Under the pieces are notes generated by a model. That model was not told the DNA's origin. It saw only the letters and a program-made list of their open reading frames with translations, and made no database searches. Shown piece by piece: positions 1 through 32,000 of a DNA stretch of 32,000 nt (positions are counted from its first letter, which is position 1; each line of letters opens with the position of its first letter). The stretch spans positions 2,100,001 through 2,132,000 of the forward strand of contig NC_003272.1 in assembly GCF_000009705.1 (NCBI RefSeq), read 5' to 3'. The stretch is from Nostoc sp. PCC 7120 = FACHB-418. GTDB lineage: Bacteria > Cyanobacteriota > Cyanobacteriia > Cyanobacteriales > Nostocaceae. Position numbers and translations under genes: made by a program.

Positions 1-584
1 TGTTGCCAACTTTCTCGCTCTTCTAGTCGTTCCGCCCAGGCTAGCAGACGGGGGTAATCATCTAAAGAGAACCCAAAAAGGGGGAGAGAAGGAATCAACG
101 TACCTGCAACCACTTCTGCCAGTGTGAAATCTTTGCCTGCAAAGTAAATCTGTTCACCTAAAAGAGTTTCATAAAACTGTAAAATTTTCGCTACTGCCTC
201 TTGAGCCGATACGAGTTTTTTGGCATCGGTATCTAATTCTACTAATGGCCGAGTCAAGATGACTGTAGCAGGCTGAAGCTCGCTGATTGTGATCATTTCT
301 ACCATACGAACTGTAGCGATCGCTCCAGGCTCACTAGGAATCAACGAGGGAGTAGGATATTTTGTCTCTAGATAATCCAAAATTGCCAAAGATTCTATCA
401 CCCGTAAGCCATTATCCACTATCACAGGTACGCGCTGGAGGGGATTAATTGCCGTGAATTCCTCTTGAAACTGATCACCATTGAGATTCAACAACAATGG
501 TTCAAAAGGGATTTGTTTTTCTAGTAAGGCTACCCAAACTCGACGAGCATTAACAGAGATGGGATTGTAGTAAAACTTCAGCAT
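1..584 (-). CDS. Glutathione S-transferase family protein (partial; C-terminus runs off the window edge)
   Basis: Manual minus-strand translation from the ATG at 582-584 gives MLKFYYNPISVNARRVWVALLEKQIPFEPLLLNLNGDQFQEEFTAINPLQRVPVIVDNGLRVIESLAILDYLETKYP... and stays open to position 1. It shows the classic GST N-domain pattern (VPV-IVDNG, ESLAILDYL). It is absent from the supplied ORF track, presumably because it is edge-truncated. Confidence 0.75.
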   Translation of the reverse strand, partial: MLKFYYNPISVNARRVWVALLEKQIPFEPLLLNLNGDQFQEEFTAINPLQRVPVIVDNGLRVIESLAILDYLETKYPTPSLIPSEPGAIATVRMVEMITISELQPATVILTRPLVELDTDAKKLVSAQEAVAKILQFYETLLGEQIYFAGKDFTLAEVVAGTLIPSLPLFGFSLDDYPRLLAWAERLEERESWQ

Positions 585-791
585 CACAACCCTAAGTTAT
601 AAACTACGCTCAGGGATTATATCCTTTCGTTAAGTGATTGTACAAAATACTGAAAAATCTAGCACAATAAAATTACAAGTTTTCCCTAAAATTCTTATTG
701 CCCAAAACTTAATAGATTTTCTTTGGTGTGGTGTGGTTCGTGTTGATTCACAACTAGACTTACTTACCCGCAAACATTGAGAGGTGTCCTT

Positions 792-1340
792 ATGGATGCT
801 AATAAACTTCTAGATCTATATAACGCAGGAGAACGAAAATTTCACAGAGCAAATCTGCATCAAGCTAACCTTTATGCTTTTGATTTGAGGGGGGCAAATT
901 TTGCCGAAGCTGATTTAAGTGGAGCAAACCTTAGTCAAGCTAATTTGAGCGGATGTAATCTCAGTCGTGCTAATTTAACTGATGCAGACTTGAGTGGAGC
1001 TAACTTGAGTGGAGCTAACTTGAGTGAAGTCAACTTCATCGGTGCAGACTTAATTAGCACCAATTTAAAACAAAGCAATCTCAGTCGAGCAGATTTACGG
1101 GGTGCCAATTTAATTTTGGCAAACTTATTCAGTGCTAACCTGAGCGAAGCGGAAATGAGCGGTGCTGATTTAAGTGGCGCTAATCTCAAACAAGCAAACT
1201 TAATTGGTAGCAACGTCATGGAAGCAGAATTGAGAGGGGCAAATTTCTCTGGGGCTGTAATTACAGAGCAAGAAATCACTGGTAGAGTTTTGCGCTTAGG
1301 TCTCTCTCACAGATGGATAACTTGGGCTGGTTGTCATTGA
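792..1340 (+). CDS. Pentapeptide repeat protein
   Basis: Almost the whole ORF is A(D/N)LSGANL-type pentapeptide repeats. I prefer the ATG at 792 over the track's TTG at 777, because GAGAGG lies 7-13 nt upstream of 792. Confidence 0.85.
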   Translation: MDANKLLDLYNAGERKFHRANLHQANLYAFDLRGANFAEADLSGANLSQANLSGCNLSRANLTDADLSGANLSGANLSEVNFIGADLISTNLKQSNLSRADLRGANLILANLFSANLSEAEMSGADLSGANLKQANLIGSNVMEAELRGANFSGAVITEQEITGRVLRLGLSHRWITWAGCH

Positions 1341-1356
1341 CTCAGACAAAATACAC

Positions 1357-1418
1357 TAGGGTAACCAGAGTATCTGTTACCCTAATAAATCTGGGGCAGT
1401 CGTTGAAAAACTGCCTCC
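1357..1418. terminator. Two hairpins between convergent genes
   Basis: TAGGGTAAC(1357-1365)/GTTACCCTA(1376-1384), and GGCAGT(1395-1400)/ACTGCC(1410-1415) followed by a T-rich tract. They lie between the stop of the + strand pentapeptide gene and the stop of the - strand gene at 1451. Confidence 0.4.
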
Positions 1419-1450
1419 TGTATTTTCATAGCTAGCTTGCTTGTACAATT

Positions 1451-1801
1451 TTAGTAAACCAAAGGAGTTGCACCGCGCATCTGACGGAAAGAGTTGATGC
1501 AAGCAGGACAGTCGCAACCAAACAAGGTAATTGCTATATCGCTTTCTGCATCGTTGAACTCCAACATAGGAGCATCTTCTTGGGAAAATTCTATTTCCGG
1601 CTCATAGTTAGGCACTTGGGCTAAAACAGAAGCCCTAGCACAGACCAAACCAACCTTATGTTTATTTCTGATACAAGATAACTTATCTGTGTTTTTGACT
1701 TCTGGCTCAATTGCTTGTGCATGATTGACCATAACTGTCATAGACAGAATAGATGCTATCAAAACGGGGCTAGAAATTAGAGTTAGGATAAATTTGTTCA
1801 T
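1451..1801 (-). CDS. Small secreted Cys-motif protein (Sec signal peptide, C-terminal GCDCPAC)
   Basis: N-terminal hydrophobic signal with an AQA|I cleavage-like site, and AAGGAA 8 nt upstream of the ATG. It is a paralog of 3488..3760, sharing PVLIAS(I/M)L in the signal and GC(D/N)Cx(A/N)C near the C-terminus. Confidence 0.7.
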   Translation of the reverse strand: MNKFILTLISSPVLIASILSMTVMVNHAQAIEPEVKNTDKLSCIRNKHKVGLVCARASVLAQVPNYEPEIEFSQEDAPMLEFNDAESDIAITLFGCDCPACINSFRQMRGATPLVY

Positions 1802-1819
1802 GGGTTTCCTTGGAAATTA

Positions 1820-1837
1820 ATTCTGACAATTCAGAAT
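1820..1837 (-). promoter_or_regulatory. 7-4-7 perfect inverted repeat ATTCTGA-CAAT-TCAGAAT in the leader of the 1451..1801 gene
   Basis: Read directly from the sequence. It lies 19-36 nt upstream of the start codon at 1801. Function unknown (operator or 5'-UTR hairpin). Confidence 0.25.
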
Positions 1838-1966
1838 ACTCCGATTAAATCTTACAGTGATACTGATTGTCCATCAGGAGATTATGTTGCCTAGTCAGGA
1901 TTTTTGTCTAGGATAGGGCAAGCAAAAGTGACAATAGTGTTGTTACTTATTTATTGCGCTGCGCGT

Positions 1967-2115
1967 GTCAGTTGTCAGTTGTTGAAAGGATCTGGTCTGG
2001 TTTAATGCCTCATCCCCTCATGGGTGGTTTTTAGGTGTCTTCTTGAAAAGTTGCTCCTCTTGGGTAGAAACCAAGACCGCACTTTTCGCTTTGCCACTGA
2101 CCACTGACTACTGAC
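1967..2115. repeat. STRR-like heptamer arrays in inverted orientation
   Basis: GTCAGTT GTCAGTT GTTG at 1967-1984, and CCACTGA CCACTGA CTACTGA at 2094-2115 (reverse-complement sense). A degenerate copy of the downstream hairpin (catcccctcatgggtggttttt) lies at about 2010-2032. Confidence 0.6.
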
Positions 2116-2147
2116 AAAAACTCCATCCCCTGGTGGGTGGAGTTTTT
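2116..2147. terminator. Bidirectional intrinsic terminator downstream of the binding-protein gene
   Basis: AAAAA-CTCCAtCCC-ctggt-GGGTGGAG-TTTTT. The GC-rich stem is flanked by an A-run and a T-run, so it reads as hairpin plus U-tract on both strands. It lies 86 nt past the stop at 2233. Confidence 0.55.
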
Positions 2148-2232
2148 ATCATTTACATCAATAAATTTATTTACTGATTGAACCAAGCTATAGCAATATT
2201 AGCAATGATGGGACAAGAAGAATAATTAGATA

Positions 2233-3213
2233 CTACTTTGGGGTTTTGGGTTGAAATATCAAGTATGTACCTCCCAAACCTTCCACAATTGTGCGTGTGT
2301 TAGCGATCATCATATTTTGATAAGTGTCACCATCGCTTGTTGGTTCTCCCAATCCTTGAGTGTATAGTTGCCGTTCTGACAATTTTACTTCCGCCTCAGT
2401 AGCAATAGATTCCATCACTTTTAATGTATCTGTCATATCTGCAAAGATTGTCGGTACATTAGATTTTTGGATATACTGAGTCAGATTTTTGATTCTCTGA
2501 TCTGTTACTTGTTCTTCAATGCCAATAGTAGTGGAGGGAATGCCATAGGCATTTGTGTAATAATTTATTGCATTATAAGTTGTTACTAATTTGCGCTTTT
2601 CTTTGGGAATAGTGGCAATTTTTAATTTAATCCAATTATCTAGTTGAGTTAATTCGGTTTTAATTTTTTTTGTATTATCACCATAAATGGAGGCATTACT
2701 GGGTTCCAACTTTCTCAGGTTGCTATTAATAACTTCCAACATCTTTATAGCATTTTTAGGATTATGCCAAACATAAGGGTTATTTACTCTACGAGAATTT
2801 ACAGGGATTTGCTGTGGCACAGGAACTGCAATTTGACTCACAGCAATTTTAGGTGCAGAGTTTTTGGTGGTATTTATTAGCTTGATTAATTCTGACTCAA
2901 GATTATAACCGTTATAGAGAATTAGATTAGCCTGCTCAAGAGCATTTTTATCTTCTGCTGTTGCTTGATAAAGCTGAGGTGCTTTGTTAGGGGGAATTAA
3001 GCAGATGAGATTAATCGTATTTTCAGCAATCTGTCTAGTTAAATCACACAGTACACTTGTGGTTGCTACAACTTTCGGGAGATTTTCATCAACCACATTG
3101 GCAGTCTGGGTAAAAGATATACTTGTAGTTTGATTTCTACATCCAACAAATGTAGTGGTGAAAATAGTTAAAATTACTCGTAACAAATTGTTGGCTAATA
3201 CTTTTTTTGGCAT
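2233..3213 (-). CDS. PsaA/MntC/ZnuA-family (TroA-fold, cluster A-I) substrate-binding lipoprotein with non-canonical ligand positions
   Basis: Lipobox-like FVGC (Cys25). Long collinear similarity, from memory, to S. pneumoniae PsaA: KVVATTSVLCDLTRQIA, ANLILYNGYNLE, KLVTTYNAINYYTNAYGIPS, GDTYQNMMIANTRTIVEGL. No adjacent permease or ATPase genes. Confidence 0.8.
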   Translation of the reverse strand: MPKKVLANNLLRVILTIFTTTFVGCRNQTTSISFTQTANVVDENLPKVVATTSVLCDLTRQIAENTINLICLIPPNKAPQLYQATAEDKNALEQANLILYNGYNLESELIKLINTTKNSAPKIAVSQIAVPVPQQIPVNSRRVNNPYVWHNPKNAIKMLEVINSNLRKLEPSNASIYGDNTKKIKTELTQLDNWIKLKIATIPKEKRKLVTTYNAINYYTNAYGIPSTTIGIEEQVTDQRIKNLTQYIQKSNVPTIFADMTDTLKVMESIATEAEVKLSERQLYTQGLGEPTSDGDTYQNMMIANTRTIVEGLGGTYLIFQPKTPK

Positions 3214-3443
3214 TATTTACTGTTGTTGACTGGATAAAAATAATAGATATTTGTTAATCAAATTATACTAATTTTTAGTTGGCTGGAAGATCAAATGATT
3301 CCCTATTAGCTATTACCTATAGGGCTACCATTTGATTCTTATATTACAGTCGGCTTGTGGTGGGCAATGCCTACTCTAGTAGTATTTAGATTATGCAATA
3401 GTCAAATCAGATTTTTGTAGGAGTCAATTGAATATAAGAATAA

Positions 3444-3464
3444 AGGCACAGCAATGCTGTGCCT
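3444..3464 (-). terminator. Intrinsic terminator after the 3488..3760 gene
   Basis: Perfect 9-bp stem AGGCACAGC-aat-GCTGTGCCT. On the minus strand it is followed by TTATTCTTATATT, 24 nt past the stop codon. Confidence 0.55.
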
Positions 3465-3487
3465 CCAAAAATTTATGCTTTTTCACT

Positions 3488-3760
3488 TCAAAAATTACCA
3501 GTGGGTAACTTCCCTTGTAATAACTGAAGCTTAGTTTGGACGCAGTTGGCGCAGTTACAACCCAATTGATCGATGATGGGATTAGATGAGCGAGTTAAGT
3601 GTAGAGTGGTCGATTGGGAAATGGGCTGTGTGGACACTGCTGTAATGGCTTGTGTATCAAGTACAGAGTTGATACTAACTGCCTTTGCTGGGTTAGCTAC
3701 CAGCAACATAGATGCGATCAGTACAGGACAGGCCAGTAAAACTAGTTTGACTAAGTACAT
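3488..3760 (-). CDS. Small secreted Cys-motif protein (Sec signal peptide, C-terminal GCNCANC)
   Basis: Signal peptide MYLVKLVLLACPVLIASMLLVANPAKA|V. Paralog of 1451..1801, with DNA-level similarity in the signal-peptide region. Confidence 0.65.
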   Translation of the reverse strand: MYLVKLVLLACPVLIASMLLVANPAKAVSINSVLDTQAITAVSTQPISQSTTLHLTRSSNPIIDQLGCNCANCVQTKLQLLQGKLPTGNF

Positions 3761-3838
3761 AATTCACAAATAATTACTATTTCTGATACAGCATAGCCAA
3801 TTTATTAACTATCTTCAACTTTAGTGAATAAATACTAA

Positions 3839-4900
3839 TTAATTACGTCCAAATCCTTGACCCCGTAAAATCTTTGACCAAATGAGTAATTCTCCTTTTT
3901 CACCACCTGCGGCAATTAGCTTACCTTGGGGATGCCATGCTAGGGCGGAAAATCCATCGGCTACACCCGTAAGAATTTGGGATACTTCCTTGGCTTTGTT
4001 CCACAAACAAAGCCAGCCATCAGTTGCAGCCGAGGCTAGTAAGAAGCTTTTAGGTGCAAAGGCGATCGCATTAATCACACCTACATGATTAGTTAACACT
4101 CGCGCTTCCCATCCCAAGTTCTCATCTTCTAGCTTTTCCCACGCCACAATACCTTCCACACTGGCAGAGGCTAGTATTGGTGCGCCTAGTTTGGTGGTTG
4201 CTTCTGACCATGCTAGTTGGCGAATCTTACCGGGAAAGCCACGCATGACCCAAGGGTCGGGATTATTCCATTCCAACACGGTGACGCTACGATCCATGTT
4301 GCCTGAAGCCAGGAATTTACCATCAGGCGACCAAGCCATAGTCACACTCACAGTAGGCATATTGAGAATATATGGTTCTTCATCCCAGTCTTGGGCGTGC
4401 CAAATTTTGATGCCTTTGTTACCACCAATTGCTAGGTATTGACCATCAATCCGCCAATCAATACTCAATGCGGATGAGTCGGCAAAATTCAGGGTAGTGA
4501 CAACCTCACGAGTATCAGCGTCCCAAATTTGTACATAACGCCCCAAACTAAAAGCCAACTGGTTGCTAGCGTGACTCCAAGCTAACTTGTCTACCCATGC
4601 AGGTGCATTTTCTAAGGTGGCGATTAATTCCTGTCCTTGCCAGATTTTCACCCGTCCATCTTGTCCACCAACGGCGAGAAATTTGCCATCAGGGGAGAAA
4701 GCGAGACAATCGACAGACTGGCCATTACCAGCTTGCAGCGTTGTTAACTCACCATCCTGCCACAGTACTACTTCCCCAGCCGCCGAAGTTGCGGCTAGAG
4801 TATTCCCTTGTGGAGACCAGGCGATCGCTGTTACGTATTCTGCCAGCATCCCTGAATAGTGTTCTTCAAATTCCTTATTTTTGCTGCTTGTTAGGTTCAT
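3839..4900 (-). CDS. WD40 repeat (beta-propeller) protein, cytoplasmic
   Basis: About seven repeats of the SPDG(K/Q)(F/Y)LA..G.DG.(V/I)K(I/L)W type, e.g. LAFSPDGKFLAVGGQDGRVKIW and MAWSPDGKFLASGNMDRSVTVL. No signal peptide. Confidence 0.85.
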   Translation of the reverse strand: MNLTSSKNKEFEEHYSGMLAEYVTAIAWSPQGNTLAATSAAGEVVLWQDGELTTLQAGNGQSVDCLAFSPDGKFLAVGGQDGRVKIWQGQELIATLENAPAWVDKLAWSHASNQLAFSLGRYVQIWDADTREVVTTLNFADSSALSIDWRIDGQYLAIGGNKGIKIWHAQDWDEEPYILNMPTVSVTMAWSPDGKFLASGNMDRSVTVLEWNNPDPWVMRGFPGKIRQLAWSEATTKLGAPILASASVEGIVAWEKLEDENLGWEARVLTNHVGVINAIAFAPKSFLLASAATDGWLCLWNKAKEVSQILTGVADGFSALAWHPQGKLIAAGGEKGELLIWSKILRGQGFGRN

Positions 4901-4930
4901 ACGTTGTTTAGAGAAGTGAGAGGTGAGAGA

Positions 4931-5004
4931 TTAGAGGTTGGAGGTTAGGGGTTAGTAAATATCTTTTTAACTAGTCCTTCGCCTCTAGCCCCCTAGCCCT
5001 CTAG
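4931..5004. repeat. GC-rich imperfect long hairpin repeat (TTAGAGGTTGGAGGTTAGGGGTTAG ... CTAGCCCCCTAGCCCTCTAG)
   Basis: Complementary TAGG/CTAG-rich arms read directly. It fills the gap between the COG0523 stop (5011) and the WD40 start (4900). It may act as a terminator or processing site. Confidence 0.45.
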
Positions 5005-5010
5005 TGTCTT

Positions 5011-5982
5011 TTAAGCAAAACAAGCGAGAAAATCTTGCTTGAGTTGGGCTTCATCTAAATTGCGACCGATGAATACTAGTTCGTTTTTGCGTTTTTCGTT
5101 GGGTTTCCAGAGGCGATCGGGTCTACCATCGAATATCATATGCACCCCTTGGAAGACAAATCTATTATCTTCCCCAGCAATATTTAATATGCCCTTCATA
5201 CGGAAGATATCAGTCCCTTGGGTACGCAACAATTCGGAAATCCAAGCGTTTAATTTTTCCCCGTCGAGTTCACCCTCTTGTACTAAAGCCACAGAAAAAA
5301 CAGTATCATCATGTTCGTGGGCATCTTCACCTAAAAAATTGGGATCTATCTCTAAAGCACGATCTAAATCAAAGGCTTTCACACCCAACAAAGCGTCCAT
5401 TGCTAACTCAGAATTACGAGTACGGTAGATTTTGGCGATCGCATTCATCGACCTAATCCGCTTTTCCAATTCATCTAATTCTGATGGGGTAACTAAATCC
5501 GTTTTATTAAGTAAAATCACATCAGCAAAGGCAATCTGTTCTTGGGCTTCGTCTGCATCCCAATGTTGCCAAATATGCTTGGCATCTACCAGCGTTACAA
5601 CTGCATCTAAAGACAGTTGACTTTGCATATCCTCATCTACAAAGAATGTCTGAATCACTGGTGCAGGGTCAGCTAATCCAGTAGTTTCAATTACTAGATG
5701 GTCAAACTTATCACGGCGCTTCATCAAATTGCTAATGATCCGGATTAAGTCCCCACGAACGGTACAACAGATGCAGCCGTTGTTCATCTCAAAAATTTCT
5801 TCATCTGCATCAATAACTAATTGGTTATCAATGCCTACTTCCCCAAATTCATTAACGATGACAGCAACTTTTTTGCCATGCTCGTAGGTGAGGATATGGT
5901 TGAGTAGGGTTGTTTTACCTGCGCCTAAATAGCCAGTCAGAACAGTAACGGGAACTGAATCTGTAATTACGTCGGCCATCAT
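5011..5982 (-). CDS. COG0523-family G3E GTPase (CobW/YjiA/ZigA-like putative zinc metallochaperone)
   Basis: Walker A GYLGAGKTTLLN, the CxCC metal motif GCICCT, ETTGLADP, NKTDL, and a CobW-C-like C-terminal domain. Confidence 0.9.
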   Translation of the reverse strand: MMADVITDSVPVTVLTGYLGAGKTTLLNHILTYEHGKKVAVIVNEFGEVGIDNQLVIDADEEIFEMNNGCICCTVRGDLIRIISNLMKRRDKFDHLVIETTGLADPAPVIQTFFVDEDMQSQLSLDAVVTLVDAKHIWQHWDADEAQEQIAFADVILLNKTDLVTPSELDELEKRIRSMNAIAKIYRTRNSELAMDALLGVKAFDLDRALEIDPNFLGEDAHEHDDTVFSVALVQEGELDGEKLNAWISELLRTQGTDIFRMKGILNIAGEDNRFVFQGVHMIFDGRPDRLWKPNEKRKNELVFIGRNLDEAQLKQDFLACFA

Positions 5983-6010
5983 ATTATAAAAGCCTCAAAT
6001 CTTACCATAC

Positions 6011-6026
6011 GGATAATCATTATCAC
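6011..6026. promoter_or_regulatory. Fur-family (Zur-type) operator candidate
   Basis: GGATAATCATTATCAC. The core GATAAT-C-ATTATC (6012-6024) is a perfect 6-1-6 palindrome and matches 14 of 15 positions of the classic TGATAATNATTATCA box. It lies 30-42 nt upstream of the COG0523 start codon and overlaps a plausible -10 (GATAAT). Confidence 0.55.
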
Positions 6027-6168
6027 CTATGATAAGTCTTTTTATATTTTTGTGCGAATCTTATTCACATAAGACGCTTAAAAAGTCTTCTCAGGTAGCT
6101 CAGGTGCATCTTTAAAAATTGTTTAGGTTCACTAAACTATATTAGGTATCTTTTCTATCATTTATATG

Positions 6169-6210
6169 AAAACAAATGTAATTAAAGTCACATTTGTTTT
6201 ATTTTACTTC
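6169..6210 (+). terminator. AT-rich 11-bp perfect hairpin plus T-tract (terminator-like or regulatory)
   Basis: AAAACAAATGT(6169-6179)-10 nt loop-ACATTTGTTTT(6190-6200), followed by ATTTTACTT. It lies in the divergent intergenic region with no + strand ORF upstream of it. Confidence 0.3.
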
Positions 6211-6312
6211 ATCAGTGTTATCGGTTTGGCAAACTGTCAAAAATTTTATAAAAGTTATTTTTTATATTGCTTATTATTAAGTTAGATAATTTATGGTCTT
6301 ACCAGAGAATTT

Positions 6313-6804
6313 ATGCCTAAAAGAATAATTACAAAATTAAATAGTTGGTTCCATAGAGATAGAATTGTCAGTAATCTTGAATTTTTTCAAGATATTATCG
6401 TAATTTCCCTGTGCATGGGCTTATTTTGTGTCATGCTCATTCGTCTATGTGATATGTTTTTATCTTTTTTACGACCATTAGATTTGAGGGAAGTCACATC
6501 AGATATCTTGTTTATTTTGATTTTGGTAGAATTATTTCGTTTGTTAATAGACTACTTACAATCACAGAAAATATCAGTAGGAGCAGCCGCAGAAATTACG
6601 ATAGTTTCTGCATTACGGGAGGTAATTCTACGTGGAGTGTTAGAAATTAATCGTGATCAAATTATAGGCATTTCTGTATTTTTGTTAGTGTTAACAGGAA
6701 TTTTAATGGCTCTACCTTGGATCTCCCAGTTTTTTGAACACGTTAGACTTACTGACTATGAAAGTACAGAAGAAAGTACAGAATTTTTATCTGATAAATC
6801 TTGA
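6313..6804 (+). CDS. Small polytopic membrane protein, PsiE-like (phosphate-starvation-inducible E family)
   Basis: Four hydrophobic helices. ILFILILVELFRLLIDYLQSQ....AAEITIVSALREVIL resembles the PsiE core pattern as I recall it. The family name is tentative. Confidence 0.5.
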   Translation: MPKRIITKLNSWFHRDRIVSNLEFFQDIIVISLCMGLFCVMLIRLCDMFLSFLRPLDLREVTSDILFILILVELFRLLIDYLQSQKISVGAAAEITIVSALREVILRGVLEINRDQIIGISVFLLVLTGILMALPWISQFFEHVRLTDYESTEESTEFLSDKS

Positions 6805-6810
6805 ACTACA

Positions 6811-6890
6811 GATTGACTGTTGACTGTTAACGGTCAACAGTTAACAGCCTTCACGATGGATTGTGTAACCTAAAAGCAGAGTAGCTTACG
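6811..6890. repeat. Dispersed repeat, copy A (STRR3-like ACTGTTG heptamers plus about 50-nt core)
   Basis: Its reverse complement matches 10669..10749 at 42 of 49 core positions (hand alignment), and both copies carry adjacent CAACAGT/GTTAAC-type heptamers. Confidence 0.7.
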
Positions 6891-6904
6891 CGATGTGCGA
6901 CTTA

Positions 6905-7010
6905 TTTTTGAAACCCCTCTCCAAACCTCTCCCCGAAGCGGAGAGAGGCTTTGAATCTTGCTCCCCTTCCCTGCGAGGGAAGGGGTTGGGGGTTAGGTTT
7001 GAGAGAAAGT
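6905..7010. repeat. MITE-like GC-rich double-hairpin repeat
   Basis: CCTCTCC-ccgaagc-GGAGAGG (6926-6948) and CCCCTTCCC-tgcga-GGGAAGGGG (6963-6985). Same style as the elements at 31723-31793. Confidence 0.55.
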
Positions 7011-7190
7011 TGCACACGGCATTAGCTTACTAAACAGCACCCAGAGAGTGAGATGGGACTCATATTTGATTTAGAGAAAAAGTCAGTACACCTCTCCCTA
7101 ACCCCATACCCCTAATTATTGAAACCGTTAGCAGATATTACCCAAATAATTGCAAAATAAATACAGTCCGTTGTGGTGACTACCTAAGAA

Positions 7191-8585
7191 ATGCCGACTA
7201 TACTTGCTGACACACAAAATTTACTATCTGACCTCATCGCCCGTTATTCGTCGCGTGTAGATTATTTAATGATTCGCCTAGAGGAAGCAGAAGGAACTGA
7301 TATCTTGTTGCGTGGCGATAAAGTAGAAACTCTCAGCGAAGGGATTTCAATTGGTGGACACGTCCGCGCTTGTTATAAGGGTGGTTGGGGGTTGAGCTGC
7401 TTTAACCAATTGGCAACGATTCAAGACAGGATTGAAGAAGCGATCGCCGCCGCCCGTATGGTAGGAGATGAGGAAACTATCCTGGCTCCTATGGACTCAG
7501 TACAAGCTATATGCAGGCTACCCCTGACAGGTACAGATCCGCGAAAAGTTCCCTTGGCGAAGAAGAAAGAATTATGCGATCGCTATACTGATTTACTCAA
7601 AACTGTTGACCACCGCATCACTACAACCTCAGTTCGTTATAGTGACAGTAGCCAAAAAATTATCCTCGCCACTTCAGAAGGGACTCTTATTCAACAGTCT
7701 TGGGTGGATATGGAAATGCGCTTTGCTGCCACTGCTAAAAATGGTGAAACAGTGCAAACTGGTAGGGAAACTACAGGTTCCCGCAAAGCCTACGAGGATT
7801 TAACTAATTTAGATACTCAAGTTAAGAATGCGGCACAAAGAGCTGTTGCAGCTTTGTCTCTACCATCAGTTAAAGGTAATACTTACACTGTGGTTATCGA
7901 TCCCGTTCTGACAGGTTTATTTGTTCACGAAGCTTTTGGGCATCTTTCCGAAGCTGACATGGCTTACGAAAATCCAGATTTACTAGACGTGATGACCATC
8001 GGCAGGCGGTTTGGCCCTAAAGAACTGCAAATCTTTGATGGTGCAGCCCCAGAAGGACATCGTGGTAGTTATTTTTATGATGATGAAGGTACACCCGCTA
8101 CTACTACCCAGCTAATTAAAGACGGTGTTTTAGTAGGACGCTTGCATTCCCGCGAAACCGCCGGTAAGTTAGAGGAAAAGCCAACGGGTAACGCTCGCTG
8201 TCTCAATTATCACTTCAATCCCATTGTGCGGATGACCAATACTTGGATTGAACGCGGTAAAACACCAGTTGCAGACTTATTTACTGGGATTAAAGAAGGT
8301 GTTTACGCTCGTAATTGGCTAGGTGGTATGACTAATGGCGAAATGTTCACCTTTAGCGCCGGGGAAGCTTGGATGATTAGAAACGGGAAAATTGCCGAAC
8401 CTGTAAAAGATGTGACGCTTTCAGGAAATGTTTTTCAAACTTTGGCTGATATTGAGGCTATTGGTGATGATTTTTATTGGGATGAATCTGGCGGTTGCGG
8501 TAAAGGTGGGCAAAATGGCTTACCTGTCGGTTGTGGCGGCCCTAGTTTACGGATTCGAGATGTAGTAGTTGGGGGAGAAATGTAG
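7191..8585 (+). CDS. tldD: TldD-family metalloprotease
   Basis: HEAFGH zinc motif (GLFVHEAFGHLSEADM), a Gly-rich C-terminus (GGCGKGGQ, GCGGPS) and about 464 aa, all typical of TldD. Confidence 0.85.
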   Translation: MPTILADTQNLLSDLIARYSSRVDYLMIRLEEAEGTDILLRGDKVETLSEGISIGGHVRACYKGGWGLSCFNQLATIQDRIEEAIAAARMVGDEETILAPMDSVQAICRLPLTGTDPRKVPLAKKKELCDRYTDLLKTVDHRITTTSVRYSDSSQKIILATSEGTLIQQSWVDMEMRFAATAKNGETVQTGRETTGSRKAYEDLTNLDTQVKNAAQRAVAALSLPSVKGNTYTVVIDPVLTGLFVHEAFGHLSEADMAYENPDLLDVMTIGRRFGPKELQIFDGAAPEGHRGSYFYDDEGTPATTTQLIKDGVLVGRLHSRETAGKLEEKPTGNARCLNYHFNPIVRMTNTWIERGKTPVADLFTGIKEGVYARNWLGGMTNGEMFTFSAGEAWMIRNGKIAEPVKDVTLSGNVFQTLADIEAIGDDFYWDESGGCGKGGQNGLPVGCGGPSLRIRDVVVGGEM

Positions 8586-8625
8586 TCAATTCAAAATACC
8601 CTACTGGAAGCTAAAGCTACAAAAT

Positions 8626-9216
8626 TCAAAGTTCAAAATTAAGAGCGATATCTACTTGTTTGAGCAGTGCGTCTAAAGATGAAGAGTTATCTAAAACTAC
8701 ATCTGCGATCGCTGCTTTTTCTTTTAGAGATAATTGACTATTAATTCGGGCTTGTGCTTGTTCTAAAGTTAAGTGATTGCGCTCCATTAATCTTTGCAAC
8801 TGCTGTGATTCCGAACAAATTACTACCCAAATTTCTGTGACTAAATTCGTCATCTGCACTTCAATCAACAAAGGTATGACTAATACCAGTATTGGGGAAG
8901 TGGATTCAGCAATTGCTTTGAGAAAGCGATCGCGCACATAAGGATGTATTAAACTTTCTACCCAATGGCGTTGATCTTGATTCTGAAAGATCATCTCACC
9001 CAACTTTGGGCGGTTGAGACTGCCATCTGGTAGTAATATTTCTTTACCATAACGCCTAGCGATCGCATCCAGAATCGGCGAACCTAAAGATACTGCATCC
9101 CTAGCGTAAATATCTGCGTCGAAGATTGGCAAATTATGAGCGCTAGCTAAATAATTAGCGACAGTGGTTTTACCTGTCGCTATACCTCCAGTTAAGCCGA
9201 TAATGCGTTGGGTCAT
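8626..9216 (-). CDS. coaE: Dephospho-CoA kinase
   Basis: IGLTGGIATGKTTV P-loop directly at the N-terminus; 196 aa; FDADIYARD motif. Confidence 0.9.
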   Translation of the reverse strand: MTQRIIGLTGGIATGKTTVANYLASAHNLPIFDADIYARDAVSLGSPILDAIARRYGKEILLPDGSLNRPKLGEMIFQNQDQRHWVESLIHPYVRDRFLKAIAESTSPILVLVIPLLIEVQMTNLVTEIWVVICSESQQLQRLMERNHLTLEQAQARINSQLSLKEKAAIADVVLDNSSSLDALLKQVDIALNFEL

Positions 9217-9293
9217 CTCTTTTACTTGCGCTTAACGTAATCACAAATTAGGAATTACGTAGCTTGCTTTCCGTAGGGTGTTAGGAATTAATC

Positions 9294-9692
9294 TTAAACA
9301 TCACCACAATATTTTGTAGCAATGAGCCGATTATTTTTATAAACTAATACTCTTCCATAACCTGTATCTTGCACAGCAGCATACAGATAATTTTTGTTTC
9401 TAAATCTGTAAACAACATCTCCGTTTTCATTACGTCTGGCTGTACCACCATCTAGTAGGAGATCAGGACGTTTTAGCGTGGTCGGGATATTATATGCAGC
9501 GTAGCGTAACGTTCCATTATTGAGGCGGGAAACTTCTACAAAAACACCTTCAGCACTACAACTAAATACTGGTGTAGTGGCAAGTGCAGCAACAGGTGAT
9601 GCTACTATAGCTGTTAGCATAGAAGCCGCGCCTGTGAGGGTAGCAAAAATTCCCCACAAAGGTTTTGCAGGTTTGCAATTGAAGCTTTTCAT
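9294..9692 (-). CDS. Secreted hypothetical protein (signal peptide, two Cys)
   Basis: Hydrophobic N-terminus ending ALA|TT. Mature-protein Cys residues sit near each end (FSCSAEG ... KYCGDV). No family recognised. Confidence 0.55.
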   Translation of the reverse strand: MKSFNCKPAKPLWGIFATLTGAASMLTAIVASPVAALATTPVFSCSAEGVFVEVSRLNNGTLRYAAYNIPTTLKRPDLLLDGGTARRNENGDVVYRFRNKNYLYAAVQDTGYGRVLVYKNNRLIATKYCGDV

Positions 9693-9705
9693 ACTTAATT
9701 CCTTA

Positions 9706-9733
9706 AAGTTTGTATAACCTGATCTACAAACTT
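9706..9733 (-). terminator. Hairpin downstream of the 9762..10583 gene
   Basis: AAGTTTGTA(9706-9714)-loop-TACAAACTT(9725-9733), 29 nt past the stop codon. The U-tract is weak. Confidence 0.35.
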
Positions 9734-9761
9734 ATATTTCCCTTTTTCGGATTTTAATATG

Positions 9762-10583
9762 TCACAACTTATGAGTTTTAAGCCGTTGTTCAGTGACTAA
9801 AGTTAGACTCACCCATTCGCCTTTATCGCTATAGCTACGAACCATACGTTGGCGTAAGTTTGGTTGAATTAACCAACCCACTTCTAAAATAAAGCTTTGA
9901 CGTACCTGTACTTTGAGTGGAGAAGTAGCAGAAGCACCATTAGGTAAAAGTAAGACTTGTACTTGTTTTTCTGGGTCTTGATCAAAGAGAATAATTGAGC
10001 CTTTGATAGTAGCAGTAGAAGTTATGGCGCGTCCTGCAAAATTTAAGGTTTGAATTAAGCGCCCATTCTCATCTAGTTGTAATTTGAGGTTTGTAGAAAT
10101 AGTATCAGGCGATCGCCAATCAGGATAAATTGTTATTGCTTCACCTTGCCATTCGCCTAATAAATCATCAATTTGTAAGGGTGCGTTCTCTGTTGCTGGT
10201 GTACCTGCTAAATGTTCACGAATTAAAGTTAGTTGGTCTAACTGACCGTTTTTGTCAAATAACTGCACCAAGCGCAGGCGGCGATTTTCATGAATTAAAC
10301 CTAATTCTGCACCAAATTCCGAGAATGGAGCTAACTGAATTGAACCTTGAGAAAAAGCACCATTTTCAAAAAACAGCACACTTCTGGCCAAGGAACTATA
10401 CTCTAGAACCTTTTCTGTATCTTCTTGACGAATAATCTGGCGGACTGTTTGATTGTTATTCAATCCTGCCAAAGAAACAACCGTTGGAATATCATTTAAA
10501 AGTTGACCTTGGGGTGAAAACCGAGTAAATGAACCTTGCCATTCACCAAGATTAAGCAATAAACGTTCCCACTGAGATGACAT
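9762..10583 (-). CDS. Conserved cyanobacterial protein, probably DUF3598 family
   Basis: The N-terminal W..LL.NLGEWQGSF and the repeated GEWQGEA motif suggest a two-lobed lipocalin-like DUF3598 pattern (from memory). The ORF is clean, with no competing frames. Confidence 0.6.
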   Translation of the reverse strand: MSSQWERLLLNLGEWQGSFTRFSPQGQLLNDIPTVVSLAGLNNNQTVRQIIRQEDTEKVLEYSSLARSVLFFENGAFSQGSIQLAPFSEFGAELGLIHENRRLRLVQLFDKNGQLDQLTLIREHLAGTPATENAPLQIDDLLGEWQGEAITIYPDWRSPDTISTNLKLQLDENGRLIQTLNFAGRAITSTATIKGSIILFDQDPEKQVQVLLLPNGASATSPLKVQVRQSFILEVGWLIQPNLRQRMVRSYSDKGEWVSLTLVTEQRLKTHKL

Positions 10584-10668
10584 AGTAGGTAATAAATACT
10601 AAATGCTCAGTAGCATATCAGTTTTGAGGCTTGTTTAGTGCTGGGGAAACAAGGACTAAAGTCCTGAC

Positions 10669-10749
10669 TAAGCTATTCTGCTTTTAAATTGCACAATCCA
10701 TTGTGAGGACTGTTAACGGTTAACTGTTGACCGTTGACCGTTGACAGCC
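10669..10749. repeat. Dispersed repeat, copy B (inverted relative to 6811..6890)
   Basis: See copy A. Ends in GTTAACGGTTAACTGTTGACCGTTGACCGTTGACAGCC heptamers. Confidence 0.7.
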
Positions 10750-10787
10750 TTTATTAATAGTTATGCAATTTAGACACGCATTGCTTA

Positions 10788-11690
10788 CTAACTTTTGGCA
10801 AAACGTCGGACAGCAAATAAGCTACCCATTAATCCTACTGTTGCACCAAAGCTTAACAAAATTAAAGGTAGTAGCAAAACCTGTGTGGCCGTGAGTTGTA
10901 AACCATTGCTAATAAATTGAATAAATTCTGGTTGATTGGTGAGTAACTTCCCGGTAAACTGTTGGATTACAGATATAAAACTCCAAGCGATCGCACCACC
11001 AAATAAACCAAAAGCTATCCCCTGTAAAATAAACGGTAGATAAATCCAGGCCGAAGTTGCTCCCACTAACTGCATAATTTCAATTTCCCGCCGACGTGCC
11101 ATCACAATTAGACGAATAGTTGTTGTAGTGACAGCGATCGCTGTTAAAGTCAAAATCATTGTGATTGTCAGCGTCATCCAATTGAGTCCTCGATGCAACT
11201 GGGCGATGCGTTTAACCGCCTCATCGATATACTGAACCGTATCAACTCCCTGTAATTTAGCCAATTGAGTTGCTAAAATCGGCACAGACTGAGAGTTACG
11301 TGCTTTGACCTTAATCTCATCCACTAAAGGATTTTCCCCTAGCTGTTGTGTAGCACCTTCAATATCAGCAATTCCTAGTTCTTTAACTAATTTAGTCCAG
11401 GCTTGCTCTTTAGTAATAATTTGCATCCCTACCACATCCGGCATTTGCACCACAAACGGTTCAATAGTTTGCGCTGACCTACCAGAATCAAGATAAACAG
11501 ATACTTCTAACTGGCTACCAAACTGATTGAGCAGCTTTTCTACTTGCCAAGAAGTTTGCAAACTCAAGCCGAATAAAAACAGTAATACTGTAACAGTACT
11601 GACGGCAGCCCAATTCATCCAACCACCGCGCAGCAAACCCAAGAAGGTTTCCTTCAGTAGATAGTCAAGTTTCGTGAGAAATTTAAACAC
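10788..11690 (-). CDS. ftsX: Cell-division ABC-type permease FtsX
   Basis: 300 aa. One N-terminal TM, a periplasmic domain of about 100 aa, then three C-terminal TMs. The N-terminus LKETFLGLLRGGWMNWAAV is typical of FtsX. Confidence 0.75.
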   Translation of the reverse strand: MFKFLTKLDYLLKETFLGLLRGGWMNWAAVSTVTVLLFLFGLSLQTSWQVEKLLNQFGSQLEVSVYLDSGRSAQTIEPFVVQMPDVVGMQIITKEQAWTKLVKELGIADIEGATQQLGENPLVDEIKVKARNSQSVPILATQLAKLQGVDTVQYIDEAVKRIAQLHRGLNWMTLTITMILTLTAIAVTTTTIRLIVMARRREIEIMQLVGATSAWIYLPFILQGIAFGLFGGAIAWSFISVIQQFTGKLLTNQPEFIQFISNGLQLTATQVLLLPLILLSFGATVGLMGSLFAVRRFAKS

Positions 11691-11711
11691 AACTCACCCT
11701 AATAGGAAGAA

Positions 11712-11776
11712 AAGAGGCAGGGAGCAAGGGGAGAATTTACTCCAAGATTTTCGCCCAATCCCCAATCCCCAGTCCC
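11712..11776. repeat. Dispersed repeat with STRR1-like heptamers (CCCCAAT/CCCCAGT), copy 1
   Basis: Its reverse complement matches 13596..13660 at about 36 of 40 core positions (attggggattggg-gaaaatcttggagt-ctcccc). Heptamer copy number differs between the copies. Confidence 0.7.
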
Positions 11777-11792
11777 TTTTATACTCGATAAA

Positions 11793-13184
11793 TTATTCGA
11801 TCTGTAAGACCACTAAAGTCATATCATCATTATTTTGTCTGTCAGCACCGATAAATTGCTGAACTCGGTCGAATAGGTAATCGACAATTTCTTCTGGGCC
11901 GTTACAGTACCGACAAGCCGTACTGAAAGCAGTAACAAAGTTTTCTTCATCAAAGCGATCGCCACTGGCCGCAGCCGCATCGGTCAAACCATCCGTATAA
12001 TAAATAACTGTATCACCAGGTTCTAGCTGTGCCTGACCGTCTTCGTATTGGCTATTAGCATCCAGCCCAATTAACATCCCCAGAGTATCTAGGCGGGTAA
12101 CACTTTTTGTAGCTGCGTGCCACCACAAAGGGGGATTATGTGCTGCATTACTATAGGACAAAATTCGTTTATGCGGATTATATTCAGAATAAAATAGCGT
12201 GATGAAGCGGTGAGAATTTTCCAAATCCGCATACATAACTCGGTTGAGATTCTGCAAAATCCCCGCCGGAGAGTTACCGTGTAATACTTCTCCCCGTAGC
12301 ATTCCTCGCATCATGGTCATAATTAACCCCGCAGGAACACCCTTACCCATGACATCACCAATCACCAAACCCCAACGACCCGAATCTTGACCAAGTTTGG
12401 TGTATGTGTGAATTTGGCTTTGATTCGTGGGAATAAAATCATAATAATCTCCACCAACGCGATTGGCCGGTCTACAGCGTGCTGCTAGACTAACACCAGG
12501 AATATGAGGACACTGACGTGGCAGTAATCGTCTTTGAATCTCTGCACCAATTTCTAATTCTTGGTCTAGACGTTCTTTTTTCCTCAGTTCTACTGCCAGT
12601 TCGTCGTTTTCAATCGCCACTGCGGTTTGGTCTGCAACTAACCGCACTAACTTTTGTCTAGTTTCTGTCCAACTATACTCAGGATCGCGGCTTAATACAT
12701 ACAACCATCCCCGTTCTGTATGCTTGACTAAAATTGCCGTACCAAAGATTTGCACATCTGGCCCCAGGTAGCGGTGCATCTGGTCATCTAGCATTCCTGT
12801 GGCGTTAGCTAGAGGCGCAGTGTTAGGTAAAAGTGTGATTTGGCTACTAGCTGTTTCTAAGGCTTTGCGGATGTTTTTGCGTTGGCGGCTGTCTTGCCAA
12901 TGTAATTGTTCTAATCTGACTTGGCCATTAGGTTTGTAGAGAAACAGCGCGCTACCATCAGCATCCGTCACTCTTGTTGCCATTAGAGGAATTAGTTCCA
13001 AAAACTGGTTCAGATTATTGAAGCTCCTCAGGGCAAATCCTAAAGAACTCAGCAAATCTTGGATTTTGTTCTGTTCCCGGTGCAATCGTGACACAAGTTC
13101 TTTGAGTGCTACGACTGGTGTGACATCTGTCGCAGCACTATTATTGTTGTCCGTGGGTTGAGAGGAAAATGGAGGCACAGGCAC
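11793..13184 (-). CDS. GAF domain-containing PP2C/SpoIIE-family serine phosphatase
   Basis: C-terminal SpoIIE motifs GGDYYDF, IGDVMGKGVPAGLIM, YYTDGLTDA and DDMTLVVLQI. The N-terminal region of about 200 aa is GAF-like. Confidence 0.85.
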   Translation of the reverse strand: MPVPPFSSQPTDNNNSAATDVTPVVALKELVSRLHREQNKIQDLLSSLGFALRSFNNLNQFLELIPLMATRVTDADGSALFLYKPNGQVRLEQLHWQDSRQRKNIRKALETASSQITLLPNTAPLANATGMLDDQMHRYLGPDVQIFGTAILVKHTERGWLYVLSRDPEYSWTETRQKLVRLVADQTAVAIENDELAVELRKKERLDQELEIGAEIQRRLLPRQCPHIPGVSLAARCRPANRVGGDYYDFIPTNQSQIHTYTKLGQDSGRWGLVIGDVMGKGVPAGLIMTMMRGMLRGEVLHGNSPAGILQNLNRVMYADLENSHRFITLFYSEYNPHKRILSYSNAAHNPPLWWHAATKSVTRLDTLGMLIGLDANSQYEDGQAQLEPGDTVIYYTDGLTDAAAASGDRFDEENFVTAFSTACRYCNGPEEIVDYLFDRVQQFIGADRQNNDDMTLVVLQIE

Positions 13185-13595
13185 AGGTTATTGCACTGGA
13201 AAGGGGTTAATTTTAGATTGACAATTAATAAATTTTCTATTTGGCGATCGCTAAACCATATTGGGTTAAAGTTTAGCGCTTTTGCAAGAGTATAAAGACG
13301 TAAGACTTAAATCAACATAAGTATTACATTTGCTGAGAAAATTTCTATCTTCGGAGAGGAATTTCCATTAATGTACTTCAATTTACTGATAATACATGAA
13401 GTTTTCTTAAAGATTACTGACAACCCTCAAGTAGTCATAAGTTTAGGAAAGCTGTTTAATTGCTATCCAAGATCGCCTACGCTGCATCTAAACAACTTCC
13501 TTTGGTCGCTATTAAGACGGCATTAGATTGAAATTTTAGCAAATAACAACCGTAATGTTATCGAAAATAAATCAGATTGGCAAAAAGGAATCATA

Positions 13596-13660
13596 GGAAT
13601 TGGGGATTGGGTGAAAATCTTGGAGTCATTTCTCCCCCTGCCCCCTGCCCCCTGCCTCTT
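13596..13660. repeat. Dispersed repeat, copy 2 (inverted relative to 11712..11776), with a (CCCCCTG)x3 array
   Basis: See copy 1. It abuts and overlaps the ftsY stop codon. Confidence 0.7.
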
Positions 13661-15299
13661 AGCCACTCAAGAGAGCTTCTACAAACTCGTAGCTGGAAAA
13701 GGGGCGTAGGTCTTCAATGCCTTCCCCAGCACCAATAAAGCGGATGGGTAGGCCTAGCTGCTGCACTACAGCAAGAGCAACCCCCCCTTTGGCTGTACCA
13801 TCTAACTTGGTTAATACTACGCCACTGAGTTGAGCTGCTTGAGAGAAGACTTCAGCTTGTCGCAATCCGTTTTGACCTAAAGTGGAATCTAACACCAAAA
13901 GCGATTCAATTTTGGCATCCGGGGCTTTTTTGTCGATAATTCTACGGATTTTACTGAGTTCATCCATTAAGTTTTTCTTGTTTTGCAGCCGCCCAGCTGT
14001 ATCTACTAATAGTAATTCTGTATTTCGTGCTTGGGCTGCGGCGATCGCATCAAATACCACTGCGGCCGGATCTGTATTTTTACCAGGGTTAGAGATTACT
14101 TCTACACCGCTTCTTTTACCCCAAACTTTTACTTGTTCAACAGCCGCCGCTCGGAATGTATCGGCTGCACCAATCAAGCATCGATAACCTGATTGTTGTG
14201 CGAGGTGAGATATTTTACCGATGGTAGTAGTTTTTCCCGCACCATTGACTCCTGTAATTAACCAAATATTTAAGCTATCTTTCTCTGGAGCAAAACTGGC
14301 TTTATGGGAAGTTTTGAGGGGTGCATCTAGCATATCCCGCAAGATTTGTTTTAAGTAAGCGATCGCTTCTTCTGGTGGAGTGATTTCTTCCCGCAGTTTT
14401 TTCTGGAGTGAACTAATAATATAGTCGGTTGCTTCTACACCCACATCAGCTTGCAGAAGTAAAGCTTCTATTTCTCCTACAGCTGCTTGATTGAGAGGCC
14501 CTTGTCCAACAATTGCCTTTAGTTGGTTAAGAATATTCCGACGGGTTTTGTCTAATCCTTGTCGTAGCTTTTTGAGCCAAGTAATTTCTTCAATCGATAT
14601 ATCTTCTGGCCGTCTTCCTTGGGCTGCCAACACTTCTGCTGACCAAACAAAGCCTTCATCAAAGGATATTCCAGCAATTTCTGGAACTGTTTCTGATGTG
14701 GCATTAGCCGCTACTGGGCTAACTACTTCGAGTTCCGGTACTTCAATCGCATTGGCTATTAATCGCTCTTGCCTAGCTTCCCGTTCTGCGGCTGCTCGTT
14801 CTAAGAATGATAATGTAGGCGGTGGGGTTGGTTCCGATACTGCTACTGGTTCTAATGGTTCTAAGTTGATTTCTACATCTTCTTGTCTAGTCGAAGTTAC
14901 TTCCTGCTCCTCTTGATTAGCTACTTCCCCTTCCATCACGGGAGTTGGGATATTTTCTACCACCTCAACTGAGGTAGTATGGGCTACTAATAATTCTAGA
15001 TTTTCCGTCTCAGCAGTTGCCTCCTCTTCCACGCCAGTTGTTTGTACTGGCGTTTCGGCATCTACTGATTCCAGTGTCACTTCTACTTCCTGAGATTTTT
15101 GTTTCTCTTGAAGATTTTTGTAAGCAGCCTTTGCAAACGCCAATAAATCTGCTGTTGAGTCTGGGACAGTCGCAGCAGGAGTTGACGTTGCTTCTGGTTC
15201 TACTTGAGATTCTGTGACTGGAGGTGTTTCTGGTTGTTGTTTTTCCGATGGGCTATCCGAGGAATCGTTAGTTTGACGACGGAACCAATTAAAAACCAT
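13659..15299 (-). CDS. ftsY: Signal recognition particle receptor FtsY
   Basis: NG domain motifs GVNGAGKTTTIGK, DTAGRL and TKLDGTAKGG. Long acidic E/T/V-rich N-terminal A-domain. Confidence 0.95.
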   Translation of the reverse strand: MVFNWFRRQTNDSSDSPSEKQQPETPPVTESQVEPEATSTPAATVPDSTADLLAFAKAAYKNLQEKQKSQEVEVTLESVDAETPVQTTGVEEEATAETENLELLVAHTTSVEVVENIPTPVMEGEVANQEEQEVTSTRQEDVEINLEPLEPVAVSEPTPPPTLSFLERAAAEREARQERLIANAIEVPELEVVSPVAANATSETVPEIAGISFDEGFVWSAEVLAAQGRRPEDISIEEITWLKKLRQGLDKTRRNILNQLKAIVGQGPLNQAAVGEIEALLLQADVGVEATDYIISSLQKKLREEITPPEEAIAYLKQILRDMLDAPLKTSHKASFAPEKDSLNIWLITGVNGAGKTTTIGKISHLAQQSGYRCLIGAADTFRAAAVEQVKVWGKRSGVEVISNPGKNTDPAAVVFDAIAAAQARNTELLLVDTAGRLQNKKNLMDELSKIRRIIDKKAPDAKIESLLVLDSTLGQNGLRQAEVFSQAAQLSGVVLTKLDGTAKGGVALAVVQQLGLPIRFIGAGEGIEDLRPFSSYEFVEALLSG

Positions 15300-15429
15300 T
15301 GCAGCTAGCGGTGATAGTTGTTACGAGTTATGAGTTATAAGTTTAATTTAACTGTGGACTCCTAACTAGTGTGTAAACCTCCTGGTTATCCTCACCTCTT
15401 AAAGTCGGATTGTTCGATAAGGGATCAGG

Positions 15430-15530
15430 GACTGGGCTTCCGCCGTGAGCTTCAACGTTCAACTGAGCGCTCACGCCGTTCGCGTAGCGTCCCACAGGGA
15501 AGTCCGAACGGGAGCAGAGGAGATGAATTA
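15430..15530. repeat. Dispersed hairpin repeat sharing a core with 31860..31974
   Basis: CGTGAGC(15444-15450)/GCTCACG(15469-15475) stem. GTTCGCGTAGCGTC (15478-15491) is the exact reverse complement of GACGCTACGCGAAC at 31862-31875, and the flanks are also similar. Confidence 0.6.
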
Positions 15531-15603
15531 AATCTGACTCAATACTCTGCTCAACACTCCACTACTTGTTTCAGCACAGCCATACCTACAGATCTTTACA
15601 GTA

Positions 15604-16239
15604 CTAAACACTCAGCGCCTTTTTTTGGTCTGAGACTCGGCGTAGTACACCGTTAATGAAACGATGTCCTTCATCGCCACTGTAGCGTTTAGCTAACTCT
15701 ACGGCTTCGTTAATGGCCACGCTGTTGGGCAGATTAAAGAACATCATTTCTGCTACGGCAATGCGAAGAATATCGCGGTCAATTTGTGCCAGGCGAGTAA
15801 CTTGCCAATCAACTAGGGCAGAGGTAATTTGTTCATCAATCACGCTGCGTTCTTCATTGATGATTTTGACAAGTTTGATGGCATATCTGCCTACTTCCTT
15901 GTCTTGATTTGCTAGCTGAATTAATTCAGGAAACTCAACAGATGCACCTAGCTGATTGATGGCTGTTTGTGTGTAGGAAATTGCTTCTTGCAGCATATTA
16001 CGCGCAGTATTTAAGTCTGAAGCCCGTGTTTGACTGGTTAACAGGCGATCGTTACTACGTTGCAATTCAGCGGCCGCATTATCCAAGGTATCTTGTACTT
16101 CTGCTCTCAAGGTACGTACTGTAGCCAATACTAGTTTGGGCAGGTGTTCTTCGGTTAATTTTTTGGGGTTTAATGGTAACTGGCTCAGGCTTAAAAGTGC
16201 CAGTTCACGAGCGATTTGCTGGGGTTTACGGTCTTGCAT
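15604..16239 (-). CDS. nusB: Transcription antitermination factor NusB
   Basis: [12 protein letters not shown]-terminus and the C-terminal [12 protein letters not shown]...[26 protein letters not shown] NusB signature. The 211-aa length is typical of cyanobacteria. Confidence 0.9.
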
Positions 16240-16427
16240 AATAGTTAAATATTTCAGTAGTAATTTAATTGCTGGGTGACAAATTATTCAATTTTGACAA
16301 AGCCAGACAACCATCTTATCTGTATTAGGTACGAAGTTACCGGATTTTTTTAGATTTATTTGGCGGTAAGTGCTGAGTTGCCGGTAACAGTAATAGAGTC
16401 AGAATTTTCTTTCCTATCCCTCTTGTT

Positions 16428-17180
16428 CTATATCTGCTTCATCTCTTGCAGGGATTTCTCTATTTTATGCTCTTGGATTAAGTCTAGGTCGGGTAGACAG
16501 GGATTCGGTGCAACAATGCCGCCGGAGACTACAACTTTGAAAGCATCTTCTACGGACATGGAGAGGTTAACTACTTCGTCTTCTGGGACTACAGCGTACC
16601 AGCCTGTAGTCGGGTTTGGTGTGGTGGGAATAAACACACTCAACATTGGACGAGGCATTTGAGATTGAATTTCACTACTAATCACACCTGTAACAAAGGC
16701 GATCGCCCATATTCCCCGACGGGGATATTCTATTAAAATGACTCTCCGAAATTTCCCATTGGAGTCTTTTAGTAGTGTTTCCAAAAGCTGCTTGAGGGTT
16801 TTATACACCTGCCCAGCTAAAGGAATTGCCTGTAATAATCGTTCACCAAAATCCAACAACCATCTTCCTGCAATATTCCTAGCCATTAACCCAATAATCA
16901 AAATACTTAGTAGAGGTACAGCTAGCCCTACTGCAAAATTAAGTATATTTACTACTATGGGATGTAATCCATCAAAAGGGTTAAGTTGTTTAGGCACTTG
17001 AGTGAGAAAGTCAATTACCCAATTAGCAATGGTAATTGTTAACCAGATAGTGGTTGCCAGGGGAATTACTACTAACAAGCCAGCAATTAGGTCATTCTTT
17101 AAGTCCTGCTTTAGGCGGTCAATTCCCAAGCCCTTATTCTCTTTTTTTAGGATAGTGGAACTTTCATTATTGGTACTCAT
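16428..17180 (-). CDS. DUF502 domain membrane protein
   Basis: GLLVVIPLATTIWLT TM motif, a second TM, and a conserved C-terminal PTTPNPTTGW segment typical of DUF502. Confidence 0.7.
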   Translation of the reverse strand: MSTNNESSTILKKENKGLGIDRLKQDLKNDLIAGLLVVIPLATTIWLTITIANWVIDFLTQVPKQLNPFDGLHPIVVNILNFAVGLAVPLLSILIIGLMARNIAGRWLLDFGERLLQAIPLAGQVYKTLKQLLETLLKDSNGKFRRVILIEYPRRGIWAIAFVTGVISSEIQSQMPRPMLSVFIPTTPNPTTGWYAVVPEDEVVNLSMSVEDAFKVVVSGGIVAPNPCLPDLDLIQEHKIEKSLQEMKQI

Positions 17181-17621
17181 TCCAGTAAATTTGTCTAATT
17201 AATCAGATATAACGTGTAGCCTTTGTACTCCAAACCTTAGTCTCAAAGACAAGTATTGGAATTGTAGCCAAGCTATTTCCAAGCGTTCACTCGGAAATAA
17301 GTTTTTTCGATACTTGTCCATATAAACACATTCCAAGTAGCACAAAAACTAGTTTGTCTGTGAGGACTTTACTTTTCTTTGTACAACTTGTAAATGATTG
17401 TTGCTAATTTCTTAGTTATTACAATCCTACCGCGATATGTTGAAAGCTGCTATGACTGTAAAAACAAGTCCAGTAAATTGATGAGAACGATATGCTTTCA
17501 ATTTACAACAACTAAACACGAGGGATGTTTATGAAAATATAATTTTATAAATTTTAACCTATTATTTGTGGGCTTAAGAATTATGTCAGTTTTGAGCTAA
17601 GTGAAATCACGACTCTAGTGT

Positions 17622-18518
17622 TTAATCCCTTGACCCTAGTTCCTCTTTTGCTGCTTCCTGGTTGCTGTCACTGCTAGGAACTATCTCCGGTTCTAAACTA
17701 GGGATAGGTAGATATTTCATTTCCCAGGCTTTCAATAAAATCAGGTATTCATAAAAAGCTTGTAATGTACACCAAGCCATTCCTGCACGTCCATCTAGAC
17801 AACCGCCTAAGAGAAAGTACATATATAAAAAACGTAACAAAGGTCTAGCTGGTAGTCGTAAAGACAAGTCTTTTAATGCACGCCGCCTAGCAACTTCCGA
17901 TTTACCAAACAACAAATCTCGCCAGTCAACTTTGCCATTTTCTAATTGATATAAAGTCTCTTTCGCCTCATCCGTAGAATAACGGTTATGTTTTTCAATC
18001 CAACGGCTCAAACCCTTGCTGCAAGTGTAGTGAGGATAGGTTTCTTTTAAAAAGCTGGTAGCGCCTTCACAAACTTCTCGTTCCGTATGCCCGTAGTCGG
18101 TAAACCAAACTTTGCCATGTTGGAACAGACGCATCTGATAACGGGGATATTGAGTGCTATGGCGAATCCATTGGTTCATGAACATCACCCGTTCAGCAAC
18201 GTAGTAACCAATGTATTCGGAAGTGGTAATTGCTTGTTCACACTCGGCAAACAACTCTGGTGTCATCCGCTCATCAGCTTCGAGAATATATACCCATTTG
18301 TGTTTTGGAGGGAGAGACTCTAGCATCCATGTACGTTGGCGACCGTGGCTTTCAAAGGCGTGCCGCACAACACGAATGGGATAACGATTGGCAATTTCTA
18401 CAGTGCGATCGCTACTACATGAGTCTACAACGATGACGTCATCTGATAACATCGCTGATTCTATACAACTTGCAATATCTAGTTCTTCGTTATAAGTCAG
18501 TATGTAAATAGAAAACAT
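17622..18518 (-). CDS. hpsK: Family-2 glycosyltransferase (HpsK-position gene)
   Basis: GT-A N-terminus YILTYNEELDIASCIES...VIVVDSCSSDRT. Last gene of the hps-like array. The letter is assigned by position only. Confidence 0.6.
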   Translation of the reverse strand: MFSIYILTYNEELDIASCIESAMLSDDVIVVDSCSSDRTVEIANRYPIRVVRHAFESHGRQRTWMLESLPPKHKWVYILEADERMTPELFAECEQAITTSEYIGYYVAERVMFMNQWIRHSTQYPRYQMRLFQHGKVWFTDYGHTEREVCEGATSFLKETYPHYTCSKGLSRWIEKHNRYSTDEAKETLYQLENGKVDWRDLLFGKSEVARRRALKDLSLRLPARPLLRFLYMYFLLGGCLDGRAGMAWCTLQAFYEYLILLKAWEMKYLPIPSLEPEIVPSSDSNQEAAKEELGSRD

Positions 18519-18649
18519 TGCCCAGTCTTACAGTAATTTTGCTAAACGCTAGGTATCTTTAAGTATTGCCAAAAACAGTCTATATACCCTATGGCTAACG
18601 AAGGGCTAAGAGTGTTGATTAACAAACACGCCCTAGCCCCTAGCTTAAA

Positions 18650-19492
18650 TTAGCGTGCAGGTACTTTACCTTTACGTCCACCGCCTTGGAAAGCACCGCT
18701 AGCTCTGAGTCCTGACCAACCGATAATGATGTAGCCAATAGACAAGATCAAACTGCTGATACCAATTCGCAGTCCAGATTTCCACGCATTGTCTCTAGCT
18801 TGCTTGGCAGCGTCTTCTTTTCGCTGGCGAATTTGGTTTAATCTTTGATTAGCCAGTCCTTGAGGATCTGTTTGCTGGGCAATAAACTGATCTAATTCTT
18901 GAGGATTGGCTTTAAATTTCTTGAGTAATTCTTTCTGCGCTGTTGGAAGTTGGGGATTATTCAAAGCTTGTTGATATTTTTGATCATCTCGCAGCAGTTC
19001 AGTGAATTGAGCTTTAGCTTGGGTTCGCAATTGTTCTAGTTGAGCCTTTCCTTGCTCGGTGTTGGCTTGGGCTTGAAATTGAGATAATTGGTTTTTGAGT
19101 TGGTTTTCTGCCTGGTCTGCCTCTTGATTGATTTGGTTTACTGTTTGCACACTGGCTTGTCTCACATTATTGAGATGTAAGGGAAAAATCAGCAGGAACA
19201 TTAAACCCAAAAGGCTGGAGAGTATTAAAACGGGAAATCTTAAATCAAATCCTTTCGAGCCACCATCGCTAGCACTGTCCATCCAATAGCCAGTAAATAA
19301 TGCTCCCAAGCCAACCAAAGGGACAATACCCCGGTCAACTAGTGCTGTTGCTAGGTTAATCTGCCATAACCTGTCTGTAGGTTGAAATGGCAATAACAGA
19401 ATCAGAAAATCCAGCAAAAACGAAACAATTAAGACTATCCCTACGATTTTAAGGATTAGGGAGGCATTTACAGCAGCAAAGCGGTTAACCAT
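18650..19492 (-). CDS. hpsJ: HpsJ-like membrane protein (three N-terminal TMs, Q-rich coiled coil, C-terminal TM)
   Basis: Architecture read from the translation. Position between the DUF2064-like gene and the terminal GT2 matches hpsJ. Confidence 0.55.
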   Translation of the reverse strand: MVNRFAAVNASLILKIVGIVLIVSFLLDFLILLLPFQPTDRLWQINLATALVDRGIVPLVGLGALFTGYWMDSASDGGSKGFDLRFPVLILSSLLGLMFLLIFPLHLNNVRQASVQTVNQINQEADQAENQLKNQLSQFQAQANTEQGKAQLEQLRTQAKAQFTELLRDDQKYQQALNNPQLPTAQKELLKKFKANPQELDQFIAQQTDPQGLANQRLNQIRQRKEDAAKQARDNAWKSGLRIGISSLILSIGYIIIGWSGLRASGAFQGGGRKGKVPAR

Positions 19493-19742
19493 AGTTTTTC
19501 AAATTGGTACGTACTGAGTTCAGATTGAGTGATTGTCCTCTTTAAAGTTACTTGAATATCGCTCCCGTAACCTTGCTTGTTATATGAATCTACCCATATA
19601 TATGAAATAAAACGCAATGCCACCATGTTACAAAATTTTTACCCTTGGGTTGGAAACTGCTCTACATTGGCATCGGTTTCCTAGAGTGTAACTAAAGATA
19701 ATTATGTATTGTATAATACAAGGGTGAATGAGATAAATTGAC

Positions 19743-20393
19743 CTACCTCATCTTAACTTCTGTTTCCCAAATTCGTTGCCAAATGGGTAAATCATCTGGT
19801 CTATCAACATCAGCCAATGGTGGTAAGTGATAGGATGAGAGGTTGAGTTGATGAGCAATATCCACAGTTTGGTGTAATACTTGCGAAGTCCCCCAGTCGA
19901 TGTTGGCAAATAATTCAGGGATGAAGCGACGTAAAGCAATTAAGTAGTAACCACCATCAATGGCTGGACCAAGTACTAAGTCAACTGTATAAATTTGTTC
20001 GAAAGCTTGAGCAAGAATATGAGAATTTAATCCAGGACAGTCGGTACCGATAATTACAACTTGCTTTGCCTGACCTTGAAAGGAATCATACAGCGATCGC
20101 GCCATCCGCGAACCCAAATCTCCATCACCTTGAGAATGGTAAACCAATTCAGCGCCAAGCCAATCTTGCATAAGTTGCAGGTCTCCCCCCGCAAACCGAA
20201 TTTCTAAAGATATATTAATTAACTTTTGCAGTTCCTTAACCTGAAATAAAGCGTATTCAGTCATTTGCCGTTGCAGCTTGGCAGCACCAATAGTACCCAA
20301 AGCAGGTATCAATCTGGTTTTTGTTTTCCCTGGTTCTGGATAGCGCGTGAAAATAATTAAGTGCTGTTGTAAAGTTTCTGATGATTTCAGCAC
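19743..20393 (-). CDS. hpsI: DUF2064/TIGR04282-like transferase-fold protein (HpsI position)
   Basis: LIIFTRYPEPGKTKTRLIPALG N-terminal motif and DGGYYLIAL, characteristic of DUF2064. Confidence 0.6.
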   Translation of the reverse strand: MLKSSETLQQHLIIFTRYPEPGKTKTRLIPALGTIGAAKLQRQMTEYALFQVKELQKLINISLEIRFAGGDLQLMQDWLGAELVYHSQGDGDLGSRMARSLYDSFQGQAKQVVIIGTDCPGLNSHILAQAFEQIYTVDLVLGPAIDGGYYLIALRRFIPELFANIDWGTSQVLHQTVDIAHQLNLSSYHLPPLADVDRPDDLPIWQRIWETEVKMR

Positions 20394-20425
20394 AGCATAC
20401 CTTGTTTAAGCTAACTAAAAATATC

Positions 20426-20983
20426 TTAATAGCAATAATCACCGCCGCTATTAGCCCTATTACGCTCTTTAGCTGTACGCATTGCTCCCAAAATTGTCGA
20501 AACATAGACACAACGCTTAATCATGCCTCTAGACTTACTTGATAAAGTAATCCTGCCTAGAGGTGGTTGTTTAACACTTCCTCGATAATCAAATTGAATT
20601 CGCCTCACATTGTTTGATTGCTGTAAAGTGCTTTCTCCATCTAAACGCACACGAGAATCTAGATTATTCCAATTAGCATTCGTAGGGCTGACACTAGCAG
20701 GATGAACTGCCCATTGAACTATACCATTTTGTTCGCGGAAACTAGCTTGCCACGTCAATTTTTCCTTACTAGCTTGGCTTTGGGCTTGTCGTATGGCATT
20801 GTGAACTTCGTATTGAGCTTTGTTGAGGCGTTGAGTATCTACAAAAGTTAACCAGTAAGGTAATGCTAAAGCTGCTAATATCCCAACCATGAGAATAACT
20901 GCCAATATCTCTGGAAGTGTAAAACCCCGTTCATTTTGGCAATTTAAGCCATTTTTATTATCAAATAGAGATAGTAAAAGCAC
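20426..20983 (-). CDS. hpsH: Prepilin-type N-terminal cleavage/methylation pseudopilin (HpsH position)
   Basis: NERG|FTLPEILAVILMVGILAALALP, with Glu at +5. Paralog of 24238..24933. Confidence 0.7.
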   Translation of the reverse strand: MLLLSLFDNKNGLNCQNERGFTLPEILAVILMVGILAALALPYWLTFVDTQRLNKAQYEVHNAIRQAQSQASKEKLTWQASFREQNGIVQWAVHPASVSPTNANWNNLDSRVRLDGESTLQQSNNVRRIQFDYRGSVKQPPLGRITLSSKSRGMIKRCVYVSTILGAMRTAKERNRANSGGDYCY

Positions 20984-21005
20984 CTGGATATATGTTGTGA
21001 ATATT

Positions 21006-22007
21006 TTAACTGCCAGAAATTGCTGATAACTGTGGATTGAGAGATTTTGTCCTCATTTTTGCTAGTAATTCTGTAGATAAACCAGCAGGTAATATAATAA
21101 TTATCAGAGCTTTAAATAAAAGTTTTAATGTAGAATTTATCCGCCTCATTCTAGAAGAATCATACAGAAAATATTGCCAAATAAATTTAACAGCAGCTAG
21201 ACCTTTACTTCGACTGTAAGGCTTTTGCAGGGCTTTACAAGCTAAATATTTGTAAAGATTAGCTATACTCAAATGCAAAATATGATTACCAATCGCAGGT
21301 CTTGCTTGATAAGCTTTTTCTAGTACTTGCTTACAAGCTTTTTCCTGTCTCACCAGATTAGAAGATAGAGAATTACTACTAACCCGATATAATATTTGGA
21401 CATAAGGAACAGCCACAAAAGAATATTTATTAGCTAATCTTAGCCACATATCCCAATCTTGAGCGGCCTTTAGTGATTCATCAAATCCTCCCAATGCAAT
21501 TAAAGCTTCTTTGCAAATTAAAGGATTAGAGCCATTTTCTAAAAAATTGTTGATAAACAACTTTTTATAGACATCTCCATTAAGTGTTACACGTCTACCA
21601 GAAATTAAAAAATTACCATCTTCATCAATATAATCAGTCCAGCTATATGCAACATGAAAACCAGGATTGTTATGTAAAGCCTCTAATTGTGACTCTAGTT
21701 TATTAGGTGTCCAAATATCATCTGCATCTAGGAAACTGATGAATTTTCCCACTGCAAGATTTAAACCCCGATTCCGGCTAACATTTCCTCCAGCATTTTC
21801 AAAGGAAAATATCTTAATCCTCGAATCTTCAATTTGAGAAACAATGTCTAATGTTGCATCTTGTGAACCATCATTAATGACAATTAATTCAAAATCAGTA
21901 AAAGATTGATCTAAAACCGAATCAATTGTTTTTTTGATAGTTTTTTCACAATTATAAGCTGGGATAATTACAGAAATTATTGGTAAATCAAAATTGGATT
22001 CAGTCAT
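21006..22007 (-). CDS. hpsG: Family-2 glycosyltransferase (HpsG position)
   Basis: ISVIIPAYNCEKTIKKTIDSVLDQSF.DFELIVINDGSQDAT and the DADD motif (FLDADDIW). Confidence 0.7.
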   Translation of the reverse strand: MTESNFDLPIISVIIPAYNCEKTIKKTIDSVLDQSFTDFELIVINDGSQDATLDIVSQIEDSRIKIFSFENAGGNVSRNRGLNLAVGKFISFLDADDIWTPNKLESQLEALHNNPGFHVAYSWTDYIDEDGNFLISGRRVTLNGDVYKKLFINNFLENGSNPLICKEALIALGGFDESLKAAQDWDMWLRLANKYSFVAVPYVQILYRVSSNSLSSNLVRQEKACKQVLEKAYQARPAIGNHILHLSIANLYKYLACKALQKPYSRSKGLAAVKFIWQYFLYDSSRMRRINSTLKLLFKALIIIILPAGLSTELLAKMRTKSLNPQLSAISGS

Positions 22008-23007
22008 TGTTTAAACTTATATCTTCATTGGTTAAATTATTGAAATAAAACATGAGTGAGTATATAGGACTCAAAAGACTACCCAAATAAAAATTGAACT
22101 CTACAAGTGCGACTATATCTCCCTTGAGATTATTTTTGTACTTCATTATGTGGTGAAATAGTCTGCGAATATTGCCTAAAATTGTTCTCAGCAAAATTAT
22201 CGACAATTCACCTTTTTTAGCATTAATTAGTCTGAGTTGAAAAATACATAAACCACAACCACGAGCGACATTAACTAAGTAACTTGTTTCAAGTCGTCCG
22301 TGGGGTATTTTATGATAGATTTCCATTTTGGGGTTATACCAAATTTCCCAACCAGCTTTATATATATATAAGAGAACCTCTGTATCTTCTCCACCAATCA
22401 TTAATTTTCCAATTCTCCCTTTAAAAACTAACTGTTGCGGTACGCTTTCTCGCCAAGCTTGTTTACGGATAACAAGAGCAGCACCAGGGGGTAGTTTTAA
22501 ATTTTCAGCATCAAAGATATAAGCTTTTTGACCATGTTCTCTAATAGCTAAAAAAGCCTGAATTTGGGAAAAATTATCTGGTGGTGTAACTTCAAAATCA
22601 CCATGTATTTGACCACTCCATGCACCGGCGCGGGGATGTTCTTCGCCAAAATTATAAGATTGTAAAACCCAATCAGGCGCAGCTAAGTTATCATCATCTA
22701 AAAAAGCAACAAATTTACCTTGGGATTCCTTGATTGCTCTGAGTCTTCCATAGGCTAATCCCTGTTGTGTTTCTAGAAAATATTTCAACTGACATTGAGT
22801 AAATTTTTTTTGGTAATCACTTACTACTTCGGGTGTGCGATCGCTGCTATTATTATCAATAACGATGACTTCCCAACGTAGGTTTTCTGTACCTGTTTGC
22901 GCCAATAATCTGTCTAAAACTTGGGGTAAACGTTCTGCACCATTCCATGTGGGAATAGCTACGGTAAAATCAACCGTTTCAATTATCTCTTGTAGTTCTT
23001 GTTGCAT
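22000..23007 (-). CDS. hpsF: Family-2 glycosyltransferase (HpsF position)
   Basis: TVAIPTWNGAERLPQVLDRLLAQ...VIVIDNNSSDRT and FLDDDN. Tandem paralog of 23029..23997. Its stop overlaps the hpsG start by 8 nt. Confidence 0.7.
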   Translation of the reverse strand: MQQELQEIIETVDFTVAIPTWNGAERLPQVLDRLLAQTGTENLRWEVIVIDNNSSDRTPEVVSDYQKKFTQCQLKYFLETQQGLAYGRLRAIKESQGKFVAFLDDDNLAAPDWVLQSYNFGEEHPRAGAWSGQIHGDFEVTPPDNFSQIQAFLAIREHGQKAYIFDAENLKLPPGAALVIRKQAWRESVPQQLVFKGRIGKLMIGGEDTEVLLYIYKAGWEIWYNPKMEIYHKIPHGRLETSYLVNVARGCGLCIFQLRLINAKKGELSIILLRTILGNIRRLFHHIMKYKNNLKGDIVALVEFNFYLGSLLSPIYSLMFYFNNLTNEDISLNND

Positions 23008-23028
23008 AATCCCAGCTTTCTCAATTAT

Positions 23029-23997
23029 TTACTTACCACTTTTAGTTAAGTACCCATTTTTCCACAGATAGAAAGGACTAATTAGGCTACTGAAAAACAG
23101 TTCTGTTTCACAAGCTATGACTAAATCAGTTTTTATCTTGGTTCCGTACTTAAGTAGTTGTAAAATAATCTTTCTGGTATCATTTATCATGTATGCAACA
23201 AGGACAAATGGTTTGTAATATCCTTGAACATTTGTTGTCCTGGTAACATACCGACTCAAACCAATCCCTCTAAAGAAGGGAATTAAATATTCTTTTTTTA
23301 ATCTAGAGCTTGGTATTCTATGATATATTTCCATCTCTGGGTTATACCAAACTTCCCAACCCGATTTTTGCAGGTAACACAGCATTTCTAAATCTTCCCC
23401 AGTCAGCATATTACCTGCAACTCTACCAGTTAAAATTGGCTGTTCTGGTACACTCTCTAACCATGCTTCCCGGCGGACAACCAGTCCAGCAGAGGGGGGA
23501 AGAAGTTTTTTTCTCGGCTCGTAAAATAGAGGTTTATTACCGCGTTCTGTAATTGCTAAAAAAGGAATAATACTCTTAAAGTTTTCTGGTGGTTCTACCT
23601 CCCAATCCGGGTGTATTTGGCTACCATAAGCCCCTGCTTTGGGGTACTTTTGAGCAAAAGCACAAGCGGCTGCTACCCAAGTTGGGATGGGGTAGTTATC
23701 GTCATCTAAAAAACCGATTAATTTACCTGAAGCAACTTCTACACCTTTTTTTCTGGCATAGGCTGCACCTTGTTTAGCTTCAAAGTAGTATTTTAAAGGA
23801 TAGGAGCAATGCCAATTTTCTTGGTACTGCTGTACAACTTGGGCTGTATTGTCAGTGCTGTTGTTATCGACAACAATAATTTCCCAGGAAATATTTTCGG
23901 TGTTAATTTGGTTTCGCAGCCGTTCTAATAATTCTGGCAAACGATTCGCACCATTGTAAGTCGGTATAGCTATAGTTAAATCAAGATTTGCAGTCAT
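23029..23997 (-). CDS. hpsE: Family-2 glycosyltransferase (HpsE position)
   Basis: TIAIPTYNGANRLPELLERLRNQ...IIVVDNNSTDNT and FLDDDN. Confidence 0.7.
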   Translation of the reverse strand: MTANLDLTIAIPTYNGANRLPELLERLRNQINTENISWEIIVVDNNSTDNTAQVVQQYQENWHCSYPLKYYFEAKQGAAYARKKGVEVASGKLIGFLDDDNYPIPTWVAAACAFAQKYPKAGAYGSQIHPDWEVEPPENFKSIIPFLAITERGNKPLFYEPRKKLLPPSAGLVVRREAWLESVPEQPILTGRVAGNMLTGEDLEMLCYLQKSGWEVWYNPEMEIYHRIPSSRLKKEYLIPFFRGIGLSRYVTRTTNVQGYYKPFVLVAYMINDTRKIILQLLKYGTKIKTDLVIACETELFFSSLISPFYLWKNGYLTKSGK

Positions 23998-24143
23998 TTT
24001 TTGCAGTTTGTACTTAGATTGTAGTTTCTGGTTGGGTGTGTCTGGATGATGTTAAAGACTTAACCGAGGTTATTTTAGGCTGAACTGCAACTGATGGCTA
24101 GTAAATATTTAAGCTAAATTAGTTAAAAGTTAAAATTAAAAAT

Positions 24144-24180
24144 CTGCACCTTATATTTCAATTTTGCTTTGCAGGTGCAG
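24144..24180 (-). terminator. Hairpin plus T-tract between the hpsD-like and hpsE-like genes
   Basis: CTGCACC(24144-24150)/GGTGCAG(24174-24180). On the minus strand it is followed by ATTTTTAATTTTA. The long 23-nt loop lowers confidence. Confidence 0.35.
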
Positions 24181-24237
24181 GTTATTGTACAGTATTCTTA
24201 CTAAGATTTAAGAAAATTTGCTACATCATCCACTTAT

Positions 24238-24933
24238 TTAATTACAATTGTTATCTTTCTCGGTCATTGTTGCACCCAGAATCGTTTTTAAGATAACGCA
24301 ACGCTTAACGTTATTATTTGCTACAACAATTTTGATATGTGGTATTGCAGTGGAGCCAGTTGGTGCTGGCGGATCAAATTCTAGACCTGTTAGACTACCT
24401 ATGTAGTCGAAAGTAATTGTTTGTGGTGTGTTTAAATAAGTGGAACTTGCATTGACAGCAGTACTAACTTTGTTTTTGCTCGTGAGATTGGTCAAGAGTT
24501 TGATTTGTCCAGTAGAGCGGATGTCTAAATCTTCACCTAGAACTTGCCAGCGTTTTTTAGATGGGGTGTCAACAATAGTAGATGCGGCTTCAGAATCAGG
24601 ATGAATAACAATCTTAGGAATTTGGCTTTCAACTTTAAAACTGACACTATATTTTAGTTTTTGTCGTTTAGCTTGTCGCTGTGCTTCTTGTATGGATGCT
24701 AAAACAGCATCGTTAGCTTTGTTGACTCTTTGACGATTAACGAAAGCAGACCAGCCAGGAAGAGCGATCGCTGCTAATATACCTACCATCATCACTACTG
24801 CAATCAATTCTACTAAACTAAAGCCGGAATCTGATTGAGTGTATATTCCAAACTGGCGATTAGGCAGACATAAAGATTTGATTATGCTATTTTTCCTGTC
24901 GATATTGAACGGATGTAAACGTGTTTTCTTCAT
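24238..24933 (-). CDS. hpsD: Prepilin-type pseudopilin (HpsD position)
   Basis: SDSG|FSLVELIAVVMMVGILAAIALP. The predicted leader is unusually long (37 aa) if the annotated ATG is used. Confidence 0.7.
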   Translation of the reverse strand: MKKTRLHPFNIDRKNSIIKSLCLPNRQFGIYTQSDSGFSLVELIAVVMMVGILAAIALPGWSAFVNRQRVNKANDAVLASIQEAQRQAKRQKLKYSVSFKVESQIPKIVIHPDSEAASTIVDTPSKKRWQVLGEDLDIRSTGQIKLLTNLTSKNKVSTAVNASSTYLNTPQTITFDYIGSLTGLEFDPPAPTGSTAIPHIKIVVANNNVKRCVILKTILGATMTEKDNNCN

Positions 24934-24970
24934 GATCTACTGCCTTAAATTACGCTATTGTTTTCGGCAT

Positions 24971-25993
24971 TTACTGAGTAAATAAATATCCACGTCCTTG
25001 TACTCGTATACTTGCATTTGGAAAATAAGCTCTTTTGTTATCGGCATAATTGAGGTTATTGCTTTGTAGGCGGGCGATCGCATTACCTCTCAAAAATACC
25101 TGTGCCGTAGTGTTAACTCTGTCAACACAGGCATAAAAACTCGTCATTTTAAACGTATCGCGGGTATTAAAATTAGTTGTATCTGGAGCTACCAACGTTG
25201 AGCCAGTAGGACAGGTAATCTTTGATGGTGGTATGATTAGTGGTGAGTTTGGTATTGTCTGGTCAATATAATCAACTAAAACTACAGGCGCTCCGGGAGT
25301 GACATTATTCACTACATCTGCTCCATTAGTATCTTTAGTAGTGTATTGGCTGAGTCTTTTCCAGGCGTTCATCTTTTCATGGATAGTACCTGCGCCATCA
25401 AGGCTGAATAGTGCAAAACCTTTACTTGGGCAATAATCATTACTGATATATTTGCCTGTATATCCATCGCAAGTTACACCACTACTAGCCGTTGTCAGCA
25501 CACCATCCCTAATCTGCCACCTAGCAATACGAGCAGCATTAGACCAGTTAGTATTGCTGTCTTTGATTAAATAGTAAGCAACCAATGAATACACATAAGT
25601 ATCATCTTTTTCACCGGCTGTAACTGTAATGATGTCTTCAATTAGTTCTCTTTTCCAAAAAACTAGGACAGGAACTCTATCTGTTGAGGTTGAACTAGGT
25701 AATTCATTTCTAATAGCATCAATACCAGCGCTATCGTAGATATAGATAGCTTGTTGCAAATCGCGGGCAATGTAATCTACTGCTGCTTGAATTTCTTGTT
25801 CTGAGCTTACCTTTGCCTGTTCTTGTCGGTCTGCATTCATGACGCTGATCATGAAGCCCATTAATGGTGTAATTACCAATACTGCCAAAATCATAGCTAC
25901 CAATAATTCAATCAAGGAAAAACCACCAACTTCCTCTATGAGCTTGGAGCGTTTCAACTGGTTTTGAAGCAGGAATTTTAATGCCCTCATCAT
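24971..25993 (-). CDS. hpsC: Prepilin-type pseudopilin, large (HpsC position)
   Basis: EVGG|FSLIELLVAMILAVLVITPL; 340 aa. Confidence 0.7.
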   Translation of the reverse strand: MMRALKFLLQNQLKRSKLIEEVGGFSLIELLVAMILAVLVITPLMGFMISVMNADRQEQAKVSSEQEIQAAVDYIARDLQQAIYIYDSAGIDAIRNELPSSTSTDRVPVLVFWKRELIEDIITVTAGEKDDTYVYSLVAYYLIKDSNTNWSNAARIARWQIRDGVLTTASSGVTCDGYTGKYISNDYCPSKGFALFSLDGAGTIHEKMNAWKRLSQYTTKDTNGADVVNNVTPGAPVVLVDYIDQTIPNSPLIIPPSKITCPTGSTLVAPDTTNFNTRDTFKMTSFYACVDRVNTTAQVFLRGNAIARLQSNNLNYADNKRAYFPNASIRVQGRGYLFTQ

Positions 25994-26050
25994 ACTCTGG
26001 TTTTCCCTTTAGTGAATATTGATGGATAGATACACATGAGATTTTGCTCA

Positions 26051-26767
26051 TTAATTACAGGCTGTATTCGTCGCCACTCCAAGACGCTGACATAAAGCCC
26101 TAAAGGAAGTACTAGTGCTAGAAATGTCGGTTGTCATTTCGAGTAGTGGTGCTTGCCGATCGCCTAAGTTACCAGTAAATGAATTTTGTGTTTTCTTATT
26201 AGATTGACCAGTACTAGCAGTTCGAGTTTTCGTAAAATCAACATCTGCCCTATAAACTCGAATGGCCAAGCGATAGCCATCATTGGCTGAACTTCCTGGA
26301 ACAGTAATTCGGGCAGCCTGAATGTAATATTCAAATGGTTTGTTCGTACAATCTGTTGTGGTGATATTGCCGGATCTTGTAAAGCAGTACAAGCCACTTG
26401 CCGATGAAGGGAGTGCCATTTTAGTTAAATCGTTAACTAAATAATCTTCTGGTCTCCCCGTGATCGGTGGTGTACCGGCAACATCGGCAATCCGTCTGGG
26501 ATCAGATGTGCTGGAAGCAGCAACTTCAATGGTTTGGCTTGGTGCGGCGATCGCTCCAGTTCTCACACCATCAATGAAGGATTTGGCAGCTTGTGTTGCT
26601 AGTTCCACACGTCTTGCCTGAACACGGGTAGCTGTTGACATCACTAGTACAGGTGCGATCGCTGTTAGCAAAATTGCTACTACGATGATTGCTACCAAAG
26701 ACTCAATGATGGTAAAACCGGAATCACTACAAGAAGTTTTTTGTTGCTGTTTTTTAAGTTTGATCAT
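26051..26767 (-). CDS. hpsB: Prepilin-type pseudopilin (HpsB position)
   Basis: SDSG|FTIIESLVAIIVVAILLTAIAP. AGGTGA lies upstream of the ATG. Confidence 0.7.
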   Translation of the reverse strand: MIKLKKQQQKTSCSDSGFTIIESLVAIIVVAILLTAIAPVLVMSTATRVQARRVELATQAAKSFIDGVRTGAIAAPSQTIEVAASSTSDPRRIADVAGTPPITGRPEDYLVNDLTKMALPSSASGLYCFTRSGNITTTDCTNKPFEYYIQAARITVPGSSANDGYRLAIRVYRADVDFTKTRTASTGQSNKKTQNSFTGNLGDRQAPLLEMTTDISSTSTSFRALCQRLGVATNTACN

Positions 26768-26797
26768 TGCTCATCACCTACTTTGAGAATTTGATTC

Positions 26798-29700
26798 TTA
26801 CGAGCAAGAACCACGTTGATCTGCATCTATGGCATTTGTATCGTCTGCGGCTTTCTTGGCACACAACAGAATTCTCACCCAAGGATCATCTCTACCAACT
26901 TCTCGGAAGAACTCATCAGGCAAATCATCGGGTATTGTGACTAATTTCTGGGCTAATAAGTCAGGCGATTGAGATAGTAACGCCACATCATAACCCCATT
27001 GCCGCAGAGGAGGTAGGTAGTAGGGAACTGTACCTCTATCGCCAGCGCCAAAGTTATTTATTTGATAGGCGCTACCTGAAAATACAGGCATAAATGGTGC
27101 AGTAGCATAAGTGCTACGTTTAACTTGATAAAAAGCCCCGTTGATTTTGAGTGCTGTTTCGGTAGCAGCAGTATTCCAATTTTCAATCAAGCGTACAAAG
27201 TTGTGTAAACCACCATTATCTTCCGCCCCACGAGTTGGGCTAGTTGTTTTAGGAACTGCGGCTGGGGTGTCTCCAACTGCGGCAATTACGTTGACAGTCG
27301 TTGCTGTGGCTTCTTGTAACCAATTACCATGCTTTCCAGCTTTGACAAAATCGTTATCTGGAACCTCAGGAGTACCAAATGGTCTGTTGTGTTGGAACAC
27401 AAAATCATAACGAATGTTGTTACCAGAAGCAGTTCCTTCTAGCCAAGGTATGAAGTAGGGCTGGCCGCTTGCATCTACCCCGTCTTTTGGTAGTGTTGTT
27501 CCTGTTAAAGGCCAGTCAAACTCTGCTATTTTGCCATCACTGGCAACGCCATAAACTTTTAGTGGAGTTGTTATTGCACCAGTATCCAAATTACGTACAA
27601 AGGCAATTCTAGATGGTTTATTTGGGTTAATATCACTGGTATTACAGTCTATTGGCGAACCACCAATGACTCCTGTTTTAATTGATGTTGCTGGTTTACC
27701 AATAATATCTGCTACACCGTTGTTATCTTTATCTCTCCAAGTACTCTGTCCTATGGCTTGTGTTGGGCAGGCATTTTTAATTGTCCAATTTCTAGGCGCA
27801 TCGCAAGTACTAGCGTAACAAACTTCCAGTAATAGCTGTTTAGCCCGAATTTTTCGTACAATTGGGGTGACAAAGTTGTTGAGATAGGAACTTCCTTGGA
27901 ATCCTGTTGTTGCATCTAAATCTTTGGGAAAGGCTGGAAAATTTCCATTGCTATCGGCGGAGGGATTAAACCAATTGGCAACTGGTACAAAAGAGTTTTC
28001 TGTGGAGAAAGTCCCGGCAGTTGCATAGTTAATCGGACTAGTAGGAACTGTACTTTGGATAAGCTGCCAATCATGGTCTGCTTCGTTGCGGAAGCCAAAT
28101 CTAAAGTTATTAGAAAGTACAGTCAGAGAATCTGCTAATACCGCAGCAGAGCGCCATTGATCACCAGTTGTACACTGCGGTAATCTAGGGTCGCCTGGAC
28201 GACAAGCAAAGTTAGTATTTAAGCCGGTGCGGCTGTAGAAATTGCCCCAATCAGCATCTAATGCTGTGTTAAATTCCTCTTGAGTGTGAAGATTAAAGTC
28301 ACCCTTAATATAGGCAGGCAAATTACTAGCTAAAATCAGTCCCTTCTCTGCGTCTCGATAGGTATTGCTGTCATTACGGGCAATTTTTTGACCGTTAATG
28401 AGCATAATGGCATTAGGACGACGATTAGGATCAAGTCTGTAATCTACGGCACTCTCTAGCCTCTCACTTTCAGTGGGAGCATTTGGATCTGCTGCCGCAC
28501 TTAAATCTAGTAGTGCATCATCACGAGTAGCGTAGATAATACCGCTATTGGGTAATAAATATTCCTGTGCTGGTGTGGTGGTACCGATTGTTTTTCTACG
28601 CAGCTTATTAATATCTAAGACAGTGGCACGGATTTCTAAAGGTTTTCTGTTTCTTCTAAATCGATCATAATTTCTACTCCCAGTCGTAATATCAGTTGCT
28701 TGAATTTGTCTGGGGTCTAAAAAAGCAACTTCATAAATAGAGCCATGATCAATGACTGTATCTGTAGGAGTATTCAGAGTACCATCAAAAATTGCCAAGC
28801 CACAAATTGCTGCATCCACAGCAGACTTTTCTGAGAGAGTGCGTTTCGTCGCATCTGTTTTGTTTAAAGCTCTTCTCAGTAATCTATCATCAATTGAACG
28901 TCCATTGGGATAGGTTAAATCTGCCAGATAACTCAGGACACTGCTGTAAGAACTTTCAGTCTTAGTTGTAGGAAAAGGGTAAACTATACCATTGTTGGAT
29001 AAACCACCAGTTGCACCATTAATTGGCAGGGTTGATATATTTTGCGCCGTAGTGCTATTAGTAGGGTCATAATAGCTGCTAACACAAGCAATAGGTGTGG
29101 GACTAGTCTGACTGTAACTAGCAGATTTGTAGTGATAGACGGCTGTTGCCCGCATCCGCAGATATGGTTGATCTGTTGGTTGACGTACTTCATAAGTAAC
29201 GTTTAGTCCATAATCTTTATAAGGTTGAATGGGGCTAGGTACTGAACTGGTTCTAACAGGTGAAAGATCAGGCCAAATTTGCTGGTTAAGTCCAGTAAAG
29301 GTAGTTGACGACAAATTTGTAGCAGTAACAGTATTAGGCAAATAAATTCCCGCGCCAGTTACTACTCGCAAGCCACCGACGGGTTCTTCTGGACTATTTG
29401 GTACTTGGGCTGCTGCTAATTCCCAATCTCCATCTCGGTCTGTACTACCTAAATCTTTCAATGTTTCTACACGACTGCGACGAGTGCGATCGCCATCGCC
29501 ATCATCCCATTTATAGTTACTAATAGTTTGGGTATCATCGGCATTTGGCCCTACAAATGCTCCTTTAGCTTGATCCCACCAAAGTTGAGGTAGGTTGTTA
29601 CCAACGACAGCGCGATCGCCAAAGTATCCTTCTACACCTTGTAATTGTCTTGAAAGTTTACTTGGCTCAGTTGCAGAAGGTCTGAGCTTGTCAGTCCCAT

Positions 29701-31300
29701 TTGCATTTAAACTCAACCCTGCATAACCGGTTGCATTTAAGCCATCGGCAGGATCAACAGGATAAATCCAAGGATCGGGGGGACGTAAAGTATTGTCAGC
29801 ACCTTGTAATACTTCACTTTCCTTAGTACCACCAACTTTGTAATCTCCTAGAGCATCACCATCAAAAGCCACTTCAGCATAAGGAACTCTGCGGGTACGT
29901 CTTCTAAAATAAAGCTCTAGTTGCTTGAAGCGTAAACTAGCTCTTTCAGCAGTCGTTAAGTCGGTTAAGCTTCTACCTTGCTTGGTTAATACATCTTGCA
30001 TCCCTTGAGTAACTTCTGACGGGTCACTACTTTCAGCGTTAGCTGTTTGGGCAGTAACTAAACGGTTGACACGTTGAGTATAAGCTAGGCTATTGTAAGC
30101 GATTTGTCTTGGGGAATGAGAAACTGATTTATTATTAACTGATGAATTTCTCAGCGCAGTATTGGCAGCACCAGGTGTTTTACCTTTATATAGATCAATT
30201 GATACTCCATTGGTATCACTGTTCTCTGTAATTATTCCAGATCCAATATTGCCTCCAACAACTATCTTGGCGTTTTCTGGATCGTAAAAACAGGATGCGT
30301 TTCCACTAACCTGATATAGTCTGATGCCATCACCACCTGTAGGTAAACCAGCCAGAAGGTTACTGTTAGTAAAAATACGTCCATTTAACCTAAAAGCAGG
30401 CCCAGGGGCTATTCCTAAGTCATCTTCATAAACAACAGCGTTGTTAACTAAAGGCAGTTGTACTCGGTCTTGTTGAAGCTCTAAAGCCGAGAAGCCTTGA
30501 CTACCTTTCTTCTTCTCATAATTGGTGTCTGTGGGTTCTGTGGTAATGGGAACACTGGCAGTGTAAGCAAAAAAGGCTTTTTTCAACTTAGTACCATTTC
30601 TAAACCAGCCTGTGTTACCTACCAAGGCTGCACTTGTATCTTGACCTGCTCCACAACTGCTACTGACAGTCCCAACAGTCATCGGCGGAGTTCTTGCCTC
30701 TAGAGGGTTTCTGGCACGAGTATATTGTCCGCCAGTCACGGGTGGATTTTTAAAGTAAATTCCATAAAGAGCATAGCTATCAAATTTACCGTTGTTATCT
30801 GTATCTATAGGGTACATCCACGCTGTTCTAAGTTCGTTAGAACTTTGAGTAAGTTTTAACTGAGTTTCGTCGCCAAAAGTATACTCATCAATGTTTGTTG
30901 TCAATGTACTATAAAGCGCGTCATCTGTTGGTGTAGCGCGTGGTAATCTTGGGTCTTGAAATAGCTTATTGATTTTTGCCCTAGCGCGGTCAATTGCAGG
31001 GGCAGCAGCATTGAGAGCTGCCTCGTTTACACGGACGTTACTGGCATTTTTAGCCCGTTCAAAAGACCTAAATAAAATTGCTGTGGTTAGTAGAACAACT
31101 ACTAAAGCAACCATTGCTACTGTTGGTAGCACAAATCCAGCATTTGCTGCTCTGCGACGGTTTTTGTTAATAAACAGATGGCGCAGTGTGGAGTTTATCT
31201 GCCTTTTAAGTGTAGATAAATGGTTTTGTTTAAATATGCTTTTTCTAAATAATTTCGCTGTTTTTCTGATTGTCTTGACTAGCTGGCGTTTTATATTCAT
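26798..31300 (-). CDS. hpsA: 1500-aa secreted/surface protein with a pilin-like, Glu5-less N-terminal helix (HpsA position)
   Basis: A single uninterrupted ORF with AGGAAAG 7 nt upstream of the ATG. Basic leader, then ANAG|FVLPTVAMVALVVVLLTTAILF (nt 31121-31138 encode GFVLPT). First gene of the array. Confidence 0.75.
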   Translation of the reverse strand: MNIKRQLVKTIRKTAKLFRKSIFKQNHLSTLKRQINSTLRHLFINKNRRRAANAGFVLPTVAMVALVVVLLTTAILFRSFERAKNASNVRVNEAALNAAAPAIDRARAKINKLFQDPRLPRATPTDDALYSTLTTNIDEYTFGDETQLKLTQSSNELRTAWMYPIDTDNNGKFDSYALYGIYFKNPPVTGGQYTRARNPLEARTPPMTVGTVSSSCGAGQDTSAALVGNTGWFRNGTKLKKAFFAYTASVPITTEPTDTNYEKKKGSQGFSALELQQDRVQLPLVNNAVVYEDDLGIAPGPAFRLNGRIFTNSNLLAGLPTGGDGIRLYQVSGNASCFYDPENAKIVVGGNIGSGIITENSDTNGVSIDLYKGKTPGAANTALRNSSVNNKSVSHSPRQIAYNSLAYTQRVNRLVTAQTANAESSDPSEVTQGMQDVLTKQGRSLTDLTTAERASLRFKQLELYFRRRTRRVPYAEVAFDGDALGDYKVGGTKESEVLQGADNTLRPPDPWIYPVDPADGLNATGYAGLSLNANGTDKLRPSATEPSKLSRQLQGVEGYFGDRAVVGNNLPQLWWDQAKGAFVGPNADDTQTISNYKWDDGDGDRTRRSRVETLKDLGSTDRDGDWELAAAQVPNSPEEPVGGLRVVTGAGIYLPNTVTATNLSSTTFTGLNQQIWPDLSPVRTSSVPSPIQPYKDYGLNVTYEVRQPTDQPYLRMRATAVYHYKSASYSQTSPTPIACVSSYYDPTNSTTAQNISTLPINGATGGLSNNGIVYPFPTTKTESSYSSVLSYLADLTYPNGRSIDDRLLRRALNKTDATKRTLSEKSAVDAAICGLAIFDGTLNTPTDTVIDHGSIYEVAFLDPRQIQATDITTGSRNYDRFRRNRKPLEIRATVLDINKLRRKTIGTTTPAQEYLLPNSGIIYATRDDALLDLSAAADPNAPTESERLESAVDYRLDPNRRPNAIMLINGQKIARNDSNTYRDAEKGLILASNLPAYIKGDFNLHTQEEFNTALDADWGNFYSRTGLNTNFACRPGDPRLPQCTTGDQWRSAAVLADSLTVLSNNFRFGFRNEADHDWQLIQSTVPTSPINYATAGTFSTENSFVPVANWFNPSADSNGNFPAFPKDLDATTGFQGSSYLNNFVTPIVRKIRAKQLLLEVCYASTCDAPRNWTIKNACPTQAIGQSTWRDKDNNGVADIIGKPATSIKTGVIGGSPIDCNTSDINPNKPSRIAFVRNLDTGAITTPLKVYGVASDGKIAEFDWPLTGTTLPKDGVDASGQPYFIPWLEGTASGNNIRYDFVFQHNRPFGTPEVPDNDFVKAGKHGNWLQEATATTVNVIAAVGDTPAAVPKTTSPTRGAEDNGGLHNFVRLIENWNTAATETALKINGAFYQVKRSTYATAPFMPVFSGSAYQINNFGAGDRGTVPYYLPPLRQWGYDVALLSQSPDLLAQKLVTIPDDLPDEFFREVGRDDPWVRILLCAKKAADDTNAIDADQRGSCS

Positions 31301-31722
31301 GGCTGCTTTCCTGTCAAGTTATTTGCTACTAACTTCTCTTTTTTTGACAATCGACAATTATGCCCATAGATCCTATCTAAAGGCATAATTAAAGTTATAT
31401 ATATTTTGCAAAACCCTGCTTTGCTAACTCCCAATTATTGGATTTTTTACTTTATACCATTCTTTAAGTTTTGAGATTTTTCGGTAAATACTGATTTTTT
31501 TCAAAATCTTAATTTTCTAAGTAAATAAGGAGAAAAACATCGTAGGTTTACATTTCGTTTACACAAATAGAGTTCATTGGTGGGTGACTTTATGAAGATA
31601 TGGCTATTTAGATAAACCTATAGTACCCAGCAACCGAATAAAAGATGTCAGTTGCAGCAGTTTTCGTTTGTCTGGAGTAGAAAGTGATTGATTTTAAGGC
31701 AGTTCCGATGACCTCTCCCAAA

Positions 31723-31793
31723 CCCCTCTCTCTTTAAAAGTTCTGTTCGGAGGAAACCTCCGCTCAGACTTTTCGCTCCGACGCGGAGAGGGG
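31723..31793. repeat. Nested-hairpin MITE-like repeat
   Basis: Outer arms CCCCTCTC(31723-31730)/GAGAGGGG(31786-31793); inner CGGAGG-aaa-CCTCCG (31748-31762). Confidence 0.55.
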
Positions 31794-31859
31794 CTTAAAT
31801 ATCCTGAAGCTCAACGAAAAATTAGGTTTTTGAAGCCTCTACGTCACTTGCTTCTCTGC

Positions 31860-31974
31860 GAGACGCTACGCGAACAAGTCGGGAAACCCGCCCAACGTAG
31901 TGGACTTGCAGGGGAGAGGTACCCTATGGGTAGGCTTTTGGCGGTAGCGAGTCCGCGTTCGCTTTTAGCGTCTC
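31860..31974. repeat. Long-hairpin dispersed repeat (GAGACGCTACGCGAAC ... GTTCGC-ttt-TAGCGTCTC)
   Basis: Terminal arms GAGACGCTA(31860-31868)/TAGCGTCTC(31966-31974). Shares an exact 14-mer with 15478-15491 in the opposite orientation. Confidence 0.6.
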
Positions 31975-32000
31975 GTAGAGAGCGTCACAGAACTTTGTAA

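Follow-up and report, generated by a model that had tools for sequence, protein, structure and literature searches.

An orphan ZnuA/TroA-family lipoprotein of Nostoc sp. PCC 7120 in which all four canonical metal ligands are replaced

The gene that concerns us lies in a window of 32,000 nucleotides of the Nostoc sp. PCC 7120 genome and encodes an orphan substrate-binding lipoprotein (SBP). Upstream of it is a cobW-WD40-small operon whose last gene specifies a secreted 90-aa protein (small90), and downstream sits a 116-aa paralog of small90 (Table 1). Both small ORFs have a signal-peptide-like N-terminus and a CxCxxC motif—part, in small90, of the conserved C-terminal motif NPIxDQLGCxCxxC…LQGKLP. 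The order cobW-WD40-small90-SBP recurs in Nostoc UHCC 0702 (HHHD), PCC 7524 (QYTQ), N. parmelioides, A. subtropica and the T. variabilis type, where four-letter strings, here and below, give the residues in the four metal-ligand columns. An earlier note on this DNA had remarked on the CxCxxC flanks; the two secreted neighbors are real, but their link to the SBP is positional only, and in N. punctiforme NIES-2108 separate contigs encode the two proteins. The small protein also accompanies HHHD SBPs.

The Pfam-scanned ORFs of the window include neither an ABC-3 permease nor an ABC ATPase, in agreement with what had been claimed for the immediate neighborhood, the one match noted being a cell-division FtsX homologue (10788..11690). 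The terminator-like hairpin upstream of the SBP gene would insulate it from the Zur-boxed cobW operon, and the hairpin beyond its stop codon likely forms the 3′ end of a monocistronic SBP transcript; the latter palindrome was also flagged on the + strand. A literature search for the gene under all1747–all1750 and the all174x tags found nothing.

Table 1. Features of the SBP locus, in window coordinates
Feature	Position	Strand	Basis
Secreted 116-aa small90 paralog, FGCDCPAC…, downstream of SBP	1451..1801	-	ORF, motif
Hairpin + T-run, ~95 nt downstream of SBP stop codon	2114..2141	-	Sequence reading
CDS, 326-aa orphan ZnuA/TroA-family (cluster A-I) substrate-binding lipoprotein (SBP)	2233..3213	-	ORF, profile and predicted fold
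Ligand-4 codon: Q286 (canonical Asp)	2356..2358	-	Alignments
Ligand-3 region: Y213 (canonical His/Glu), N214 (canonical Asp)	2572..2577	-	Alignments
Ligand-2 region: N145-P-Y147-V-W-H150 (canonical D-P-H-x-W-x; Y147 for His)	2764..2781	-	Alignments
Ligand-1 region: A78 (canonical second-shell Asp), P79, Q80 (canonical His)	2974..2982	-	Alignments
Signal peptide with lipobox F-V-G-C; Cys25 codon 3141..3139	3139..3213	-	Sequence reading
SBP upstream region; Zur-box-homologous position ~3238..3259	3214..3440	-	Compared with HHHD orthologs
Terminator-like hairpin (12-bp stem + T-run) between small90 and SBP genes	3441..3467	-	Sequence
Secreted 90-aa protein (small90), GCNCANC, last gene of cobW-WD40-small operon	3488..3760	-	ORF, motif, synteny
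WD40 beta-propeller protein, without signal peptide	3839..4900	-	Profile search; syntenic in many loci
COG0523/CobW-family G3E GTPase = all1751 of Nostoc sp. PCC 7120	5011..5982	-	Profile search
Zur box TGATAATGATTATCc upstream of all1751	6011..6025	.	Sequence match

Family membership is clear: residues 48–312 of the SBP match the Pfam ZnuA profile (PF01297) from position 1 to 263 of 263 (E 5.3e-67), at 226.5 bits for a cut-off of 29. Among the NCBIfam equivalogs it falls short of every cut-off: AztC (NF040870; 171.6 against 350), EfaA (151.4 against 485), SloC (146.1 against 525), ZnuA (NF007091; 50.8 against 268) and, likewise, MntC. An AF2 model (pLDDT 72.6, pTM 0.73), with long helices at 152–169 and 171–199, was matched by Foldseek to TroA, PsaA, MntC, YfeA and AztC with probability 1.00 and TM values, normalized to target length, of about 0.72–0.81; by likeness to these solved members, the SBP is predicted to have the cluster A-I fold, in which a long rigid helix connects two alpha/beta lobes. 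The PsaA/ZnuA fold proposed from the sequence at the outset is thus borne out by an end-to-end profile match and a collinear PsaA alignment. So is the lipoprotein assignment: the N-terminus (…TTTFVGC25) reads as a bacterial lipoprotein signal, Cys25 is invariant in 44 of 44 family members and G21, F22 and G24 nearly so. The pair C56/C71 and many core residues are invariant besides. The C-terminal tail GLGGTYLxF was considered as a hallmark of degenerate forms and rejected, canonical relatives having the same tail.

What sets the protein apart is its binding site. In phmmer alignments with PsaA structures of the PDB (1psz, 4utp, 3zk7-9), PsaA residues His67, His139, Glu205 and Asp280 fall, with high posterior probability, on Q80, Y147, Y213 and Q286 of the SBP, and in a MAFFT (--auto) alignment of 150 diverse representatives the same four columns hold H/H/(H or E)/D in about 130 canonical proteins. 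The replacement of all four ligands claimed in the earlier note is therefore confirmed by both methods, down to the column spacings (67/66/73, versus 72/66/75 in PsaA); neither alignment puts a His, Glu or Asp in the SBP's four ligand columns. The second shell has gone, too. Asp occupies position 78 in 44 of 44 HHHD relatives and position 145 in 41 of the 44; the SBP has A78 and N145 and, where the canonical residue is again Asp, N214. Some operon-linked relatives carry 4–8 His, or an acidic EEDG, in the region before ligand 2. Residues 118–147 of the SBP contain no His at all—the His-rich loop is indeed missing—and include NSRR, so this loop has passed from acidic to basic. In the window clade every pocket residue (Q, Y, Y, Q, H, N, N, A) is neutral or basic. 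Because all four canonical ligands are replaced, canonical Zn/Mn binding by the SBP is, judged from sequence, very unlikely. The note had argued as much, and the lost second-shell Asp residues, the basic loop, the missing Zur box (below) and the missing adjacent transporter agree with it.

The loss of ligands is an ancient, clade-wide remodeling under continued purifying selection, not decay in one strain. Cyanobacterial operon-linked relatives are H-H-H-D without exception. The 120 Nostocales homologues at 56–93% identity include 21 with HHHD, 30 with QHSE, 9 with KHSE, 7 with QYNQ and 2 with QYYQ, the last being confined to a narrow clade (PCC 7120, the T. variabilis type, N. parmelioides and A. 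subtropica). Three of the four ligand columns vary freely across the Nostocales ortholog set: at 62–80% identity, position 213 of relatives holds N, S or T and position 286 holds Q or K, and on a tree of 121 sequences columns 80, 147, 213 and 286 require 19, 6, 14 and 18 Fitch steps (median, 9). Sister clades differ in their pockets, ligand 4 being E in QHSE/KHSE forms and K or Q in the window clade, and Tyr recurs at ligands 1–3 in several clades (YYHN, YYED, YYLD, HYYN). Lys at ligand 4 in near relatives (QYYK, QYNK and QYTK, at 62–67% identity) argues against cation binding in this ortholog group. Two suggestions of the earlier note thus need amending. A ‘Tyr-based’ or Q/Y/Y/Q site conserved in a cyanobacterial subfamily does not survive, given the narrow clade and 19, 14 and 18 changes in columns 80, 213 and 286. 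Of the alternative that orthologs keep the canonical ligands, one half stands: distant positional orthologs do so (Nostoc UHCC 0702), but decay in PCC 7120 alone does not follow.

Ligand 2 behaves differently. In two overlapping samples it is His or Tyr in 213 of 213 homologues, and all 65 replacements there are Tyr; elsewhere, one 50%-cluster representative has Phe and two divergent ones have Asn or Leu. H150, close by, is invariant in the orphan classes, and is present as well in most canonical HHHD relatives. With ligand 2 confined almost wholly to these two residues and H150 unchanging among orphans, a portion of the site is still under constraint and could contribute to a non-canonical one.

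The gene has also lost a Zur box of its own. The 15-nt Zur consensus is TGATAATNATTATCA-like and fits the sites tabulated by Haas et al. (2009) in Additional file 5, which lists the all1751 site with identical flanks and, together with the review PMC6103462, provided our background on the Zur regulon. At the position homologous to the box of HHHD orthologs, the SBP gene has no Zur box (at least 6/14 mismatches), and the best match in its 274-bp upstream region has 4 mismatches and lies off that position. Loci with His at ligand 2 have a Zur box within 70 nt of the start in 43 cases of 57, versus 3 of 27 for loci with Tyr (Fisher p = 2e-8, background 1.3%, loci being counted regardless of kinship); on the tree, Tyr at ligand 2 was gained about 7 times, and most of the resulting clades are without the box. 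A recognizable box is also missing from 11 of 41 HHHD loci, some of which may reflect wrong start-codon choice. Compared by eye, the sequence upstream of the SBP gene agrees with the 19-bp E. coli Fur consensus at only about 8 of 19 positions, a weak test.

Transporter linkage follows a similar course. Relatives' loci came from a metagenome scan with an alignment (80 loci) and a genome-contig scan with a single protein (4). ATPase and permease ORF pairs adjoin about 16 HHHD loci, and at least one of the two is found at 20; beside degenerate-site orthologs there are no such pairs within the ±4–8 kb examined.

Selection, meanwhile, persists. Between the SBP and its close orthologs dN/dS is 0.12–0.20, and QYYQ is unchanged up to dS 0.77, across four species-level lineages. 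Median pairwise omega rises from 0.07 in operon-linked HHHD forms to 0.18 in orphan HHHD, 0.23 in xHxx and 0.25 in xYxx. Well over 100 genomes and MAGs of the Nostocales carry an intact, full-length ORF, and no frameshift or stop occurs in any locus examined. A pseudogene, or strain-specific decay, is ruled out by dN/dS values of 0.12–0.25 and by the retention of QYYQ in four species-level lineages.

Of known systems, PsaA and MntC give the SBP its strongest sequence matches in the PDB (E about 1e-37; 28–30% identity in the Foldseek alignments). The match runs collinearly through the entire mature domain, and they are lipoproteins also. PsaA, however, has His67/His139/Glu205/Asp280 and is encoded in a psaBCA operon, where the SBP has Q/Y/Y/Q, and the ancestry of the SBP family is of the His-His-His-Asp zinc type, not the Mn type. 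TroA of T. pallidum (1TOA) and AztC of P. denitrificans (5W57) share its fold (Foldseek TM about 0.72–0.76), and their His-His-His-Asp set is held in the same columns by the SBP's immediate relatives; the SBP itself has replaced all four. AztC, though far below its equivalog cut-off, is the best NCBIfam match, and its partner AztD is a beta-propeller, as is the product of the WD40 gene that adjoins the SBP gene; the SBP is without adjacent aztAB or znuBC. The WD40 protein cannot be a periplasmic, AztD-like zinc donor, because it has no signal peptide; moreover, AztD is not a WD40-family protein (PMC6689063). Cyanobacterial ZnuA (All0833 of PCC 7120; Synechocystis ZnuA) belongs to the same Pfam family, and operon-linked relatives of the SBP (43–53% identity) adjoin genes for an ABC-3 permease and an ATPase that follow a Zur box, some of them sharing a cluster with the cobW-WD40-small protein genes. 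The SBP, by contrast, is without the His-rich loop, the ligands, the Zur box and adjacent znuBC, and scores far below the ZnuA equivalog cut-off. Like AdcAII of S. pneumoniae, which shares AdcCB, it is encoded away from permease and ATPase genes in a zinc-starvation context; unlike the SBP, AdcAII keeps a complete zinc site (PMC8416893). By analogy, orphan HHHD orthologs with a Zur box probably act as accessory SBPs that share a permease.

The SBP descends from Zur-controlled zinc receptors. Its counterpart in more distant cyanobacteria serves as the ZnuA of a full cluster with a Zur box, cobW-WD40-small CxCxxC protein-znuB/znuC<>znuA; locus L076, for example, reads cobW-WD40-small109-<ABC-3<ABC_tran, diverging from ZnuA (HHHD), and ‘znuC<>znuA-COG0523-5-WD40’ is listed for Prochlorococcus in Haas et al. 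2009, Additional file 5. The ancestor of the SBP gene once stood in such a setting. In the Nostocales, the copy beside cobW-WD40-small is without adjoining permease or ATPase—the working ZnuABC of PCC 7120 is encoded elsewhere, at All0833–All0830 (PMC10957091)—and, freed from its transporter, evolved some three times faster. In the lineage of PCC 7120 and T. variabilis the first shell was taken apart (H→Q80, H→Y147, H→Y213, D→Q286) along with the second (D→A78, D→N145, D→N214), and the acidic EEDG loop became NSRR; the gene's own Zur operator disappeared, and the terminator-like hairpin parts it from the Zur-controlled all1751 operon. High-affinity capture of Zn(II) or Mn(II) is presumably gone, and the former metal cavity may be filled by a polar hydrogen-bond network of Gln, Tyr, Tyr, Gln and H150, for which a Lys/Arg-Glu pair might substitute in the sister clades. 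The protein would be retained for metal-independent binding or docking at the periplasmic face of the membrane. On balance we consider it probable that the SBP is an orphan that has degenerated from a 3His+Asp zinc receptor under Zur control, likely no longer captures Zn or Mn and plays a metal-independent role. Since it descends from zinc-regulated zinc receptors, has lost all its metal ligands and its own zinc-sensing operator and has been kept by selection, it can be explained as an unusual branch of a family that is well known.

Other readings must be weighed against this one. The constraint at ligand 2, confined almost wholly to His and Tyr when His has seven single-step neighbors, the invariance of H150 across orphan classes, the recurrence of Tyr at ligands 1–3 and the fixity of QYYQ over dS values up to 0.77 would all suit an SBP that binds metal non-canonically, through hard oxygen ligands (the phenolates of Tyr147 and Tyr213 and the amide oxygens of Gln) together with His150, and delivers it to an ABC-3 importer whose genes lie elsewhere; the metal might be Fe(III), on the model of the Tyr-Tyr-His sites of the FbpA/FutA type, or zinc at a weak site. 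We consider this unlikely. H→Y is a single transition, mutationally easy, and H150 is not a compensating ligand, since most canonical HHHD relatives carry it. In the same syntenic gene at 62–80% identity, Y213 gives way to N, S or T and Q286 to K, so that relatives conserve no consistent coordination chemistry; every acidic first- and second-shell residue has been neutralized; and neither a Zur box nor, on the weak by-eye test already described, a convincing Fur match accompanies the gene. The opposite extreme, that the gene is a functionless remnant nearing loss and its ligand changes neutral decay, might be read into an omega three to four times that of operon-linked relatives, ligand columns (three of the four) that evolve like surface positions, and the loss of both operator and transporter linkage; the all174x tags are also absent from the PCC 7120 exoproteome supplements searched, a weak test. 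This reading is very improbable and largely refuted by dN/dS values far below 1: the ORFs remain intact throughout the Nostocales, free of frameshifts and stops in the loci examined, the lipobox Cys, C56/C71 and many positions in the core do not vary, and QYYQ itself has stood unchanged.

Between these lies the idea that the cleft has been re-tooled, for a chelate or metallophore, for an oxyanion or neutral polar molecule, or for the Cys-rich C-terminus of metal-carrying GCxCxxC mini-proteins. Purifying selection that continues without a metal site, a pocket neutral or basic throughout, the two secreted GCxCxxC paralogs at its flanks, the presence of that family within complete znuABC clusters (L076) and the fast evolution of small90 as well as the SBP are all in its favor. 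Pocket residues vary between sister clades, however, such that one new ligand cannot fit all; cluster A-I pockets are small and rigid; the small protein keeps company with HHHD SBPs, too, and is unlinked in NIES-2108; and no metallophore biosynthetic genes were seen in the 32-kb window. As stated, we find it improbable. A further reading, rather unlikely in our estimation, is exaptation in progress: orphan SBPs of the Nostocales, outside the Zur regulon and with the cation site dismantled in first shell, second shell and acidic loop, would be retained because the cleft has come to recognize another kind of ligand—an anion, an uncharged polar molecule or the C-terminal GCxCxxC segment of the secreted mini-proteins encoded nearby. 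In the last case the mini-proteins would be proteinaceous zinc carriers. Were any of this so, the ZnuA/TroA fold would have its first example of a specificity that is non-metal, or metal-binding only indirectly.

Binding proteins of cluster A-I are treated as obligate Zn/Mn/Fe receptors, and automatic annotation names all such genes ‘zinc ABC transporter substrate-binding protein’. For a large, selectively maintained clade of the Nostocales, that label is very probably wrong. The relatives form a natural series for the joint loss of metal site, regulator-binding site and transporter linkage, which runs from operon-linked HHHD forms through orphan HHHD forms that retain a Zur box and QHSE/KHSE forms whose box is weakened to Y147 forms that have none. 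Predictions about the SBP are directly testable, because its gene lies in a model organism beside an experimentally studied Zur target, all1751.

The small proteins merit attention in their own right. The secreted GCxCxxC…LQGKLP family travels with COG0523-WD40 and znuABC genes; its occurrence within full znuABC clusters (L076) makes a part in zinc handling probable, and it may be a missing periplasmic component of that process in cyanobacteria. The 90-aa and 116-aa members are bridged by homologues (P0345, P0346 and the 109-aa ORF of L076), and small90 is itself fast-evolving.

The open reading frame at issue encodes a substrate-binding lipoprotein (SBP) that belongs to the ZnuA/TroA family by fold and by profile. 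The Pfam ZnuA model (PF01297) covers its full length (profile positions 1–263 of 263; 226.5 bits), and its AF2 model (pLDDT 72.6) matches TroA, PsaA, MntC, YfeA and AztC. When all PDB sequences are searched with phmmer, PsaA is the top match (E about 1e-37), and in the collinear alignment, which has high posterior probability, Q80, Y147, Y213 and Q286 fall on PsaA His67, His139, Glu205 and Asp280. In a separate alignment of 150 representatives of 50%-identity clusters, these same four columns are H, H, H or E, and D in about 130 canonical proteins. An earlier note had reported this replacement of all four ligands, in a lipoprotein with no His-rich loop, no adjoining ABC permease or ATPase gene, and CxCxxC secreted proteins on both sides, and its observation is confirmed in every particular. 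A lipobox with Cys25—kept in 44 of 44 relatives—closes the N-terminus; no His-rich loop is present; among the ORFs of the 32-kb window that were scanned with Pfam, neither an ABC-3 permease nor an ABC ATPase gene turned up; and the small ORFs on either side are secreted-type with CxCxxC. Two further cysteines of the N-lobe, C56 and C71 (SVLCDLT…NLxC), are unchanged in 44 of 44 family members and could, to judge from the sequence, form a disulfide.

As a conserved new site, Q/Y/Y/Q does not hold up: the ligand columns vary among the 120 best homologues, all from Nostocales and 56–93% identical. Written as the residues in columns 1–4, these comprise 21 HHHD, 30 QHSE, 9 KHSE, 7 QYNQ and about 30 other combinations, with QYYQ limited to two cluster representatives. 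In relatives at 62–80% identity, position 213 is N, S or T, and position 286 is Q or K. Wider relatives (50% clusters) are nearly all H-H-H-D, and degenerate sites concentrate in the query's closest representatives. Changes counted on an NJ tree number 19, 14 and 18 for columns 80, 213 and 286 (mature-domain median 9) and 6 for column 147, all of the latter between His and Tyr; H150 never changes. The window, T. variabilis-type genomes, N. parmelioides and A. subtropica all share an unchanged QYYQ, at synonymous divergence of up to 0.77.

Read along the minus strand, a Zur box is followed by all1751 (a COG0523/CobW-family gene), a WD40 gene and the gene for a 90-aa secreted GCNCANC protein; then by a strong terminator-like hairpin, a 274-bp spacer and the SBP gene; and finally by a hairpin plus T-run and the gene for a 116-aa secreted GCDCPAC paralog. 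The putative Zur site given for all1751 of Nostoc sp. PCC 7120 by Haas et al. (2009), annotated 'COG0523-5-WD40', is taggTGATAATGATTATCcgtat, and a review assigns all1751 to the Anabaena Zur regulon (PMC6103462). The box lies 40–43 nt 5′ of all1751 and is kept in five genomes. The working ZnuABC of PCC 7120 is located elsewhere, at All0833–All0830 (PMC10957091). Because the WD40 product lacks a signal peptide, it cannot be an AztD-like periplasmic donor. All1750, if identical to it, is present in two PCC 7120 exoproteome data sets with no significant change in a zur mutant. Two similar G+C-rich palindromes, one with T-runs on both strands, lie between the SBP and 116-aa genes; they may act as terminators in both directions or belong to a short dispersed repeat.

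Coordinates of features in the window
Feature	Position	Strand	Remark
114-aa ORF	935..1279	(-)	antisense to pentapeptide-repeat gene 777..1340 (+)
116-aa secreted protein	1451..1801	(-)	GCDCPAC
Spacer palindromes	2010..2027, 2122..2137		CCATCCCCTGGTGGGTGG, CATCCCCTCATGGGTGG
SBP	2233..3213	(-)	326 aa
SBP C56, C71	about 3046..3048, 3001..3003
Terminator-like hairpin	3441..3467
90-aa secreted protein	3488..3760	(-)	GCNCANC
WD40 gene	3839..4900	(-)
all1751	5011..5982	(-)	COG0523
Zur box	6011..6025		TGATAATGATTATCc; the taggTGATAATGATTATCcgtat site 5′ of the CobW-family gene
Gene run with N-terminal methylation motifs	20426..31300	(-)
N-terminal methylation motif genes	20426..20983, 24238..24933, 24971..25993, 26051..26767	(-)
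Three GT2 glycosyltransferase genes	21006..23997		between first motif gene and other three
1500-aa ORF	26798..31300	(-)	no Pfam match

The order cobW, WD40, 90-aa gene, SBP recurs in Nostoc UHCC 0702 (SBP HHHD), Nostoc PCC 7524 (QYTQ), N. parmelioides, A. subtropica, T. variabilis-type genomes and many metagenomic loci of all ligand classes; the SBP genes compared are orthologous by position and are not unrelated paralogs. The complete cluster is seen in L076, a contig from a more distant cyanobacterium: cobW, WD40 and a gene for a 109-aa GCDCAGC…LQGKLP protein, then an ABC-3 permease and an ABC ATPase, divergent from a ZnuA gene of HHHD type that has a Zur-like box. For Prochlorococcus, Haas et al. 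(2009) list 'znuC<>znuA-COG0523-5-WD40'. Across 93 loci, small ABC ATPase and permease ORFs adjoin HHHD proteins only—about 16 with both, 20 with at least one—and none stands beside a degenerate-site SBP; the transporter-adjacent HHHD proteins are 43–53% identical to the query. Several Nostoc genomes (loci L002, L007, L009, L010) share a conserved opposite-strand gene set 3′ of the SBP, comprising NTP_transf_9 (not in L010), an HlyD/AprE-like adaptor and a cNMP-binding/peptidase-C39 ABC exporter, that resembles secretion machinery more than a partner for an importer; it is not seen in the 2.2 kb of the window beyond the SBP.

Ligand loss goes with operator loss. Perfect Zur boxes stand 41 nt 5′ of the start codon in the HHHD orthologs of Nostoc UHCC 0702 and NIES-4103, and the core AATAATGATTATC is still at the homologous place in QHSE and KHSE orthologs; in the window and its clade nothing recognizable occurs there (at least 6 of 14 mismatches). 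Counting boxes with up to three mismatches within 70 nt of the start, in 84 non-redundant loci, 43 of the 57 with His at ligand 2 have one, against 3 of the 27 with Tyr (Fisher p = 2e-8, without phylogenetic correction; background, 1.3% of random 70-nt windows). The tree implies about seven gains of Tyr at ligand 2, and the box is missing from most Tyr clades.

The metal site is thoroughly dismantled, and the gene is still alive. The second-shell aspartates of the D-P-H motifs, D78 in 44 of 44 HHHD proteins and D145 in 41 of 44, are A78 and N145 in the window; D214 has become N214; and the loop before ligand 2 reads PVNSRR versus FEEDGK in operon-linked forms. Operon-linked ZnuA relatives have acidic mature domains (median net charge −6) and orphans (loci among L001–L094) basic ones (medians +7 to +12), even where HHHD is kept; the window protein is at +3. 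Its dN/dS is 0.12–0.20 versus close orthologs; for the same genome pairs cobW gives 0.04–0.06 and WD40 0.08–0.12. Median omega is 0.07 for operon-linked HHHD, 0.18 for orphan HHHD, 0.23 for xHxx and 0.25 for xYxx (x, any residue), so constraint is relaxed about three-fold and still clearly purifying. Not one internal stop or frameshift turned up in the ~95 loci translated.

The best-supported reading makes the SBP an orphan paralog, or else a remnant, of a Zur-regulated zinc receptor, without a cation site, whose gene would have dropped out of the transporter operon as well as the Zur regulon. Of the functional features by which ZnuA, AztC, TroA, PsaA and MntC are defined, it lacks the ligands and their second shell, the loop, the operon and the Zur box, and it falls short of the NCBIfam cut-offs. 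Lys at ligand 4 in relatives at 62–67% identity, and the pairing of Glu with a Lys or Arg at ligand 1 seen in sister clades (KHSE, RHSE), suggest that side chains may now occupy the former metal cavity. Some constraint persists around the former site: ligand 2 is rarely anything but His or Tyr, H150 does not vary, and QYYQ is stable within its own clade. The SBP may instead hold a metal at a site of non-canonical type, or bind a new ligand. Our literature search found no paper on this gene or on ligand-less cluster A-I proteins of cyanobacteria, though some may exist. The SBP is evolutionarily instructive, and it is directly testable in a model strain.

The small secreted proteins of the window, with that of L076 (1868–2197), form an uncharacterized family in which a signal peptide is followed by a variable middle part and then by the conserved C-terminal motif NPIxDQLGCxCxxC…LQGKLP. 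Matches in this search came solely from Nostocales and other cyanobacteria, with none in Pfam or NCBIfam and 'hypothetical' in all annotations. The family accompanies the COG0523-WD40 operon with its Zur box and also, in the case of L076, a complete znuABC cluster; it is a candidate periplasmic zinc-handling component. Elsewhere in the window, a gene run encodes proteins with N-terminal methylation (type IV pilin/GspH-like) motifs, and the 114-aa ORF is almost certainly a repeat-induced artefact.

Follow-up and report, generated by a model that had tools for sequence, protein, structure and literature searches.

The hps system and related minor pilin sets

The hpsA-K genes of Nostoc punctiforme ATCC 29133 (Npun_F0066-F0078) were defined, according to the papers that cite the work, by Risser and Meeks in 2013. 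In the published gene list HpsB, -C, -D, and -H are pseudopilins and HpsE, -F, -G, -I, and -K are transferases; the functions of HpsA and HpsJ are given as unknown in that description (PMC4284469). The polysaccharide export genes hpsL-U are located elsewhere in N. punctiforme. A 2025 review presents hps as combining minor pilin genes with synthesis and export of the Wzx/Wzy type, and records that hps mutants are rescued by conditioned medium (PMC12288463); the polysaccharide is therefore a substrate to move on, not a motor.

A 2026 preprint places HpsA-like proteins in the PilX_EPS clade, the PilX-type cap pilins of a minor pilin set associated with EPS and motility; for HpsA proteins of more than 1280 aa this placement was made without a structural model (10.64898/2026.02.12.705559). 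The same work proposes a FimT-PilW-PilV-PilX priming complex in which PilX is without Glu5, and a motility phenotype follows deletion of the Thermosynechococcus locus for the set PilX_EPS-PilV_EPS-PilW-FimT (10.64898/2026.02.12.705559).

Identity of the locus

The window is the 32,000-nt stretch of the Nostoc sp. PCC 7120 chromosome (NC_003272.1, positions 2,100,001 to 2,132,000) that was analyzed. It contains the hpsA-K (hormogonium polysaccharide) cluster, which corresponds to genes all1772 through all1762 (Table 1). The encoded proteins are identical to BAB73461-BAB73471, HpsA being BAB73471.1; the published chromosome coordinates of all1762 (hpsK, 2117622-2118518), all1766 (hpsG), and all1767 (hpsF, 2122000-2123007) exceed the window coordinates by exactly 2,100,000 (PMC2211374). 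The ORF list gives eleven co-directional minus-strand genes exactly where a preliminary description, made from the letters of the DNA, had placed them, and the four prepilin motifs quoted there are present letter for letter. Intergenic distances are 30, 57, and 37 nt within hpsA-D, 240 nt between hpsD and hpsE, 21, -8 (an overlap), 22, and 32 nt within hpsE-I, 250 nt between hpsI and hpsJ, and 131 nt between hpsJ and hpsK, which agree with the spacings reported earlier (21-57 nt, one 8-nt overlap, and a 240-nt spacer). The start codon of both hpsH and hpsI is GTG in the mechanical ORF call.

Table 1. Features of the hps locus, in window coordinates
Feature	Locus tag	Position	Strand	Length	Assignment
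hpsA	all1772	26798..31300	-	1500 aa	Giant pilin-like protein; candidate PilX/GspK-type cap subunit or adhesin
hpsB	all1771	26051..26767	-	238 aa	Pseudopilin, PilV/GspI-like by weak N-terminal match
hpsC	all1770	24971..25993	-	340 aa	Pseudopilin, PilW/GspJ-like (suggestive only)
hpsD	all1769	24238..24933	-	231 aa	FimT/GspH-like pseudopilin, hpsH paralogue
hpsE	all1768	23029..23997	-	322 aa	GT2 glycosyltransferase
hpsF	all1767	22000..23007	-	335 aa	GT2 glycosyltransferase, hpsE paralogue
hpsG	all1766	21006..22007	-	333 aa	GT2, Glyco_tranf_2_2 type, hydrophobic C-terminal segment
hpsH	all1765	20426..20983	-	185 aa	GspH/FimT-family pseudopilin
hpsI	all1764	19743..20393	-	216 aa	DUF2064/CofC-like (nucleotidyl)transferase
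hpsJ	all1763	18650..19492	-	280 aa	Membrane protein, Gln-rich central region
hpsK	all1762	17622..18518	-	298 aa	GT2 glycosyltransferase
J-box-like extended -10 motif		31616..31629	-		TGGGTACTATAGGT; ~320 nt 5' of the hpsA start codon (ATG); candidate SigJ promoter for hpsA-D
Conserved leader		31301..31615	-		From the candidate promoter to hpsA; AGGAAAG ribosome-binding block just 5' of the ATG
Terminator-like hairpin		24132..24180	-		CTGCACCT, 21-nt loop, AGGTGCAG, then a T-run; in the 240-nt hpsD-hpsE spacer

The earlier recognition of these genes as hpsA-K holds under profile search: six genes pass the five Hps-specific NCBIfam equivalog models by large margins, with the models for HpsA, HpsB, HpsC, and HpsJ each matched once and that for HpsE by two genes, and the gene content agrees with both PMC4284469 and Table 4 of PMC10581220. 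A draft genome labelled N. punctiforme (GCA_014698495.1) carries at one locus, L006, all eleven genes in an unchanged order, with the same DUF502 gene next in line; compared locus against locus, the two sets give collinear reciprocal best hits for 11 of 11 genes. The eleven-gene order is also identical in four Nostocaceae genomes, and none of the eleven ORFs is truncated relative to its orthologues. Against L006 the pilin block diverges faster than the transferase block: its identities are 46-50%, and those of the other genes 58-85%.

A generic exopolysaccharide or arsenosugar-type glycosylation cluster, hps-like by chance, is suggested by the NCBI rule name for HpsI ('TIGR04282 family arsenosugar biosynthesis glycosyltransferase') and by the ubiquity of GT2 domains; this is extremely improbable and is effectively refuted by the equivalog matches and the collinearity with L006. 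For TIGR04283, the one other model with an arsenosugar name, HpsK reaches only 35 bits where the cut-off is 182. The hpsA-K assignment, taken together with the tip complex and transcription model proposed below, is considered the best explanation of the locus as a whole with a probability of about 0.85. The genes of PCC 7120 have been described before and are annotated under their names at NCBI, and the system is published in N. punctiforme, so the find is correct but ordinary, and the preliminary description was right to treat it as already described. Its view that the pseudopilin assembly, the role of HpsA, and the polymer were all unresolved is somewhat dated, as HpsA-like proteins have since been classed as PilX-type cap pilins (10.64898/2026.02.12.705559) and hps has been reviewed as a Wzx/Wzy-type system (PMC12288463).

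Pilin genes hpsA-D and hpsH

HpsA scores 1816 bits with the equivalog model NF038301 (cut-off 400). Its motif, ANAG|FVLPT, precedes a single N-terminal hydrophobic helix; G-1, F+1, and P+4 are invariant and Glu is absent at +5 across 56 homologues. An AF2 model of residues 41-1240 (pLDDT 71.6) predicts a long N-terminal helix, after which β-structure predominates, and Foldseek returns no PDB match for it at E < 0.2. GspK is also without Glu5, and at approximately 1500 aa HpsA is several times larger than the GspK and PilX cap subunits.

The four smaller proteins HpsB, -C, -D, and -H each have the canonical G|F-x-x-x-E signal and one hydrophobic helix. HpsB (motif SDSG|FTIIE) scores 268 bits with NF038303 (cut-off 150), matches the PilV model TIGR02523 at E 4e-7, under the cut-off of that model, and is the reciprocal best hit of N. 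punctiforme HpsB from L006 at 50% identity. HpsC (EVGG|FSLIE) scores 444 bits with NF038304 (cut-off 200), and its matches to GspJ and PpdB are weak; the AF2 model (pLDDT 85.7, pTM 0.80) features a helix at residues 27-80 followed by β-sheets, with no PDB match at E < 0.2 in Foldseek, where the sole pilin-type hits, EpsJ 3cfi (E 1.5) and TTHA1219 (E 0.9), are non-significant. Placement of HpsA with PilX/GspK and of HpsC with PilW/GspJ is not confirmed at the fold level by these models, and in profile searches against PDB sequences the matches are confined to the N-terminal helix.

HpsD (SDSG|FSLVE) is named a 'pilus assembly FimT family protein' at NCBI, shows weak matches to GspH and to PRK10506, a prepilin peptidase-dependent protein of E. 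coli, and is the reciprocal best hit of N. punctiforme HpsD (L006). It is a paralogue of HpsH (34% identity, E 3e-32). HpsH (NERG|FTLPE) matches Pfam GspH at 22.6 bits (gathering score 21) as well as N_methyl, and shares 65% identity with N. punctiforme HpsH (L006).

Transferase genes and hpsJ

GT2 domains are found by Pfam in four proteins and a DUF2064/CofC domain in one; the identities that follow are to the N. punctiforme proteins of L006. HpsE scores 509 bits with NF038302 (cut-off 300), matches Glycos_transf_2, and is 77% identical to its counterpart. HpsF reaches 454 bits with the same HpsE model; its best match is HpsF at 58%, versus 48% to HpsE. HpsG matches PF10111 at E 1.4e-50 (70% identity), HpsI matches TIGR04282 at 217 bits (cut-off 134) and DUF2064 at E 1e-35 (66%), and HpsK matches Glycos_transf_2 at E 6e-14 (85%). 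HpsJ scores 370 bits with NF050014 (cut-off 260) and is 72% identical to N. punctiforme HpsJ; the earlier picture of a glutamine-rich polytopic protein is borne out by three predicted hydrophobic membrane segments and a Gln content of 22% in residues 106-235. The sister NCBIfam families of HpsJ are described as cyanoexosortase A- and C-associated.

Transcription of the locus

The J-box-like motif upstream of hpsA is invariant as TGGGTAnTATArGT in an alignment of five Nostocaceae genomes and reads GTGGGTATTATAAGC in the N. punctiforme-labelled locus, making six genomes in all; it retains the GGG, A, and T conserved in the published J-box GGGaAtacT (PMC6495340), and 0.04 occurrences are expected by chance in the window. 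The motif lies just beyond the published promoter window. The leader that follows contains blocks of invariant sequence across the six aligned genomes; neither a conserved RNA structure (consensus energy -0.5 kcal/mol) nor an Rfam match was found in it. Immediately 5' of Npun_F0066 in N. punctiforme, a 'predicted RNA' goes up from 2 to 1602 over the wild-type time points, and only from 0 to 49 in the next column block, taken as the sigJ mutant (PMC6495340 supplement). In RNA-seq of N. punctiforme, hpsA-D depend on sigJ and hpsE-G do so only to a moderate degree.

The preliminary description had noted a hairpin in the hpsD-hpsE spacer, and an 8-bp stem, CTGCACCT pairing with AGGTGCAG, is present there, followed by TTTTTAATTTT. 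Its fold of -13.5 kcal/mol (z -1.97 versus shuffles) is not statistically striking alone; the position, the T-run, and the invariant loop GCAAAATTG are kept in five genomes (four besides the window). A standard terminator scan does not pick up the hairpin because the loop exceeds 8 nt. Based on these elements, a SigJ-type promoter approximately 320 nt upstream would drive hpsA-D, and a putative terminator 3' of hpsD would separate this unit from hpsE-I, with hpsJ and hpsK behind further gaps.

Upon sigJ overexpression in PCC 7120, all1762-all1772 are absent among the genes reported to rise at least 2-fold (PMC2779892), and the candidate promoter is therefore unsupported in this strain. This absence is also what would be seen if the locus were a silent leftover that does nothing in PCC 7120 and is intact only because hormogonium formation was lost a short time ago, in culture. 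PCC 7120 differentiates no hormogonia, for which prolonged culture is blamed, and retains orthologues of all characterized hormogonium genes (PMC6495340); the full length of all eleven ORFs and a plausible role of part of the locus in vegetative cells or heterocysts speak against silence, which is considered possible although unlikely. The hpsA-K genes are intact although this strain does not form hormogonia.

Proposed roles of the two modules

The locus may comprise two modules, both relying on machinery encoded elsewhere. The first, hpsA-D with hpsH, would be a full type IV pilus core minor pilin set in which HpsB is PilV/GspI-like, HpsC is PilW/GspJ-like, HpsD and HpsH are FimT/GspH-like, and HpsA is the PilX/GspK-like terminal subunit; as HpsA is without Glu5, it is proposed to block the addition of any further subunit on top. 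Once processed by prepilin peptidase, the set would assemble into a priming and tip complex for the motility pilus, itself built by PilB/C/M/N/O/Q, and the large β-rich ectodomain of HpsA could plug the filament and bind secreted polysaccharide at the tip. In the second module, the GT2 enzymes HpsE, -F, -G, and -K with the CofC-like HpsI would build the polysaccharide repeat unit on the cytoplasmic side, while flipping, polymerization, and export would be carried out by Wzx/Wzy/Wza-type hps genes located elsewhere. HpsJ is a membrane protein that is assigned to neither module. The locus would supply both pilus-tip proteins and the sugar transferases for the slime under gliding filaments.

One group reports never having seen assembled pili in permanently motile Oscillatoria, Phormidium, and Anabaena that retain hps (PMC12475490), which argues for a pilus-independent role and against a tip mechanism. 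The original proposal, repeated in 2025 (PMC12475490), is that the Hps pseudopilins assemble on the PilB/C platform into a pseudopilus resembling that of type II secretion and push polysaccharide through the PilQ secretin, making the locus part of a synthase-dependent slime secretion machine and not a pilus-tip set. Mutations of pilB and pilQ in N. punctiforme abolish polysaccharide accumulation (PMC12288463), the pseudopilin genes are embedded among transferase genes, and the top NCBIfam match of HpsH is GspG, far under its cut-off; the lack of visible pili in the permanently motile genera that retain hps favors this reading as well. However, Pfam and NCBIfam profile searches find no major pilin, ATPase, platform, or secretin gene within the window, so a dedicated set for such a piston is absent there; the Wzx/Wzy/Wza-type hps genes elsewhere offer a conventional export route (PMC12288463, PMC10581220), and an H-I-J-K set with a Glu5-less cap equally resembles the type IV pilus priming complex (10.64898/2026.02.12.705559), so that the sequence by itself fits both models. 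Secretion by a piston is regarded as rather unlikely, and a pilus-tip role for HpsA-D and HpsH is preferred.

Comparison with described systems

Compared to hpsA-K of N. punctiforme, the PCC 7120 locus is unchanged in its eleven genes, their order and orientation, and their classes (four pseudopilins, five transferases, HpsA, and HpsJ), with protein identities of 46% to 85% to L006, where the DUF502 gene is likewise downstream. The ATCC 29133 locus contains two IS4 transposase genes, Npun_R0074 and Npun_F0076 (PMC10581220 Table 4), whereas the PCC 7120 locus has none; in this transposase-free stretch hpsH and hpsI are 32 nt apart and hpsI and hpsJ 250 nt. The hosts differ as well, PCC 7120 making no hormogonia (PMC6495340).

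With the PilX_EPS-PilV_EPS-PilW-FimT set the locus shares a complete minor pilin set at one site and a cap subunit without Glu5; it differs in having two FimT/GspH-like genes (hpsD and hpsH), in its interleaved transferase genes, and in that the HpsA and HpsC models have no significant PDB match. Relative to GspH-I-J-K and to FimU-PilV-PilW-PilX of P. aeruginosa, the gene order differs, reading K-I-J-H in PCC 7120 and not H-I-J-K, sequence similarity is not detectable past the N-terminal helix in profile searches, and PilY1-type adhesin, GspG, GspE, GspF, and GspD are missing from the locus. The likeness lies in the weak model matches of HpsB to PilV, HpsC to GspJ, and HpsD and HpsH to GspH, and in the combination of four small prepilin-type proteins with one large terminal subunit without Glu5.

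Locus layout and identity

The hps locus of Nostoc sp. PCC 7120 is a known system and its recognition here is correct but already described; eleven successive ORFs on the minus strand run from 31300 down to 17622 in the ORF list of the window. Gaps of 30, 57 and 37 nt separate the genes inside hpsA-D and gaps of 21, -8, 22 and 32 nt those inside hpsE-I, with 240 nt between hpsD and hpsE, 250 nt before hpsJ and 131 nt before hpsK. The preliminary description had claimed eleven minus-strand genes, tightly spaced (21-57 nt, one 8-nt overlap) inside A-D and E-I and with a 240-nt spacer between these blocks, which the ORF list and gap measurement confirm in every particular. All four prepilin strings that it quoted are found unchanged, with one strongly hydrophobic segment after each, and its Gln-rich coiled-coil membrane protein is found as the tenth protein, with three hydrophobic segments and a central stretch of 22% glutamine. 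Its treatment of the system as one already described is also correct, the system being named in public annotation and under active study.

The NCBIfam equivalog for HpsE is passed by two adjacent genes; no HpsD- or HpsH-specific model was returned for those two proteins in the NCBIfam scan. Seven proteins checked by exact-sequence look-up are all identical to entries in BAB73461-BAB73471, and names such as HpsA, 'HpsJ family protein' and 'FimT family protein' are already attached to proteins of the locus in the NCBI annotation. The window is chromosome 2,100,001-2,132,000 and the cluster runs from all1772 (hpsA) to all1762 (hpsK), since the chromosome table of 2007 (PMC2211374) places all1762 at 2117622-2118518, all1766 at 2121006-2122007 and all1767 at 2122000-2123007; subtracting 2,100,000 gives the window coordinates of the last, seventh and sixth genes. 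Downstream of hpsK lie housekeeping genes (DUF502, nusB, ftsY, SpoIIE-type phosphatase, ftsX, BFA1, coaE and tldD), and the window contains no tRNA genes.

Coordinates of the hps genes and other features, with family matches and identity to the N. punctiforme-labelled locus L006
Feature	Position	Strand	Length (aa)	Identity to L006 (%)	NCBIfam match, bits (cut-off)
hpsA	26798-31300	-	1500	50 (full length)	HpsA equivalog NF038301, 1816 (400), profile positions 1-1502/1503
hpsB	26051-26767	-	238	50	HpsB equivalog, 268 (150)
hpsC	24971-25993	-	340	48	HpsC equivalog, 444 (200)
hpsD	24238-24933	-	231	46	
hpsE	23029-23997	-	322	77	HpsE equivalog, 509 (300)
hpsF	22000-23007	-	335	58	HpsE equivalog, 454 (300)
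hpsG	21006-22007	-	333	70	
hpsH	20426-20983	-	185	65	
hpsI	19743-20393	-	216	66	TIGR04282, passed
hpsJ	18650-19492	-	280	72	NF050014, 370 (260); NF038305, 330 (60)
hpsK	17622-18518	-	298	85	
Hairpin loop, hpsD-hpsE spacer	24153-24172	-			
Distal J-box-like motif	31616-31629	-			
Distal motif in L001	9679-9692				
Distal motif in L002	4976-4989				
Distal motif in L003	9650-9663				
Distal motif in L004	9653-9666				
Distal motif in L006	about 9653-9667				
Proximal J-box-like site	31357-31365				
Near-copy of distal motif in hpsI	20286-20299	-			
87-nt direct repeat, hpsH copy	20816-20902				
87-nt direct repeat, hpsD copy	24715-24801				
54-nt inverted repeat	11716-11769 and 13596-13649				
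SpoIIE-type phosphatase gene	11793-13184				
G+C-rich stretch	31700-32000				
25-nt inverted match	31851-31875 and 15478-15502				
Short tandem element	6817-6845 and 10708-10747				
Metal-related gene group	2233-5982	-			
Pentapeptide-repeat ORF	777-1340				

Comparison with Nostoc punctiforme and relatives

In the published classification HpsB, C, D and H are pseudopilins, HpsE, F, G, I and K are glycosyltransferases, and the function of HpsA and HpsJ is not known (PMC4284469). The N. punctiforme tags are Npun_F0066-F0073, F0075, F0077 and F0078 (PMC10581220 Table 4), and the gene order in the window matches the tag order from Npun_F0066 to F0078. A genome found through its N. punctiforme-labelled HpsA (GCA_014698495.1; locus L006) has all eleven genes in identical order, and the DUF502 gene again comes next; two-way BLASTP, locus against locus, returns eleven reciprocal best pairs between this locus, whose strain is N. 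punctiforme by label, and the window. These pairs, the collinear order and the HMM equivalogs support the earlier reading of the cluster as hpsA-K. The order from A to K on one strand is also identical in the loci of four relatives (L001-L004: Anabaena subtropica, Anabaena sp. 4-3, Nostoc parmelioides and a lichen Nostoc MAG), and all eleven PCC 7120 ORFs are full length when compared with the relatives' loci and L006. In an HpsG homologue search the N. punctiforme reference protein was not among the best 120 matches; all1770 and all1765 have been paired with N. punctiforme gi 186680616 and 186680621 (PMC2821919), which lie five genes apart, the spacing expected for hpsC and hpsH.

The two parts of the locus differ in conservation: the pilin block HpsA-D retains 42-50% identity against 57-86% for HpsE-K (window compared with L004 and L006), and is diverging much faster at equal evolutionary distance. 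Surface exposure of the pilin block would fit this difference.

The pilin block

HpsB, C, D and H each have a class III signal peptide of the form G/F-x-x-x-E with Glu at +5 and one N-terminal hydrophobic segment. N_methyl and TIGR02532 matches back these prepilin motifs; Pfam N_methyl hits all four of the small pilin-like proteins and reaches the gathering score in three. HpsA instead displays ANAG/FVLPT after a basic leader of 55 residues, and among 56 homologues G, F and P of G/FVLPT are invariant, Thr at +5 is nearly so, and Glu does not occur. GspK likewise is without Glu5, and HpsA has this character of a PilX/GspK-type terminal subunit. PilX, the terminal subunit of priming complexes, also lacks Glu5 (preprint 10.64898/2026.02.12.705559).

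Sub-threshold NCBIfam matches point HpsB to PilV, HpsC to GspJ and the E. coli prepilin peptidase-dependent protein model PRK10557, and HpsD to GspH and the related model PRK10506; Pfam GspH is passed by HpsH only. HpsD and HpsH are paralogues (34% identity, E 3e-32), so the locus carries a duplicated FimT/GspH-like pilin. At the nucleotide level, hpsH and hpsD still share an 87-nt direct repeat of 70% identity in the sequence coding for their N-terminal parts. The predicted subunit set is one K-like, one I-like, one J-like and two H-like proteins. A 2026 preprint (10.64898/2026.02.12.705559) arrives at this classification by structural clustering; in it HpsA-like proteins belong to a 'PilX_EPS' clade and are proposed as a tip adhesin for secreted polysaccharide, with HpsA proteins of >1280 aa put in that clade without a model.

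The AlphaFold2 model of HpsA residues 41-1240 (55 homologues; pLDDT 71.6, pTM 0.70) features a long N-terminal helix followed by mostly β structure; Foldseek finds no significant match for it in the PDB (best E 0.24). HpsC, modeled from an alignment of database homologues (pLDDT 85.7, pTM 0.80), has a 54-residue N-terminal helix and β-sheets in the pilin 'lollipop' layout; it also has no significant Foldseek match in the PDB, with no E below 0.2, and the only pilin-type hits, both non-significant, are Thermus TTHA1219 (E 0.9) and EpsJ (E 1.5). In phmmer and profile searches of HpsA, HpsB, HpsC and HpsD/H against PDB sequences the N-terminal helix alone or nothing is matched; profile matches to the α-1N of solved pilins reach down to E 3e-9. 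The proposed PilX/PilW-type assignment is based on the signal peptides, the missing Glu5, the weak HMM matches and the preprint.

Transferases and HpsJ

Pfam places Glycos_transf_2 in four proteins and DUF2064/CofC in one. The latter fold family suggests that HpsI may be a nucleotidyltransferase-type enzyme rather than a classical glycosyltransferase. HpsI also passes TIGR04282 and is for this reason called an 'arsenosugar biosynthesis glycosyltransferase' by NCBI, a name at odds with its conserved position among the hps genes. No flippase, polymerase, chain-length regulator or outer-membrane exporter of a Wzx/Wzy pathway is encoded in the window, which thus holds only the transferase part of such a pathway; in N. 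punctiforme the Wzx/Wzy-type functions are encoded by the separate hpsL-U loci (PMC10581220 Table 4).

NCBIfam divides the HpsJ family into HpsJ proper, under the model name HpsJ_like_B, and two HpsJ-like groups, A and C, whose model descriptions link them to cyanoexosortases A and C. Adhesion to hormogonium polysaccharide requires cyanoexosortase B (PMC12188702). A functional link between HpsJ and CrtB is possible.

Proposed function of the pseudopilins

It is proposed that the Hps pseudopilins would prime and cap the motility pilus, while the transferases would make a polysaccharide exported by Wzx/Wzy/Wza-type Hps proteins encoded elsewhere; a priming and tip role with this type of export has been put forward (PMC12288463), and the export genes lie at other loci (PMC10581220 Table 4). 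In an older model the pseudopilins act as a piston and drive slime through PilQ (PMC12475490). Visible pili are reported absent in several permanently gliding genera (PMC12475490), which is counted as real evidence for the piston. Scanning of window ORFs of at least 80 aa reveals no domains of a major pilin/GspG, the ATPase GspE, the platform protein GspF or the secretin GspD, and HpsH scores 31 bits against the GspG model (cut-off 88.85); the missing T2SS components could come from pil genes elsewhere. The priming and tip role is favored on four grounds: the genes correspond to those of a priming complex, no dedicated secretion machinery is encoded in the window, genes for a conventional export route lie elsewhere, and conditioned medium rescues hps mutants (PMC12288463). 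We estimate its probability at roughly 0.55 and consider the piston less likely.

Candidate regulatory elements of the hps locus

A motif TGGGTAnTATArGT lies ~320 nt before the hpsA ATG and is invariant in the five-genome alignment, with a chance expectation of 0.04 in the window. Its counterpart in L006, GTGGGTATTATAAGC, is located 347 nt upstream of hpsA, so that the motif is conserved 320-350 nt upstream of hpsA in six genomes. The GGG, A and T that are conserved in the SigJ 'J-box' (consensus GGGaAtacT; PMC6495340) are all retained, and as a small new inference the motif is considered a candidate direct SigJ promoter of hpsA. In N. punctiforme hpsA-D are sigJ-dependent while hpsE-G are only moderately affected (PMC6495340); the supplement of that study lists a 'predicted RNA' just upstream of Npun_F0066 that rises from 2 to 1602, and has no motif entry in its table for the -60 to +20 promoter window of Npun_F0066. 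Judged through an aligned close relative, the lichen-Nostoc locus, that window appears to begin immediately 3' of the motif, which may be why no J-box is listed for hpsA. A caveat to the promoter inference is that a sigJ-overexpression array in PCC 7120 lists none of all1762-all1772 (PMC2779892).

A proximal J-box-like site, GGGCATAAT, is conserved only in the closest relatives and was dropped in favor of the distal motif. A near-copy of the 14-mer, TGGGTACTATTGGT, with one mismatch, is present ~95 nt inside the hpsI ORF (called from GTG) and could be either chance or an internal promoter. A second caveat concerns the hpsA leader, which contains conserved sequence blocks; a structured regulatory RNA was rejected, as the RNAalifold consensus of six leaders is -0.5 kcal/mol with essentially no shared structure. 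Rfam has no match in the whole window at gathering thresholds nor in 31250-32000 at E up to 5, and the conserved leader is thus not a known riboswitch.

The hairpin that the preliminary description placed in the 240-nt spacer is present at 24132-24180 between hpsD and hpsE as an 8-bp stem followed by a T-run; its position and the T-run are conserved in five genomes. The loop contains GCAAAATTG, which is invariant in the five genomes while the stems vary. A plain terminator would not usually have such an invariant loop, which might be a binding site. A generic sigma-70 and terminator scan yielded no more sites than shuffled sequence and missed this hairpin owing to its long loop. Its predicted role as a terminator fits the sigJ dependence of hpsA-D against the only moderate effect on hpsE-G.

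Other elements in the window

The SpoIIE-type phosphatase gene lies between the two copies of a 54-nt inverted repeat, spaced by 1826 nt, 89% complementary and rich in GGGGA/CCCCT, which resemble paired MITE ends or dispersed short repeats. Far upstream of hpsA, a G+C-rich stretch has no ORF and no Rfam match; within it lies a 25-nt inverted match (88%) to the ftsY-nusB intergenic region, probably a dispersed Nostoc repeat. A short tandem element based on GTTAAC/GTTGAC, CTGTTGACTGTTAACGGTCAACAGTTAAC, has two intergenic copies, one after a psiE-like ORF and the other upstream of the BFA1-like gene. What looks like a zinc-homeostasis cluster groups the genes for a ZnuA-type metal-binding protein, a WD40 protein and a CobW-family GTPase, and a pentapeptide-repeat ORF is also present.

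Role in PCC 7120 and relation to the known system

The hps locus matters for gliding, biofilm formation and the infection of plant partners by filamentous cyanobacteria. The genetics and RNA-seq for its polysaccharide and gliding role and its induction in hormogonia come from N. punctiforme only (PMC6495340); PCC 7120 forms no hormogonia, yet its genome reportedly retains orthologues of every characterised hormogonium gene (PMC6495340). It is possible, if somewhat unlikely, that the intact PCC 7120 locus has a second role outside motility, in which the transferase block (hpsE-G, with hpsH-K) would be transcribed independently of the pilin block behind the conserved putative hpsD terminator and would provide the heterocyst envelope or vegetative EPS with a fucose-containing polysaccharide; hpsA-D would be under a direct SigJ promoter that the published mapping missed by a few bases.

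The hps system has been defined genetically since 2013, NCBI family models exist, and a structural hypothesis is now available for the pilin block. Two tag numbers are skipped in the hps list of the ATCC 29133 reference, and both, Npun_R0074 and Npun_F0076, belong to IS4 transposases (PMC6495340 supplement). The PCC 7120 copy has no insertion sequences, and the window thereby adds an IS-free copy of the locus in the most tractable heterocyst model strain. The candidate direct SigJ promoter with the long hpsA leader, and the conserved putative terminator, are further additions, and constitute testable details of the known hps system rather than a new one.

Follow-up and report, generated by a model that had tools for sequence, protein, structure and literature searches.

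A Glu5-less pilin-type N-terminus and a conserved candidate calcium loop in the giant cyanobacterial protein HpsA

What kind of protein is HpsA, the giant protein of the hps cluster of cyanobacterial slime-and-motility genes? In the window that we analyzed, a 32,000-nucleotide stretch of the Nostoc sp. PCC 7120 genome, the hpsA coding sequence occupies 26798..31300 (-), an ORF of 1500 aa plus stop, and its product is an NCBIfam NF038301 EPS_HpsA equivalog (1816 bits versus a cutoff of 400), the match covering aa 4-1499. There are 1723 HpsA homologues at E<=1e-5, which fall into 694 clusters at 50% identity, and some of the orthologues bear the JGI names PilX or PulG. Eight cysteine residues are invariant or almost so in the family, which fits an extracytoplasmic protein. 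Our observations concern sequence features, their conservation, the genes around hpsA and a hairpin predicted for one of its loops, and on balance we read HpsA as a Glu5-less cap subunit of the PilX/GspK class, belonging to a dedicated minor-pilin set of HpsA, HpsB, HpsC, HpsD and HpsH.

HpsA begins with a long basic leader (aa 1-55, 31136..31300 (-)) that ends in Gly55, the putative prepilin-peptidase -1 residue. The earlier note had put this leader at about 54 aa; it has 55, with 16 K/R residues and no D/E. Across the family the leader has a median length of 50 aa, a median net charge of +11 and a semi-conserved W-L-L-R at -19 to -16, and a length of ~50 aa is far above that usual for prepilin leaders. 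There follows a hydrophobic alpha1N-like segment, FVLPTVAMVALVVVLLTTAILF (aa 56-77, 31070..31135 (-)), in which Thr60 at +5 replaces Glu; the junction reads ANAG/FVLPT, the slash marking the putative cleavage site, with G55 at -1, F56 at +1, P59 at +4 and T60 at +5. Among 112 diverse sequences, G55 and P59 are present in all, F56 and L58 in 111, and T60 in 110, which confirms the prepilin-like N-terminus with Thr for Glu that had been proposed for this protein, and NAG/FVLPTV is near-invariant in the family. Because a plain membrane anchor would not require such conservation of G55, F56, P59 and T60, it speaks for a pilin-type N-terminus. In hhalign the segment is in register with the G/FTLPE cleavage site of HpsH, and sub-threshold PilX_N matches were found in 8 of 38 family N-termini (best E=7e-4).

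The hpsA gene lies upstream of those encoding HpsB, HpsC and HpsD, three glycosyltransferases, and HpsH. The hpsB pseudopilin (26051..26767 (-); G/FTIIE) matches NF038303 EPS_HpsB (268 bits) and N_methyl, and PilV below threshold (TIGR02523, E=4e-7). The hpsC pseudopilin (24971..25993 (-); G/FSLIE) matches NF038304 EPS_HpsC (444 bits), with a sub-threshold GspJ match (TIGR01711, E=4.7e-4). At the hpsD position is a pseudopilin with a 37-aa leader and G/FSLVE (24238..24933 (-)), recognized by TIGR02532 (24.7 bits, cutoff 16.3) and, below threshold, by GspH (E=4.3e-6), and the pseudopilin at the hpsH position (20426..20983 (-); G/FTLPE) matches Pfam N_methyl (23.5 bits) and GspH (22.6 bits, cutoff 21). 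HpsB thus resembles PilV/GspI, HpsC resembles GspJ, and HpsD and HpsH both resemble GspH; the Leu-Pro at +3/+4 is common to HpsH and HpsA. All four of these neighbouring pilin-like proteins have Glu at +5, and the Thr5 of HpsA is therefore a true exception within its own operon.

Two AlphaFold models of HpsA (mean pLDDT 78 and 81) exhibit a helix at aa 58-89 and 93-114, after which come an antiparallel sheet and a series of many short strands; both end before the C-terminal 260 residues and so do not show a C-terminal strand that closes the pilin fold. The HMM searches for PilX_N, GspK, FG-GAP and PilY1 that the earlier note had recommended gave nothing above threshold: profiles for N_methyl, PilX_N, T2SSK, PilY1 and FG-GAP had no match to the window HpsA, even at E<=10 on fragments. 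Foldseek searches of the PDB with both models retrieved no match, and thus no solved pilin, at E<=0.001, the top entries being non-significant hits to generic helix-on-sheet folds, and the HpsA family profile found no PDB sequence.

Two exact calcium-loop-like motifs had been pointed out in HpsA, of which the first is conserved across orthologues and the second is not. Loop 1, DTDNNGKFD, a 9-residue calcium-loop motif of the PilY1/integrin type, is present exactly where it had been placed, at aa 166-174 (30779..30805 (-)), and ranks among the best-conserved parts of HpsA. In the ligand frame, D166 and D174 are found in all 112 diverse sequences, D168 in 101 (N in 10) and N170 in 97 (D in 14); T167 and N169 are each kept in 107, G171 in 106 and F/Y173 in 100, and position 7 is variable. 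D/N exchange is confined to positions 3 and 5. The strict motif occurs in 135 of 150 cluster representatives, and the relaxed pattern in 111 of the 112 sequences. Loop 1 agrees with the PilY1 consensus Dx[DN]xDGxxD save for Asn at position 5, and its substitution pattern, as read from the alignment, is that expected of a Ca2+ loop. Both AlphaFold models confidently make it the beta-hairpin turn joining strands aa 155-165 and 175-182, in a block with pLDDT 88-95, the hairpin being next to the long N-terminal helix.

Loop 2, DKDNNGVAD, is likewise present at aa 1190-1198 (27707..27733 (-)), but it is specific to a lineage and lies where the sequence is hypervariable. D1190 is kept in just 23 of 120 orthologues, close relatives have DKKADGTAD, in which ligand position 3 is Lys, and no 20-aa block of HpsA is less conserved than the one around loop 2 (top-residue frequency 0.28, gaps 34%). 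Whereas structure prediction of HpsA alone is confident for the loop 1 turn, it is of low confidence here (pLDDT <50). The chance expectation of DxDxNGxxD in a protein of HpsA composition is 0.0025, and two copies arose in 0 of 20,000 shuffles. Elsewhere in the family, 103 extra motifs of the calcium-loop type were seen versus 2.5-4 expected, an excess of at least 25-fold that also holds against 20-residue block shuffles keeping local composition. The extra motifs recur at hot spots with conserved flanks, and loop 2 sits in one of these, 17 aa past a conserved C..C..W element; in 18 of 134 representatives a motif of this type comes after that element. Loop 2 could be viewed as one of many lineage-specific accessory loops, gained and lost in variable surface regions. 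Two further D/G-rich stretches are present as described earlier but do not have the character of calcium motifs. WDDGDGD (aa 598-604, 29489..29509 (-)) is conserved only at W598 (120/120) and D599 (108/120), and was ruled out because its remaining positions vary and it lies outside the Dx[DN]x[DN]GxxD pattern. DRDGD (aa 621-625, 29426..29440 (-)) belongs to a conserved block, DLG.T.RD..WE, in which R622 (119 of 120), D623 (110), W626 (119) and E627 (119) are kept and D621 (72) and G624 (74) vary; as a calcium loop it is non-canonical.

How does HpsA compare with known systems? A February 2026 preprint assigns the HpsA-like proteins (IPR049774) to a PilX_EPS clade of Glu5-less PilX-type tip pilins, encoded in hps loci, whose pilin fold takes up a beta-solenoid insertion and which, it proposes, stand in for PilY1 as plug and adhesin (bioRxiv 10.64898/2026.02.12.705559). 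HpsA is of the very family placed in this clade of PilX-type core minor pilins from cyanobacteria. The preprint placed giant HpsA of >1280 aa by InterPro family and not by model, and its text mentions neither calcium nor loop 1 and says nothing of the long leader or of the recurring accessory loops. It cites as the same architecture ComZ of Thermus thermophilus (PDB 6QVI), a tip-associated pilin with a large beta-solenoid breaking up its pilin fold; unlike HpsA, ComZ functions in DNA uptake, and its Foldseek likeness to HpsA is non-significant (E=2.9, TM 0.05-0.09). HpsA is also reminiscent of GspK/XcpX, the T2SS tip pseudopilin, which lacks Glu5, is the largest subunit, has a big head insertion and caps the GspI+GspJ complex (PMC6211770; PMC7248040). 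Ca2+ binds at two canonical sites in GspK and at one more in XcpX, the latter with a Kd of 26 uM (PMC6211770). However, HpsA has no T2SSK profile match and no Foldseek match to 3CI0-type chains, and its insertion is many times bigger. In PilY1, two beta-strands are joined by a surface loop that holds a 9-residue EF-hand-like Dx[DN]xDGxxD, and function and stability need Ca binding there (PMC8833165). Loop 1 shares with these PilY1/PilC type IVa pilus tip adhesins the strand-loop-strand context, modelled on the HpsA side. PilY1 is a non-pilin that lacks a class III signal peptide and has its loop in a C-terminal beta-propeller, whereas loop 1 of HpsA, which has no PilY1 domain match, is in the head beside alpha1.

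Might HpsA instead be a bitopic (type II) inner-membrane protein that is never in a filament, its N-terminal segment an uncleaved signal anchor, its basic leader staying in the cytoplasm, and its large domain acting in the periplasm to scaffold or gate the export of hormogonium polysaccharide? The unusual length and charge of the leader and its W-L-L-R look more typical of a tail kept in the cytoplasm than of a prepilin leader that is discarded, the pilin profiles are all below threshold and Foldseek matches no solved pilin. The 2019 literature describes HpsA merely as a "hypothetical membrane protein" (PMC6495340), and in reviews the route of HPS export is still treated as open (PMC12288463). 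We nevertheless consider this arrangement unlikely. Invariant G55-F56 and L58-P59-T60, exactly at the G/F..xE site of the neighbours, are not easily accounted for in a simple anchor, a ~57-residue helix and then an antiparallel sheet have the length and order of pilin alpha1 and head, and structural clustering puts shorter homologues with PilX (bioRxiv 10.64898/2026.02.12.705559).

A different objection concerns the loops: loop 1 could be a metal-free structural Asx-rich beta-turn, loop 2 and the remaining stretches rich in D/G could be composition noise, and the likeness to calcium loops could be coincidental. It is true that calcium-binding domain profiles give no match to HpsA, that loop 2 is without conservation, and that conservation is as strong at Thr (position 2) and Asn (position 4), neither of them a ligand in the PilY1 consensus, as at the ligand positions themselves, suggesting constraints beyond metal ligation. 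Position 5 is Asn and not the consensus Asp in 97 of the 112 sequences, although Asn at this position is common in EF-hand-type loops. Coincidence seems improbable to us given that D and N exchange only at positions 3 and 5, Asp is invariant at 1 and 9, Gly occupies 6, position 7 is free and position 8 is hydrophobic; furthermore, the same motif class is enriched elsewhere in the family, even against block shuffles, and recurs at defined hot spots.

If HpsA is a Glu5-less cap subunit, its pilin-type helix would insert into the inner membrane and prepilin peptidase would probably cut after Gly55. HpsA and the adjacent Glu5-bearing pseudopilins may then nucleate a type IV pilus-type filament and HpsA would finish at the tip, since a protein without Glu5 requires no subunit above it. 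The extracytoplasmic part of ~1400 residues would comprise a pilin-like head, the run of short strands, which is compatible with the beta-solenoid of the preprint (bioRxiv 10.64898/2026.02.12.705559), and further domains, and may act as plug and adhesin, the role of PilY1 in proteobacteria. Loop 1 (D166-D174) would be a structural Ca2+ site in the head-domain beta-hairpin that could stabilize or gate the cap, as with the Dx[DN]xDGxxD loop of PilY1 and the calcium sites of GspK/GspG. The calcium-dependent tip adhesin or cap envisaged in the earlier note thus keeps the Glu5-less N-terminus, the co-encoded pseudopilins, the class given in the preprint and the conservation of loop 1, but draws no help from loop 2, WDDGDGD/DRDGD, the profile matches or Foldseek.

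The idea that HpsA is a capping subunit is already in the preprint (bioRxiv 10.64898/2026.02.12.705559). The calcium-type loop, a candidate Ca2+ site recognized from sequence, is a new and testable detail of this giant protein.

The HpsA system is of a known kind, and its new detail is loop 1, the nine-residue segment DTDNNGKFD at aa 166-174 of HpsA (nt 30779-30805, where the earlier note had located it). This is also our strongest result, a candidate calcium loop that is well supported and directly testable. Given the composition of HpsA, 0.0025 copies of the pattern DxDxNGxxD are expected, and none of 20,000 shuffles contained two. The 20-residue block that holds loop 1 has a mean top-residue frequency of 0.90, about the highest in HpsA. 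Among 112 HpsA sequences, a set that includes representatives down to 42% identity, D166 and D174 are present in all 112, T167 and N169 in 107 each, D168 in 101 (Asn in 10), N170 in 97 (Asp in 14), G171 in 106 and Phe or Tyr at position 173 in 100, while position 172 varies among K, L, R, Q, T, S and N. A relaxed pattern finds the loop in 111/112, and the strict pattern, Dx[DN]x[DN]GxxD, is found at this site in 135 of 150 cluster representatives drawn from an unbiased full-length search, most exceptions differing at Gly only. A scan of genome contigs aimed at relatives that are distant or short, Synechocystis PilA12 for example, gave only Nostocales among the best 80; loop 1 was itself part of one of the patterns searched for, and the scan was therefore left out of the conservation statistics.

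How is loop 1 placed in the protein? Two AlphaFold2 models built from a 48-sequence alignment, one of aa 41-1240 (mean pLDDT 77.7, pTM 0.77) and one of aa 51-400 (mean pLDDT 80.9), agree with each other, and in both of them loop 1 is the hairpin turn between strands 155-165 and 175-182, its block having a pLDDT of 88-95. The models start with a helix of about pilin alpha1 length (aa 58-89 and 93-114), a short helical stretch, and antiparallel strands at aa 146-152, 155-165, 175-182, 238-251 and 272-281. Many short strands follow from about aa 287 to 386, a series compatible with the beta-solenoid reported for the PilX_EPS clade of cyanobacterial pilins, and then come helical and mixed domains. 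The predicted order of secondary-structure elements fits a pilin head; the models end before the C-terminal 260 residues, to which the literature ascribes the last strand of the sheet. With Foldseek, neither the 1200-residue model nor the 350-residue head model matched any PDB entry, solved pilins included, at E<=0.001, and the head-only model brought no improvement; ComZ appeared at E=2.9, and the best non-significant matches were generic helix-on-sheet folds. Sequence searches of the PDB, whether with the single sequence or with the family profile, returned only noise or nothing. Throughout the family, eight cysteines (aa 216, 337, 739, 833, 1033, 1043, 1161 and 1166) show no variation or almost none, which suggests up to four disulfides and would suit an extracytoplasmic protein.

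In PilY1 the consensus, Dx[DN]xDGxxD, likewise describes a surface loop that joins two beta-strands, where replacing Asp by Ala abolishes function (PMC8833165); the earlier note was thus right about the calcium loop of PilY1. Loop 1 differs from this consensus solely in having Asn at position 5, where PilY1 has Asp. The tip pseudopilin GspK binds calcium as well, at two canonical sites, with a third in XcpX (PMC6211770). The HMM searches proposed in the earlier note, run with Pfam and NCBIfam profiles, drew a blank: neither whole HpsA nor its N- and C-terminal fragments matched PilX_N (PF14341), the GspK profile T2SSK (PF03934/PF21687), PilY1 or FG-GAP, the fragments being searched at E<=10. 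The PilY1 C-terminal domain, FG-GAP and thrombospondin type 3 repeats were likewise absent at E<=1 in the whole protein, at E<=10 in fragments, and in five motif-rich relatives.

Loop 2, DKDNNGVAD, lies at aa 1190-1198 (nt 27707-27733), again as described in the earlier note. Both loops fit Dx[DN]x[DN]GxxD, but the ligand positions are conserved only in loop 1. The earlier note had itself made conservation in orthologues the test of the loops, and loop 2 fails it, D1190 being present in only 23/120 orthologues. The block that contains loop 2 is the least conserved of HpsA (top-residue frequency 0.28, 34% gaps), its pLDDT is below 50, and relatives at 74-82% identity have DKKADGTAD or DKKNDGTAD there, with Lys at ligand position 3. 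Nevertheless, dismissing loop 2 as a mere chance match would be wrong, since the family as a whole is enriched in such motifs and they cluster at hot spots, though the position of loop 2 is not conserved. Beside loop 1, the 150 cluster representatives contain 103 extra Dx[DN]x[DN]GxxD motifs, where 2.5 are expected from whole-protein shuffles and about 4 from shuffles within 20-residue blocks, which preserve local composition. This family-wide enrichment of the loop-1-type motif is unexpected. At least one extra motif occurs in 66/150 proteins, mostly at 60-80% of protein length, and individual lineages have gained and lost them. They cluster at about six hot spots, where the motif comes after a conserved flank: E.C.K.PVS.C...DWVVGY; WPDSMPMWQ; RRPNGIMLING..LARN; ARNPVGLPDVSGG; EGDYDLRNN...GY; and YTFGDETRL. 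At the first of these, the strict motif is found in 18/134 representatives and the relaxed one in 27/134, and loop 2 lies 17 residues past the Trp of this element, which reads CYASTCDAPRNW in the window HpsA. In five relatives rich in extra motifs, no known Pfam repeat family covers the accessory-loop segments. Two other D/G-rich stretches were correctly positioned in the earlier note and are not calcium motifs: WDDGDGD (aa 598-604) is variable except for W598 and D599, and DRDGD (aa 621-625) is part of a conserved non-calcium block.

HpsA begins with a 55-residue leader (31136-31300, minus strand) that contains 16 Lys/Arg and no acidic residue, and its N-terminus is as claimed, ANAG/FVLPT (the slash separates positions -1 and +1), with Gly55 at -1, Phe56 at +1, Pro59 at +4 and Thr60 at +5. 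Gly55 and the hydrophobic stretch that follows to aa 77 fit a class III signal peptide and alpha1N. All of 120 Nostocales orthologues have N53, G55, F56 and P59, and 119 have T60; in the more diverse set G55 and P59 are found in 112/112, F56 and L58 in 111/112 and T60 in 110/112. Glu occurs at +5 in 0/112 HpsA sequences, so the description of a pilin-type N-terminus that has lost Glu5 holds for the family, and all four neighbouring pilins (G/FTIIE, G/FSLIE, G/FSLVE and G/FTLPE) keep it. These four match N_methyl (PF07963) or TIGR02532, profiles that include Glu5; HpsA matches neither at E<=1 for the whole protein or E<=10 for fragments. Below threshold, 8/38 family N-termini hit PilX_N (best E=7e-4), as do 2/5 full-length relatives with 12-14 bits, where the cutoff is 25.5. 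A profile of HpsA-family N-termini aligns with HpsH with the G/F sites in register, a weak match (22 columns, P=7.7e-4, probability 25%). The mature N-termini of HpsH (20426-20983, minus strand), FTLPE, and HpsA, FVLPT, have in common an unusual Leu-Pro at +3/+4. Family leaders have a median length of 50 residues and a median net charge of +11, 115/146 members having between 45 and 55 aa, and a W-L-L-R motif is semi-conserved at -19 to -16. Prepilin leaders are usually far shorter than that of HpsA, and the HpsA leader may itself be functional. At the HpsD position (24238-24933, minus strand), the pilin has a leader of 37 aa, which is likewise long for a prepilin.

The minus-strand ORF 26798..31300 codes for a protein of 1500 residues, which match the NCBIfam equivalog for HpsA, NF038301, with 1816 bits (curated cutoff 400) over aa 4-1499 and profile positions 1-1502. 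Downstream on the same strand are HpsB and HpsC, both equivalog matches, a third pilin-like gene at the HpsD position and three family-2 glycosyltransferases, then a GspH-like pilin at the HpsH position, a DUF2064 protein, HpsJ and a further family-2 glycosyltransferase. This gene order is repeated on other contigs, and the remaining genes of the window are housekeeping. HpsB resembles PilV (E=4e-7), HpsC GspJ (E=4.7e-4) and the HpsD-position pilin GspH (E=4.3e-6), all below threshold, and HpsH matches Pfam GspH with 22.6 bits, above the cutoff of 21. HpsA is thus encoded together with GspI/PilV-, GspJ/PilW- and GspH/FimU-type partners, as are proteins of the PilX and GspK class. Nostoc/Anabaena sp. 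PCC 7120 is not known to form hormogonia, yet in the window neither the hpsA ORF nor any of the hps-type ORFs downstream of it is interrupted. Two ORFs antisense to or overlapping hpsA, 27141-27410 (plus strand, 89 aa) and 30969-31388 (plus strand, 139 aa), are most likely by-products of the long opposite-strand ORF. The pilin genes hpsA-D are 30-57 bp apart and are followed by a 240-bp gap (23998-24237) before the first glycosyltransferase gene, a spacing compatible with the separate regulation reported for hpsA-D and hpsE-G (PMC6495340). An HpsA head domain with 60% identity to the query is encoded on the 6.3-kb contig CAZZZY010000373.1, which is assigned to a MAG of an uncultured Acetobacteraceae and is probably a cyanobacterial contig that was mis-binned.

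We regard HpsA, with rather more confidence than doubt, as the capping subunit of a set of minor pilins specific to hps. Insertion of the protein would proceed through alpha1N and would presumably be followed by cleavage after Gly55; HpsA would then form a priming complex with HpsB, HpsC, HpsD and perhaps HpsH, ending at the filament tip. A less likely view is that HpsA is an uncleaved signal-anchor protein that works in the periplasm. Points in favour of this view are the long, conserved leader and the lack of profile and fold matches; however, a plain signal anchor would not require such conservation of G55, F56 and P59, exactly where prepilins are cleaved. In a cap subunit, loop 1 would bind Ca2+ in the head, in a structural or regulatory role, and lineage-specific Ca2+ loops would lie on the surface of the variable region. 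Less probably, loop 1 is a metal-free structural turn. In a nine-residue calcium loop, positions 1, 3, 5 and 9 supply oxygen ligands, position 6 is Gly, position 7 contributes a backbone ligand and position 8 is hydrophobic, and the substitutions found in loop 1 are the pattern expected of such a loop. The observations of the earlier note hold, and its interpretation, a calcium-dependent tip adhesin or cap primed by adjacent pseudopilins, is partly supported.

When HpsA was first listed, its function was given as unknown (PMC4284469); a later paper speaks of a hypothetical membrane protein (PMC6495340). In a February 2026 preprint, cyanobacterial pilins were grouped by their predicted structures, which gave a PilX family in which a beta-solenoid interrupts the pilin fold between the penultimate and last strands; HpsA-like proteins were assigned to its PilX_EPS subfamily, which co-occurs with a PilV_EPS subfamily, and the solenoid is proposed to replace PilY1 as tip plug and adhesin (10.64898/2026.02.12.705559). 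The giant HpsA proteins were assigned there via an InterPro family, without modelling, and the introduction describes proteobacterial PilX as lacking Glu5 (10.64898/2026.02.12.705559). The hypothesis of a Glu5-less tip pilin primed by adjacent pseudopilins has thus been published before, whereas neither the conserved loop of calcium type nor the accessory loops nor the long leader are in the literature; the text of the preprint does not mention calcium, and literature searches that combined HpsA and calcium found nothing relevant.

A bolder reading, which we think improbable, is that HpsA unites in one polypeptide two roles that are split in proteobacteria, the Glu5-less cap PilX and the calcium-gated tip adhesin PilY1. 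Loop 1 would then be a Ca2+ switch that controls the stability or the extension and retraction of the hps-primed filament, and the lineage-specific accessory loops would make up a lectin-like surface with which HpsA holds the secreted hormogonium polysaccharide in a Ca2+-dependent manner. A calcium requirement is reported for cyanobacterial gliding, and this reading, if true, could offer a molecular basis for that requirement. The preferred reading of HpsA as a minor-pilin cap bears on the coupling between type IV pili, slime secretion and gliding in filamentous cyanobacteria, where the route of polysaccharide export is debated (PMC12288463). It also implies that a PilY1-type calcium-loop motif can occur inside a PilX-class pilin, in a phylum that generally lacks PilY1 (10.64898/2026.02.12.705559).
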